A stretch of DNA of 55,093 bases, the filler included, from Jimgerdemannia flammicorona (taxonomy: Eukaryota), in NCBI GenBank assembly GCA_003990765.1. It is 3 parts of 3 records of this genome, joined end to end, with 100 filler letters (N's around TTAATTAATTAA, not from the genome) between each part and the next. Parts side by side here need not be neighbours in the genome. Positions count along the whole stretch, not along the records: positions 18,400 to 36,696 come from RBNJ01002246.1; 2 more parts are not named here. One strand, given 5' to 3'. The notes under the pieces were generated by a model, which had not been told where the DNA came from, did not search any database, and worked only from the letters and a program-made list of their open reading frames with translations. Below are positions 1 through 55,093 of the stretch, piece after piece. Position 1 is the first letter of the stretch; every line of letters starts with the position of its first letter. The translations under genes were made by a program, and so were the position numbers.

Positions 1-163
1 CTACCCCTTCTCGACAAAAAACCACTTTATCCAACACCATTGCCACCCACCCACTACTCTGCACACAGATCCCTTCCACCAGACTGCGACGATGCCTACC
101 CTGCTGTCCCCACCCAACCCACCACCCTGTCAGCAGATCTGTCACCAACTCCTCCCATCTTAA
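1..163 (-). repeat. Fragment of a dispersed repeat, probably the 3' part of LINE ORF2
   Basis: Aligns by eye with 36800-36965 (accactttatc...cagcagatct...catcttaa). The G-rich minus strand resembles the LINE coding strand at 12746-17660. Confidence 0.4.
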
Positions 164-324
164 GATATCTGTCTTATAGTTATAATGACTCATAGTTAGT
201 TATTATTACTTATCTTATAGCCTAGATGAGTTATGCTATATGATCTTCTTATACTCTAATCTGGTGGCTTGTAAGAAAAGGCTGTCTCCTGTAATAATGT
301 CACCATTCTGTAGTTACTATTACA
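160..324 (-). repeat. 3' LTR of family A, truncated
   Basis: Matches 6310-6471 and about 48210-48382. Preceded on minus by the PPT aggaagaaga. Confidence 0.85.
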
Positions 325-639
325 TCTTCTTCCTAAATAAGGATCTTCTTTTGAACATTCTTATTCATTAGTCTAGTCTGAAAAATTTGCTAACTGGCAG
401 AGGGTCAAAAAGTAGTATTTATAGACTAGTATCTTTCTTATATATTTTGGCATAATGGTGAAGAGTCACTTCCTTCATATAGAGCAAGGGCCTAATTCTG
501 ATCTTGATCAATCAGTTAATAGTTCAAACTTCTCTGGCTTCAAAAGTCTCACAGATAAGTAGAGAATGATCTAGATAGATTGTCTGCTAGTCATAAGATA
601 TACTGTTATAATTTATAGACTAGAACCTCATAAGTAGTC

Positions 640-1760
640 ATTATGTTTTATTTCTCTTATATAGGTTTATAGTATTTCTTAAGTCTGTTCTTGTATACCA
701 TAGTAGGCAGTATAGTTTCTGAGAGTTTTCTAAGTCAGAAGGTAGTTCTCTTGATCTTACACATAGAAGAGTCCTTTCTATTTAGGCTCCAGTTTTTGTA
801 ACTATAAGACATCTACTATATTTCAATATAATAGAACCTTTTCTCTAATTTAAATGGGTTCTAGGATCTTATGATTCTTTTCTGTATTCTTTCTTATTAG
901 TGCTTATAACTTGATGATATAATCTTCTGTCTTTTTTCTGATTTGGTATAGTCTCTAGATTTCTGAGTCAATCTATTACTAAGTTAGATCTAGATTTGTA
1001 GCTGAGGTTTCATCAGAATCTTCTTCTCCAAAGAACAGTTCTCTTGGGGTAAAGTGTGTACTCTATGATCATATATCTCATAGGATAGAGAGGACAGTTG
1101 AGAGGTAGTTATTCTAATTCTCATATGTTTTTGAGATCTTGGCCAAGATGTTCTTGAGGGTCTTATTGATTCTTTTGGTCTATTTATTTCCTTGAAGATG
1201 ATATGCAGTAGTCTTGATTTACTGAATCTTATATTTCTGATATATTATCTCATAGAATCTGTTGACAAATTCTATGTCACAGTCTGTAGTAATTTGTTTT
1301 GGTGTCTTGTAGTGGCAGATAATTTCTTAATATAGGAAGTTAGTAATAGAGAGAGTATTGGCTTCTTATAATGCTCCTGCTTCTATCTATTTGGTAAAGA
1401 GGTCTATAATAACTATAATATAGTGGTTTCTTAATAGTGTTACTGGTAGTAGTCCAATAATATCTATTGTGATATAGTGGAAGGAGATAGGCTCAATTAT
1501 TGATGACCTGGGTACCTGATCTTACTGATCTTATTTTTGTTTTTGATACTTGTCACACTCTTTGACAAATTGGTACAGGTCTTCTTCTATCTTAGGCCAC
1601 TACATAGTTCTTCTTACCTTATCATATATATTGGTTCCTCCTAGGTATCCTTGTTCATATACTTCCTTTATTACTTAATACTTCTTATATTTAGATATTA
1701 TGAGTTTTTCTTCTTTTCTGAATATAGTGTTGTCTAGTTCAAATTGTTTTCAAGTCTGGT
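640..1760 (-). pseudogene. Integrase of Gypsy A
   Basis: Minus translation gives GYLGGTN...WPKIEEDLYQFVKECDKYQK (degenerate HHCC region), IDIIGLLPV, YHLQGNK and RTHLN (GPF-like remnant), with many stops. Confidence 0.8.
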
Positions 1761-1879
1761 TGATGATGGTGATAGTCTAGGATTTGAGGTAGTTAGGTAT
1801 CTTCTACTGCTCAAGATAGCTAATTAATCCATAGTATAGCTCCTTATTCATATTAAGTAGTCTTGATGGGGGTATTTCA

Positions 1880-3230
1880 GAATATCCTTGAGAGTATATC
1901 AATATTGGCATTGGTTCTTCCTGAGTAGTGTTTGACAGTACAGTCATACTCTTATAGTCTGTAGATCTATCTGGTATATATTTCTTTGATGTTTAGAGTG
2001 TGGAATAGCCAGGTGAGAGCAGAGTAGTCTGTTTGAATAGTAAAGTATTTTCTGGCTAGGTAGTAGTGAAACTTGTCTACTGCTTAGTCTACTGCTAAGT
2101 ATTCAATCTTGCATGACTTATAGTTCTGTTCTGCTCTATAGATATCTTGATTTATATAAGAGATGACATATTTATGTCCATCTTTCTTCTAAGCTAGCAT
2201 GGCTCTAAGTCTTATAGTACTTACATCTGTCTGCAGGATGAACTCTAGGTTCCAATCTGATCTTCTGAGAATGGGTACTTAAGTTAACCTGGTCTTGAGT
2301 TCATTGAAGGTTTCTTGATATTTTTTGGTCTATTCAAATTTGGTCTCCTTCTTCAGTAGCTTGTAGATAGGTACTGCAATATTAGAGTATTCTTTGATAA
2401 ATCTTCTATAGTAGGATGTCAGTCCAAGAAAGGCATGGACTTCTATAGTTGTTCTGAATCTTGAATAGACTGCAACAGCCTCAATCTTCATAGGGTCTGT
2501 ATGAATTCCAGTCTGATTGATAATGTGCTCTAGGTAGACAATTTCTTGAGCTACAAACTTATACTTTTTAGACTTGATATAGAGGCCATGCTCCTTGAGT
2601 TTCTTGAGGGCTAACTATATATAGTTGATATGTTTCTGTGTAGTATTGCTGAAGATGATCACATTATCAATATAAACAAAGAGCTATTTTCCAATCTCAT
2701 TGCTGAAGACTCTGTTTATCATTTACTGAAAACTTACTGGGGTATTGTATATTCCAAATAGCATTTGCAGGTAGACATAGGTAGTATTAAGTATAATGAA
2801 GGCTGATTTCTCACTAGTATCTTGAGTGAGATCAATCTGATAGAAGCCTGAGAACAGATCCAAGGTAGTGTAGTATTTGGCTTTGCTTTTAAAGATAGTA
2901 AGAATTTCTTGAATATTTGGCAAGGACTGCATATCTTTCTTGGTAATTATATTGAGCTTCTTGTAATCAATACAGAGTCTTAAGGCAAACTCTCCAGACT
3001 TGTTTCCTTTCTTTGAGGTGAGGACAATGGGTGAAGTCCAGGAGCTAATAGCTTGCTTAATGATATCAGCTTCTTCTATTTCCTTGAGTTCTGCTTACAG
3101 CAATTTTCTATAGATAAGTAGTATAGGTCTGACTTTCTGGTAGATGGGCTTGGTATCACTAGTATCAACTTCATAGTAGTACTTGAATTCTTAATTATAG
3201 ATATCTCTGAAGTCTGTGGCAAGTACTCCT
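1880..3230 (-). pseudogene. Reverse transcriptase + RNase H of Gypsy A
   Basis: SWTSPIVL, LRLCIDYKKLN, YYTTLDLFSGFYQI (ORF 2723-2932), YIDNVIIFS (degenerate YxDD), AFLGLTSYYRRFIK, FILQTDVS, QTDYSALTWL. Confidence 0.92.
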
Positions 3231-3339
3231 TCATTCTAGTATAGGATTTTGAGAAGTTGTTCTTCTAGAGAAAAGTTTTCTCTAATATTATATATGTACT
3301 TATTCTGATTCTTATTTTTCTTGTACTTGAGTTCAGTAA

Positions 3340-3760
3340 TCTTGGTGATAGCATAGACTCCTCTTCCAGTAGATCCAAAGCCTTGTTCTCCTCTCTTAGT
3401 CTTGATGAGTTTGATGGCTTCAGTGATCTTAGGCTTCTTGACTTCATGTATCAGCATCTGGCCAATCCTATTATACTTCTTAACTCCAAATAGGGTGGTG
3501 GAGTTGTAATTCCTAACTATAAGGAAGATCTCATCAGTATAATTAGGGTCAATGACTTCTCCTTTAACTGAGATTTCACTTTTGGCCAGACTGCTGGTCT
3601 TGATAATTCTGGTATGGTTCTCTAGTAACTTGACTTCAGTGCCAAGTAGAGTAATAGTTTGTAGTTCAAGGATAGTATCTTGAATACTGGCAAGGTCCAT
3701 TTCTATGGCTTCTTCAGTCTTATATTCTGGGATCTTGGCTTCAGAATGAAACTTCTTAAC
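3340..3760 (-). pseudogene. Trimeric dUTPase domain between protease and RT
   Basis: ORF 3236-3700 has DLAS (motif 1), TSSLA (motif 2), GEVIDPNYTDEI (motif 3), IGQMLI (motif 4) and RGEQGFGSTG (motif 5). Confidence 0.92.
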
Positions 3761-4129
3761 TATGAGAGTGATATCTGGTTCTTATTCCTCCTCATCATCA
3801 CAATTAGCTTGAAGCTCTGGAGACTGGTCATCTTCTTTGGCTTTTCTTTTTACTTCAGCAGCTTCTTGCTCATACTTTTGTTGATGGATTTTTCTGACTT
3901 CACTGATACAGGATCAGCAGTTATTCAGGTATTCAGAGCAGTATATCTTAGCACTATGAGGGCATCTTTCTTGAGAGATATAGTCATCAATGATCTTATT
4001 ATATTACTACTCATCTGTAAGCTTAGTTGTCTTGCTCTTGTTCTTATATACTGAGTGCATAAAGACTTCTATATCTTCTTTATCTTCTTTCTCTATATAT
4101 GGTAGTACTCTTTTATAAATATTAATAGA

Positions 4130-4480
4130 GACTCATACCTTTCTTTCTCTATAGTTGATCTGCATCTTCTAGGCATTGAGGTCAATGATAGTCTTAACCT
4201 TATGAAGCCATTGGTTGCCAATGAGAATATTATAGTTAGTAGTACTTGTAATGATCACATCTACTGAGATAGTAGCTCCTCCAATCTTGATGAAGACTTC
4301 TTAGATCTTACCTAAAGGGATAGCTTATATATTATCTACTGTGATATAGACTATTTTGATGAACTCTTCAATGTCCCAGCCTAGGCAGTCAATTGTCTTC
4401 TTGCTCATAAGATATTCTCCAGCACTGGTATCAATGATAATAATTTTCAATCTGATATTGAGTATAGGCAGAGGTCTTGC
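4130..4480 (-). pseudogene. Retropepsin-type aspartic protease of Gypsy A
   Basis: IIIIDTSAGEYLMSKK (DTG degenerate to DTS), and NILIGNQWLHKVKTIIDLN downstream. Confidence 0.8.
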
Positions 4481-4699
4481 ACTGATCTTCAGATTCTTCA
4501 TCTGTATCTTCTTATTCATCTTCTTATGTATTGTGAGCTTCTATGATCTTGTACTCTTGGTTCTTGATAGTAGTTATAAGTCCTACTCTCAACTGCTATC
4601 TGAAGGTAGAGACTTCTTCTATTGTCTGAAAGTAGTATTGATCTTCTGTTTCTTAAGATCCTTATAGATATCATACTGGTGGACTTTGGTCTTATACAG

Positions 4700-5900
4700 C
4701 TTCTGTTCTTTCTTACTTTTGCTTTCTTCTGAGACTAGAGTATATCTTTAATAATTTTATGGGCAGCTTCATCTAACTCTATGTCTTGATCAATCTCCTC
4801 AGATTGGATCTTACTTTGAATAGTAATAGCTAGAGTCTTCTTTAGTCTTCTAACTAGCTTACTATTACTCTTCTTATCATAAAGCTTAGATCATATTCTG
4901 GTAAGTTTAGTAACAGAGTAGAATTCAGACTTCTTAAGGTACTCTTCATTATTAGTATCACCAATCTCCTCAATGACTACTATATTGATATTCTGATAGC
5001 ATTACTTAGTTGGGCTCTGCACCTTGTTTTTGGTCATGTAATTCTTTGCATAGTGGTCTTCTTCTCCATATTTGAAATATATAATGGTACATTCCTCTGT
5101 AGTGACTGCAAACTTCTGCACTAATCTTCTGTTAGTACTTTATACTTCTCTAACAATATCATCAAAGTATTCAGTCATCTTGGCAAACTGCTGGATGAGT
5201 TTCTCTACTAAGTTAGCTTTAGCTATCTTGGGGATAGGTGGAGATAGTTGTCTGTTAATGACTGTGGTGGATATGATATTGATTGGCTTTAATGGCTCCA
5301 TCTTGATGCTAGTTATTCTTTTCATTGAGTTTTCAGCAGGGTGTCTAGTAGTCCAATATCTCTATAAAGACCACTTTCAGATCAAGAGTTAGAGCAGCTG
5401 AGATAGACTGGATTGCTAGAGCAATTTTATAATAAACTTTTTTTAGGAAGATTGAATTAGCTATCTATTCCTTAAAAGTATTATTATAACTAGCCAAGAT
5501 AATCTAATGACAGATTCAGATATAGAATGAGTTGGGATCTTCACTAAGTCTCTGGTAGATAGTATTAAATTGATCTTTAAAAGCTTACTTGATTCTTTAG
5601 TATAATATGTAGTTCTGAGGAAATTCTTTATATTGATAAGTTTGGCTGTACTAGCATTAGTAATAGTAGCTATATTGAACTTATCTCTGGTAGGTTCCCT
5701 GAGGCTGACTAGTTGAAGGGCCAATTGTATATCCATAGTGAGAGCTTATACAGTAGCAAATTTTTCAAAGTCTTCAATGAAGATCAGGATTGACTCTTCA
5801 GTAGTAAATCTATAGAATATAGAGGGATATATTTCTATCTTATCTTGAGTTCTTATAGGGGGTGACTCTTATAGTCAGGGTAGTTATTATAGTAGTTCAT
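4700..5900 (-). pseudogene. gag of Gypsy A
   Basis: ATG at 5900, EESILIFIEDFEKFA capsid-like start, and a zinc knuckle near 5040-5080 reading YFKYGEEDHYAKNY (Cys>Tyr by G>A). Confidence 0.75.
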
Positions 5901-5956
5901 TTTTTAGCTTAAAAGTGAGAGATTTGTTTTGAATTACCAGCTAATAAGTACTAAGT

Positions 5957-6471
5957 TGTCACATAGTAGGTACTGAGTCCTTTAAATATGTCAGATTCTC
6001 TTCAAGATATATCTCTTAGACTAAATACAAGTTTGTTATAAGCAAGTTCTTATTGGAGTACCTTTCTAAGGTCTTATAGTTCTTAATATTTTTATTTTTA
6101 AACTGTCTTGTTATCTCTTAGATTGCTTACATAGAATTGAGTATAAGTGAACTGAGGAAACTGAGAGAACTTGGTAGTTCCTGGACCTTGAGGTTTGGCA
6201 GGCAGTAGGTGTTTTTGTTTATTGTGAGTCTTTGAACTATTTTGGGATTTATGAGTCTTATTTGAGTTACTACTACTGTAGTTTCTTAGTTTTTCTTTTA
6301 TATTTCTTGAGATATCTATCTTATGGTTATGATGACTCATAGTTAGTCATCATTACTCATCTTATAGCCTAAGTGAGTTATACCCTATGATCTTCTTATG
6401 CTCTGATTTAGTAACTTATAAGAAAAAGCTATCACTTATAATAATATCACTATTCTGAGATCACCATTACA
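5957..6471 (-). repeat. 5' LTR of family A, internally deleted form
   Basis: Ends are tgtcac...ttaca. Colinear with 46807-47015 plus 48087-48382 but lacks the 1.07 kb between them. The left boundary is tentative. Confidence 0.7.
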
Positions 6472-6507
6472 ATATACTGTAATAAGTAAATACTATAGTA
6501 TATACAG

Positions 6508-7697
6508 CTCCTTTCTCCACTACCTTACTGGTCACAAGGTTTGGTAGATGACCTTCTGAGTCCCCTTTCCTCTATTATTACCCCCTCTACCTCAGGTTGG
6601 TTTGCTGTACCTGCAGGGGCATGGTGGGAGGAGGGCAATGGTGATGAGTTGCCCCTTTATTGGTGTCAGATCGGTGCTTCCTCCACTTTTTTGTGGATTC
6701 TGGTGTCTTCGGCTGCATCTGGGGTGTACCCGTTTTGGTGCGGCGCCTTCTTCCTTTTGCTGTCACCAACAAGATATTGTCTCAGTATATCTCAGGCTAC
6801 ATAGGGAGTCGGCTGACCTTGGGCATCAAGTGCTCAGTGTAGGTTATCTGCAGGTCCTCGGTATCTGTGGTGCAGCCCTCTGGCTTTGGCGAGCTTCCCA
6901 GCGAGCATGGTTCTGGTGTAGGTGACTGCTTTTCGGGTGTTGTCGGGATGGGAGGGGAGATGGCCATCACAGATAGGTGGAAGGGCATTTATGGTGGACC
7001 AGTAGGGTGCCAGGCTGGGGGCGGTCATCGGGGCTGGGGCAGGTGCTGCTTCGGTGGGGTCTTTTGATTGATGCGGTGTAGTTAGGTGGTAGGTATCACT
7101 ATTGGCTTCCTTTGGCGGTCAGTGGGGTTGGGCCCCAGTCATCAGGGGGGGTCAGAAGGCCCGAGGCTATCCATTTCAGGCATCTTGGCTGCACTCAACT
7201 GGAACCGAGAGCTGACATGGCAATATGATCAAGGCCTGCAGGCTTGAGTAATGGGGTATTGGGGGTTTCCTCCCACCTCACATGTAAGTCCTTTACTCAC
7301 CTCAACTGAGAGAACCAGGCCCTATCCACCGTGTTGTGCTTTGATGAGAGTTTTTATTTGCCTATCATTCTCTTTGGGGTGGCAGGGGCTATTCTATTTG
7401 GCTCGAGTATGGCCTTATACATATGTTGGGTTCTCAGGTGTGTGCTTTTGGTCATTAGCATATGGTTGGGTTTCCCCTGGTGGTAGGGAGAGTATGGTGC
7501 ACAGAATGAGGTGTGGGCCAACATAGGCCCTGCTGCACCTAGCATGGTCGAGCTGCTGGACAATAGCTAGCCTAGGTTAATGGGGGGGCAGTGCTTGGTG
7601 GGTGGTGGGGGAGGGTTTTGGCCTATATAGTTTAGGTTCCCTTCTAATAAAAATCTGTGGGACATGAGTCTGTTAAAAAAAAAAAAAAAAAAAAAAA
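6508..7697 (+). mobile_element. Non-autonomous poly(A) retroposon (about 1.17 kb), copy 1
   Basis: AATAAA near 7645, poly(A) at 7675-7697, and a 17-bp TSD ctatagtata(ta)[c/t]agct at 6493-6509 and 7698-7714. Further copies at 18400-19573 and 54470-55029. Confidence 0.88.
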
Positions 7698-7859
7698 CTA
7701 TAGTATATATAGCTAGATAATATAAATCAGTTAAGCTGATCTTTGATAGAATACTTATTTATATAAAATATTTATTCTATATAAGAATACTCATTTTTTA
7801 GAAAAATAAGTAGTTATATCTCTTCTAAATTAACTTAACTACATATTTTATAATTATCT

Positions 7860-8200
7860 AAATAACAATCAAATAGTAATTATACTTATATAAAATACTC
7901 TAAAGATTTGAGTAAATAAACCTCAGTCTGAAAAGTTAAAGAAAAAGTAAAAGATAAATCTATCTATAATATACTTTAAGAGATATACTGTCAAGAGTTA
8001 CTTAATCTAAGAAAAGAATTATAATACTTAGAAGAAATTTTTACTTTGAAGTCACTATTAAGAAGATTATGAGCTTTATTCTCTTTTCTATTTTAGTCTA
8101 CCTTCTGATATAAAAAAGTCTACTATTTTGATCTACTTATCAGACAATATCTGAAGAACTCTAAGATACTTACTACTTTGAGAAATCTGCTAATTACTAT
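7860..8200 (+). repeat. LTR fragment, family B
   Basis: gagtaaataaacctcagtctgaaaagtt and its flanks are the reverse complement of 30730-30960. Confidence 0.65.
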
Positions 8201-8468
8201 ATTATATAAAATCTATACCTATTAAGAAAACTACAGAAATTATTTATATTATGTGGATAAGAAGAACCTATATCTATTTCTGAAAGATCTATAGAACTAT
8301 TAAATTTTTATTATTTTTGATAAAATAACTAAGGGCTCAAGCCAATCTATATAACAGGTTCTAATCTTATAATTTGTTTTTATTGAACTAGCATATTATA
8401 TTTAGAGGCTTAACTGAGAAGATTTTTGAAATCTATTATAAAGTAGTAGACACTTACTCTTGAAAGTA

Positions 8469-8888
8469 TGTCAGATTTCTGTATATTGAAAACTTGACTG
8501 TTCTGACTCTCACAGAGTCTCTGGAGTTGCAGGGGAGGGTGGGTGAGTTCAAACTGTATCTGCCCACAGACTTATTAGTTTCTTTGCTATCTCTTCACTT
8601 TGAACTATTTCAATCTGAGGTTTATTCATTTATATAAGTTTTGCTAACTATAAGGTGGCTAAGTAATGACTCATTTCACAAGTGTTGAATTTTTTAACAT
8701 CTGCTAAGATTTTGCTGATTGCGAAGATTCTAACATCTTCTAAATCTTTGCAAATATTAAAGTTTCTGCACTTTGTAGAATGTGGCTGCTATTTATGAAG
8801 CTAAGCTATATTGGGAATCAGATTCAGATACTGCAATCAAATGTCTAATTCCCCTATTTCATGTTACTAATTCGGATCAGCTGTCACA
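8469..8888 (-). repeat. Possible solo LTR
   Basis: tgtcag...gtcaca ends and an internal ctgaggtttattca...tatataagtt TATA/poly(A) core. No TSD found. Confidence 0.4.
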
Positions 8889-8899
8889 CTATATAACTT

Positions 8900-9636
8900 T
8901 TCATCTTATAGAATCTAATAGACAAACTAGATATATTTGACCTAGCACTAATCTCTGCTACTATAAGAGAAAGAATTATCAGTAGTATTTGGACAAGAAG
9001 AGAGTAATTATCTCTAGATTAGCTAACTATCTACTATTAGAAAGATCTTAAGAGAAAGCTAGCACTGTCTAGAATTCTCTACTATTAGTCTGATCACTAA
9101 ATCTATATCTAATAAATATATCTAAAGTATCTACAGACCTACTACTAAGAGATCTGACTCAGTCAAACCAACTAGATAATACAGATAACTCTATCTAAAA
9201 CTTTGATAAACTTGTATAAGAACTTGAAGATCTCATTATCTATTTTTAATTCTTCTTAAAAATTCTACCTACTTTACTTCTATCTAGACCAGCAATCTCT
9301 CAAGTTCAGTATCTTTAAGAATACTAAGAATTATATCTATATTCTAGAGACTAAGTATTTACTTCTCAACTTTCAGTAGCTCAACCAGATTCAGTATACT
9401 TATAGAAACTACTCCAGAAATAGACTTAGATCAGAAACTTAAAAAGAACTAGAAGATAGTAATAATAAAATAACAGTACTATTATTTATATTTATAGAAT
9501 ATTTAGAAGAAGACCCAATGGAATTCTTAGATACTTTTAAAGAAATTATAGCTCTAAAAGATCATACTCCTAGAAGACAAATTGTTATCTTTAAAGCATA
9601 ATTAAGAGAATCAGCTAAAGGAATCTTTACCAGTAC
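8900..9636 (+). pseudogene. Gypsy gag fragment related to family B
   Basis: FIEYLEEDPMEFLDTFK near 9490-9545 resembles FTGYPEEDPRKFL near 29500. The upstream leader resembles 29550-30030. Confidence 0.6.
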
Positions 9637-9964
9637 TAGTATTCCTAAATAAATCAAATCAAATCAAATTAGAGATTTATTAATTTGAATAAAGTTTGAA
9701 TTGAATCAAATTCAAATCAAATTGAAGATCTGATTTAAACTCTATTTTTTGAAATATAATAACTTAATAAAAATATATCTAAATTTAATAATCTTTAGTT
9801 TGTTAGATTTCTTTTATATATATAAGAGAATCTAATAAGTTAAAGATTATTAAATTTAGATATATTTTCATCAAGTTATTATATTTTGAAAAATTAGATT
9901 TAAATTAAATTTCAAATTAAATTGAATTAGATCTTTAATTTGATTTAATTAATTAGAAGTATTA
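9637..9964. mobile_element. MITE-like element with imperfect TIRs and (ATCAA/ATTTG)n arms
   Basis: Start tagtattcctaaataaatcaaat versus reverse complement of the end taatacttctaattaattaaatcaaat. Related element at 49520-49801. Confidence 0.65.
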
Positions 9965-9999
9965 ACTAGAATATTAAATAACCTAAACTCTGATCTAAA

Positions 10000-10483
10000 A
10001 CAAGTTTTAGCTATTATAAACTATTAGTAATAAGAGTGAATAAATCTCAGTCTGAAAAGTTTTAAAGCAAAAGATAAGTCTGTCTAATATACTTCAAGAG
10101 ATATATCTGCTAAAAGCTACTTAATCTAGGAAGAATTATAATACTTAAGAGAAATATCTGCTCTATAATCACTACTTAAGATATTGTAAACTTCTCATTT
10201 CTACTCTAGTCTACTTTCTGATATAAAGAAGAGAAGTCTGTCATCTCTTATCTAAGCCAGTCAACTAGATACATCTTTATAGTAAATTTATTCAGATAAA
10301 TAAAACAGTCAATTGATATAACTTTACCAAGAGAAGTCTGCTGATTTTGGTCTGCTTACTAGATTAAGTTTAAATTTAAAAAATCTGTTATATTTTAGTA
10401 TACTTGCTAGATTAAACCAGAAGAGAAATCTGATATATTAAGTATACTTACCAGATTAAGTTAGAAAAACTTAAGAAATTTAC
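10000..10483 (+). repeat. LTR fragment, family B
   Basis: agagtgaataaatctcagtctgaaaagtt; aligns with 7900-8130 and the reverse complement of 30730-30950. Confidence 0.6.
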
Positions 10484-11158
10484 TGTAATAACTCTTATTT
10501 CTACCTCTCTCTTATCCTTTAGATAATTAGGGAAACAAAGTATTACTTAGAGACTTAGTATATAATATATACTAAGAAGTCTTCAGTATAAGGAAGTACT
10601 TACTTGAAAGTAGTTATAGTAGTAGTATTCTTCTTATCAACCATAGTTGTAAGAGACTTATTCTTTACTATATATAGACTGAATTCACCTCGGAATTCAA
10701 ATTGAATAGATTTAATTAAGTCTTTGTGATTTATATATCAGTCTCAGTTTTGGCAGAAGTTAGCTAGGCTTCTAGAGTTTAGTCAGAAACACTAGAGTCA
10801 CTTAAATGTCATTACTAAGACTTAGGAGAATATATGTGTATAGAGAGAGACTTGATTCTTATATTAAGGACTAAACTAAAACTACTTTATTTCAGATATA
10901 AACTGGGGGGTATTTATACAAGTTGGTCTGCAATTTCTGACTAATTTGATAACTATGATGAGATTTGTGATCATGATCTTTATTAGATGGTTTGTAATTA
11001 GGAACACTTTGTGATCAGAACCTCTATTACTAGATAATGATCAGTTGCTGCAGTGCTAGTTGCTATAGTATTAATTATTAGAGATAAGCTGGATATCATT
11101 TATTCATATTATTTATTCATTATATTCATTATTTATATATTATATATTATATATCATA
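10484..11158 (-). repeat. LTR, family C (solo-like)
   Basis: Begins tgtaataactct; 10484-10890 is repeated at 12321-12745. TATA core ggggtatttatacaagtt near 10910. The right end is approximate. Confidence 0.65.
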
Positions 11159-11189
11159 CTTGATTATAATATCATTACTCTGGTGAAAA

Positions 11190-12310
11190 GAAAATATCAA
11201 AACTTTTGTAGACCAGGTAATTTTTTAAAGTAAGTTTCTAGGCTACTTATAATGTTGTAATATTGAAATTCTTCAATACCATTATAATATTGAGCTTTAT
11301 TTAGTCCAGCAATGCCAGATCTTTTTACCACATCAATAATATAATCTATACAGTCTACCATGGTCTTATGATAAAGCCTCTTAATCAGACCAAAGCTACT
11401 ATTACACTTGAATTTCATGTGTCTTGGTACTATGAAATTTAGCTTAATACTTTCATAATAACCAGTAATTACCAGGTATAGGTAAAATCAAAGAGTAGTG
11501 TTATTTTTATTTTATCCATCTGTATTGTCACATATAAACTTCAAATGTTTCTCACTTTTATTTAATTGCTTAATTCCATTGAAGACCAAACTAAGCATAC
11601 TATTTGGATCCTTTCCAAGCAGTTCATTCTCATCTAGTATGTAATTAATTTGCTTATGTACTGCTTCATCTTGGACACTAAACAAATGCACTTTATAAGT
11701 ACTAAGATAATACATCTTGCCAATCTGTTGATCTGAATAGGATATATGGACATTTTGGGCTCAGTCATAACTATAATGGACTATCACATTAATGCTATAA
11801 TATGGTATCTCACTATTTGCTATAGCAATGTAATAACTTTGATCAACTAGCTTTTTATATTCTTCCACCAGTTTGGTATTCCTATTATAATAGTTACGCT
11901 CTACCTTGACCTTAGTGAGATGCTCTTTATATCTCTTTAATAAGTCTTTTGTCTCTTCCTCTTTGTGAGCTTTAAATTGCAAGTCATTTTATAAATATTA
12001 ACAAGTATCATATAAATTAGTTCTTGGACTCATGTTTTGAATATGCAGAGTTAGCTAGTGTCATAATTTGTGAAATACATCATATTTGAGTATACACAAA
12101 GTACTATCTTCTTCCAGGCTGGCTAGAAAGTCCTGGTGAATAAATTTGTAGCTCATCTCTGCAGATAAAAAGATAAATGATTGAGTCATATGATTAATAT
12201 TTCTAACTGGGCTAGGCAGCCTATGTACTTTGGCATAATTCAAGAAAAAATTCTTAACAGCAATAGCAACACTTTGGTTGATCACCATTTTAGTTTTTCA
12301 CTTCAACATC
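11190..12310 (-). pseudogene. DNA transposase remnant, Sola-like DDD type
   Basis: Colinear motifs YSYD*AQNVHI...QIGKMYYLS..KVHLF, CDNTDG*NKN (DNCxGQNKN) and HMKFKCNSSFGLIK (GHTKFxxDxxFG). Confidence 0.7.
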
Positions 12311-12320
12311 CTTTTGATAT

Positions 12321-12745
12321 TGTAATAACTCTCACTTCTACCCCTCTCTTATTCTTTGGATAATTAGGGAAGTAGACTATTACTTAGGGACTTAGTATAC
12401 AATATGTACCAAGAAGTCTTCAGTTGAGGAAGCACTCGCTTGTAAGTAGTTGTAGTGGCAGTGCTTTCTGTTTCAAAGGTCTTTCTCTTGTGCCCTATTT
12501 CAAGGATCTTGTTCCTTACTGTGCACAGACTGAATTCGTCTTGGAATTTAGATTCAATGGGTTTACTTAAGTCTTTGGGAATTTATATACCAGTCTCAGT
12601 TCTGGCAGAAGTTAGCTAGGCTTCTGGAGTTTAGTCAGAAATACTAGAGTCACTTAGGTGTCATTACTAAGACTCAGGGGAATGTGTGTATGTGGGGAGG
12701 ACTTGATTCTTATATCAAGGACTGAACTAAAACTGCTTTATTTTC
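12321..12745 (-). repeat. LTR family C, second copy, cut by the LINE
   Basis: Direct repeat of 10484-10890; similarity stops at the LINE 5' end. Confidence 0.75.
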
Positions 12746-12862
12746 ATCTTTCTCCTGTACAATTCATGTTACACAAAAACTTTAAGCAACGGTTTCGACA
12801 CAACTAGGAGAAAAGGTACTATCAAGATATCATCAAGCAAGAGTTCTGACGGGCATACTGGG

Positions 12863-14854
12863 TTGGGGGGAGCTGGGGCTTTTGGCTGGCAGAAGGTGGA
12901 GAGGGGGTATAGCATGGGGATGGGGGCCTTTGGAGGGTCAAAGGTGGGAGAAAGCTCTGGAGGTGGACCAGTGTCTGGTGGATCTGGAGGAAGATCTGGT
13001 CCCTCCAGCTTTGCCAACAAGGTGAAGGTGGGTGGATGGCCTACTGGAACAAGGGTTGGTACTGCTGAGGGGAAGGGCAAGACTAGTGTCAGGAGGGGGA
13101 GTGGCCCTCAGAGGGGAGCAGTAAGTATAAGGACTGGTAGTGCTGTGGCTAGGGGTGTGACTGTTGATGGAAGTGTGACGGGGGATCAGGAAAAAAAAGG
13201 AGATGTGACAGCTGATGGCAGGGTGAGGCAGGGGTTCCCGATGTAGAAGGGGGACCTGGCCGATAGTGTAACGGGGCTAGTGGTGGCACCATTGCTCAAG
13301 AAGTTGATCTCGGAGTTTGCAGTAACTCTGTGCTTCCGAGGCTTAGGGGTGATGGTGAGGATGGTCTTGGGGCTTATCTTAAAGCAGGTGGCTGGGGCAG
13401 CTTCGGTGAAATTCCTGAAGGGTCTGGAGGGAGTTGAGGTGGGCTTTGAGGAGACGGGCCCACTGGAGGAGGTGCTGAGGGCAGGAGTGGCAGTTGGAGA
13501 GGTAGTGGTCCTCATGGTACGCTGTTTGAGGTAGGACCCCAGGGTGGTGCAGCTGCTGGTGAAGGGGGTGCCTACAGTGATGAAGGAGGAGATGAGGAGG
13601 AGGGTAGAGGAGGTGATGGTGGAGTATGGAGATGTGGTGGATATTGGCTTCCAGGTGTGGGAGGGGATAATGATTAGGACTGGCAATGTTGATGTCAGGA
13701 TTCGGCTGGCAGGGAGGGAGGCCACAGGGAAGGCAGGTGACTGGCCCTCAGTGTTGATGTGGGGGGCCTTTATTTATAAGGTATCGAGGGTGAAGGGGAG
13801 TGAGGAGGAGGAGGAGAATTTGTTGGAGGTATTGGAGGAGATGAGTGGTGTGGTGGAATGGTGGGCAAAGGCCTGGAAGCTCTATGAGGAGTCAATACAC
13901 TTGGAGATTGTAGAGGGGAAGCATATCTGCACTGACAAGAGGCAGTGGGAGCAGGCCCAGGGGCGCCTGAGGCAGAGAGAGCTCTTGGCGAGTATGACAG
14001 GAGGGGAGAAGAGGAAGGTTGATGGGGCTGAAGGGTCTGGAGGCATCAAAGCCAGTGTATGGGCTAGCGAGGGTGGAAAGGAGGTGGTGGTGACAGAAGA
14101 ATGGGCTGCAAAGGTGCTGGGCAGAGATCTCTATGTGGATGATACTTTCGAGGTCTGGGAGGAGGAGTCAGATAGTACTCCCCCCCCACTTGTCAGGAGG
14201 GGCCCAGTGGGGCAGAGAGGGGCAGCAGAAGATGTACCAATGCAGGGGGCCCAGTGGGTTACCTTTGGGGTCCCAGATGTGGTGAAAGGGGGCCAGGTAG
14301 TGGCTGTTGATGAGGATGAGCTAGTGGATGTCCCAGAAGAGAAGTGGAATGAGAATGCCAGTGTAGGTGCGGATACTACAATGCTGGATGCAGGGCGGCC
14401 AGGGACCCCTAGAGGGAAGGAGATTGGGAATCTGCTGTGGATGAGCAAGGTGATGGATAATCTTGCAGCTGAGATGTTGGGGGAAGTGGATCTGAGAGTC
14501 ATGCCAGAGGAGCACTGGGCACAGATTCTGCAAGGTGAAGGAGTGGTAGAGGTGCTGAAGATGGAGATTCTTACGATACTACTGGAGGAAGAGGGTTATG
14601 AGGTGGATGAGGTGAGGAAGGCAGAGTTGGTGGTTGTTGCAGGTGAGCAGGTGGCCTACTATTGGGCAGAACACCATAGTTTGCAGTTCTGGCAGGAGGC
14701 CTGTGGGGAGTATTGGGAGGACTTTGAGGAGAAAGAGAATGGGGCAATGGTTGAACTTCTGGAGAGATTGGAGGTACAGGGAGCTGAGAAGAAGGAACTG
14801 GCTGCAGAACATGTCTTGGATTTGGCACAGGAGGACTTGAGTGTAGATTTGTAG
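12863..14854 (+). pseudogene. LINE ORF1
   Basis: ORFs at 12863, 13280 and 13544 are in one frame, separated only by TAG stops. An RRM-like VQLLVKGVP...YGDVVDI segment is followed by an acidic C-terminus. Confidence 0.75.
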
Positions 14855-14885
14855 AGGAGAGGTTTAATCTTTAACAATATTCCTC

Positions 14886-17600
14886 ATGAACAATATAACT
14901 AACATTTTCTCTCTCAATGTGAATGGTCTTCGAGGATCTGGGCAGTGTAAGAACATTTTTACATGGCTAAAGGGATTGGAGGCTGATCTCTTTTTACTGC
15001 AGGATGTACAGTGTGAGGATGAGGATGATCAGGTTGAATGGACTAGGGAATGGGGTGGGGCTACCACTTGGTTTGGAAAGGTAGTGATTCTGATAAAGAA
15101 GGAAAGAGGAGATTTGGAGGGGATCACAAACTGGGGAGATCGATTGGTCTGGGGTGAATGGTACCAGCCAGGGTGGGATTCAGTAAGGGTGGGCTCATGT
15201 TACTGCCCAGCAGCTAGGGGAGAGAGGATTGTGTGGATTAAGGAGCTACTGGAGGAGGGCATTCTCTTGGAGGAAGGGGTCGATGTTCTTGGTGGCGATT
15301 TTAATATGGTTCGAGATTTGCAGTTGGATAGGACTGATGGAGAAAGGAATGCCAGTGGGAGGAGTGGCAGTCTAGATGCATGGGAGGAGGTGGAAAACCT
15401 TAGCTCCTTAGAGGATATGGGCCAAACATAGTGGGGTGACACCAGGGTCTACATGCACTGGGTGAATGGCTTAGGGACAAGAATTGACTGGATTCTGACA
15501 GCTGAATGTTGGGGTGCTGATGTCTGGAAGACTTTGGAGGTGGTGTGGTGCCTGTGGTCTGATCACTGGGGACTGATTAGGCAGGGGCAGTTTGGGGGGA
15601 GTAGAGATGGACCCAGACATTGGTGTCTTAACTCCTCCCTGCTGGCAGAGAAGGGGTTGTGGGACTCATGAGTGGAGGACATACAGGCAAAGATCCCACC
15701 CCGGAGGCAGGAGGGTTTATCTGTGGGTGTCCATTGGATGAGATTGAAGGAGGCTGTAAGGGTTTATTGGGGTGGAGCTAGTAGGGAGGCAGGGAGAAGG
15801 AGGAGGAGGCAAATACAGTGTGCCTCAAATAGGCTGAGGAGATTGCAGTTTGAATGGGCAGATTTGCTTACATCTGATAAGGTAGAGGATTGGAGGTTAG
15901 AGAGGGTGAAATTGGAGGTTATAGAGCTGCAACAGGTGTTGCGAGAGGAGGAGAAGACTCATATGTGAGGAATGGCAGCCAGACTTAGATGGCAGGGACT
16001 TGAGGAGGGGGAGCAGCCTACTAGGTACTTGTCTAGGCTCCTTAAAGCCAGGCGGGTGAGGTATAGGTGAGATAGGATCTTGGATGCTGAGGGAGAGTTG
16101 GTGCATAGTATGCAGTAGATCCTGGGAGTATTGAAGGAGAATTGGCAGGGTCTGTGGAGTGAGGAAGAAGGGGGTGCTGATGCAGAGATGATTGGTAACA
16201 CACTGGAGGAGTGGGAGCCGCCATGGGTAGAGGGGCTGGGTGACTTGATCTTACTAGTCCAGGAGGAGGAGATACAGGGTGTCCTGGCAGTGACTAAGCT
16301 TGGGACGGCACCAGGAGAGGATGGATTACTGTGGGACTTCTGGAAGAAGATGGTGAAAGTCCCAGGGATGCTGGGAGAGATGGTGGCCCTCTGTGACCAT
16401 GTTCTTCTAAATGGCATGTGGGTTAGTGAGCAGGACTTAGGACTGGTTGCCCTATTGTACAAAGATAAGAGCCAGTGTGAGGATTGGAAGAACTGGAGGC
16501 CAATCATGCTTCTGGATATGGATTGGAAGTTGGTGACTAAGGTGATTGTTGCAAGGCTACAGAAGGTTGCTCAACAGGTGCTGGGGGAGGAGCAGAGGGG
16601 CTTTGTAGGTGGTAGACTTATCAGAGATAGAACTGCCTGGGTGCATGGCATTATTGAAGGAGCCCGGACCTGTGGACTGGATGGGAGACTGGTTTTTTTA
16701 GACCAGAAGAAGGCCTACGACCATGTTCGGCGGGTTTGGTTGGGCAAGGTACTGGACAGAATTGGCATTCCACCACAGTTTCAGGCCTCTATGTTGAGTC
16801 TGTTGGAAGGGAGTAGAGCGGTACTGATGTGTAATAGTTACAGGGGTTTGGCATTCCCCTTGGGGAGAGGAGTCCCTCAAGGGGACCTGCTGTCTCCTAT
16901 CCTTTATGCACTCTCCTTGGAACCTTTGATGGACAGGATCTGTAAGAGGGTGACTGGGCTCTTTGTGTATGAGGTGGAGTAGAAGGTGGGGGCCTTTGCA
17001 GATGATATAGTAGTTGGACTTGGATTAGTAGTGGATGTCGAGGCTCTTTGGGAAACAGTGGAGTGGTATGAGGCACACTCTGGAGCAAAGCTCAACTGGC
17101 ATAAGTATGAGATGATGGTGCTGGGGAATGGGCTAGTGGGAGGAGATGTCATTGTAACAATTGTCCCCTCAGGAGAGGTGGTGTGGTATCTAGGTATTTT
17201 CCTCTCTGTATATGGATCAGTCCTACCATGGATATGGTGGGAGAGGAGAGTGGACATTTGGGGAGAGGCTCTAAAAGGTTGGGGGGGTCATCACATCTCC
17301 CTGGCGGGGAGGGTGGCAATTATGAATATATACTAGTTCTCTAAGCTGTGGTATGTGGCATATCACTTAGAATTTCCCACTTGGGTGGTGAAGAGACTGA
17401 TGAAACTGGCTAGGGATTGGATTTGGGCTGGTAGAAGGGCCCAGATCAGTTGGGATACCCTTGTCGAGCCAGTGCTTAGGGGAGGCCTGGGCCTTGTTGA
17501 TTTCCCTAAGTGTCTACACTGCCTGCGAGCTTGGTAGTTGAGAAGGGCTGTTGATCTACAGGGTGGAGGTTGGGTGCCATTGATGAAGAAGGTGTGGGAG
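14886..17600 (+). pseudogene. LINE ORF2: APE endonuclease + reverse transcriptase
   Basis: SLNVNGL, GGDFN, RIDWI, SDH; APGEDGL, NWRPIMLL, FLDQKKAYD, GVPQGDLLSP, AFADD. Six ORF pieces all lie in the same frame. Confidence 0.93.
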
Positions 17601-17661
17601 ATGAGAGTCTCCCCCTGGGGGTCCACAGGGGATCTTGTAAGAGGGTCACTTTTTGGGTGAC

Positions 17662-18299
17662 CGTTACGTAGTTCTGGAAGGGTTTTCTGGAAGTTCTGGA
17701 TATTCTGGAAGACCGTTTTCTTATGGTCAAGATCAATTTCATATGGAGTATGTCCTCTACGCTTATTGATTTCAAGATTGGGTTGACGTCTCAACCAAAG
17801 TTCTTTTCCGGACTAGTTCTGGATGTTCAGGATTTTCTGTATTTCAGGAAGTTCAAGAAACTAAGACCAGCTTAGTTGAATCGGCATATCGCTGCAGACA
17901 ATACCCAATTAGGAAATTTCATGACGGGGTTAGGAGTAGGACCTAACAGAGAGCAGATTTACTTAAGAGTGGTTTGTGGGTTATGGAATAGATTTATTTG
18001 TTATTCATGATATTGCTATACTAGGAGTATTTGTATAAAGGGGTATTGTGGAGAAGTGCTCAGGAGTTGTGTTTGGATTGTTCAAGTCTGTTCGAGTCTG
18101 AGATTCTGAGGTCTGGGGGAGGGGGTATTTATACTAGTGAGGGGCTATCTGGACTATGCTGAATATGGATGTAGCACTAAGTGCCTTGCTGAGTCGGAAT
18201 GCAGTCACGTAGTACAAGTGTGATCTGACATATCAAGAGATCGTCTGACTGCTGAGTCAGTTCACAGTCACGTCGTACAAGGCTAATCTATCTATACTT
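17662..18299 (-). repeat. LTR-like fragment truncating the LINE
   Basis: Abrupt change of composition at (c)gttacgta, ttctggaag repeats, and the TATA core gggggtatttatactagt at 18121. Confidence 0.5.
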
Positions 18300-18399
18300 N
18301 NNNNNNNNNNNNNNNNNNNNNNNNNNNNNNNNNNNNNNNNNNNTTAATTAATTAANNNNNNNNNNNNNNNNNNNNNNNNNNNNNNNNNNNNNNNNNNNN
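18300..18399. other. Artificial contig linker
   Basis: 44 N + TTAATTAATTAA (stops in all frames) + 44 N. Confidence 0.97.
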
Positions 18400-19573
18400 T
18401 TTTTTAACAGACTCAAAGTCCCATGGATTTTTATTGGAAGAGGATCTAGACTATATAGGCCAAAACCCTCCCCCACCACCCATCAAGCACTGCCCCCCCA
18501 TTAACTTAGGCTAGCTATTGTCTAGCAGCTTGACCATACCAGGCACAGCAGGGCCTATGGTGGCCCACACCTTATTCTGTACACTATGCTCTCCCTACTA
18601 CTAGGGGAAACTCAACCATATGCCAATGACTGAAAGCATACACCCAAGAATCCAATGTATGTATAAGACCATGTTCGAGCTGAATAGAATAGCCTCTGCC
18701 ATTCTAAAGAGAATGACAGGCAAAGAAAAACCCTTATCAAAGTATAATACAGTGGGTAGGGTCTAGTTCTCCTAGTCGAGGTGAGTAAAGAACTTATATG
18801 TGAGACAGGAGGAGACCCCCAATATCCCACTACTCAAGTCTGCAGGCCTCAATCACATTGTCATGTCAGCTCTCGGTTCTAGTTGAGTATAGCTAAGATG
18901 CCTGAAATGAGTAGCCTCAGGCCCCCCAACCCCCCCTGATAACCAGGGCCCAATTTGCTAAATCACTAAAAGAAGCTGAGAGTGACACCTACCACCTAAC
19001 TATGCCACATCAATCAAAAGGCCCCACTGAAGCAGCACCTGCCCCAGCCTCTGACAACCACCCCCAGCCTGGCACCCTACTAGTTTACTGTTATCACTCT
19101 TCCTCTTATCTGTAATGGCCATCTCCCCTCTCATCCTGACAATACTGAAAAGTAGTCACATATACCAGAACTGTGCTTGCCAGGAAGCTCGCCAAAGCCA
19201 GAGGGCCCCATCACGGGTATCAAGGATCTGTAGGTAACCTATACTGAGTACTTGATACCCAAGGTCAGCCAACTCTCTACATAGCCTAAGATATACTGAG
19301 ACAGTACCGTGTTGGTGACAGCAAAAGAAAGAAGGCACTACACCAAAATAGATACACTCCAGATGCAGCCAAAGGCACCAGAAACTATGAAAAAGTAGAG
19401 AAGACACTGATCTGACACCAATAAAGAGGCAACTTATCACCATTGCCTCCCTCCCACTGCTCTGCAATAAGTATAGTAAACCAACTCAAGATAGAGGGAG
19501 TAATAATTGTAGAAAGAGGACTTGGAAGGTTGCCTACCAAACCATTGTGACCAGTAAGATAGTGGAGAAAGGG
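18400..19573 (-). mobile_element. Poly(A) retroposon, copy 2
   Basis: Full-length reverse complement of 6508-7680. The poly(A) runs into the gap. Confidence 0.88.
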
Positions 19574-19699
19574 GTGGAGAAGTATCCTCATTGTTATCTT
19601 TATCTATAATTTCTCTAATTCTTGGCTCTGATAGCCTCATTAGTATATATATAGATTGCACCGATACTGGTATAGGTATCAGAGATACCTTTAAAGTTA

Positions 19700-20767
19700 A
19701 TATAGATATTACTGAGTTGAATTAGATATAAAGATAGAAATTTCCACATAAACTTTCTGTTTTTTAGTCTCTTGAACTAAATGTCACAAAAGATAATTAT
19801 ATAGATAGGAGTCCAAGTAACTATAAAAAAAATTAAAAAAAATTAAAAAATAACTATACAGCATTTCTATAGATTCTATAATCTATACACTGCTCTATCA
19901 TATCTGAGAAATATATACTTATCTATCTTAGGCTCAAACTTGTCTTTATTACTACTCTTATTTAGAATATAAGCCTTACTTTCAAATATTTATAAGTATA
20001 AGATATTAGACTTAGATCTACTCTACAATTCTTCAGAGATAAGATCACTATCATTCTTAGATTTGCTATTTCTGGATTGCTGATTATTGCCAGATCTATT
20101 AGAATTCTCACTTAGAGCTTAAGAAATACAATTATTTCAGATATATATTGCTGTATTCACTACTTTAGTCCAAAAGGAGTATAGTAAGCTAGCCATATTC
20201 ATCATTATTTAAGCCATCTCTACTACTATTCAATTAAAGTATTTTACTATACTATTCTGTTCAGATATATAAAGAGCTATTATACATAGAGTATTAGATA
20301 TCATACTTCTTTAAGAAGTCTCTGAAGACTTTGTTGATATATTCTTTACTGTTATCTAAGTATAAGGTCCATATTTTACATTCTATTTTATTTTCTATAG
20401 TTATTTTAAATTTTCAAAAATTTTCAAATACCTCATTCTTTACTATAAAAAAGTATACATAGGTTTTATAAGTATAATCATCAATAAAGATAATAAAGTA
20501 TCTCTTCTCAGAATATATTGAAGTTCATATAGAACTATAGATATCTGTATATATTATATTGAAAATACCAGCCACTTACTTTATTTGTTCCTGAAAAGAT
20601 CATCAGAAAGTCTTATTTATTATATATCTATTATAAAAGCTGAAATCTAGTGATATATAGTTCAGTAATCTAACTCTTTATCATTCATTCCAGGCTTGTC
20701 TTACTGATGTATCTCAAGTATTTATACTATATATATCAGATATTAGTTGCTATTGTAAAATATATAG
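19700..20767 (-). pseudogene. Ty1/copia GAG-pre-integrase + integrase core
   Basis: Minus translation: YKYLRYISK, IIYTDIYS, RYFIIFIDDYT, LDNSKEY, EQNSIVKYFN, SFWTKVVNTAIYI. Confidence 0.85.
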
Positions 20768-21228
20768 TGTGATGTTGGTTATGTATAATGAACTTCGACT
20801 ACATGGCTCAATGTGTGCCACTTGGTGAAGTGCGCGATGGATGTGAGTGCGTTCGCGACGGTTACGGGTCGATAGTCACGTGATCAGCTCGTTCGATTCG
20901 TACGATAATTGATAGCGGGAGTTCGTTCGATGATGGCTCAATTGTTTGAAGATGAGATTGTTCGGTTGTTCAACGATGGTGGCTCAATTGTTTAGTAGAT
21001 AAGGGCGGCGGTTATGCTGGCTAAGTTTCCTGGCAGTGATTAACTTGGCGATGGTGGGCTTGCTCTTTTATGCGGTCAATTAAGGCGGTCTGTGGCGCAG
21101 TAGCTTAGAAAAACAGGGGTTGACGGCTCACTTGTCCATCTTAACTTGTTAGGTTCCTGGTGGTTGTTTGGGTCTTTGGCAGCAGTCTTGTATCCTTTGG
21201 CTGGGTATCCTTGGGTTTCCAGGTCTTG

Positions 21229-21395
21229 AATCTCGAATGGTGGTCGAATGCGTGGTCTGAATGGCAGTCCGAATGGCGGTCTGGTCTTGAATCCTTGGCT
21301 GGGTCTCGGGTCTCGAATAGCAGTCCAAATGGCAGTCCGAATGGCGGTCTGGTCTTGAATCCTTGGCTGGGTCTCGGTTCTCGAATGGCAGTGGT
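21229..21395. repeat. Tandem repeat in U5 (68-bp period, with gaatggcagtcc subrepeats)
   Basis: ggtcttgaatccttggctgggtctcgg at 21283 and 21351. Confidence 0.85.
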
Positions 21396-21726
21396 TGGGT
21401 AACGTTTTCTTTCTGTGGCAAAAGAAAATTCTTTAACTCAAACTTCCGAGCGATCCGTTGCTCTAAGTTGTTATCTTGTTCTCAGAATTTATCCAGTCTC
21501 TTGGAGGCAGTGGTTTCTTTGTATGTAATCCTTTTTACTTTTAAACACAAGCTGACTGAGGTTTATTCACTCTAAGAATATGGGTTATTTATACAAGTTT
21601 GCTAGCTATGGGGGAGGGGGCGCGACTAAGACTAAGGTATACTACATTGTGGCGAACTTATGCTATTGGTTTGCACGATGCGAGGTGCAGGCTATTGTTT
21701 ACTACAGATTGGGTTGTAGGAGATAG

Positions 21727-21930
21727 CAACACTGGATTTGGACCTGCTGACAAAATGCTGAAAACAGTGGTACTGGGTAGCAATGCTGGATTCGGATGAG
21801 CTGACATGATATAATGATTGTTACCAGAAACAGTTGTGGAGGGTGGTAACACTGAATTCGAACCTGCTGACAAAAATGCTGAAAACAGTGGTACTGGGTA
21901 GCAACACTGGATTCGGATGAGCTGACATGA
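21727..21930. repeat. About 120-bp direct repeat in U3 (enhancer-like)
   Basis: acctgctgacaaaa(a)tgctgaaaacagtggtactgggtagcaa...ggattcggatgagctgacatga occurs twice. Confidence 0.85.
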
Positions 21931-21960
21931 GCTGGGTTCTCACAGCTGATGGGCGGTACT

Positions 21961-23061
21961 CTAGAGGAAATAGTACCCTTCGTCCGTGGTGGGCAAATCT
22001 TGCTGGGTTGTGATTTCTTCTTCATCATATCTCTCCTCAAAGGGGGGAAGTGCTGGCCAAGAGGTGAGGGGGTAGAAAAGTGGCCAGTCATCTTCAACAA
22101 CATTCTCCAACCCTTGAACAGCTTGAATGCGGACAGAGGACTGGTAGACTCTCTGTTGCTCCTCTTCTTCTTCTGAAGGCTTGTCAGTTTCAGTGTCAGA
22201 GGGGGTTTCTTCAGGGGCAGAGTCTTGGAGTTCTTGGACCTCCTCTTCAAAGACAGGAACTTCTTGGGCTTCTTCTTGATTCGGTTCCCAAATAATGAGG
22301 TGTGAATTGTGGCTGACAGGGTGGTGGGTGGTTGGGGTAGCTCCAATGGGTGTCTCTATAGTGATGGGCGGTCCTTCAAATATCTCCATAAGACTCATTA
22401 GGTGACCTTGATGGTTGTCTCGGAGTGGGGTGGTGTGGAAACCTGGCTGAGTAGATTCGGTTTGTTGGCTTCCTACAGCGATGCAGTTGCTACCAATAGT
22501 GTTGGCTACTTCAGATTCTATCCAGTCAGCATCTTCAGTTGAAAGGCAGGAGAGGCTGCCAGCTATTACTCCTTGCAAGTGTGCTATAGCCCAGGGAATA
22601 TGGCAGAAGATTTGATGGACACAGAGGGCTCTCTTGATTAGCCGGCTGGTGGTTAACATTTCGGCAATGAGGTCTTCCTGGTCACCTTCTTGAGTCTCAT
22701 TGCGAAGGCGGTGTCCAATTTCATAGTCATGCCAGAGGGTCATTCATTCGGTAGTGTCTTTGAGCTACTGGGTCATTATATACTAGTAGTTGATGAAGTG
22801 TCCAAGGTCCTCGGTGTAGAAGTTCAAGTATTCAGAAGTATCTGGGTGCCAGATGGCCTTCTTGATAGCTTCAAAGATCAGGGTCTTTGGGCCAGGCAAA
22901 GGGGTAGAGCGGTGGGAGGTCTGGTTGGATCGGCGAATGGGAGGCATTGTGTGGTAGGTACTTGGTTCTTTGGTGCCGATCCCTGAGGTGGAGTATGGTT
23001 CCTTAAATAATGTGGTCTTCATTTTGACTCGGATTATCTTGCCTTCTTTTGGGATGGTCAC
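21961..23061 (-). pseudogene. LTR U3-encoded ORF of unknown function (about 366 codons, three nonsense codons)
   Basis: ORFs 22783-23061 and 21961-22743 are in the same frame. Homologous to 47508-48080. Confidence 0.75.
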
Positions 23062-23154
23062 CTAATAGGTCAGGCTGTCTATTTGATTGTCATGCCATTA
23101 TGTCATCTGATCTTAGCAGTCACTGGTACTCCGTTTTCAATTGTGTACATCACA

Positions 23155-24340
23155 ATAGATACATAATATACTACTTAACATACTATCAATTATATATAGA
23201 TTTCCCCATTTCAATATATATATTAACTCTTTATTATTCTTTATATTAATCATCATTATACTATTCAGGTATATATTTACTCCTTTATCTTCTTAAGTCA
23301 TAATCTGATCTATTAAGAAGAGATTCTTACTTATATCTAGTATATATAGTATGTTCATAAAGATGTCTGAGAGTTCATCAATATTCCTATATAAGTGTAT
23401 ATTGATATTGCCCTTATTTTGAGCATAAATAATATTATTATCTCTTAATTTGATAGGTACAGAATGCTTGAACTTCTCATATATAGAGAACTACTTACAG
23501 TATGTTATCATATATTACATTATACTAGAATCTATAAGCCAGACTTCTTCACTATATATATAAGTACTCAGTATATAGCTTATATTAGCACTAGTACTAA
23601 AACAAGTAGAACTGATGGTTGGAGTATTTTTCATCAATGTAAATTTATTTTTTTGAATTTATTCATATATCTCCCTCTATATATGAATAGATTACTACTT
23701 TTACAAAAAAAAGACCTCCACTATCTCTATTACTGTTTTTATTATTATTGATATCTATGATATTTACTTGTCTATATTACTCATCTTGATTGTTCTTTTT
23801 CTTCTTATAGTTATAGTTTTGCTCATAGTATCTATACTTATCATAGTAGAAGTATTTACTATTAAATTTGGCTTATTGACCATCATATTACTGGTTTTGC
23901 CCTCATTCTTTATTCAGCTTGTCTTTATCTCATCTATATACTCTGTAAAATACTTTCTCATTATCTTTATTATTGTTACTACCTAGCCTCAATTTCTAAT
24001 TTAAAAAACTTATAATAATATACTTATAGTTTAATAGTTTGCCAGATTCTCTTATAGTGATAATAACTATATTATATATCTTAGAAAGACCAAGCATAAG
24101 GGTCAGAACCTTGTCTTCATTCTTGATGAGATCTGCCAGTATAGAAAGATATTGAAATATCTTAGTTATAGCAACTCAATATATAGTAGTGCAGTCTGAC
24201 TATATTATTATATAAATGTCATCAATATGTATAAAAGTATATAAGTTAGTATTAATAAATAATGCCCACTTTCCTTTCTTGATTTCTTTAGACTTATCTG
24301 GTAAGCAAACTAAAAATATAGTGGACTTCTCTTAAAAATA
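23155..24340 (-). pseudogene. Ty1/copia gag + protease
   Basis: NEDKVLTLMLGL (gag); VWLIDSSI...F..YEKF...IKLRDN...NKGNI...NILYILDISKNLF (copia protease). Confidence 0.8.
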
Positions 24341-24349
24341 GACTCATTC

Positions 24350-24792
24350 TTTATATCAGAAAGTAGACTGAAGTGGAAAGTAAGCTCACAATCTTTTAGT
24401 AGTAGCTTTAGAGCAGGTGTTTCTTCTAAGTATTACAATTAATTGACTTTTGACAGATATATCTCTTAAAGTATAATAGGCAGACTTGTCTTTTGCTTTT
24501 GAACTTTTTAGACTAAGGTTTATTTACTCTTATCTCTGGAGTATTTTATATAGTTGTGATTTCTATCTGGTTGCTATCTAGTTAATTATAGAATATACAA
24601 TATAGCTAAATATAGTGTATAACTACTACTATACCCTCAGGGTACAGTATCTTTAAGATATAGTACCTTTGAGATTCAGTTGTCTTAATCTGGATATCTG
24701 GTGCTATTTATATAATTTTGGTAGCAATTAGACAACTATAATATATGAGGGTTATATTATCTAGATGTCTGATACTTATATTATATATTACA
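24350..24792 (-). repeat. LTR fragment, family B, inserted at the end of an RT domain
   Basis: Aligns with 30730-31170 and ends ...attaca at 24792. Confidence 0.7.
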
Positions 24793-25929
24793 ATAGATTC
24801 TTTCTTTTGAAACTATAAATTTAAGAAATTTGAGTTTCTGTTTTCTGAAGTTATATTTCTTAGTATTGAGTCTCAGATGGTTCTTGTGGATAAGCTGAAA
24901 GAATTCTTCTAGATAGTATAGGTGATCTTTAAAATTTGCTAAATAGATATTAAAATTATCTATATATATATAATCAGACAGTAGTGGATCAGTGAGCTAT
25001 AGACTGAGTTCATCTTTCTCTGGAAGGTGGGTAGGGTATATTACAGAGTCCAAAAGGTATTTAGAGATATTTAAACAGTTTTTCTAGAGTAAGAAAGGCT
25101 GTTTTCTGAATGTCCTTAGAGTCTATAGAGATTTTGTAAAATCTTGCAAAAAGATCTATATTGCTGAAGTATCTGATATCTGGTAATTAGTCTAAGAGAT
25201 CATCAATTCTAAACAAAGAGTAGGCATCTTTTTCAGTAACTGAGTTGAGCTTTCTATAATCTACACAGAGTCTTCATCTTCTTTTCTTGGGTATAATAAG
25301 TATAGAGCTAACCCAGAGGCTGGCAGAGAGTCAGATAACTCTATTATCTAAGAGTTTCTGGATATATTCCTTCTTGAATATCTTTAGATAATAAAATATT
25401 CTATTAGACTTCTACTAGATAAGTGTTGTATTTTCTGTATTTATACTATAGTGGTATAATAGATTATATAGCAGATTGCTATAGTCTGTGGTAAAGATAT
25501 CTTGGTATTTATAAAAGAGTTCTACTAGTTGTTACTATTATTGAGATATTAGTTCTTCTTTAATGTTGGTAAAAGACTTCACTTTCTCCTAGGTTAAAAA
25601 GAGGTCTTTTCTTTCTTCTGGGACCTTCTGTCATTTTTTTATAGATTTAATTTATAAACTTCTTTGTATATTTAATTGAGATAGAGCACTAGATAGTCTA
25701 TAATGGTTCTTTTTGGCAAAATGAGACCTTTTTAGCTTTGGTTAATTATCTGAGAGTATATAGGATTTATCATATCAGAAAATATATATCTTTCTATATT
25801 TAGATTCTTTCAAAGATAGTTTGCTCTCTTAGTTCTAGAATGAGATTCTTATATAGCTTGACTGGTTCACAGTATACTTACTGAGGGGTATTTTTTTAAA
25901 AATAGTTAACCTAGAGGAGATATACTTCT

Positions 25930-26320
25930 TTTTTATCTGAGCTTTCAAATCCTTTAGTTTGTCTTATGTCTTGAGTCAGCTTAGAGATCTCTTATAGTTG
26001 AGAAGTCTTGACCTCTATGAAGATTACTTGTGTAATCTTTTATTCTTTATCAATTTAGTATTATTCTATATTACTATTGTTCAGAATAACCTTAATTTTA
26101 TCTATATATCCAGAGTCTATTATTTCTCCTTCTATAGTTATTTCTTATTTAGTGAGTCTAAATCTTGAGACTAGTTAGATATAAATTTCTTTGGATGACT
26201 ATATGGCTAGTTCTGTTCTGAGTACTATTATTTTTCCAGACTTGATAGATTTATCTTTAAGGCTGTAGAGATTATATTCCACATCTTTTTAGTAAGCTTT
26301 GGTTGGGGGTTTGGTCCTGA
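25930..26320 (-). pseudogene. dUTPase domain of Gypsy B, degenerate
   Basis: PPTKAY..DVEYNLYS, GEIIDSGYIDKIKVIL (motif 3) and RQTKGFESSD (motif 5). Confidence 0.8.
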
Positions 26321-29300
26321 AATATAGTAAGATATATTGAGCAATATCTTTACTAAGTTTGGGTTATCCTTAGGCTAAGACTCTAGTGAAAATAAGTTCC
26401 CAGGCTCTAAGATTAAGGTGTAGCCATCTGGCTCCAGTAGAGGGGTCTTAGAGATAATTGATTCCTTGGATCTAGAGCTTCTATGAAATTGATGGTATCT
26501 TCTATCCATCCTTAATAAGTGGTATGTCTGATGAGAGCTAGAATGTTATCTCTTAGATCATAGATCTTGAGAACCTTCTTCTTTAGTTTTTAGGTTTAGT
26601 TTCTTTGGATCTGAGCTCTATTATTTTCTTTTTTTAGTATATATATAGTAATATTTTGGCTAAGGTGAATCTTCTGATATAGATAGTCTTAGCCGTCTGA
26701 GTATCTTCTATATTATAATATTCTATTGCTCAAAAATATAGTTCTTAGTTATTGATTTCTTACTACCTTGGGAATCAGTATCATAAGTTAGGAAAAGAGT
26801 GGCTAAGAGCTATACCTCTATTCAGATGAAGTGGTCTTATTCATTGACTCATTTTTTCAATATAGTGGTAGTTTTTTGAAAAGTAGTTGTCTATATAATT
26901 GATTAGAGATTCTGGTCTACAGTATCTCTATTTTTCTTACTTTAACTAGTTTTAATTATTAATAATAATGAGTGAAATAAATACAGCAATTCAGTAGTAA
27001 TAGGTTCAATAGGTAGCACTGATAGCAGTAGTCTTGAAGAGAGTAGAAGACTATTTGATACTGATATCTTCCTAGCTGAAAGACTCTTTTCTGATATATT
27101 TCTTATCTTTGAATAATAATGACTATACTTGATTCTTCTTCAGTATTTCAAGAGTTATTATCTTCTGATAGTACATATCTAGTGAGAGTTATCTCAGAAG
27201 ATGAGTTCAGAAAGCTTTTTCTGTTTGAGAACTTCTTATTCAGAAGTTTTTTCTTTAGATACTTCTTGACTCCAAATTGCTTATACTTTTATAGATTTAG
27301 TTGTAGATATTTTTAGAATACAGTTATATTTCTTCTTTCTTCTTCTATACTTAGAGTAGGCTATATCAGACAAATTCCTTATTCTAATGATCTTTGAGAA
27401 GTATTCGGAGTACTTGTATTTTTTGAGATAAGTGAAGCATCCTTTAATTTATTCTACAATGGCTCTGATAGTAATAGAGATAATATCTTTAACTCATATA
27501 TTATCTTCTGGTCTATCATCTACTAGATTGATTTATGGGTTGAGTCTGGGATTATTTCTATTCTCAGATTCTTCTTTTTCTTCTATAGTAGATTCTTCAC
27601 TACTAGTATACTCTTCCTAGATAGTAATCTTCTTCTTTTTCTTCAATTACTTATATCTGATTACTTTAATTCTGTACTTCTTCTCTCTGTAGTTAAATTT
27701 GAGCACTTATTAGCCAATGTCAATAATTGTATTCATTTTCTTTATCTAGTTGATACTAAGAATCATATTATAGATAATAGCTTCAGTAATAACAGCTTTT
27801 AGAATAAAAAACTGAATATGTTTCAGAGAGATAGTAATGTTTGTACTTCTCTAAGAGATTGAGTTTGGGCTCCATCTGCTACTATAATACTAAGGTTAGA
27901 TGGTCTATTAATAGACCACTGAATGGTGTCTGGAAATTATTTAGTAATGATATAGATAGCTACTTCTGTATTAATATAGATTTTTATCTTTTGTCCTCTA
28001 ATATCTCTATATAAGCATATACTAATATATCTTTCTATAGCCTGGATAGTAGTTAGTGCTAGTTCTTATTGTGGGATTGAGACTTAGTCAGTACTGGATC
28101 TTATAGTTCTTAATAGTTTATTTGGAACTCCAGTAGATATTAGTTGTAGAAACTATAGAAGAGAGACTTCTATCTTGGCTTCTTGAATCTTTTACCAGAC
28201 TTCATTATAGATATCTCTAGATATAATCTTCAGGGTATACTTCTTCTTGAACTTTAAGATAATAGACTCTTGTTCTTCTTGTTTCATTTCTTCATTCTCT
28301 GGTAGTAGTTTATTTGTTTTGAGAACAAAAGGTGAGAGAGACTATGGAAGTATTTCTACCTACTCTTCTTTATATTTTTTATCTTCTTTTTAGACAATCT
28401 TTCTATTGGTATTTCTGAATGGTCTTTCTATAGATCTCTTTCTTTTCTCTACTAGGTAGACTATCTTCTTAGTAATGATCTTGATTGGATATAAGTTTAG
28501 ATTACTGTAATTTTCACTATTGCTTTTTTTTTTCAAAGTTTTCAATAGAGTGAGCTTCAGTCTTCTTATACTAGGTTTCATTCTTTTGACTTAGTAGTTC
28601 TGAGTCCCTTTAATTACTTCTCCTATTATCATATTCTGTAATATAATATCTAAACTATCTATAGTAAAAGTATTGAACTTAAGCTCTATCTTAGACAGAG
28701 TACTTTCTTTCTTCTTATAGCTAGTGACTCCTGTTATCTCTAGATAAGTAATCTTGATTTCTTTATAATATATACCCTCTGTTGTCCTATTAGTAGCTTT
28801 AATTTTTACATATAGTGAGTTTTTCAATTTACTCAATCAATTGATCTAGCTTAAAGTTGAGGTCTTGGATTTCATTTCTTCTTTCTTCTATTTCTTAGCT
28901 AACTTTTCTTCTTCAGATCTTTCTTATTCTTAGAAAAGTCTTTGCAGAGTCTTGACCAGAAGGTCTTCTTTATTATTCTTCTTAATGTACTTGATCCAGA
29001 TAGTTTAAAATTAAAGTAACCTTAGGCTACATTTATTTATTCTTCTAGTTTTCTGATATTTAGGATATAAATATACTGAAGGGATTTTATTCATAAAGGT
29101 TATTAGACTAATGATATTCTGATTAATAGAGTTGAATCTAGTAGTATGTATTCTCTTCTGAATTCTTATAAAGAATATACTGGGTAATTCTTTAAGATTT
29201 ATCTTTATTTTTATAATAGATTCTTGGGTCTTATAGCAGATCTTATTTCTTGTATACTTTTTAACTAACCAGTAGCAAATGACTTCATAATCTTTTATCT

Positions 29301-30113
29301 AGTTCATTATATTGGCCAGAGCAATTTTAAGGTCTGAGTTGGGATTATCTTTTGCTTGAATAAATATCTTTAACTAGTTCTCTTAGTTGGTCTCTAAAGA
29401 TGACTATCTTTCTCTGACTTGTCAAATTCTTCAAAATAGTAATTTCTTCAATTGTAATAAGAAATTTTCTAGGATCCTCTTCTGGGTATCCTGTAAATAT
29501 TAGTATTGGAATAGCCATTTTGTCATCACTTTCTTCTAGCTCTTATTCTGATTTAATTTCAATTTCTGATAAATTGTCTGAACTTGTAGAGCTTGGGTAA
29601 CCAGTAGCTGTGGTTACTAGTCTTGGAGATAGTCTGGCTGGACTTAGTAGTCTTGACTAGGGTTTCTGGTTCAACTTCTGATTGTGTGTCTGCTGGTCCT
29701 GGTAGTGGATCAATGGGAGAGATTTTTAGGAGATTTCTGCTGATATAATTATTGAGTTATATCAAAGTATTCAGACTTGCAAACTATCTATCTTCAGAAG
29801 AATCACAGCCAAAGGATCCTCAAGAAGAACCTAGCACTACACAAAACCTACCAGCAGACCCACAACTCACCAATACTTCAGAAGAGTTCACAGACTGAGC
29901 ATATAAATAGCTACCACAACCAACTGAAGCAGGACAGCCAGACAATCTTGACAACCTTCTGGAGGTAATTACTTCTCTTTCTGTCCAAACACTGCTGATA
30001 ATTCTGTTTTCTGTAGTAGCTGAGACTGGCATTGGATCAAAAGTATTATTGGTATCCAGTTTGAATGTTGGATTCTTGTGAGCTGAAAAGTCATGTAGAT
30101 TTTAAAGAAAATC

Positions 30114-30131
30114 TTCCCTGTTGAGCCCCAA
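30114..30131 (-). promoter_or_regulatory. Primer-binding site, tRNA-Pro-like
   Basis: tggggctcaacagggaa directly after the LTR resembles the tRNA-Pro PBS TGGGGGCTCGTCCGGGAT. Confidence 0.65.
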
Positions 30132-30132
30132 A

Positions 30133-31175
30133 TGTAATGTGCTGGCTCAATAGAGGCAAATTACAAGGTTGGAGGTGCTATGTAGTTTGGCTTGAGCCCT
30201 CAGTTACTTTGTCAAAAAGCAACAAAATGTTCTATAATTCCTGACATCCTTGGTATTGGTGTTTTGTGGTATAATATTCAAATCTGGATACAGTGGTCGA
30301 TTCTGGCGGATATCCTAATCGGGACGGTTCTTTGGTGTGTAAGCGATTTCGTATGACGGTCTCTGTGAGTGGATTTCCTTCTTGAATGGCGGACGATCTC
30401 TGTGTAGCACGAGCGGACTCCTTATGTACGCGATTTCTGCGTGACGATCTTGTATAGCGCGAGTGGATTCCTTATGCGGATTTCTTCAAAAATGGCAGAT
30501 GACACGGATTCTTCCTGAATCGGCATAACTCGGATGGCGGGGATAACTTGGTCGGCAGATAATTAACTTGGATAACTCGGATGGCGCGGATAACTTGGTC
30601 GGCGGATAACTTGGATAGCGGATTCTTCCTGAATCGGCGGACTTCTGGCTTTGTCTGGCAAGCGTACCAAAATATAGCGGATTTCTGAAGTTCTTCACTC
30701 GAACTTGGCATATTTCTTAGGCTTTGTATCGGAAAGTGGACCAGAGTGGAAAAGGGGAACCAAGCTCACAATCTCCTAGTAGTGGCTTTAGAGTGGGCAT
30801 TTCTCCTAAGTGTTGCAATCCTTTCCTTGGATCAAGTGGCTCTTGGCAGGCATATCCCTCAAAGTGTAGTAGGCAGACTTGTCCTTTGCTTTGGTTTGTG
30901 TTTCAACTTTTCAGACTGAGGTTTATTCACTCTTGTCTCTGGGGTATTTTATACAAGTTGGTTGCTACCTGGTTGTATGTGGCTAACTATAGAATGGTTA
31001 AATTTGGTGTGTGACTTCCTCCATACTCTCAGGGTACAGTAGGGTACAGTTGTTTTGTTCTCATCTGGCTATTTGTATGTGATTTCCACAGCAACTGGGT
31101 AACTATGTATATAGGTAACTATGGTGTACTAAGTATTCACGTCATCTGGTTATACCATGTTGTTCGCACGTCATA
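30133..31175 (-). repeat. 5' LTR of Gypsy B (about 1.04 kb) with CpG-rich internal repeats
   Basis: tgtaat at 30133 next to the PBS, and cgtcata at 31175 (mutated TGTGACG on minus). Repeats cggattcttcctgaatcggc and ggataacttggtcggc lie at 30500-30640. Confidence 0.78.
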
Positions 31176-31237
31176 ATAGAATTTTTTGGTGTAAAGCTTT
31201 GACTCGATCAGATACTGCGTAATCTTATTACAAATGT

Positions 31238-31747
31238 CTAATTAGAAAATTGAAGATAAAAGCGAAGCAAACGCATTTTCGAAGGCAAGTCCACCGAAGG
31301 ATTCGCCATTGTAATCACGAGGTCCACACTGAGCCGGCCCCTATTCACATTTTGCACAAGCTCCAACTTGAATCTTTCGAACTCTTCCTTGACCTGGTAA
31401 AAGCGCTCCTCGACGAAGTCCCAGAAGATTCCCCAGTCAGGGCAGACGCAGGCGCGGCGCTCCACCGATTTGAGCCTTTTCAACATATCTTTTCGATTCC
31501 TACTGTCCGCGGGGACCTCTGCCGTTGCCGCCACCAGCCGCGCCGGTTCTGAGTCCAGGAATCGCAATTCCAACACGGAGCTGCTCCAACGTTTTTGGCT
31601 CCTCGTTAGGACGTGGTCGTAGATCATCTGGATGAAGCGCACTATGAAAACACCGTATAACTGCATCATGGAGCTGAGGCGGGATACCTCGTTTTCAGGT
31701 GATGGGGAACGATGTGAGGTATAATGACGGGAGGATATGTTGCCCAT
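31238..31747 (-). CDS. Hypothetical 169-aa protein, possible N-myristoylation
   Basis: Intact ATG ORF in non-hypermutated DNA, N-terminus MGNISS, and TATAAA on minus near 31850. No family recognised. Confidence 0.5.
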   Translation of the reverse strand: MGNISSRHYTSHRSPSPENEVSRLSSMMQLYGVFIVRFIQMIYDHVLTRSQKRWSSSVLELRFLDSEPARLVAATAEVPADSRNRKDMLKRLKSVERRACVCPDWGIFWDFVEERFYQVKEEFERFKLELVQNVNRGRLSVDLVITMANPSVDLPSKMRLLRFYLQFSN

Positions 31748-34700
31748 GTTGGATTAGCTAATAGGACAGTAAGGCGTTGGTGTAAGATATAAAATGTAGA
31801 ATCAAGTTGTTTCTGAGATTTTAGATTGAGAGCTCAACATGGTGTTTTATAGATTCGGCCTCCTCTTTTAAAAGAAAAATAACGAGGAGAACCAGCATGT
31901 ACATCGTTAGGGGAACCCTCTTCGGCGGTTTTTCATTGCGTTAGTCACATCAACAAGTAATTTCGGAAGTGCTCCGGAGATGTTTTGACAGATGTCAGAC
32001 CGATGCGGGGTTTTGTTTGTGGGGTAGTATGCTTTTTGCATTGCGGAGTAATTGCCGCGTGATTCGCTTGGCGTAAAGCATTCCGAAACAGGGAATCGGT
32101 ATAATTGTAACCACTGCGTTGTCGCATTCGGGGTATCATTAGTGCAGTTTGTAACATAATCGGTACCTAGAGCTTATAAATTTTAATGAGCGGATATACG
32201 TCGATTGAGGAATTGATGACGGGAGTGCAATTTTATGGGACTCCTTGCAACGACGTTTTCCACACGAAATGGTCAGAATTCTTCCAAGTGACGGGTGGAC
32301 GAGAACCTCATTGTGCGTTCTGCGGCCTCCAGGTTGTCATACCCACCCGCTTACAAAGACAGGTTTTCGGTCATGCGACTCGTCATGTTAGGGTCAAGTA
32401 TCCATCGCAGGTCCGAGGTTCATTTCGTAGACAATTACAATTTTCATTTCACACTGAATCAGGCTGACCCGTAAACGGTTGAGGTTTTGGTTATTCCGTT
32501 TCATTCGTGTTGGTCAATCAAAGAAAAGCCGCCCGAAACGTAACCTTCATAAATGCCAAAGGGAAAAGCCCCATTGCTTACGAGAGGGTCGAGCACATGC
32601 TTTCATGTGAAATTGTCGACGAGAAGCAGGCGCAGCTGCGGGTGGGGTGGCGGCTGAGCCTGATGCGGTCCAATCGTATCAGTCTGATCCAAACGGTGAG
32701 CGCCACAGAGAAACCCGAGAGTGAATAAAGCGAAATTGGTCTAACCAACGCCATGTCTTCCAACAGACAAAGGAGCTGCTCCTTCGACATGAAATTCGTG
32801 AGAAAGCAGCAACTGGCCGCCATTGCCAATTCTTCGTCTTTGGTAAGTCGCATCCTGAGTTTAAGTGCTTCGTCAAATATACTGTCAACCACATAAAATT
32901 CGTATATATCAGGAAGGCGCTGCTAAGCACCTCTACGTCTCGTAACCTTTTCTCTCGTCTCACTTACATAGACCAGCCAACAAAAGTCGTCAACCCACTC
33001 ATGGAACCAAATCAAATGCCGGAGCGAAGCCTTGGTCATCGACCGCGTTCAGCAATGGACGAGTTTGATTCTAAAGGTATTTAGCTTGCGTAGTAACTTT
33101 GTTTGGGACCCGGCACACATAGAAGGACATTCTTTGCATCGGAGGTTTCGAGTCAGATAGTCGTGTCAATGACAACTGCGGGTCAGGGGAGCGGTGAACA
33201 GAATGATTGAGTTTTCTAAGCTACTGCCAGGGTTATTGACAACCCTCCGAGCGTTTCTGTACTCTGTTAACCCAGGTACTATCTTATGTTTTTAACTGAC
33301 TTAGGGTAGCAAGCAGTTAACGGACTTGCGACAACTGCATATGATTACGTTGTCTTGTTTATCCCCTCCAAGTGTTTTTTTTTTTTTTTTGCATGGTTTT
33401 TATAGTACGTCAAGGTGGAGTAAATAGGATGACCATAGCGCTGATAGCTGCTAGGTGAAAGTCGCGGGGAGTAGTGATGGAGGGAGCCGATGTGTGCATG
33501 AATAGAGAGAGATGAGACGCTCGAGACCGCAAAGCCAGTGGGATCCCCGGTACAGACCTTCCGCGTCACGAAGCAAGTAGGCTACTGTCTGCGAAATGAG
33601 GACCGAATCCTTTTCATATGGTACGTCATCATTTTCTTGGTATCCTCTTTGTTCAGGATGTTAGGATGTTAGTGGTGAAATTCTCAACGTCTTTGCAGAG
33701 AGTACTAAACTGATGCTCCCGTCCGTCAACGATCTCGCCACCTTTCTCGATCAGCCTCCCCCTGACGATGATTTGTCATCAATATACTCTAGAAGACATA
33801 GATATCGTATTTCGGATCGGTGACGTGAGAAAGTCGACACGCTCATTTTCGGCGTGGTGGGGTTGGCACTCTGGCGGAAACCACTTCTCCGCAAAGGGAC
33901 CGAGGCCTCTTCCACTCGTTCATGAAGACAATGACACCCCCGTTCGAGTTACCTCCCAGCATCTAAGAATAATTTGGACCTATGACACAACGGGTAAGCC
34001 TCATATCCATATTTGTGAATAATATGTAATTGCATATATAATGTATTCGCTATGTACTCAATGTTTCTTTCTGTTGTCACATACTATTGCACAACTGGGT
34101 TCATTTGATTATAGTTGCCATTTGTTGGATCGTAGGGCAACACGAATTTCGAGTTCGCATCTACAGTGGACGCGAGACCGCATCTACCACATGCGACAGA
34201 TGATCAATATATGCTCACCCATAAAATCGACGGCGAAAGAGAATATATCTCGCTGCATGCCAGGATTCCTTCCGATTATCAGTGAGTCGAGGACCTTTAT
34301 TTTATTTTATTTTGTTGAGAGGCCATTCCGCCGCAGAGAGCATCTGGCCATCGAGGCGTCCGGCATGGACATCAATTAGATCTACACGGGTCTGGAAAGC
34401 GACGGTTGCTCGTTCTCGAACTTTGCTCGAACATGACAATCCGCGGCACCCCGGCATCCTTTCAAGGGGGAAGGATGCAAGACTCGTCATCGGTTTTCGA
34501 ACAGTAGGCACCGTCTTCCTCATTTCATGTGCTTTAGAATTAATACTCTCGCTGTACTCTAGCAATATGGGCATAATTATACTCCCCAACTATAGCGTTT
34601 AATAGAGGATCGGTTTGGTTTTCGTCGATCGTTGCAACTCTTGTTCTATTCAGTATGTCATTCCAGTCGTCCGACACGTCTGAATCGCGCATACAGTTGT

Positions 34701-35069
34701 TTTGTAAAGGGAAATTTTGAAGAAATTTCGTGTTTGAAGACTTAGTAGTTCGTAGCTTGAACCTTTAAATGAAGGCGTATGAAGGCAAGCCAGCTTGTCT
34801 TGATTAAACGCGGTCTCGGCTATACTGATGGTGCTGACCAAGTTGCGGCGGAGTGAACGTCAATAGATATAGTGTTGCATTACATCATATTGTGGACAAT
34901 GCAAAGCTCGTGGACTCGACATTCGAGTTGTCAGACAGCGACAAGTTAAAATATTCAACGGGACGCCCTTTGGACTATGATGCTTGGCCTTAATGATATG
35001 TTTAGTATATATTAAAGTCATGGATTTTATATTTGAATGTGGGGAGTTATGTTTATTGTTCGTTTTGTG

Positions 35070-35101
<32 letters not shown>

Positions 35102-36696
35102 TGTCCCTTTGAGAATTCAATTGCCAACAGGAAGATCCCGAAATAAGGTGGCACCTGGGAAGCATAGTGGGTAATTGACGATTGCACGGACGGACCGTGT
35201 GCGCGGGTTGAATTCCAATCCACATAGGTACAACGAATTTCGCATGCAGGTGCGTATATTCGTTGGATGGTGGTCGGTTTCTGCACGGCATCGTAACTAC
35301 ACCAATATTTTTTGCCGTGACCTTCAGCAATTCGCGTCATTCTCATTTGCGTGTGTACTATATATACATTACGAACACGGAATCCGTGATCAAAGGGCTG
35401 GAATCATAATATGTACACCTCTTCTCAGCCTGGGGGGCTTCTTCATTAAGATACACATATAGGTATACTAGAATGATTTGGTGAGAGAGGGAAGGGATAA
35501 GTATTTAGAGGTATAATCCGCAAAACATGCCCAATCCAAGAACTCTAACCAGATGCCTGAGCGTAAAAATCATGCAATTCCGCCATTCCAAGGCGTGCAG
35601 GTTTGTTGCCAAATCAACATAATTATGCGATCGTCTCTTATCTGACTAAGGATGTATTTTGCTATTTTATTATGCCCTGTGTTACGATATACATCCAAGC
35701 CTGTCTTACTAACCGCACTGCTTCAGATTCAACTGATCGACAGCCCGACAGCGCACGGTCCAGCGATCTTCTACAGACAGCGGATTTAATTCTCACGTAA
35801 GCTGAAACTCAGCACCTCTTTACGAATATCCATGCGGCTATTGAATTGTGGCGCGCAAAGAGAGCCTGCTCAAAGAAGTTTACAAACAATGGGCACGCCA
35901 TTATAGCTCGCAATGGTTTGCAAAATTACCAATCAAACAATACCATTGCACACCGTTCGGAATTTTCGGATAAGTAAATAATAATAATGAAATACGAGCC
36001 TTCTACGACACAATGCCTAAGAATGCTGGAAAACGACCACATTGAACAATAAACAAAAAAAAAAAAAAAAAAAAAAAAAAACGAACCATTCCATCATATT
36101 ATATCCGCGGGGGGACGTAAAAGGGTGAGGAAACCCTCCGTTTACCGCGCTCAATAATGATAATGGAGATGGAATGTCAATGCGTGGACTATGTCAGGTT
36201 ACACGCGAAGCCCTGCTTGTCGGCGGCTGAGTTCGAATTGCTGGTGGAATTGGGGTCGTGGGGTGGTAGAATGTCAAAATTTAATCTCAATATTGGATGG
36301 TAGTTGCATAGAGCATTGGAGGGAGGTGCTAAGCTGGGCGCCAACGGCGATTATATCGGGGTTTAATGGAGATGGAAGGGGATGTTCTTGTGGAAGCGCC
36401 AGATCCGCTATTACTCGTGTTCCTTTCTGTCGTTGTTTACCGAGGCATTCCGCATCCCGTGGGAAAAAATAGTCCGTCCCATGGTCTCAGTAATGACGAA
36501 TGTGGCGTCCGAGACTCCTGTCAGCTTGAAAAAAGAGGCAGCCCCACATTGTGGGGATATAGTGACGTCATCCTACCCCGAATTGGGTTAGACAAGAAAC
36601 CTTTGACAGGTACTCTAACCCCGGTCTTCCCTTCAAAAAGGTAGATATTTAAATTTAAGGTGGTTTATTTTATTTATTTATTAAAAAAAAAAAAAA

Positions 36697-36796
36697 NNNN
36701 NNNNNNNNNNNNNNNNNNNNNNNNNNNNNNNNNNNNNNNNTTAATTAATTAANNNNNNNNNNNNNNNNNNNNNNNNNNNNNNNNNNNNNNNNNNNN
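36697..36796. other. Artificial contig linker
   Basis: 44 N + TTAATTAATTAA + 44 N. Confidence 0.97.
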
Positions 36797-37400
36797 CCCC
36801 CCCTACTCTCTCTCAATAAAAGACCACTTTATCAACTACCATCTCTATCTATCCACCACTCTGTTCACAGATCTCTTCTATCAGATAGTGACATCACTCA
36901 CTCTAGGGACTCCAACTAATTCACCACTCAGTCAGCAGATCTCCCAACAACTTCTCTCATCTTAACAACTTCTCTTATATACCTATCTGTTACTTTTTCT
37001 CAAAAACAAAAAGCTAATGTCCAGCCAACCCTACCCACACTACTAAAACTCACTCTATAGTGAGCCAACCATTGCTGATACCTCCCACTAATTGAGATTT
37101 CAAATCCTTCCAGCAATCTCTCTCCCTATCTAACCTCCTCTCCATACTCAGCTGGTCCCCTACTGCTATCCAAAAGTCCCCCAGAACCTCACACTCTCAC
37201 AGCCAATGTTCTGGCATTTGTACAAATCCCCTAACTTGCTCTATATTATAACACTCCTCATAATATAATCAGCCACCATCTACTAGATGTCTAGCATAGA
37301 AATTCAACATAACATTCCTCTACAATATCTGCCATCATACCACCCAGAACTTGGAAGGAAGCCATCTCTACACCTCAGCACTCTATGACTAGACTCCTGC
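36797..37400 (-). repeat. Degenerate LINE-like 3' fragment
   Basis: Homologous to 1-163, with a G-rich minus strand. Confidence 0.4.
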
Positions 37401-38741
37401 CTAATAGCTTCTATTCTTTAATACTTTCACTTTTTCCTGAGACTGGAGTAGTATCTTTAATAATTTGGCAGGTAGCTTTATCTAACTCTATATTTTAATC
37501 AATCTCCTCAGGTTGGATCTTACTTTGAATAGTAATAGTTGAGATCTTTTTTGGTCTTCCAACTAGCTTGCTGTTGTCTTTCTTATTATAGAGCTTGGAC
37601 CAGGTTCTGGTATCTTCAGTAACAGGGTAGAATTTGAACTTCTTATAGTATTCTTCATCATTAGTACCACCAATCTCCTCAATGACTATAGTATTGATTT
37701 ATTCTCTAGTTCTGGTAGTATCACTTGGTTGCTATATCTTGTTTTGATTATGTAATTCTTTGTATAGTAGCCTTCTTCTCTATATTTGAAGTATGTGATA
37801 ATGCATTCCTCTATAGTAATTGTAAACTTCTGCACTGGTCTCCTGTTGGCACTTTATACTTCTCTAATAATATCACTAAGATATATAGTCATCTTGGCAA
37901 ACTGCTGAGTGAGTTCCTCCACTGGATCAGCTTTGGTCATCTTGGGAGTAAGTAGAGATAGTTATCTGTTAATGGCTATGGTAAGTATAATACTGGTTAA
38001 CTTTGATAGCTCTATCTTGATACCAGTTATTCTTTCTATTAAGTATTTGGCAGAGTATCTGGTAGTCTAATATCTCTATGCAAAGATCACTTTCTGATCA
38101 AGAGTCAGAGCAGCTGAGGTAGACCAGATTTCTAGAGCAATTTCATGGTGGACTTCTTTTAGAAAGGTTGAATTAGCTATCTGTTCCTTGAGAATATTAT
38201 TATAGCTAGCTAAGATAATCTAGTGATAGATTCAAGTATAAAATGAGGAGGAAGAAGGCCTAGCAGGAGCCAAGGGAGCGAACCCAGAGCCAGTGTCAAA
38301 GTGAATGGAAGACATGTGGAAGAGTGTGTATAAGGGGGACGAACAAAGAACATAACTGAAAATGCATCAGCTGTTTATTGCCACATAAAAATATAGTCCT
38401 TATATACAAAATACGACAACTCAAAAGGGAGGATGCGCCACAACTCGGGGCGAACTGAATTAGAAACCACATGACCACCGGAGATAGGCAGAGATAAAGG
38501 GGGAGCCAATCCCAGTTACAGGATAAAAATCACAAACAAACACAAACAAAAACAAATCCAAATTGAGATTAAAAAACATCTGCAGACCCTGGAGGGGTGA
38601 GCGTGAGCGAGGGGTGAGGCCGAAATGGAATGAGCTGCAGCGAGCCTGAGCGAAGCGAGGGGCCGAAGGCAGCGGAGGGGAGTGGAGTAAGGCCGAGACC
38701 CCGGAGTGAGCGCGAGACCCCGGAGGGGGCAAGGATGTTTT

Positions 38742-40816
38742 TTAATCCTCTCCAGCAGAACCGGAGGCACCAGAAGGTGATGAAAACGCAAAATGAGAGT
38801 GATGGATTGAAGAAGAAATAGAAGGAAGATGTGAACGAGCAATCAGAGGGCATCGGGAAAGAGATGAAAGTCCATGGCATGAAAGAGAAGAGTGCAGGAC
38901 GGTATCAGAGCATTGAGCAACCCAGCAAGCATGATCAAATGGTACAACAAGAATCGGGAGTGGGAAAGAAGAGGGGGTATGGAGAGGGTAAGGGGGGAGA
39001 GAGGGAAGAGAGGGAGGATAAAGAGGAGAGAGAAGGGTAGAGCGAACAACAGACCATTCAACAGAAGCAAGCAGATCACGAACAATAGAAATAGGGTAGG
39101 CACAACGATGGACCACGAAGTTGCCAAGAACCCGAACAGCAGACATCTAATCAGAACGATGGGAGTAGCATAGTACAAGACGACGAGCCTCACCCCGAAT
39201 GCATTCAAGAAGAGTGTGATGAGGATGATTGGACAAGAAGTCAGGGAACTATTGGGAACAGGGAAAACGAGAATAAACAACAGTTCAGAAAGGAGAAAGA
39301 GAAATGGAAAGGTCCAAAAAGGGAATACTAGTCATACCGCACACCCAGGTAATAGAATGGTGGGGAGGGTAGATGCCCAGGAATACACTAGGGATATCAA
39401 CACCAGCAATAGTAAAGACAATAAAGTCATCAATGTATTGGTGAAAGAAGATATCCTCAGCCCGGAACGCAATGGAAAGAGGTGAAGTAATATCACATAA
39501 TGCACGCAATTCGTTGGCCAGGCCGACAAGGTTGGTAAGGGTGGGGGCACAATTCATACCCATGGCAATACCAGAAGTCTGGTGAAAGGAGCCAAGGGCC
39601 GACTCAAAATAATTAGAGCTGCAGACGAGGAGCATAAGCTCAACAATGGAAGCCAGCGAAACTGGGGAATCCAAAGGAAAAACCAAGGAACCCAAGAAGC
39701 GAAGGCAGTCATCGATCTCATCAAAATGAATAGCAGTATAGAAGGAAGAGAAGTCACCAGAGGCCAAATGGGAAAAATGGTGAACAGGCACAATGGTGGA
39801 GCAGAGAAGGGCAAGCTCCTGAGTATCATGAAGAATAGTATACTCAGGCCCAAGATGGTGTTGTAAGAGAGCCATCCAGGAGAGAAAGAAGCAGGATAAC
39901 TACTTCGAAATCTCCATGGTAGGAGAACTGTAAGCAGCCGTAATAGGACGCCAAGCCAAAATAGGCTTGTGAACTTTAGGAAGAGCGTAGAAAACTGGAA
40001 GAGAAATATCCAGGGAGGACAAAGAGTCCTGGAAGAAGTTAAAAATGGGGTTCGTGAATGGGGAATCCGAAAGCGATCTAGCGTGAGCCAGAGAAACCCG
40101 AAGAAGAGTGAGAACCTCATCCAATCCAAGAGCACTAGGCTTGTAAGCCGTGGCTCGAAGGAGGGCAGAAAGGCCATCAAGGTAGAGCGACTTAGGAATA
40201 AGTGCAAAATCTTGATTCTTATCAGTGACTGTGAGCAAATGCATAGGCAATTGCTTGACCGATTTAAGCACAGTACGCACAGCACAGTCCGAAACCAAGC
40301 AAGAGTGAGTACGGACAGTGAGCAAGCCATGTCGAGGAATACACAGTGTGAAGAGACATTGGGAGGGGGGACCCAATCGCTAGGAACAAAATAGTGAGAG
40401 GGTATCTCACCACGATCTTGAAAGAAAATGGCAAGGTCAAGAGTACGACAAAAACGTGTTAGACGAGCCAGATCAGTGAAGGAGAATTGTAAGGGAGTCA
40501 CAGGAAAAACAAAGCGAGGACCCAAGGATAAGGCAAAGACTTGAAGGGGAGAAAGGGGGCAGTCAGCCAAAGAAAAAGGAGGAGACAAAAGTGTTCCAAG
40601 AGAAGAGTAAACCCGAAAATTCAGGACAAGCAACTGGGAAAGGCGAAGGGGGGACAGCATGAGGAACCACTCAGGGTATACTAGAAGCGATGACGGAATC
40701 CGAGAAGGGACGGGGACACCGGGGGAGAACCACGCCGGGGGGAAGTTTAAGAGCAGGAGGCCTTCCCCTTCCCTCTGACTTTTTTTGAAGATGGTGAACT
40801 CGACGAATAAGAGCAC
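38742..40816 (-). pseudogene. Penelope-like RT, unit 1
   Basis: TDKN, FYALPKVHK..AWRPI, GDFSSFYT, GIAMGMNCAP, YIDD, PFLDL. One small frameshift near 40320 and several nonsense codons. Confidence 0.9.
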
Positions 40817-41979
40817 ACCCTGTCAGAGTGCCAGACCTTGTGGCCACAGACTTTCATGCAGCCCTTACATTCAGGGGCACGGGGAGAGGAGGTGGAGGAG
40901 GAACTGGCGGAGGAGGAACTGGCGGAGGAGGCCGAAGGCGAGCGAGCAGTCGAAGGGGCAGCAGCATGAGGGACACCACCATGAGGACAGACAGACTTGG
41001 CCGGGTGCCAGTAGGCACGGTGGAGGCGACCGGAGCAGACAGCACAAGGCCAGGCCCCAACAGGGCGAGAACCAAGTTGGCGGCCACGCTTGGAGATAGG
41101 GGGAATAGAGGAGGAAGCCTTGGTGGGGGAGGGGGACCGGGAAGAGGCCGACGAAGCCTGGTTGGGCTTGGTGGGGGTCTTGGCGGGGGTCTTGGAGGGG
41201 GTCTTGGCGGCGGCAGCGGCAAAGGAACGAACCTCAGCACAAGCAGCAGCACGAGCTTTGGCACGGATTGCCTCGGAGACCGAAACCTTGGAAGAGATAG
41301 GCAGAGGAGCAGTGGCGGCGGCGCAAGCAGCGGCGGCAGCACGAGATGACTCCTGCTCGTGAAGGCGAGTAACAAAAGAGGTGCTGGTGAGGAGGAAGCG
41401 ATGTACAGCATCGATGTCAGCGGCGACAGAAGGAACGTCTTGGATGGCGAAGCCACAGAAGGGGGCAGCATCCGAAAGGCGAGAGGAGGCGAAGGCCACG
41501 AAAGCGGCACAGGCACGTTGGAAGGAGGCAGAAGTGGTGGCAGCGGAAGCAGCAGTGGCATCAGTGGCAGCGAGCTTGGCAGCGGCAGTAGCGGCACGGA
41601 CCTCTTTGGAGAGAGCTTGGTGGCGGGCCTTGGGGAGAACAGAGTAGTGGACGGCAGGCGGAGTGATGATATCGACGTCACAGTGGAGATGAGCCTCCTT
41701 GGCGGAGAGGGCAAGAACCAACCGGAACTGAGAGAGGAGCAGACAACCAGAAGGATGAAGGTCCAGAGGGAGGGAAAGGATGGCAGCAGAGACGTAGGTC
41801 TCAAAGGAGACAGTGGCGGGGGTGAAGACAGGGGGAGGGGGAGGAGAAAGTACCTCATCCATGAGCTCGTCGACGAGGACAGAGGCCCCGAGGGCAGGCG
41901 GTACAGCAGAGGAGGAAGAAGGCCCAGCGGGAGTCAAGAGAGCAAACCCAGAGCCAGTGTCAAAGTGAACGGAAGACAT
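40747..41979 (-). CDS. ORF1 of the Penelope-like element, unit 1
   Basis: Open frame of about 410 aa from the ATG at 41979. Ala/Ser/Pro-rich with two CxxC-x8-WH-x4/5-C motifs; also open in unit 2. Confidence 0.75.
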   Translation of the reverse strand: MSSVHFDTGSGFALLTPAGPSSSSAVPPALGASVLVDELMDEVLSPPPPPVFTPATVSFETYVSAAILSLPLDLHPSGCLLLSQFRLVLALSAKEAHLHCDVDIITPPAVHYSVLPKARHQALSKEVRAATAAAKLAATDATAASAATTSASFQRACAAFVAFASSRLSDAAPFCGFAIQDVPSVAADIDAVHRFLLTSTSFVTRLHEQESSRAAAAACAAATAPLPISSKVSVSEAIRAKARAAACAEVRSFAAAAAKTPSKTPAKTPTKPNQASSASSRSPSPTKASSSIPPISKRGRQLGSRPVGAWPCAVCSGRLHRAYWHPAKSVCPHGGVPHAAAPSTARSPSASSASSSSASSSSTSSPRAPECKGCMKVCGHKVWHSDRVCSYSSSSPSSKKVRGKGKASCS

Positions 41980-42405
41980 GTGGAAGAGCGTATATAAGGG
42001 GGACAAATAAAGAACATAACCGAAAATGCATCAGCTGTTTATTGCCACGTAAAAACATAGTCCTTATATACAAAATATGATGACCCAAAAGGGAGAATGC
42101 GCCACAACTCGGGGCGAACCGAATTAGAAACCACATGACCGCTGGAGATAGGCGGAGATAAAGGGGGAACCAATCCCAGTTACAGGATAAAAATCACAAA
42201 CAAATACAAACAAAAACAAATCCAAATCGAGATTAAAAAACATCTGCAGACCTCGGAGGGGTGAGCGCGAGCGAGGGGTGAGGCCGAAACGGAGCGAGCT
42301 GCAGTGAGCCTGAGCGAAGCGAGGGGCTGAAGGCAGCGGAGGGGAGCAGAGTAAGGCCGAGACCCCAGAGCGAGTGTGAGACCCCGGAGGGGGTAAGGAT
42401 GTTTT

Positions 42406-44490
42406 TTAATCCTCTCCAGCAGAACCGGAGGCACCAGAAGGTGATGAAAATGCAAAATGAGAGCAAAGGATTGAAGAAGAAATAGAAGGAAGACATGAAT
42501 GAGCAATCAGAGGGTGTCGGGAAAGAGATGAAAGTCCATGGTATGAAAGAGAAGAGTGCAGGATGGTATCAGGGCGTTGAGCAACCCAGCAAGCACGATC
42601 AAATGGTATAACAAGAATTGGGAGTGGGAAAGAAGAGGGGGTATGGAGAGGGTAAGGGGGGAGAGAGGGAAGAGAGGGGGGATAAAAAGGAGAGAGAAGG
42701 GTAGAGCAAACAACAGACCATTCAACAGAAGCAAGCAGATCACGAATAATAGAAATAGGGTAGGCACGATGATGGACCATGAAGTTGCCAAGAACCCGAA
42801 CAGCAGACACCCAATCAGAATGACGGAAGCAGCATAGTGCAAGACGACGAGCCTTACCCCGAACGCATTCAAGAAGAGTGTGACAAGGATGATTGGACAA
42901 GAAGTCAGGGAACTGTTGGGAACAGGGAAAATGGGAATAAACAACAGTTCGGAAAGGAGAAAGAGAAATGGAAAGGTCCAAAAAGGGAATACTAGTCGTA
43001 CCGCACACCCAGGTAATAGAATGGTGGGGAGGGTAGATGTCCAGGAACATACTAGGGATATCAATACCAGTAACAGTGAAGACAATAAAGTCATCAATGT
43101 ATCGGCAAAAGAAGATATCCCCAGCCCAGAACACAATGGAAAGAGGTGAAGTAATATCACATAACGCACACAATTCGTGGGCCAGGCCGACAAGGTTGGT
43201 AAGGGTGGGGGCACAATTCGTACCCATGGCAATACCAGAAGTCTGGTGAAAGGAGCCAAGGGCCGACTCAAAATAATTAGAGCTGCAGATGAGGAGCATA
43301 AGCTCAACAATGGAAGCCAGTGAAACCAGGGAATCTAAAGGAAAAACCAAGGAACCCAAGAAGCGAAGGCAGTCATCGATCTTATTAAAATGAATAGCAG
43401 TATAGAAGGAAGAGAAGTCACCAGAGGCCAAATGGGAAAAACGGTGAACAGGCACAATGGTGGAGCAGAGAAGGGCGAGCTCCTGAGTATCACAAAGAAT
43501 AGTATACTCAGGCCCAAGATGGTGTTGTAAGAGAGCCATCCAGGAGAGAAAGAAGCAGGATAACCACTTCAAAATCTCCGTGGTAGGAGAACTGTAAGCA
43601 GCCATAATAGGACACCAAGCCAAAATAGGCTTATGAACTTTAGGAAGAGCGTAGAAAACCAGAAGAGAAATATCTGGAGAGGACAAAGAGTTCTAGAAGA
43701 AGTTAAAAATGGGGTTCGTGAATGGAGAATCCAAAAGTGATCTAGCGTGAGCCAGAGAAACCCGAAGAAGAGTGAGAACCTCATCCAATCCAAGAGCACT
43801 AGGCTCATAAGCCGTGGCTCGAAGGAGGGCAGAAAGGCCATCAAGGTAGAGTGACTTAGGAATAAGTGCAAAACCTTGATTCTTATCAGTGACTGTGAGC
43901 AAATGCATAGGCAATTGCTTGACCGATTTAAGTGCGGTATGCACAGCACGGTCTAAAACCAAGCAAGAGCAAGCACGTCCAGGAACGGACAGCGAGCAAG
44001 CCATGTCGAGGAATACACAGTGTGAAGAGACATTGGGAGGGGGGACCCAATCGCTAGGAACAAAATAGCAAGAGGGCATCTCACCATGATCTTGAAAGAA
44101 AATGGCAAGGTCAAGAGCATGACGAAAACATGTTAGATAAGCCGGATCAGTGAAGGAGAATTGTGAGGGAGTTGCAGGAAAAACAAAGCGAGGACCCAAG
44201 GATAAGGCAAAGACTTGAAGGGGAGAAAGGGGGCAGTCAGTCAAAGAAAAAGGAGGAAACAAAAGTGTTCCAAGAGAAGAGTAAATCTGAAAATTCGGGA
44301 CAAGCAACTGGGAAAGATGAAGGGGGGACAGCATGAGGAATCACTCAGGGTGCACCAGAAGCGACGATGGAATCCGAGAAGGGACAGGGACACTGGAGGA
44401 GAACCACGCTGGGGGGAAGTTTAAGAGCGGGAGGCCTTCCCCTTCCCTCTGACTTTTTTTGAAGGTAGCAAACTCAATGAATAAGAGCAC
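42406..44490 (-). pseudogene. Penelope-like RT, unit 2 (no frameshift; stops near 44340 and 43693)
   Basis: FYALPKVHK, GIAMGTNCAP, RYIDD, FLDL, and FLSNHP...VRGKARRL (PLE thumb). Ends in a short Pro/Ser tail with no nuclease. Confidence 0.92.
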
Positions 44491-45650
44491 ACCCCATCAG
44501 AGTGCCAGACCTTGCAGTCACAGGCTTTCGTGTAGCCCTTATATTCAGGGGCATGGGGAGAGGAGGCGGAGGAGGAACCGGTGGAGGAGGCCGAAGGCAA
44601 GCGAGCAGCTGAAGGGGCAGCAGCACAAGGGACACCACCATGAGGACAGACAGACTTGGCCGGGTGCCAGTAGGCATGGTGGAGGCAACCGGAGCAGACA
44701 GCACAAGGCCAGGCCCTGACAGAGTGAGAACCAAGTTGGCGACCACGCTTGGGGGCAGGGGGAATAGAGGAGGAAGCCTTGGCAGGGGAGGGGGACCAGG
44801 AAGAGGCCGACAAAGCCTGGTTGGGCTTGGTGGGGGTCTTGGCGGGGGTCTTGGAGGGGGCCTTGGCAGCAGCAGCAGCAAAGGAACGAACCTCAGCATG
44901 AGCAGCAGCATGAGCTTCGGCGCAGATTGCCTCGGAGACCGAAACCTCAGGGGAGGTAGGCAGAGGAGCAGTGGCGGTGGCGCGAGCAGCGGCAGCAGCA
45001 CGAGATGACTCCTGCTTGTGAAGGTGAGCAACAAAAGAGGTGCCAGCGAGGAGGAAGCAACGTACAGCATCGATGTCGGCGGTGACAGAAGGAACATCTT
45101 GGATGGCGAAGCCGCAGAAGGGGGCAGTATCCGAAAGGCGAGAGGAGGCGAAGGCCACGAAAGCAGCACAGGCACATTGAAAGGAGGCAGAAGCGGTGGC
45201 GGCAGAAGCAGTGGTGGCATCAGCGGCAGCGAGCTTGACAGCGGCAGTAGTGGCACAGACCTCTTCAGAGAGGGCTTGGCGGCGGGCCTTGGGGAGAACA
45301 GAGTAGTAGACAGTGGGCGGAGCGACGATGTCGATGTTACGGCGGAGACAAGCCTCCTTAGTGGAGAGGGCAAGAACTGACCGGAACTGAGAGAGGAGTG
45401 GACAACCAGAAGGACGAAGGTCCAGTGGGAGGGAAAGAATGGCAGCAGAGACGTAGGTCTCGAAGGAGACAGTGGCGGGGGTGAAGGCAGGGGGAGGGGG
45501 AGAAGGAAGTACCTCATCCATGAGCTCATCGACGAGGACGGAGGCCCCGAGGACAGGCGATATAGCAGAGGAGGAAGAAGGCCCAGCAGGAGCCAAGGGA
45601 GCGAACCCAGAGCCAGTGTCAAAGTGAATGGAAGATATGTGGAAGAGCAT
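44421..45650 (-). pseudogene. ORF1 of the Penelope-like element, unit 2
   Basis: Open frame homologous to unit 1. The equivalent ATG is mutated to ATA and Cys>Tyr changes affect the second finger. Confidence 0.7.
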
Positions 45651-46055
45651 GTATAAGGGGGACGAACAATAAACATAACCGAAAATGCATTAGCCGTTTA
45701 TTGCCACATAAAAATGCAGTCCTTATATACAAAATAGATGACCCAAAAGGGAGGACGTGCCACAACTCAGGGTGAACCGAATTAGGAACCACATGACCAC
45801 TGGAGATAGGCGGAGATAAAGGGGGAGCCAATCCCAGTTGCAGGATAAAAATCACAAACAAACACAAACAAACACAAATCCAAATCAAGATTAAAAAACA
45901 TCTGCAGACCCTGGAGGGGTGAGCGCGAGCGAGGGGTGAGGCCGAAACGGAGCGAGCCACAGTGAGCCCGAGTGAAGCGAGGGGCCGAAGGCAGCGGAGG
46001 GGAGCAGAGTAAGGCTGAGACCCCGGAGCGAGTGTGAGACCCCGGAGGGGGCAAG

Positions 46056-46391
46056 GATGTTTTTTAATCTCAATTTGGATTTGTTTTTGTTTGTATTTGT
46101 TTGTGATTTTTATCCTGCAACTGGGATTGGCTCCCCCTTTATCTCTGCCTATCTCCGGCGGTCATGTGGTTCCTAATTCGGTTTGCCCTGAGTTGTGGCA
46201 CGTCCTCTCTTTTGGGTCATCATATTTTGTATATAAGGACTGCATTTTTATGTGGCAATAAATGGCTGATGCATTTTCGGTTACGTTCTTTGTTCATCCC
46301 CCTTATACATGCTCTTCCACATATCTTCCGTTCGCTTTGACACTGGCTCTGGGTTCGCTCCCTTGGCTCCCACTGGGCCTTCTTCCTCCTC
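46056..46391 (+). repeat. Inverted terminal arm (about 335 bp)
   Basis: Reverse complement of 38245-38580 and 45568-45902. Confidence 0.93.
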
Positions 46392-46806
46392 TGAGATCTT
46401 TGCTGAGTTCTTGGTAGATAGTATTGAGTTGATCTTTGAGAGCTTGCTTGATCTCTTTGATATAGTATGTAGTTCTAAGGAAGTTCTTCATATTGGCAAG
46501 TTTGGCTATACTAATATCAGCAATAGTAGTTGTATTGAACTTATCTCTGGCAGATCCTCTGAGGCTGACTAGTAGAAGGACCAATTGTATATCTACAGTA
46601 AGAGCTCATATGATAGCAAATTGTTCAAAGTTTTCAATAAAGGTCAGAATTGACTCTTTAGTAGTAAATCCATAAAATATGGGGGAATGTATTTCTATCT
46701 TGTCTTAAATTCTTATAGAGAGTGACTCTTGTAGTCAGAGTAGTTGTTGTAGTAGCTGTTTATTTTTTAGCTTATTTGTCTTGAATCACTAGCCAATAGG
46801 TACTAA

Positions 46807-48382
46807 GTTATTACATAGTAAGTACTGAGTCCTTTAAATATATCAGGTTTTCTTCAAGATATATCTCTTAAACTAACTATAAGTTTGTTATAAGTAAGTT
46901 CTTATTGGAGTACCTTCACAAGGTCTTATAGTCCTCAAACTTCTTATTTTTAAACTGTCTTGTTATCTCTTAGATTACTTATATAGAATTGAGTATAAGT
47001 GAACTGAGAGAACTGACTTTATTTTAAAGAAAATGAGAGGGATATTTATATAAAATATAATTCAATAGTTGCTAAGATATAAAGCTAAATATAAATTCCA
47101 ATAACCAAATAAATAAGATACTGAAATATAGAAAACTTTGGTTGTAAGTACAAATTTGAGTATCTGTATAAATAGTTGTATAAGTTTAGGATGTCAGTAT
47201 AATTTCAGTTATACAAGAAAAAAATACCTAAAGATTTAGATATTCAGATAAACAGTTATATAAGGAACTCAGAGCAGAATGTTCAGAATTCTAGAAGTTT
47301 TATCTTCATTACTATTATTAAGGCTAGAGGTCAGGATGTCTTTAAACAAAATGAAGTTGGCAAATATTTCATCCATTTTATATATTTCATATGTTGTATA
47401 TTTTGCATGCTTCATATATATATCACTAATTAGTAGAATGATATCATTGCTAATAATATCATTATAGATGATATGTATCATCACATTTAGTGGTAGAAGT
47501 AAAGAGATCAGGAGCTCTCTAATCTATGAGGTTCTTCTCTGCAAAGTAAAGGACAAAGGTAAGATCTTGAGGGGGTCTGACTTGAATATTGGGGCCTTGA
47601 AATACTTTGTAGAAATTGATCAGAATTGTCCTTGAGGATGGGATTCCAGAACTCTCCTATCTCATTATTTTTAAGAGTAATGGTAGATTGGGCTTCAGTG
47701 GCCACTATGATCTCTAGTACATTAGTATGGCAGGCTAACAACTCCTTGAAGTCTATAACTCTGGTATACTCCAAGTTGGGGATTGACCAAGGTATATATC
47801 TGAAGATCTGATAGATCTTCTTGACTACTCTCAATTTGTATATATTCATGAGAGTAACATCTTATATTTCTTAGAGACTGGTCTGAAGGAACTCCCAGTA
47901 GAGAAGGTTTCCTATTTCATATTTCTGCTATATCCAGAGATATTCAGTAGCAATATTGATTCTTATTTTAATTTTATAGTAGTCAAGCGATAAAGTGGTA
48001 AAAGTCACTAGTATCTAGGTTAAGGCTAGGAGTCTTTCTTATTCAGGTCCTCATAGCTCTCCTGATATCTTGAAATATCCTTTCTTAAACTGAGAAGCTT
48101 TGGTAGTTTCTAGACCTTGAGATTTGGTGGGCAGTAGGTATTTTTTAGTTATAGTAAGTCTTGTTTGAGTTACTACTACTACAGTTCCTTAGTCCTTTTT
48201 TTATATTCTTTAAGATATCTATCTTGTGATTATGATGACTTATGATGGCTTATAATTGATCATCATTGCTCATCTTATAGTCTAGATGAGTCATGCTATA
48301 TGATCTTCTTGTACTCCAATCTAGTAGCTTATAAGAAAAGACTGTCTTCTAATAATATTACTATTCTGAGGTCATCATTACA
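46807..48382 (-). repeat. Full-length family A LTR (about 1.58 kb)
   Basis: Contains both halves of 5957-6471 plus 1.07 kb with AATAAA (near 47020), TATA (near 47047) and an ORF remnant. Confidence 0.72.
47508..48080 (-). pseudogene. LTR U3 ORF homolog
   Basis: IFQDIRRA, LNLDTSDFYHFI, QKYEIGNLL and IYQIFRYIPWSIPNL match IFEAIKKA, LNFYTEDLGHFI, HDYEIGHRL and VHQIFCHIPWAIAHL of 21961-23061. Confidence 0.72.
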
Positions 48383-49500
48383 ATATATTTATTAAGCTAA
48401 AAGATATAACTCAAAATTAGTAGTATCCAAAATATATTCAGAAGACTGTCTTTTCAATATTCTTTTCATTAATAAAAATCTGATAATATCTATTCTATAA
48501 ATCAGTAGGGAGAAAGTCTTAATCTTGAAGATTTGATATAATAACTCATCAATTCTAAGCAAGACATACTAGTTCTTGATGATGATCTTATTAAGAACTT
48601 TATAATTAATACATATTTACAGAGAGCCATCCTTCTTCTTGACAAATAAAATAAGAGCTCCAAATAGAGAACAGCTGGGTTCAATATATTCTTGGGTCAG
48701 TAATTTGATTAGCTTATCTTTGAGAATCTTGAGTTTAGATTGGGCTAACTAGTAGATATTTTTGTATGGTAGTTTGGATTCTAGAATAAGATCAATTCTA
48801 TGTTAGATTTAGTACTTTAGTAGAAGTTCTTTGGGTTTTTGAAATATATCTTGAAATTCCTTAAATAGTTCTTAGATCTCTAATATTACTGAGTTATTTG
48901 GGACTTTAGTGATTTCTTATACTATAGATATAATAGATATTATTCTTTTTGCAGAAGAGTCTCTTTATCTAAATAATAGAGATGATCTTAATTCTTTAGT
49001 AGGTATTACTCTTCTGAGATATTAGAGTGACCCTTCTTCCTTCATAAGTCAAATTAATCTCATTAGTTCTTTAGTTGATATCGAGATTGTGCTAGATCAA
49101 CTAAGCTTTTCTTAAGATAATATCTTGTTCTGGGAGATCTATAATACTGAAGTCTAACTTCTCTTGATATTTGCTAATTTTGAACAATAGGTTTTTACAG
49201 ATTCAGATCAATAGTATAGTCTTGCTATCACTAAAGATGATACTTCTTTTTTCAGTAATTGGCTTACTTTGGGCTTTAATCTTCTTAATAGTCTTAGTAC
49301 TAATATAGTTTCCTATAATACTACTATCTAGTAGGATATTAATATCTTATTTATAAACTTAGTCTGTAAACTTAATACAACTATTCTCTTTCTTGACAGT
49401 ATTGAGCTCTTTGTCATTATTACTCTAATTGTCTAGTCTTCTCAAAGTTAGTCTCTCTTCATCTTTTTTAGAGAGTGTAGTCTAGTTTAGATTTCTCAGT
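48383..49500 (-). pseudogene. Third Ty3/Gypsy lineage (Tf2/chromovirus-like), protease + RT N-half
   Basis: ILLDSSIIGNYI (protease); IEPSCSLFGALILFVKKKDGSL*ICINYKVLNK...LRIDEL (RT). No dUTPase seen between them. Confidence 0.8.
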
Positions 49501-49519
49501 TTGTTGAACTTGATATCTC

Positions 49520-49801
49520 TAGTACTTCTAATAAATTGAATCAAATCAAATTTGACTCAAATTCAATTTAATTTAATCAAATTAAAGATCCAATTTGATT
49601 TGAGATTTGATTCAAACTCTCAATTTAATTCAATTAAATTAAAGGTTCAATTTGATTTGAGATTTGATTTAAACTCTCAATTTAATTTAAATTTGATTTG
49701 ATTCAAACTTAATTCAAATTGAAAAAACCCCAATTTGATTCAGTTCAAATAACTCTTAATTCAATTCAATTTAAAATGATTTAATTCATTTGAAAGTATT
49801 A
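49520..49801. mobile_element. MITE-like element, second copy
   Basis: tagtacttctaa...ttgaaagtatta ends with ATCAA/ATTTG repeats, like 9637-9964. Confidence 0.6.
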
Positions 49802-50179
49802 GATATATATATATATCTCTCAGATTGGATTTTGAAAACCTTGGAGAGGTATATATGGTATTCATTAATATATTCTATATATAGTATATTCAGATAGAAT
49901 GAGAATATTATTTATATAGTACATAACTATATATAATTCTCTTATATTAGATTTCATCATTATCTTTCTTTATAGTGAAGACTTTTTGACTAGGGGTTTT
50001 GTTGATATATCTAAACTCTTTCTTACTATAGTCTGTCTGAGTGAGTTCAGAGACTTCTTTAATAATAAGATCTTAATAAATTACTTCAATGATAGTCTAA
50101 GCAATTCTTTGATCTGCTTTTACTTCAAATGATATATTATCAAAATTTTGCAAAATGATATAGATTTCTCTAATAAAGT

Positions 50180-51815
50180 CTTAATCAATGACTCCTCTTT
50201 CTAGACTAATATTGAATTTTTTAGCCAGACTGCTTTATTCAGTAAGATAGATATATATTCCTTTAGGAGCTTATATTGTAATCCTGGTATACAGAGTTAT
50301 CTCTTTCTAATATATCTCACATTATACAAACTTATATCACCTACTCTTACACTATTATTTAGAGAAATATCTTAAGAATATATCCTCGAATTAGAGTTCT
50401 ATGGAGTATACTATCTATCCTGTCTAGTAATCTATTATATATTATATTAAAGTCACTCCCCAGACAGTCAATCTCCTTGGCTACCATAATACTTATATCT
50501 CTTAGTTCCCTTATCTACTCTACATACTCTCCTCTTTCTATTAGATAATAATATAACTCAATAGTCAACCAGTCTTCTCCACACTCTCTACACTACTCTA
50601 CCCCCCCAATGTCTAATGCTCCCAATATCTAGTTGCACTCTTCTGCCATTCACTATCTCAATTACCATCCTAGCCTTAAACTCCCTTCAGATCAGCCTCC
50701 TCTTCTCTACTACTCCTGCCAGATCCTCCAATATCTCCAGCAAGTTCTCCTCCTCTTTTAGTATCCCTTTCACTCTTGAGATCTTATACTCCACTGGTTT
50801 CCACTTCAGTACCACCAATCAATCCTGTTCTTTCTCAGTATTCTTCCTACCTATCAGCCTAACTCAGATATCTATATCTCTAGTCCTGAACTCAGTCCCT
50901 TCTTAGACTCAGAAGCCAACATCTATCACATTTCCATACTCCTTAATAATATCTACAATTAACCTCTTGGCTACCTTCTTTTTTACTATAGATACATTCA
51001 CTACTACTAGCTATATTACTCTGGAGTTCCAGTACAAATACTGAGCCATAGAAATTACTATCTCTCTCCTACTATTACTTCTTTCTCAAATGCTCTCAAC
51101 ATTAACTCTTTCTCCTCAAAGCTCACTTCCACTTCTTCAAGTTTCTTCAAGAACTTCACTGAAGCCACTTCTTTTATCTCCTAAGCCAGAAGGCTAAGAA
51201 CTATTTTTGCTATAACTGCCAAGCCTTGGAAGTACAAAGTAATGATAAATTCAGATACTAACTTCTTGAGTAATAGTACTACCACTAAACCTGTTATACT
51301 ATTAGCTAGGTCTCTAGACCTCATACCTCTCCCCAGCTTAACCCCACTATCAGCTATCATATCTGGACTTTTTTTCAGATTAATAGTCCTCTCTCTATTA
51401 GCAGTCTCACTCTCTCCAGCCCCTACTCTCTCAGTCCTACCACTACTGTCACCATAGGCCCTCCTATCAGACTCTACAGTCTCCTCCTTCTCTTTATTCT
51501 TCTATAGCCAACTCTTCAGTCCAGTTGCTAGATACTCTATCTTAACCTTATTAGCAAAGCTCATTCTTCCAGACTTCTGCCTGCTGGTCTCTTCTTGTCC
51601 ACTCTTTTAGCTATCAGTGAGAGTGTTCAGCAGGTTCTCTTCTAATCCATAACTCCTCTCTACATACTACTAGTTGAATATACTGGGGTCACTCTGCTCT
51701 ATATGCTCCTTAGAATACTTATTAATTACTATATTATTATTATCTTTTCTTTAAAAATGATATTGAAAGTATTGTCAGAAGTTTATATAATCTGAATTGT
51801 ATTAGAGAAAGATAA
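50180..51815 (-). mobile_element. Degenerate LINE relative of 12746-17660 (5' end + ORF1)
   Basis: 5' end atctttctc...tacaattca. The antisense peptide DTNFLSNSTTTKPV matches EINFLSNGATTSPV. More LINE-like debris probably extends to about 53300. Confidence 0.7.
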
Positions 51816-54469
51816 TTGTTGAACTTACTGACTCTGTCTCCTCTCTCATGAGAGCTTATAGAGCTCTCCTCTATACTATTCTCCCTACTTAGTATACTTC
51901 TCTAAGTTTTAAGTTACTAATATACTACTAGTATATTTCTTTAGAAAACTATATCAAAAAAGTTGAGAATTTATTATATAATATAATCTAAGTAATAGCT
52001 GAGAAAGGTGTGTCTTATATTACTTCTCTTATTAGCTATTGTTATTAGTCTATAAACTTCCTAATATCTATCTACTATCCTCTATTAAAGATATATTTTT
52101 AATAAGTAACTATCAATATCTAAACATTAAAAATCTACTCAATATCTCTCTATAAGTTGCCAATCTTCTCCACCAACTCTCTCCTAACTACTATCTCAAC
52201 TACTTCCCCTATACCTCTATCACTAGAGCTCCAAAATACCTCCAGGCTTTACTAATAGTCTTTTACACCTGAATAGTCAGCTATAATATGATCTGATATC
52301 TGCATCTCTCTATTCTAGAGGTCTGTAAACTACTTACAATCATAATAGCCCTCAGTATCTATTTAGCTAGTCTTATATTTCAATATTATATTTCTCTTTA
52401 AAAACTATTACTATATCACTTAGTATCTAAGTAGTACTACCCTATATAATATATTAATATAGTACTATATTTCTTCCTACTCTTAAGTTTTATCAATCTG
52501 AGTCTTCTACTAGTCAACTGGTTATCTCTCTAAAGGTCCTACTTATATCTACTCTATTGTCTTCTCTAGTAAATATTTCTCCAAGCTCCTATCCTCAATC
52601 TGGGGCAACTTCAGTCTCTATCACTTTTTTTTCAGAATTCTCACTATCCTCTACCTCCAGCTCTATTAGCTCTATGATCAGTTAGGCCTCTACTATTTTC
52701 TATCAAAATCTCTTATATATATCTTAACCTATTTATACTCTCTACCTGGAGCAGATCTCTCAAGTCCTACTACTCTACTCTATAAGAGTAGAACCTGATC
52801 TTCCAATTGTTCATAGCTAGTCTACCTAACCTCTTCTCTCTAAAGTTCATCAATCTTTACCTCCACTATCTTCTCAGTACTATTAAAAGTCCAATAGTTC
52901 CAAACTACTATCTATTATCTATAATACCACTGTCTCTTAGCTAATTTGTAGCTACTTCTCTCTTTATAGAAAAGTCTAAATAGTAATCTAAATATCATAA
53001 CTTTGATAATTAATAAATATTCAAAACTACTACTTTGTCTACTAGAGAAAAGTTCTTCTCTAACTACTATATTAGAGCCTTCTCTCATTTTAGTACTATC
53101 TCTCTCTACTATTTCTTAGATAGAACTATCCTATAAACTAAGAATCAGATATCCAGATATTAAATTATTTTCTCAGTAGTTACTATTTATTCAAACCTCT
53201 CTATCTCTTCCAGATCTATACCAATCTCTATTATCTTATACTTTCTCTAGTTCAACTTTATCTCTACTATCTTCTCATATTTCTTAATCTCTTTATATAA
53301 GATCTCTATATTCTTTTTATATTCTAGATCAATTACTATACTATCTATAAAAGCTTTCAGCTTCCAAACTACCTCCTTTATCTATAGTCTAGCTAGATAT
53401 AGATCATTATTATTATCATATATATCTCATTATTGAGTGCTGAAATAATAAATAAAATACTCTATCTAATCTTTAACAGTTTATCTACTATTTAGAACAG
53501 TTTGACCAGTCTGTCTATTTATATAGAGAGCAATTATCCCAACTTAAAAATTCTATTTAGTTAATAGTTAAAAAAAAAAATTTAAAAAAAAAGTATTTCA
53601 AATTACAGAATCTCTTCTCTCTTATTAAATTGATCTTTTATCTTATATATCTCTTTACTAAGTTGCTCCTCTTTCTTCTTACTAAGTTACTTTTCCTTCT
53701 TCTCACTAAGCTGATTCTTTTTCTTTTCAGATAATATAGGAGATATATTATAATTTATTCTAAAATTAATAATAAGTTTATCTTTTCTTTTAATATTTAA
53801 AACTCCTTAAAGTTTATTATCATTAAGTCTAGTAATTCTCATAATATTATAGACTGAATGAGTCTTATTTATCTTTTTTTTTATATAGTATTATAAGAGA
53901 TTTCTAATAATGAGATTAATATTTCTTTATATTATTTATTAGTTAAAATCTAGTTATCTATCTATTATATCTTATAAGCTAATAGTTAAAATTATATAAT
54001 ATATATTTTAAGTAAAGGTTTTTTATACTTTCTCTTATAAATATTAAAAAGATTAATATAATTCTCCTCTGATATCTTCTTCTAAAGATATAAATTAATA
54101 TCAAATATTGAGAATTTATTTGCTTAATATAGAAAACTATCTAAAGACTCTAGTTCTGTTTTTAGTATCTCTTATTTGGCTTCAAATTTCTTAAGAAGAT
54201 AGAAAGTATATATATTTCTTTCTACTTATAGTTATTAGTTACTAAACTTCTATAAAAGTAATAAAAAAATTTATCTTAAGAGAAAAATAACTAGTATATT
54301 TTTGAATAATAAGAAAAGTATCTACTACTTTCTTTGATAGAGATATATTAGATAAAAATGAAGGATGCTATATATTCTTATACATATTATATAATATTTG
54401 AAATATTTTATAAATCTTAATTTCTTATTTTTGAAAAAGAAATTTACCTATATACATATAAATAATAAG

Positions 54470-55026
54470 CTCCTTTCTTCACTATCTTACTAGTCATAAG
54501 ATTTGATAGATAATCTTCTAAGTCCCCTTTTCTCTATTATTATCCCCTCTACTTTAGGTTGGTTTGCTGTATCTGTAGAGACATAGTGAGAGGAGGACAA
54601 TAGTAATGAGTTGCCCTTTTATTAGTATCAGATCAGTATCTTCTCTACTATTTTACAGATTCTAGTATCTTCAGCTATATCTAGAGTATATTCATTTTGA
54701 TATAGTGCCTTCTTCCTTTTGCTATCACCAACAAGGTATTGTCTTAGAATATCACAGGTTATGTAGAAAGTCAGCCAACCTTGGACATCAAGTGCCCAGT
54801 ATAGGTTATCTATAAGTCCTCAGTATCTATAATAAGACCCTCTGGCTTTGACAAGCTTCCCAGTGAGCATGGTTCTGATATAGGTGACTGTTTTTTGAGT
54901 ATTGTTAGAATAGAAAGAGAGATGGCCATCACAGATAGAAGAAAGGGTGATAATGGCAAATCAGTAGGGTGTTAGGCTGAGGGTAGTCATTAGAGCTAGG
55001 GCAGATACTGCTTTAATAGGGCCTTT

Positions 55027-55029
<3 letters not shown>
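54470..55029 (+). mobile_element. Poly(A) retroposon, copy 3 (5' half)
   Basis: Matches 6508-7068 from the same 5' start. It is cut by a T run at 55030-55093, probably the tail of a minus-strand retroposon. Confidence 0.85.

Positions 55030-55093
<64 letters not shown>

Follow-up and report, generated by a model that had tools for sequence, protein, structure and literature searches.

The 55,093-nt stretch of DNA analysed here (the window) holds a 2387-bp repeat unit that is crossed on its sense strand by a long, broken reading frame, and this raises the question whether a retrotransposon can keep a gene of its own inside its LTR. We favour, with a probability of roughly 70%, the reading that the unit is a solo LTR of a retrotransposon and that an accessory gene of an orphan family lies complete in the 5' part of this LTR. 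The broken copy of a conserved gene inside the LTR suggests that the elements keep the accessory gene within the repeat itself. The unit was assigned to LTR family B, and its features and those of families A and C are given in Table 1.

Table 1 Features of the family B solo LTR and of families A and C, with positions in the window
Feature	Position	Strand	Remarks
Target-site duplication ATAG, left copy	20764-20767	.	same four bases at 23155-23158
Target-site duplication ATAG, right copy	23155-23158	.	
Family B solo LTR, 2387 bp	20768-23154	minus	5' end 23154, 3' end 20768
Family B PPT ...AAGGGGCAGA		minus (sense)	adjoins LTR 5' end (23154) in outside contigs of two runs
TATA-like box TATTTAAGG	23001-23009	minus	62 nt upstream of start codon; putative function
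LTR-borne gene, 328 codons + stop	21961-22947	minus	pseudogene; inside family B LTR
Two 83-bp direct repeats	21728-21809 and 21848-21930	minus	92.8% identity; between gene and core; putative regulatory role
Conserved core	21556-21610	minus	TATAAATA 21594-21587, AATAAA 21567-21562
68-bp tandem repeat x2	21260-21392	minus	downstream of core TATA, R/U5 side
Family C PBS	30116-30131	minus	tRNA site shared with family B; LTR end ...CACATTACA immediately before it
Second PBS copy of family C site	8403-8418	plus	
Family C element dUTPase	26306-25937		
Family A LTR, copy 2	47143-48382	minus	5' end TGTAATG at 48382 firm; 3' end at 47143 suggested
Family A homolog of gene	47507-48141	minus	hypermutated; two frameshifts, several stops, start now ATA at 48141
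Family A element 1	152-6471	minus	5' LTR end at 6471
Element 1, gene stub	from 6212	minus	
Element 1, deletion			stretch equal to 48087-47016
Element 1, gag ATG	near 5899	minus	
Element 1, PR	4462-4157	minus	
Element 1, dUTPase	3742-3365	minus	
Element 1, RT	2983-2531	minus	
Element 1, RNaseH	2329-1946	minus	
Element 1, integrase	1683-1216	minus	
Element 1, PPT	334-325	minus	
Element 1, 3' LTR, cut short	324-152	minus	

The bounds of the unit agreed with those proposed by the sequence-only reading, which had described a solo LTR of 2387 bp with ends TGTGATG...CATCACA and a duplication of ATAG. The termini (TGTGATG at 20768-20774 and CATCACA at 23148-23154) form a 7-bp inverted repeat of the TG...CA type, and the 4-bp duplication is found on both sides. 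No second copy of the unit occurs in the window. The outside copies were contigs of soil-metagenome runs, in which no more than a quarter of the words sampled were present. Near-identical copies from three runs pass 20768 into a tRNA PBS, with contigs of X1 (three records), X2 (one) and X7 (one) departing from it at 20768/20774 and continuing as ...CCCAGTTGAGCCCCCAAAA. In sense orientation, the 3' junction is CA+TTT+TGGGGGCTCAACTGGG and complements a tRNA 3' end ending in CCA. Past 23154, contigs of X1 (two records) and X2 (one) carry ...GCAAGGGGCAGA directly before TGTGATG. The flanks of the outside copies share no common duplication, and these are therefore internal junctions and not a further solo copy. 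The PBS and PPT junctions also bear out the minus strand as the sense strand, as had been assumed. The 2387-bp unit is a genuine LTR.

No element of family B was seen at full length; from junctions of just 24-30 nt, we infer that family B has paired LTRs and what type of pol it carries. Its PBS recurs behind the LTR ends of family C, another gypsy family of the window, at 8403 and 30131. A degenerate PBS pattern matched 51 times where 50.7 matches were expected, and its use was therefore limited to the exact-like matches at 8403 and 30131. The family B element most likely belongs to the dUTPase-bearing Ty3/gypsy group that fills the window, its link to the dUTPase-bearing element being the common PBS only. 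No tRNA or Rfam families were found in the window.

The minus-strand frame at 23061-21964 comprises 366 codons with exactly three internal stops (TAG 22785-22783, TAG 22767-22765 and TGA 22746-22744), followed by a terminal TAG at 21963-21961. The three transition-type stops noted earlier in a frame of about 366 codons were thus seen, but the gene itself is probably shorter. Five of the six relatives with the N-terminus present start at residues matching M39 (MPPIRR..., ATG 22947), which makes the first 38 codons probably non-coding; the sixth, P0007, starts 25 residues further in than the M39 equivalent. The start is most likely ATG 22947, which would give 328 codons. This ATG is nt 208 of the LTR, so that the gene lies wholly inside, 207 nt from the LTR edge.

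The stops can be traced to the way in which repeats mutate in this genome. Comparison of 3.66-kb copies showed 321 transitions and 6 transversions, mostly at CpG and CpA; the mutated C stood before G in 149 cases, A in 117, C in 44 and T in 10, against a background of 590, 1037, 1219 and 1207. Repeat pairs that are 80-92% identical reach 96-99% identity when purines and pyrimidines are pooled. These almost exclusively C-to-T/G-to-A differences with a dinucleotide preference are RIP-like hypermutation, and repeat-directed hypermutation has hit every repeat here. The window copy of the gene is dead, and its stops are of the C-to-T/G-to-A kind, produced by this hypermutation. The suggestion that the gene survives in solo LTRs therefore does not hold for the solo copy in the window, which is a pseudogene.

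A divergent homolog had been reported at the same position in the LTR of family A, and our analysis supports this. With tblastn alone the match was marginal (47948-47769, 30% identity over 63 aa, E 0.011), whereas a profile of the protein family recovered colinear pieces in three frames: 48096-47986 (24 bits), 47981-47598 (115.5 bits, E 9e-37) and 47623-47507 (12.9 bits). The intact protein P0011 shares 62% identity with the middle piece (E 1e-56). All four conserved blocks described before, IFxxIxxA, LNxxTxDxxHFI, YEIG and QIFxxIPWxIxxL, are present in both copies, and the start, counted from the LTR 5' end, comes at 208 nt in family B and at 242 nt in family A. Outside the gene, the DNA of the two LTR families showed no significant likeness in a purine/pyrimidine-pooled local alignment (score 94.5 vs shuffle mean 84, sd 10). 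A third related LTR family (6478-8399 and copies) lacks both a homolog of the gene and any long frame.

Family A belongs to Ty3/gypsy (Metaviridae), with the order PR-dUTPase-RT-RNaseH-INT on the minus strand. In its element 1, a common LTR terminus stands beside the PPT and again ahead of gag. No PBS of family A was found in the window. The 3' end of copy 2 of the LTR is suggested to be at 47143, where ...ACTTACA is followed by AAAGTTTTC, a sequence that in families B and C comes behind the PBS. Positions 1-152 were considered as an unmutated family A LTR and were ruled out, as they had no match in pooled-alphabet BLAST.

Searches beyond the window returned seven representatives of the protein family at E ≤ 0.001 among 1.84 billion, and 13 clusters of the family among 5.8 billion. 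Intact frames have 325, 342, 271, 247 and 291 aa. The family falls into three subfamilies that are 28-47% identical and whose full-length frames are still open; in an alignment of 12 sequences, 6 columns are invariant and a further 12 reach ≥ 90%, and one of six sequences has 25 invariant columns. Variation among A-type copies is rarer in columns that the other two subfamilies have in common (5/39 vs 54/163, p 0.011), and the same test on B-type variation was not significant (9/55 vs 42/147, p 0.10). Among the 32 of 652 contig pieces listed, gaps occurred in one of 16 inside the gene (6 letters) and in five of nine in the rest of the LTR, and the 12 of 31 indels listed all fall at 21446-21581. 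The gene holds 15 of the variant sites listed (40 of 175), with 5, 4 and 6 at first, second and third codon positions; this count, which takes in the hypermutation of the window copy itself, shows no third-position excess. The protein has a short basic N-terminus, a conserved, predicted helical core of ~150 residues and a tail that is acidic and rich in hydrophobic residues. An acidic C-terminus had been noted before and was present in all four members tested. Openness of the frame across subfamilies ~30% identical also upholds the earlier view of a conserved gene. The frame is a real gene of an orphan protein family, whose carriers are at least two LTR families in this genome and a third lineage in soil metagenomes.

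Known domains and folds did not help to place the protein. The read-through protein matched no Pfam family at E up to 10, a sequence profile search of the PDB gave no match at E up to 10, and the ESM Atlas gave no usable match. The AlphaFold models were poor, with a pLDDT of 40 for the first and a mean pLDDT of 56 (pTM 0.50) for the second. The fold search that the sequence-only reading had recommended was run with the second model (pLDDT 56), and Foldseek returned no match at E ≤ 0.001 (best E 0.42); with the same model, the best hit of VIA-align wide (Z 4.5) was under the noise level quoted for helical models. A metagenome scan for the gene gave a single locus of 1535 nt, a scan of viral contigs gave none, and no longer fused forms (642-2000 aa) were found among 7213 candidates.

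The gene lies upstream of a conserved TATA/AATAAA core, and a second TATA-like box, ~145 nt into the LTR, lies upstream of the gene. Many contigs match the core stretch only, at very high depth, and diverge at 21556 and 21610; it is the only part of the family B LTR common to other LTR families. In run X12, guessed to be RNA, depth was high at 21405-21683 and low over the gene; nothing is drawn from this, as the stretch is common to other families. The gene had been placed upstream of enhancer-like repeats and the TATA box. This stands for the 83-bp repeats, which lie between gene and core, but not for the 68-bp tandem, which lies downstream of the TATA box TATAAATA and is thus no upstream enhancer. 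Whether the gene can be labelled as U3 depends on which of the two TATA boxes starts the genomic RNA.

Parts of this evidence would also suit other explanations. Its single copy in the window and its ends without internal direct repeats would be in line with the unit being no LTR and instead a small non-autonomous element or a DNA transposon with short inverted ends. However, the outside copies have PBS and PPT junctions exactly at both ends, the ends are of the TG...CA type with a 4-bp duplication, and the terminus and PBS agree with those of neighbouring gypsy LTRs, which leaves such an element with a vanishing probability. The frame might also be a captured passenger or decaying relic without a role, open merely because the copies are young; the lack of a known domain or fold, the ~20% protein-level difference among B-type copies and the broken state of the window copy are in line with this. 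We consider it very unlikely, since subfamilies so far apart retain the start, motifs and charge layout besides their open frames, neutral decay over such a distance would have closed these frames, and the same place is kept in two different LTR families.

Other doubts concern the position of the gene. In family A, and possibly generally, the frame could be internal, between an LTR of ~172 nt and gag, with family B having acquired its gene differently. The 3' LTR of element 1 matches the 5' LTR for 172 nt only (324-152) and is followed by unrelated sequence, so that in this family the gene could sit between a short LTR and gag. However, the break coincides with 6 nt of microhomology (TTAAGA) that the other copy of this unrelated sequence has as well, and it looks like a rearrangement; its end is not TG...CA. 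No PBS follows the break, an LTR-like end stands at 47143, downstream of the frame, and the family B frame is certainly inside a unit flanked by a target-site duplication; an internal gene thus appears unlikely. A minor but real chance is left to an arrangement in which the gene lies in R. Here the box at 23009-23001 would drive the genomic RNA, and the core downstream of the gene would act mainly as poly(A) signal. Both RNA ends would then contain the frame, which would precede gag as an 'ORF0' and form the first cistron of the full-length RNA. All four copies examined do have a TATA-like box 62-91 nt ahead of the start (62 nt in family B, 65 in copy 2 of family A, 91 in copy 1 and 80 in locus L001), and only ~180 nt separate the end of the family A frame from the suggested LTR end, which leaves little room for promoter, R and U5. 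Plant Retrosat2/RIRE elements also have an ORF0 upstream of gag-pol (PMC3485330). Against this, R would exceed 1 kb and gag would lie > 2 kb from the cap, the core has its TATA box 27 nt ahead of AATAAA, the layout of short-R LTRs, and it is this core alone that other LTR families have in common.

Under our preferred reading, an accessory gene complete within the LTR, the order would be TATA-like box, ATG, 328 codons, direct repeats and TATA/AATAAA core. Each LTR, paired or solo, may then act as a small transcription unit ending at its own poly(A) signal; alternatively, the gene could be expressed from the genomic RNA as its last gene at the 3' end, like MMTV sag or the foamy-virus bel genes. 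Our guess for the protein, which we would sooner doubt than trust, is a regulator that might bind via the helical core and activate LTR transcription via the acidic tail. It is rather improbable, in our estimate, that the LTR is a free-standing cassette, made up of its own TATA box, the 328-codon gene and the poly(A) signal of the LTR, and that hundreds of solo LTRs could supply a needed factor in trans. Such a factor might activate LTR transcription or, in a genome that mutates its repeats, might instead blunt repeat-directed silencing or mutation.

MMTV sag is a gene of ~320 codons on the sense strand of a long LTR and precedes the promoter of that LTR. Both LTRs carry it, and its expression comes from the 3' copy or from additional promoters. 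The gene described here is likewise a sense-strand protein gene inside a long LTR, with a similar codon count (328). The gene sag is reported as a superantigen gene in U3 of the LTR (PMC2118998). Unlike MMTV, a vertebrate betaretrovirus, the element here is a retrotransposon of a fungus-like soil organism, with no env seen, and the protein is acidic and predicted to be helical, unlike the membrane glycoprotein Sag. No likeness to Sag was found in sequence, Pfam or fold, the fold search having used the pLDDT 56 model. Foamy-virus tas/bel and HIV nef are 3'-end accessory genes that run into U3. They start upstream of the LTR, unlike the gene here, which is wholly inside it, and no homology to them was detected. 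Foamy-virus Tas, with ~300 aa, combines a DNA-binding part with an acidic activation tail and turns on the LTR. The protein here resembles Tas in its acidic tail, and Tas is the favoured working model for its putative function.

Extra genes are also found in Ty3/gypsy elements. The plant Retrosat2, RIRE3/RIRE8 and Ogre-type elements are described as having very long LTRs and a lineage-restricted ORF0/ORF1 of unknown function, and the ORF0 proteins as 7.6-90% identical, fast-evolving and without a match outside the group (PMC3485330). Unlike plant ORF0, which lies between the 5' LTR and gag-pol, the gene here is inside the LTR, and the sequences are unrelated. Outside plants, brtn and CERV are likewise extra genes of Ty3/gypsy elements; brtn differs from the gene here in being antisense. 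The excerpts available report brtn from Boty/BcGypsy1 of Botrytis (10.1101/2021.04.13.439636), and CERV of C. elegans Cer1 as needed for nuclear export of genomic RNA (PMC10309623). In these excerpts neither is reported inside an LTR, unlike the gene here, and the comparison is one of descriptions only.

In the full-text literature searched, which covers few subscription journals, no LTR retrotransposon, fungal or otherwise, was found described with a protein gene within its LTR. There, intra-LTR genes appear to belong to retroviruses (MMTV sag), and the extra genes of retrotransposons appear to lie between the LTRs. A gene in the LTR is doubled in each element and left in every solo LTR, so that dosage, trans-complementation and the 'death' of an element would be seen differently. 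Being conserved and without a recognisable domain, the family is a clean target for a new retroelement function, and annotators may recognise 'hypothetical proteins' of this kind as LTR-borne. If LTRs do act as free-standing cassettes, which we hold rather improbable, retrotransposons would have their own equivalent of the regulatory genes known from complex retroviruses, of independent origin in fungi and outlasting the element itself.

The family B unit at 20768-23154 begins with TGTGATG and ends with CATCACA, and ATAG is duplicated on either side of it (20764-20767 and 23155-23158), in keeping with the cleanly bounded solo LTR described in the sequence-only reading. The GC content was 47-49% within the unit vs 27-30% around it. 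No second copy was found in the window by ordinary BLAST or by BLAST with purines and pyrimidines pooled. Outside copies were sought by comparing 20568-23354 with Logan contigs of four sequencing runs (three including soil metagenomes, one guessed to be RNA; 0.25, 0.22, 0.06, and 0.05 of sampled words present). The outside contigs departed from the unit precisely at both its ends. The flank before 20768 was ...ACTTTCCCAGTTGAGCCCCCAAAA (three records of run X1, one of X2, and one of X7 at 20774), which reads on the minus strand as CATCACA, TTT, and TGGGGGCTCAACTGGG, the last complementing a tRNA 3' end (T-stem CCCAG, acceptor TTGAGCC, discriminator C, CCA). The flank behind 23154 was TCTGCCCCTTGCAAAATTAGAGCC (two records of X1, one of X2); read on the minus strand, it places a polypurine tract, ...GCAAGGGGCAGA, immediately 5' of TGTGATG. 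Since the outside flanks share no common duplication, they mark where 5' and 3' LTRs join the interior of an element and do not come from a second solo copy. The family B unit is a true LTR whose sense strand is the minus strand, and the primer-binding site (PBS) and polypurine junctions bear out the orientation assumed earlier.

Another element in the window has the same PBS behind its LTR ends (...CACATTACA plus TT) at 30131-30116 (minus strand), and a mutated form at 8403-8418 (plus strand) likewise follows an LTR end. Because the element with the PBS at 30131 carries a dUTPase at 26306-25937, the family B solo LTR sits within the pol region of this older element. The host element (23600-30131, minus strand) is a heavily mutated Ty3/gypsy element with RT motifs visible in translation, and has a plus-strand relative at ~7840-9630. 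Judging by the PBS, family B is probably also a member of this Ty3/gypsy group with dUTPase.

Coordinates of features of the family B LTR and of family A (nt, position counted from the LTR 5' end)
Feature	Position	Strand	Remark
Family B LTR 5' end, TGTGATG	nt 1	-	
TATA-like box TATTTAAGG	23009-23001	-	nt 146
Gene ATG	22947	-	nt 208; most likely start
Internal stop 1	22785-22783	-	TAG
Internal stop 2	22767-22765	-	TAG
Internal stop 3	22746-22744	-	TGA
Gene stop	21963-21961	-	TAG
Two 83-bp repeats	21930-21728	-	
Core	21610-21556	-	TATAAATA (21594-21587), AATAAA (21567-21562)
68-bp tandem, two copies	21392-21260	-	
Family B LTR 3' end	20768	-	
Family A gene piece	48096-47986	-	24 bits
Family A gene piece	47981-47598	-	115.5 bits
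Family A gene piece	47623-47507	-	12.9 bits
Family A PR	4462-4157	-	
Family A dUTPase	3742-3365	-	
Family A RT	2983-2531	-	
Family A RNaseH	2329-1946	-	
Family A integrase	1683-1216	-	

The minus-strand frame at 23061-21964 comprises 366 codons and is interrupted by three internal stops, all within 14 codons. Intact relatives that extend over these positions carry R, Q, and R or Q, so the stops fit C-to-T or G-to-A changes, in line with the transition-type stops noted in the sequence-only reading. Repeat copies in the window differ nearly solely by transitions: the 3.66-kb copies at 38245-42413 and 41909-46071 show 321 transitions vs 6 transversions, with CpG and CpA the main targets, and repeat pairs 80-92% identical rise to 96-99% once purines and pyrimidines are pooled. 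When the window LTR was compared with outside copies, A/T opposite their G/C was commoner than the reverse (X1 vs window: A>G 29, T>C 23; C>T 15, G>A 18; 85 of 87 changes were transitions). The pattern is that of a RIP-like process with CpG and CpA preference, and the three internal stops are among the products of this hypermutation directed at repeats. G or A most often follows the mutated C, and the AT-rich stretches, at 23-30% GC, consist of retroelements that have been heavily mutated.

A Pfam search with the read-through protein (X at stops) was blank, with E values as high as 10 allowed. HMMER, run exhaustively over 1.84 billion representatives, returned 7 proteins at E<=0.001, and a profile recovered 13 clusters among 5.8 billion; their contigs were all 567-4848 nt, and their source names were solely 'hypothetical protein'. 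The relatives fall into three groups with between-group identities of 28-47%: a B-type group (P0002, 325 aa and 79% identical to the window copy; P0003; P0013), an A-type group (P0011, 271 aa; P0007, 247 aa; P0012; P0014; P0016), and a third (P0004, 342 aa; P0005; P0010, 291 aa, translated from the 1535-nt metagenome locus L001). The start MPP/MPA...R is retained across groups except in P0007, which begins at an internal Met; this makes ATG 22947 the most likely real start of the window copy, with a length of 328 codons. The motifs W-x-E/D-Y-E-I, H-Q-I/V-F-x-H-x-P, and F-E/Q-G-P-x-I are also retained. Six columns were invariant and 12 more at least 90% conserved in a 12-sequence alignment, and 25 were invariant in a 6-sequence alignment. 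By these comparisons, the LTR-borne frame qualifies as a real gene. A lysine-rich 217-codon frame (21702-22355, minus strand) overlaps its acidic tail in a different phase, most likely as a side effect of the GAA/GAG-rich run rather than as a second gene. In L001, the motif TCAGGCGGAAC...TCAGAACA was seen by eye both upstream (171-205) and downstream (1476-1510) of the intact gene, and could mark candidate repeated regulatory sites.

The argument that the gene is under selection comes mainly from frames that stay open at 28-47% identity. Two smaller arguments point the same way. Within-group variation shuns columns conserved by the other two groups (A-type, 5/39 vs 54/163 elsewhere, p 0.011; B-type, 9/55 vs 42/147, p 0.10). 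Among the contig pieces listed (32 of 652), gaps were rarer inside the gene, occurring in 1/16 pieces there (6 letters) vs 5/9 in the remaining LTR, and the 12 indels listed, out of 31, all lay at 21446-21581. However, the codon positions of the 15 variant sites listed inside the gene (5, 4, 6) show no third-position excess, which counts against selection. We put the probability of a selected, LTR-borne accessory gene at about 0.7. The observation made from sequence stands, and its interpretation is partly supported.

A homolog had also been placed at the same position in the family A LTR. A family-profile search recovered a degraded, colinear minus-strand copy with two frameshifts and several stops; its best piece was significant against the profile (E 9e-37) and 62% identical to P0011 (E 1e-56). 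The A-type start is recognizable upstream, with ATA replacing ATG at 48141, and the copy lies 241 nt inside the terminus TGTAATG at 48382. This terminus recurs at 6471, ahead of gag (Zn knuckle near 5097) and the PR, dUTPase, RT, RNaseH, and integrase domains tabulated above, and at 324, downstream of integrase and right after the polypurine tract AGGAAGAAGA, and is thus the LTR terminus of a Ty3/gypsy element. The copy at 6471 lacks the counterpart of 48087-47016, and with it most of the gene, through a deletion between AACTGAGA repeats. The 3' LTR match ends after 172 nt, followed by unrelated sequence at a TTAAGA microhomology. At 47143, ...ACTTACA precedes AAAGTTTTC, a motif that in families B and C comes behind the PBS (9-mer; 4 occurrences in the window, both strands), and a 3' LTR end there is only suggested. 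For these reasons we regard location inside the LTR as certain for family B and as probable for family A. No homolog of the gene turned up in a third related LTR family, represented by 6478-8399 and its copies.

At 6471-6478, two LTR termini stand head to head with six bases between them (...ATTACA ATATAC TGTAAT...). The family A element on the minus strand has its 5' end here, and the other terminus is likely the 5' end of the plus-strand LTR 6478-8399, which ends at PBS 8403. A G-rich repeat (1-163 and 36803-36965) adjoins both family A copies and meets the cut 3' LTR at TTAAGA. Within gag of family A copy 2 lies an 8.1-kb insertion (38245-46393) made of a 3.66-kb tandem unit (~2.2 repeats, 91.6% identical) with ~337-nt terminal inverted repeats (38245-38581 vs 46391-46055). 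Its purine skew is strong and its RVT_1 matches are all weak, and it could be a retroelement of an unusual type, for instance DIRS-like. A non-LTR (LINE-like) element at 13151-17380 (plus strand; endonuclease 14868-15428, RT 16119-17333; GC 51-56%, strong G skew) has a degraded inverted copy at 50411-53375 (minus strand), detectable only with transitions pooled.

Many outside contigs match the family B core alone, at very high depth, and diverge at 21556 and 21610; the core is therefore the sole LTR part common to other LTR families, as would suit a promoter/poly(A) module. As its TATA lies 27 nt ahead of AATAAA, the spacing predicts that genomic RNA would start at ~21560, with a short R and the gene in U3. 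TATA-like boxes also precede the gene start by 65 nt in family A copy 2, 91 nt in copy 1, and 80 nt in L001, and with a box of its own for the gene the LTR may be a transcription unit complete in itself. The upstream box could instead be the genomic promoter, which would put the gene in a long R.

All four members tested were acidic overall (pI 4.6-4.9), with the first 30 residues positive and the last third strongly negative, confirming the acidic C-terminus noted earlier; DLIxF and xLNFL motifs are common to the tails of two groups. The better AlphaFold model (mean pLDDT 56, pTM 0.50) has a helical core, with pLDDT 58-91 at residues 50-160. The proposed search for a known fold, run on this model with Foldseek and VIA-align, gave nothing above noise. 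Transcriptional activators look like this, with a helical core joined to a tail both acidic and hydrophobic, and we take foamy-virus Tas to be the nearest working model. By this analogy an activator role is our best guess, though less likely than not; a role in RNA export, similar to that of Rev or CERV, or in counter-silencing might instead apply.

In the literature open to full-text search, which is mostly that outside the subscription journals, we found no report of an LTR retrotransposon, fungal or otherwise, with a protein gene within its LTR. Among the sources found, the precedent for a gene inside an LTR is MMTV sag (PMC2118998), which belongs to a retrovirus, whereas the family B gene is a retrotransposon's. 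In the same sources, the extra genes reported for retrotransposons lie between the LTRs, namely ORF0 of rice Retrosat2/RIRE3/RIRE8 (PMC3485330), brtn of Botrytis BcGypsy1 (10.1101/2021.04.13.439636), and CERV of Cer1 (PMC10309623). Unlike these, family B would represent a retrotransposon that carries its accessory gene within the LTR.

Follow-up and report, generated by a model that had tools for sequence, protein, structure and literature searches.

A Penelope-like insertion in Jimgerdemannia flammicorona with an inverted copy joined at a split palindrome

Layout of the insertion and its target

The locus lies in a window of 55,093 nucleotides (the whole stretch of DNA that was analyzed, joined from parts of the Jimgerdemannia flammicorona assembly GCA_003990765.1) and is an old, heavily CpG-mutated single insertion of an apparently nuclease-less Penelope-like element (PLE) with the standard PLE architecture. 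The insertion spans positions 38245 to 46391 (to 46393 with microhomology), is ~8.1 kb long, and has its sense strand on the minus strand. It holds two full 3.66-kb units, a 503-bp 5′-truncated copy, and a 336-bp inverted copy, which follow one another in the sense direction as inverted copy (46393-46056), truncated copy (46069-45568), unit 2 (45567-41909), and unit 1 (41908-38245). The element position at which units end is called X below. The features, in window coordinates, are as follows.

4698..6164, no strand assigned: paralog of the target repeat that lacks the insertion, taken to represent the empty site; the sequences matching the two flanks abut at 5531/5533
37406..38247, no strand assigned: left flank, part of a decayed host repeat, with an 80% match to 4698-5531
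38245..41908, minus strand: full unit 1, the 3′-most unit in the sense direction; blastn with unit 2 matches 38245-41907 at 91.6%
38567-38580/38734-38747, no strand assigned: palindrome of unit 1, from an inverted-repeat search
41909..45567, minus strand: full unit 2, from open reading frames (ORFs), blastn, and protein matches
42231-42244/42398-42411, no strand assigned: palindrome of unit 2, from the inverted-repeat search
42406-43686, minus strand: reverse transcriptase (RT) plus thumb of unit 2, a 426-aa frame whose TAA stop lies within the first arm of the palindrome
43693-44334, minus strand: N-terminal domain of the RT in unit 2, from alignment to relatives
44421-45650, minus strand: ORF1 of unit 2, with its start codon within the upstream pseudo-LTR
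45568..46069, minus strand: third copy, a 5′-truncated direct pseudo-LTR of 503 bp; blastn aligns unit positions 1-505 with 45566-46069 at 91.9%
45889-45902/46056-46069, no strand assigned: palindrome at the pivot, with 14-bp arms around a 153-nt GC-rich spacer (span 45889..46069)
46056..46393, plus strand: inverted pseudo-LTR copy (14-nt arm plus 322 nt to X); blastn aligns 45566-45902 with 46393-46056 at 93.8%
46392..47016, no strand assigned: right flank, the continuation of the left-flank host repeat, with an 84% match to 5533-6164

The two full units and the 503-bp truncated copy stand head to tail in a tandem pseudo-LTR arrangement, and the inverted 5′-truncated copy adjoins the 5′ end of this array with its 3′ terminus intact (46056-46393). 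Each unit ends in the 14-bp inverted repeat around its 153-nt GC-rich spacer, followed by 322 nt to the boundary X. Unit 1 carries decayed ORF1 and RT frames, the stem-loop, and the 322-nt terminal segment, and its low-coordinate end is the element 3′ terminus X, which abuts the left flank. The third copy is composed of arm, 153-nt spacer, arm, and then 322 nt to X. The inverted copy shares the 14-bp arm at 46056-46069 with the direct third copy and ends on its outer side in another 3′ terminus of the element. An ORF1 ATG lies shortly before each internal boundary, at 45650 (82 nt before 45568) and at 41979 (70 nt before 41909). No further copies of the element were found by blastn in the window outside 38245-46393.

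The start of the array at 38245 and the end of the inverted arm at 46391 (46393 including microhomology) correspond to the same element position X within 2 to 3 bp, as an initial annotation of this DNA had proposed, and both outer ends are ordinary outward-facing element 3′ termini at X, 70 to 82 nt inside ORF1. The terminal inverted repeats, previously put at about 335 bp, measure 336 bp at 91% identity (38245-38580 versus 46056-46391). At the left junction the trinucleotide GAG (38245-38247) is common to target and element, and at the right junction the dinucleotide TG (46392-46393) is likewise shared, giving microhomologies of 3 and 2 bp, respectively. Compared with the paralog at 4698-6164, the flanks show no duplication of the target site and have lost 1 bp at most. 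They are collinear with this paralog, and therefore the whole 8.1-kb complex, inverted arm included, sits at one target point. The insertion is interstitial, inside a host repeat and 38 kb and 9 kb from the window ends. A tandem-repeat scan (8 rows) returned no telomere-like tandem repeat at or near either terminus, and neither end carries a 30- to 40-bp "tail," an optional feature of published PLEs, the two ends differing by only 2 to 3 bp.

These junctions bear on two explanations in which the inverted arm would owe nothing to retrotransposition. Inverted duplications that arise by fold-back are known to start at short inverted repeats, and a break or stalled fork within the array could have folded back on the 14-bp repeat after insertion, which would account for a pivot at that repeat. 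Fold-back repair would be expected to give an arbitrary outer end with loss or duplication of flanking DNA, but the inverted segment stops at the element's own terminus, and the target DNA directly beyond it is, in the paralog, the continuation of the left flank, with no more than 1 bp missing. The single-point insertion thus makes such a later rearrangement unlikely, and we consider it improbable. The second explanation is an assembly artifact, whether from a fold-back chimeric read or from a collapsed or expanded tandem; tandem and inverted PLE structures are described as troublesome for assemblies in the available text of PMC8557442. Here, though, with 21 of 336 positions different between the arms and 8.4% divergence between the units, the sequences are distinct genomic copies rather than duplicated reads; the inverted arm, moreover, has an end that makes biological sense and passes into collinear flank. 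Insertion at a single point, together with the 6% divergence between the palindrome arms, makes a chimera unlikely, and of all the explanations considered we give this one the least credence.

Coding content and affiliation of the element

Only P0001 (45% identity) is closely related to the 426-aa RT frame (42406-43686), whose other relatives are numerous but distant. A phmmer search returned 1,626 relatives at E ≤ 1e-3. We scanned the best 76 of these 1,626, and in 10 of them a GIY-YIG domain follows the RT on its C-terminal side, as it does in the collected protein P0003. Since relatives of this RT carry GIY-YIG, the RT is of the PLE type. Its Atlas neighbors combine HTH_animal with RVT_1 and are mostly from rotifers, so that the earlier assignment of the element to the PLEs holds on both counts. 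The frame at 43693-44334 on the minus strand aligns to the pre-RT regions of eight relatives (E values of 6e-7 to 7e-4), indicating that the N-terminal domain is present. Matches of the decayed ORFs to Pfam RVT_1 fell below the cutoff (17.9 and 23 bits versus 29.6); a match in unit 1 lies at 39285-39875. ORF1 (about 410 aa, with knuckle-like Cys/His motifs) had no Pfam match and no match among the 153 collected proteins, and a PDB sequence search with the RT gave 0 matches at E ≤ 1. Three metagenome loci from the RT scan (L001 to L003) had matches of 36 to 42 aa at E of about 3e-4 that were not matched by P0001 to P0005, and these loci were dropped as uninformative. Separately, the Atlas neighbors of this RT and of a LINE RT elsewhere in the window both fall in animal clusters, which include rotifers, cnidarians, molluscs, and chordates.

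The element had also been called nuclease-less, and our searches agree: no GIY-YIG match was found at E ≤ 1 in 52 sense-strand ORFs of at least 40 aa. The RT core is followed by about 100 aa before the ORF stops in the palindrome arm, as in relatives that have no GIY-YIG. Relative to the end of the query, GIY-less relatives mostly end at −36 to +7 aa, versus +116 to +170 aa for GIY-bearing ones. In a FastTree topology of 61 sequences, midpoint-rooted and read for its topology alone, the query falls within the GIY-less clade, apart from the GIY-bearing cluster. Judging by sequence, then, the element is apparently an endonuclease-less (EN−) PLE whose nearest relatives likewise have no nuclease.

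No hammerhead ribozyme appeared among Rfam matches at E ≤ 1 on either strand of 37500-47000. CpG decay of the copies could have masked a former hammerhead motif; Naiad and most Chlamys PLEs are also described as having none in the available portion of PMC8557442. Two other Rfam matches, to RybB (27.5 bits versus a gathering score of 40) and SIB_RNA (22.9 versus 56), were below threshold and were judged to be due to chance.

The split palindrome and divergence among copies

The 14-bp inverted repeat GATTAAAAAACATC/GATGTTTTTTAATC is perfect and occurs three times, each time with a spacer of 153 nt, matching the stem and loop first noted in this DNA. The unit holds no perfect inverted repeat of greater length with spacers of up to 400 allowed, and a length of 14 bp was reached in 0 of 300 dinucleotide-preserving shuffles. 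Minimum-energy folding recovers the stem both in the DNA strand (z = −3.4) and in the sense RNA (z = −1.6), for which 16 of 200 shuffles folded as well. From these z-scores and shuffle counts it follows that the spacer itself is not notably structured. Copy 3 is collinear with copies 1 and 2 up to the last base of the second arm at 46069, beyond which the sequence is the reverse complement of that preceding the first arm. The claim that the inversion pivots on a built-in stem is thus borne out, both the alignment and the inverted-pair matches placing the switch at 46069. Two opposite copies accordingly stand head to head and have exactly 14 nt in common, one arm of the sole palindrome of any size in the unit. 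Loop 3 aligns collinearly with loops 1 and 2 on the plus strand.

Mutation among the copies is extensive and strongly biased. Units 1 and 2 are 8.4% divergent, with 282 transitions against 3 transversions. Differences affect 194 of the 466 cytosines inferred to lie in CpG, compared with 2 to 11% in other contexts. Pairwise divergences among all copies are similar (6 to 9%), and the four 336-bp arms do not form a star. Over 336 columns, the inverted arm differs from copy 3 at 21 positions and from copies 1 and 2 at 29 and 30. The inverted arm is hence closest to the adjacent copy 3, contrary to the initial annotation, which had it resembling the leftward copies; the variants cited there are private to copy 3 only and amount to 2 transversions and a 1-bp deletion. 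At the 17 sites that split two against two, the inverted arm pairs with copy 3 at 10, with copy 2 at 4, and with copy 1 at 3 (one-sided binomial P = 0.027; chi-square P = 0.08), leaving 7 of 17 sites in conflict. Such extreme, CpG-dominated mutation makes parallel changes common, and homoplasy is therefore heavy and the template signal weak. We rejected shared variants as a pointer to the template copy of the inverted arm for this weakness. A closeness of the inverted arm to copy 3, itself a weak signal, would be predicted by copy-back, by gene conversion between the arms, or by two separate events.

The first of these corresponds to the interpretation originally offered for the locus, in which a long cDNA whose 3′ end is the second arm folds back to pair this end with the first arm, priming a copy-back that produces the inverted arm. 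Such a snap-back would place the pivot exactly at the stem, as observed, and the stem does form in the fold of single-stranded DNA (z = −3.4, as above). The orientation of the spacer is that of the long array, as this route requires, and the copy closest to the inverted arm is its would-be template. The idea also has a published precedent, in the available text of PMC3846280. The difficulty lies at the outer end. Self-priming was envisaged to proceed back to the start of the cDNA, yet that start lies at 38245, 7.8 kb away, and the copy-back ends after 322 nt, at the equivalent of 45568. Nothing in a snap-back gives a reason for stopping after 322 nt on a 7.8-kb cDNA, let alone within 2 to 3 bp of the canonical terminus out of about 3,660 positions, and a hairpin-ended product would require an extra step to reach the right flank. 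The similarity to copy 3 also counts for little here (P values of 0.03 to 0.08, 7 of 17 sites conflicting, and recurrent CpG mutation), and palindrome arms are prone to gene conversion. We therefore regard snap-back of the long cDNA as unlikely, if the strongest of the alternatives. A snap-back of a short cDNA primed from the right end is excluded, as it needs the opposite spacer orientation and loop 3 is collinear with loops 1 and 2.

It is also conceivable that the locus records two events, namely an 826-bp symmetric insertion consisting of copy 3 and the inverted arm and a later insertion of two units into the boundary between pseudo-LTR and flank, or the same events the other way around. 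Tandem and palindrome would in that case be of different age or origin. The arms do split into copies 1 and 2 versus copy 3 and the inverted arm, with shared derived states on both sides. This split is weakly supported, however, and all pairs of copies diverge to a similar degree (6 to 9%). Two events would also require a second precise insertion at one point, and the 826-bp palindrome would still need another mechanism. We rate this history somewhat below snap-back and likewise unlikely.

Proposed priming from both target ends and comparison with known systems

Two-sided priming at the fixed site X, followed by annealing of the cDNAs at the palindrome, best fits the termini, and we assign it a probability of roughly 0.45. 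What the locus shows is the geometry (where the termini and the pivot lie, an overlap of 14 bp, and insertion at a single point); the steps that follow are inferred. The 3′-OH ends of a broken or doubly cut target would both prime reverse transcription, at X, of a multimeric element RNA. A long cDNA would be primed by the top-strand 3′-OH of the left flank and run from 38245 toward 46069, over 2.14 units, and a short cDNA of at least 336 nt would be primed by the bottom-strand 3′-OH of the right flank and run from 46391 toward 46056. Since both cDNAs would be antisense, they could pair nowhere but in a stretch complementary to itself. Such a stretch is the 14-nt inverted repeat, in which the second arm of the long cDNA complements the first arm of the short cDNA. 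The two might anneal there, and extension of each cDNA 3′ end on the other would yield the observed duplex with both flanks joined. The outer termini would coincide because both primings start at one fixed site.

The layout of the copies, the placing of X inside the ORF as in other PLEs, a palindrome that is the longest of the unit and forms in predicted folds, and insertion at a single point without a target-site duplication and with microhomologies of 3 and 2 bp speak for two-sided priming. Several observations speak against it. With priming on one RNA species, the expected twin of the inverted arm is copy 1, the far 3′ pseudo-LTR, whereas the closest observed is copy 3; this is better accounted for by copying back from copy 3 or by subsequent gene conversion of one arm by the other. 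The element apparently encodes no nuclease that could supply 3′-OH ends on both strands, the biochemical precedent comes from an endonuclease-bearing (EN+) element, and, unlike in most PLEs, no hammerhead was found. On balance, the coinciding termini point to two-sided priming rather than to a programmed snap-back, between which a single locus cannot decide.

The structure is a clean example of a known pattern and not a new replication route, since its layout and the idea of a palindrome at the junction are both in print. According to the available text of Craig et al. (2021; PMC8557442), a typical PLE insertion comprises a partial tandem (pseudo-LTRs) and an adjoining inverted 5′-truncated copy, so that what was initially taken for a new programmed hairpin route has a textbook PLE layout, and self-priming from palindromes had already been proposed by Arkhipova et al. 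(2013; PMC3846280). In the portion of the latter paper available, the EN+ Penelope elements Pen2a_Av, Pen2_Av, and Pen3a_Av of Adineta vaga are described as having two direct pseudo-LTRs and one adjoining inverted pseudo-LTR, the inverted overlapping the direct by 15 bp, with a palindrome of 18 or 38 bp at the pseudo-LTR 5′ edge, the first 12 aa of the ORF inside the pseudo-LTR, and, in some copies, microhomology junctions and no target-site duplication. As far as that description goes, the present element resembles them in its overlap (14 bp here), in the palindrome at the pseudo-LTR 5′ edge, in the ORF start inside the pseudo-LTR, in the direct pseudo-LTRs with an adjoining inverted one, and in microhomology junctions with no target-site duplication. 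It differs in that the A. vaga elements carry a C-terminal GIY-YIG and none was found here, in that a 153-nt spacer splits the palindrome and leaves the inverted copy 167 bp shorter than the direct one, and in having two full units and no 30- to 40-bp "tail."

A biochemical precedent for a fixed start comes from Poseidon PAc of Anolis carolinensis, whose purified protein extends both the top and the bottom target strands (Frangieh et al. 2024; PMC11167929). Reverse transcription by PAc begins at fixed internal starts 111 to 118 nt into the ORF, with an equal start site for both strands (PMC11167929); the main text of that paper, in the part available, does not treat the joining of inverted copies. 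Fixed starts shortly inside the ORF of a multimeric RNA would give coinciding outer ends, as found here. PAc differs in having its own nuclease and a hammerhead ribozyme, and the element described here is known from sequence alone. In twin priming of L1, both target strands prime on the element RNA and the cDNAs are joined via short complementarity, producing an inversion. The second L1 primer acts at a variable internal site, so that the junctions and the inner end vary, whereas here we propose that both primers act at one fixed start site and that joining takes place at a built-in palindrome. Among the papers searched, none was found that links the inverted pseudo-LTRs of PLEs to twin priming.

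How tandem and inverted PLE insertions are built is still described as undefined in the available text of PMC8557442. The present locus offers an exact palindrome pivot, outer termini that are the same at both ends, and, elsewhere in the window, a proxy for the empty site that reveals no target duplication; as a single decayed copy it is illustrative rather than decisive. If the pattern recurs in other copies, it would favor two-sided priming with annealing over self-priming and would extend the Penelope-type architecture to EN-less elements. More tentatively, and with rather less confidence than in the two-sided priming itself, we suggest that an EN-less PLE lineage inserts at interstitial breaks, that both broken ends prime at the same RNA site, and that the split palindrome at the stop codon of the RT gene acts as a "cDNA zipper" through which two cDNAs of one polarity pair and prime second-strand synthesis on one another. 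If true, such a zipper would account for the head-to-head inverted pseudo-LTRs that have long been a puzzle across the PLEs. A Penelope-type architecture would then also be open to EN− PLEs, at odds with the available text of PMC3846280, in which EN-deficient PLEs are stated not to share this organization.

Other EN− PLEs provide partial parallels. As described in the available portions of PMC8557442 and PMC13159263, Athena and Coprina are telomere-associated EN− PLEs found at chromosome ends, with reverse-complement telomeric repeats and hammerhead motifs. They resemble the present element in having a PLE-type RT without an endonuclease and in relying on preexisting DNA 3′ ends (PMC8557442, PMC13159263). 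Set against these accounts, the copy described here differs in being interstitial within a host repeat, with no telomeric repeats and no hammerhead match. The available text of PMC8557442 also describes "PLE-X" families, EN− members of EN+ clades, which are spread genome-wide in Chara and specific to 28S in Selaginella. By that description, a CxC motif and canonical hammerheads set PLE-X apart, and the likeness to the element at this locus is that both are nuclease-less PLEs inserting within chromosomes.

Mutation pattern in the Penelope-like units

The two full units of the decayed Penelope-like element (PLE; window 38245-45567) differ from each other by 282 transitions and just 3 transversions. 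Differences were concentrated at inferred CpG cytosines, 194 of 466 of which differ between units, compared with 2 to 11% in other contexts, and showed no TCG preference. Together, the transition excess and the CpG concentration suggest that repeats in this genome have undergone strong CpG-directed hypermutation of the methylation type. Non-transition changes are locally enriched in the copy 3 palindrome arm (45568-45902), which belongs to the truncated direct copy: its 336 bp hold 2 transversions plus a 1-bp deletion, compared with just 3 transversions over ~3,650 bp in units 1 and 2.

ORF1 and spacer motifs of the PLE

ORF1 and the spacers between the 14-bp inverted-repeat arms lie as follows:

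40747-42006, - strand, ORF1 (~410 aa)
44421-45650, - strand, ORF1 (~410 aa)
38581-38733, 153-nt spacer
42245-42397, 153-nt spacer
45903-46055, 153-nt spacer

ORF1 is rich in Ala/Ser/Pro and carries two Cys/His knuckle-like motifs close to its C terminus. It returned no match in Pfam or in a set of 153 collected PLE relatives. A putative short motif, about GAGACCCCGGAG (+ strand), occurs at both the start and the end of the spacer, with a possible third copy just inside.

Other retroelements and repeats

Elsewhere in the window, we located the following:

2333-3781, - strand, decayed retroelement frames (RVT_1, 2726-3094; dUTPase, 3239-3781)
13535-17333, + strand, decayed non-LTR (LINE-type) element (Exo_endo_phos endonuclease, 14868-15428; RVT_1, 16119-16979)
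6506-7680, 18400-19572, and 54468-55031, three copies of a ~0.6- to 1.2-kb repeat (76 to 82% identity; one inverted)

Since the RVT_1/dUTPase frames adjoin an uninterrupted paralog (4698-6164) of the host repeat flanking the PLE, an LTR-type retroelement was probably the insertion target of the PLE. The LINE-type element has high GC content with a strong skew of G over C, and an inverted, distant relative lies at 51111-51375. The three-copy repeat may represent terminal repeats of other elements.
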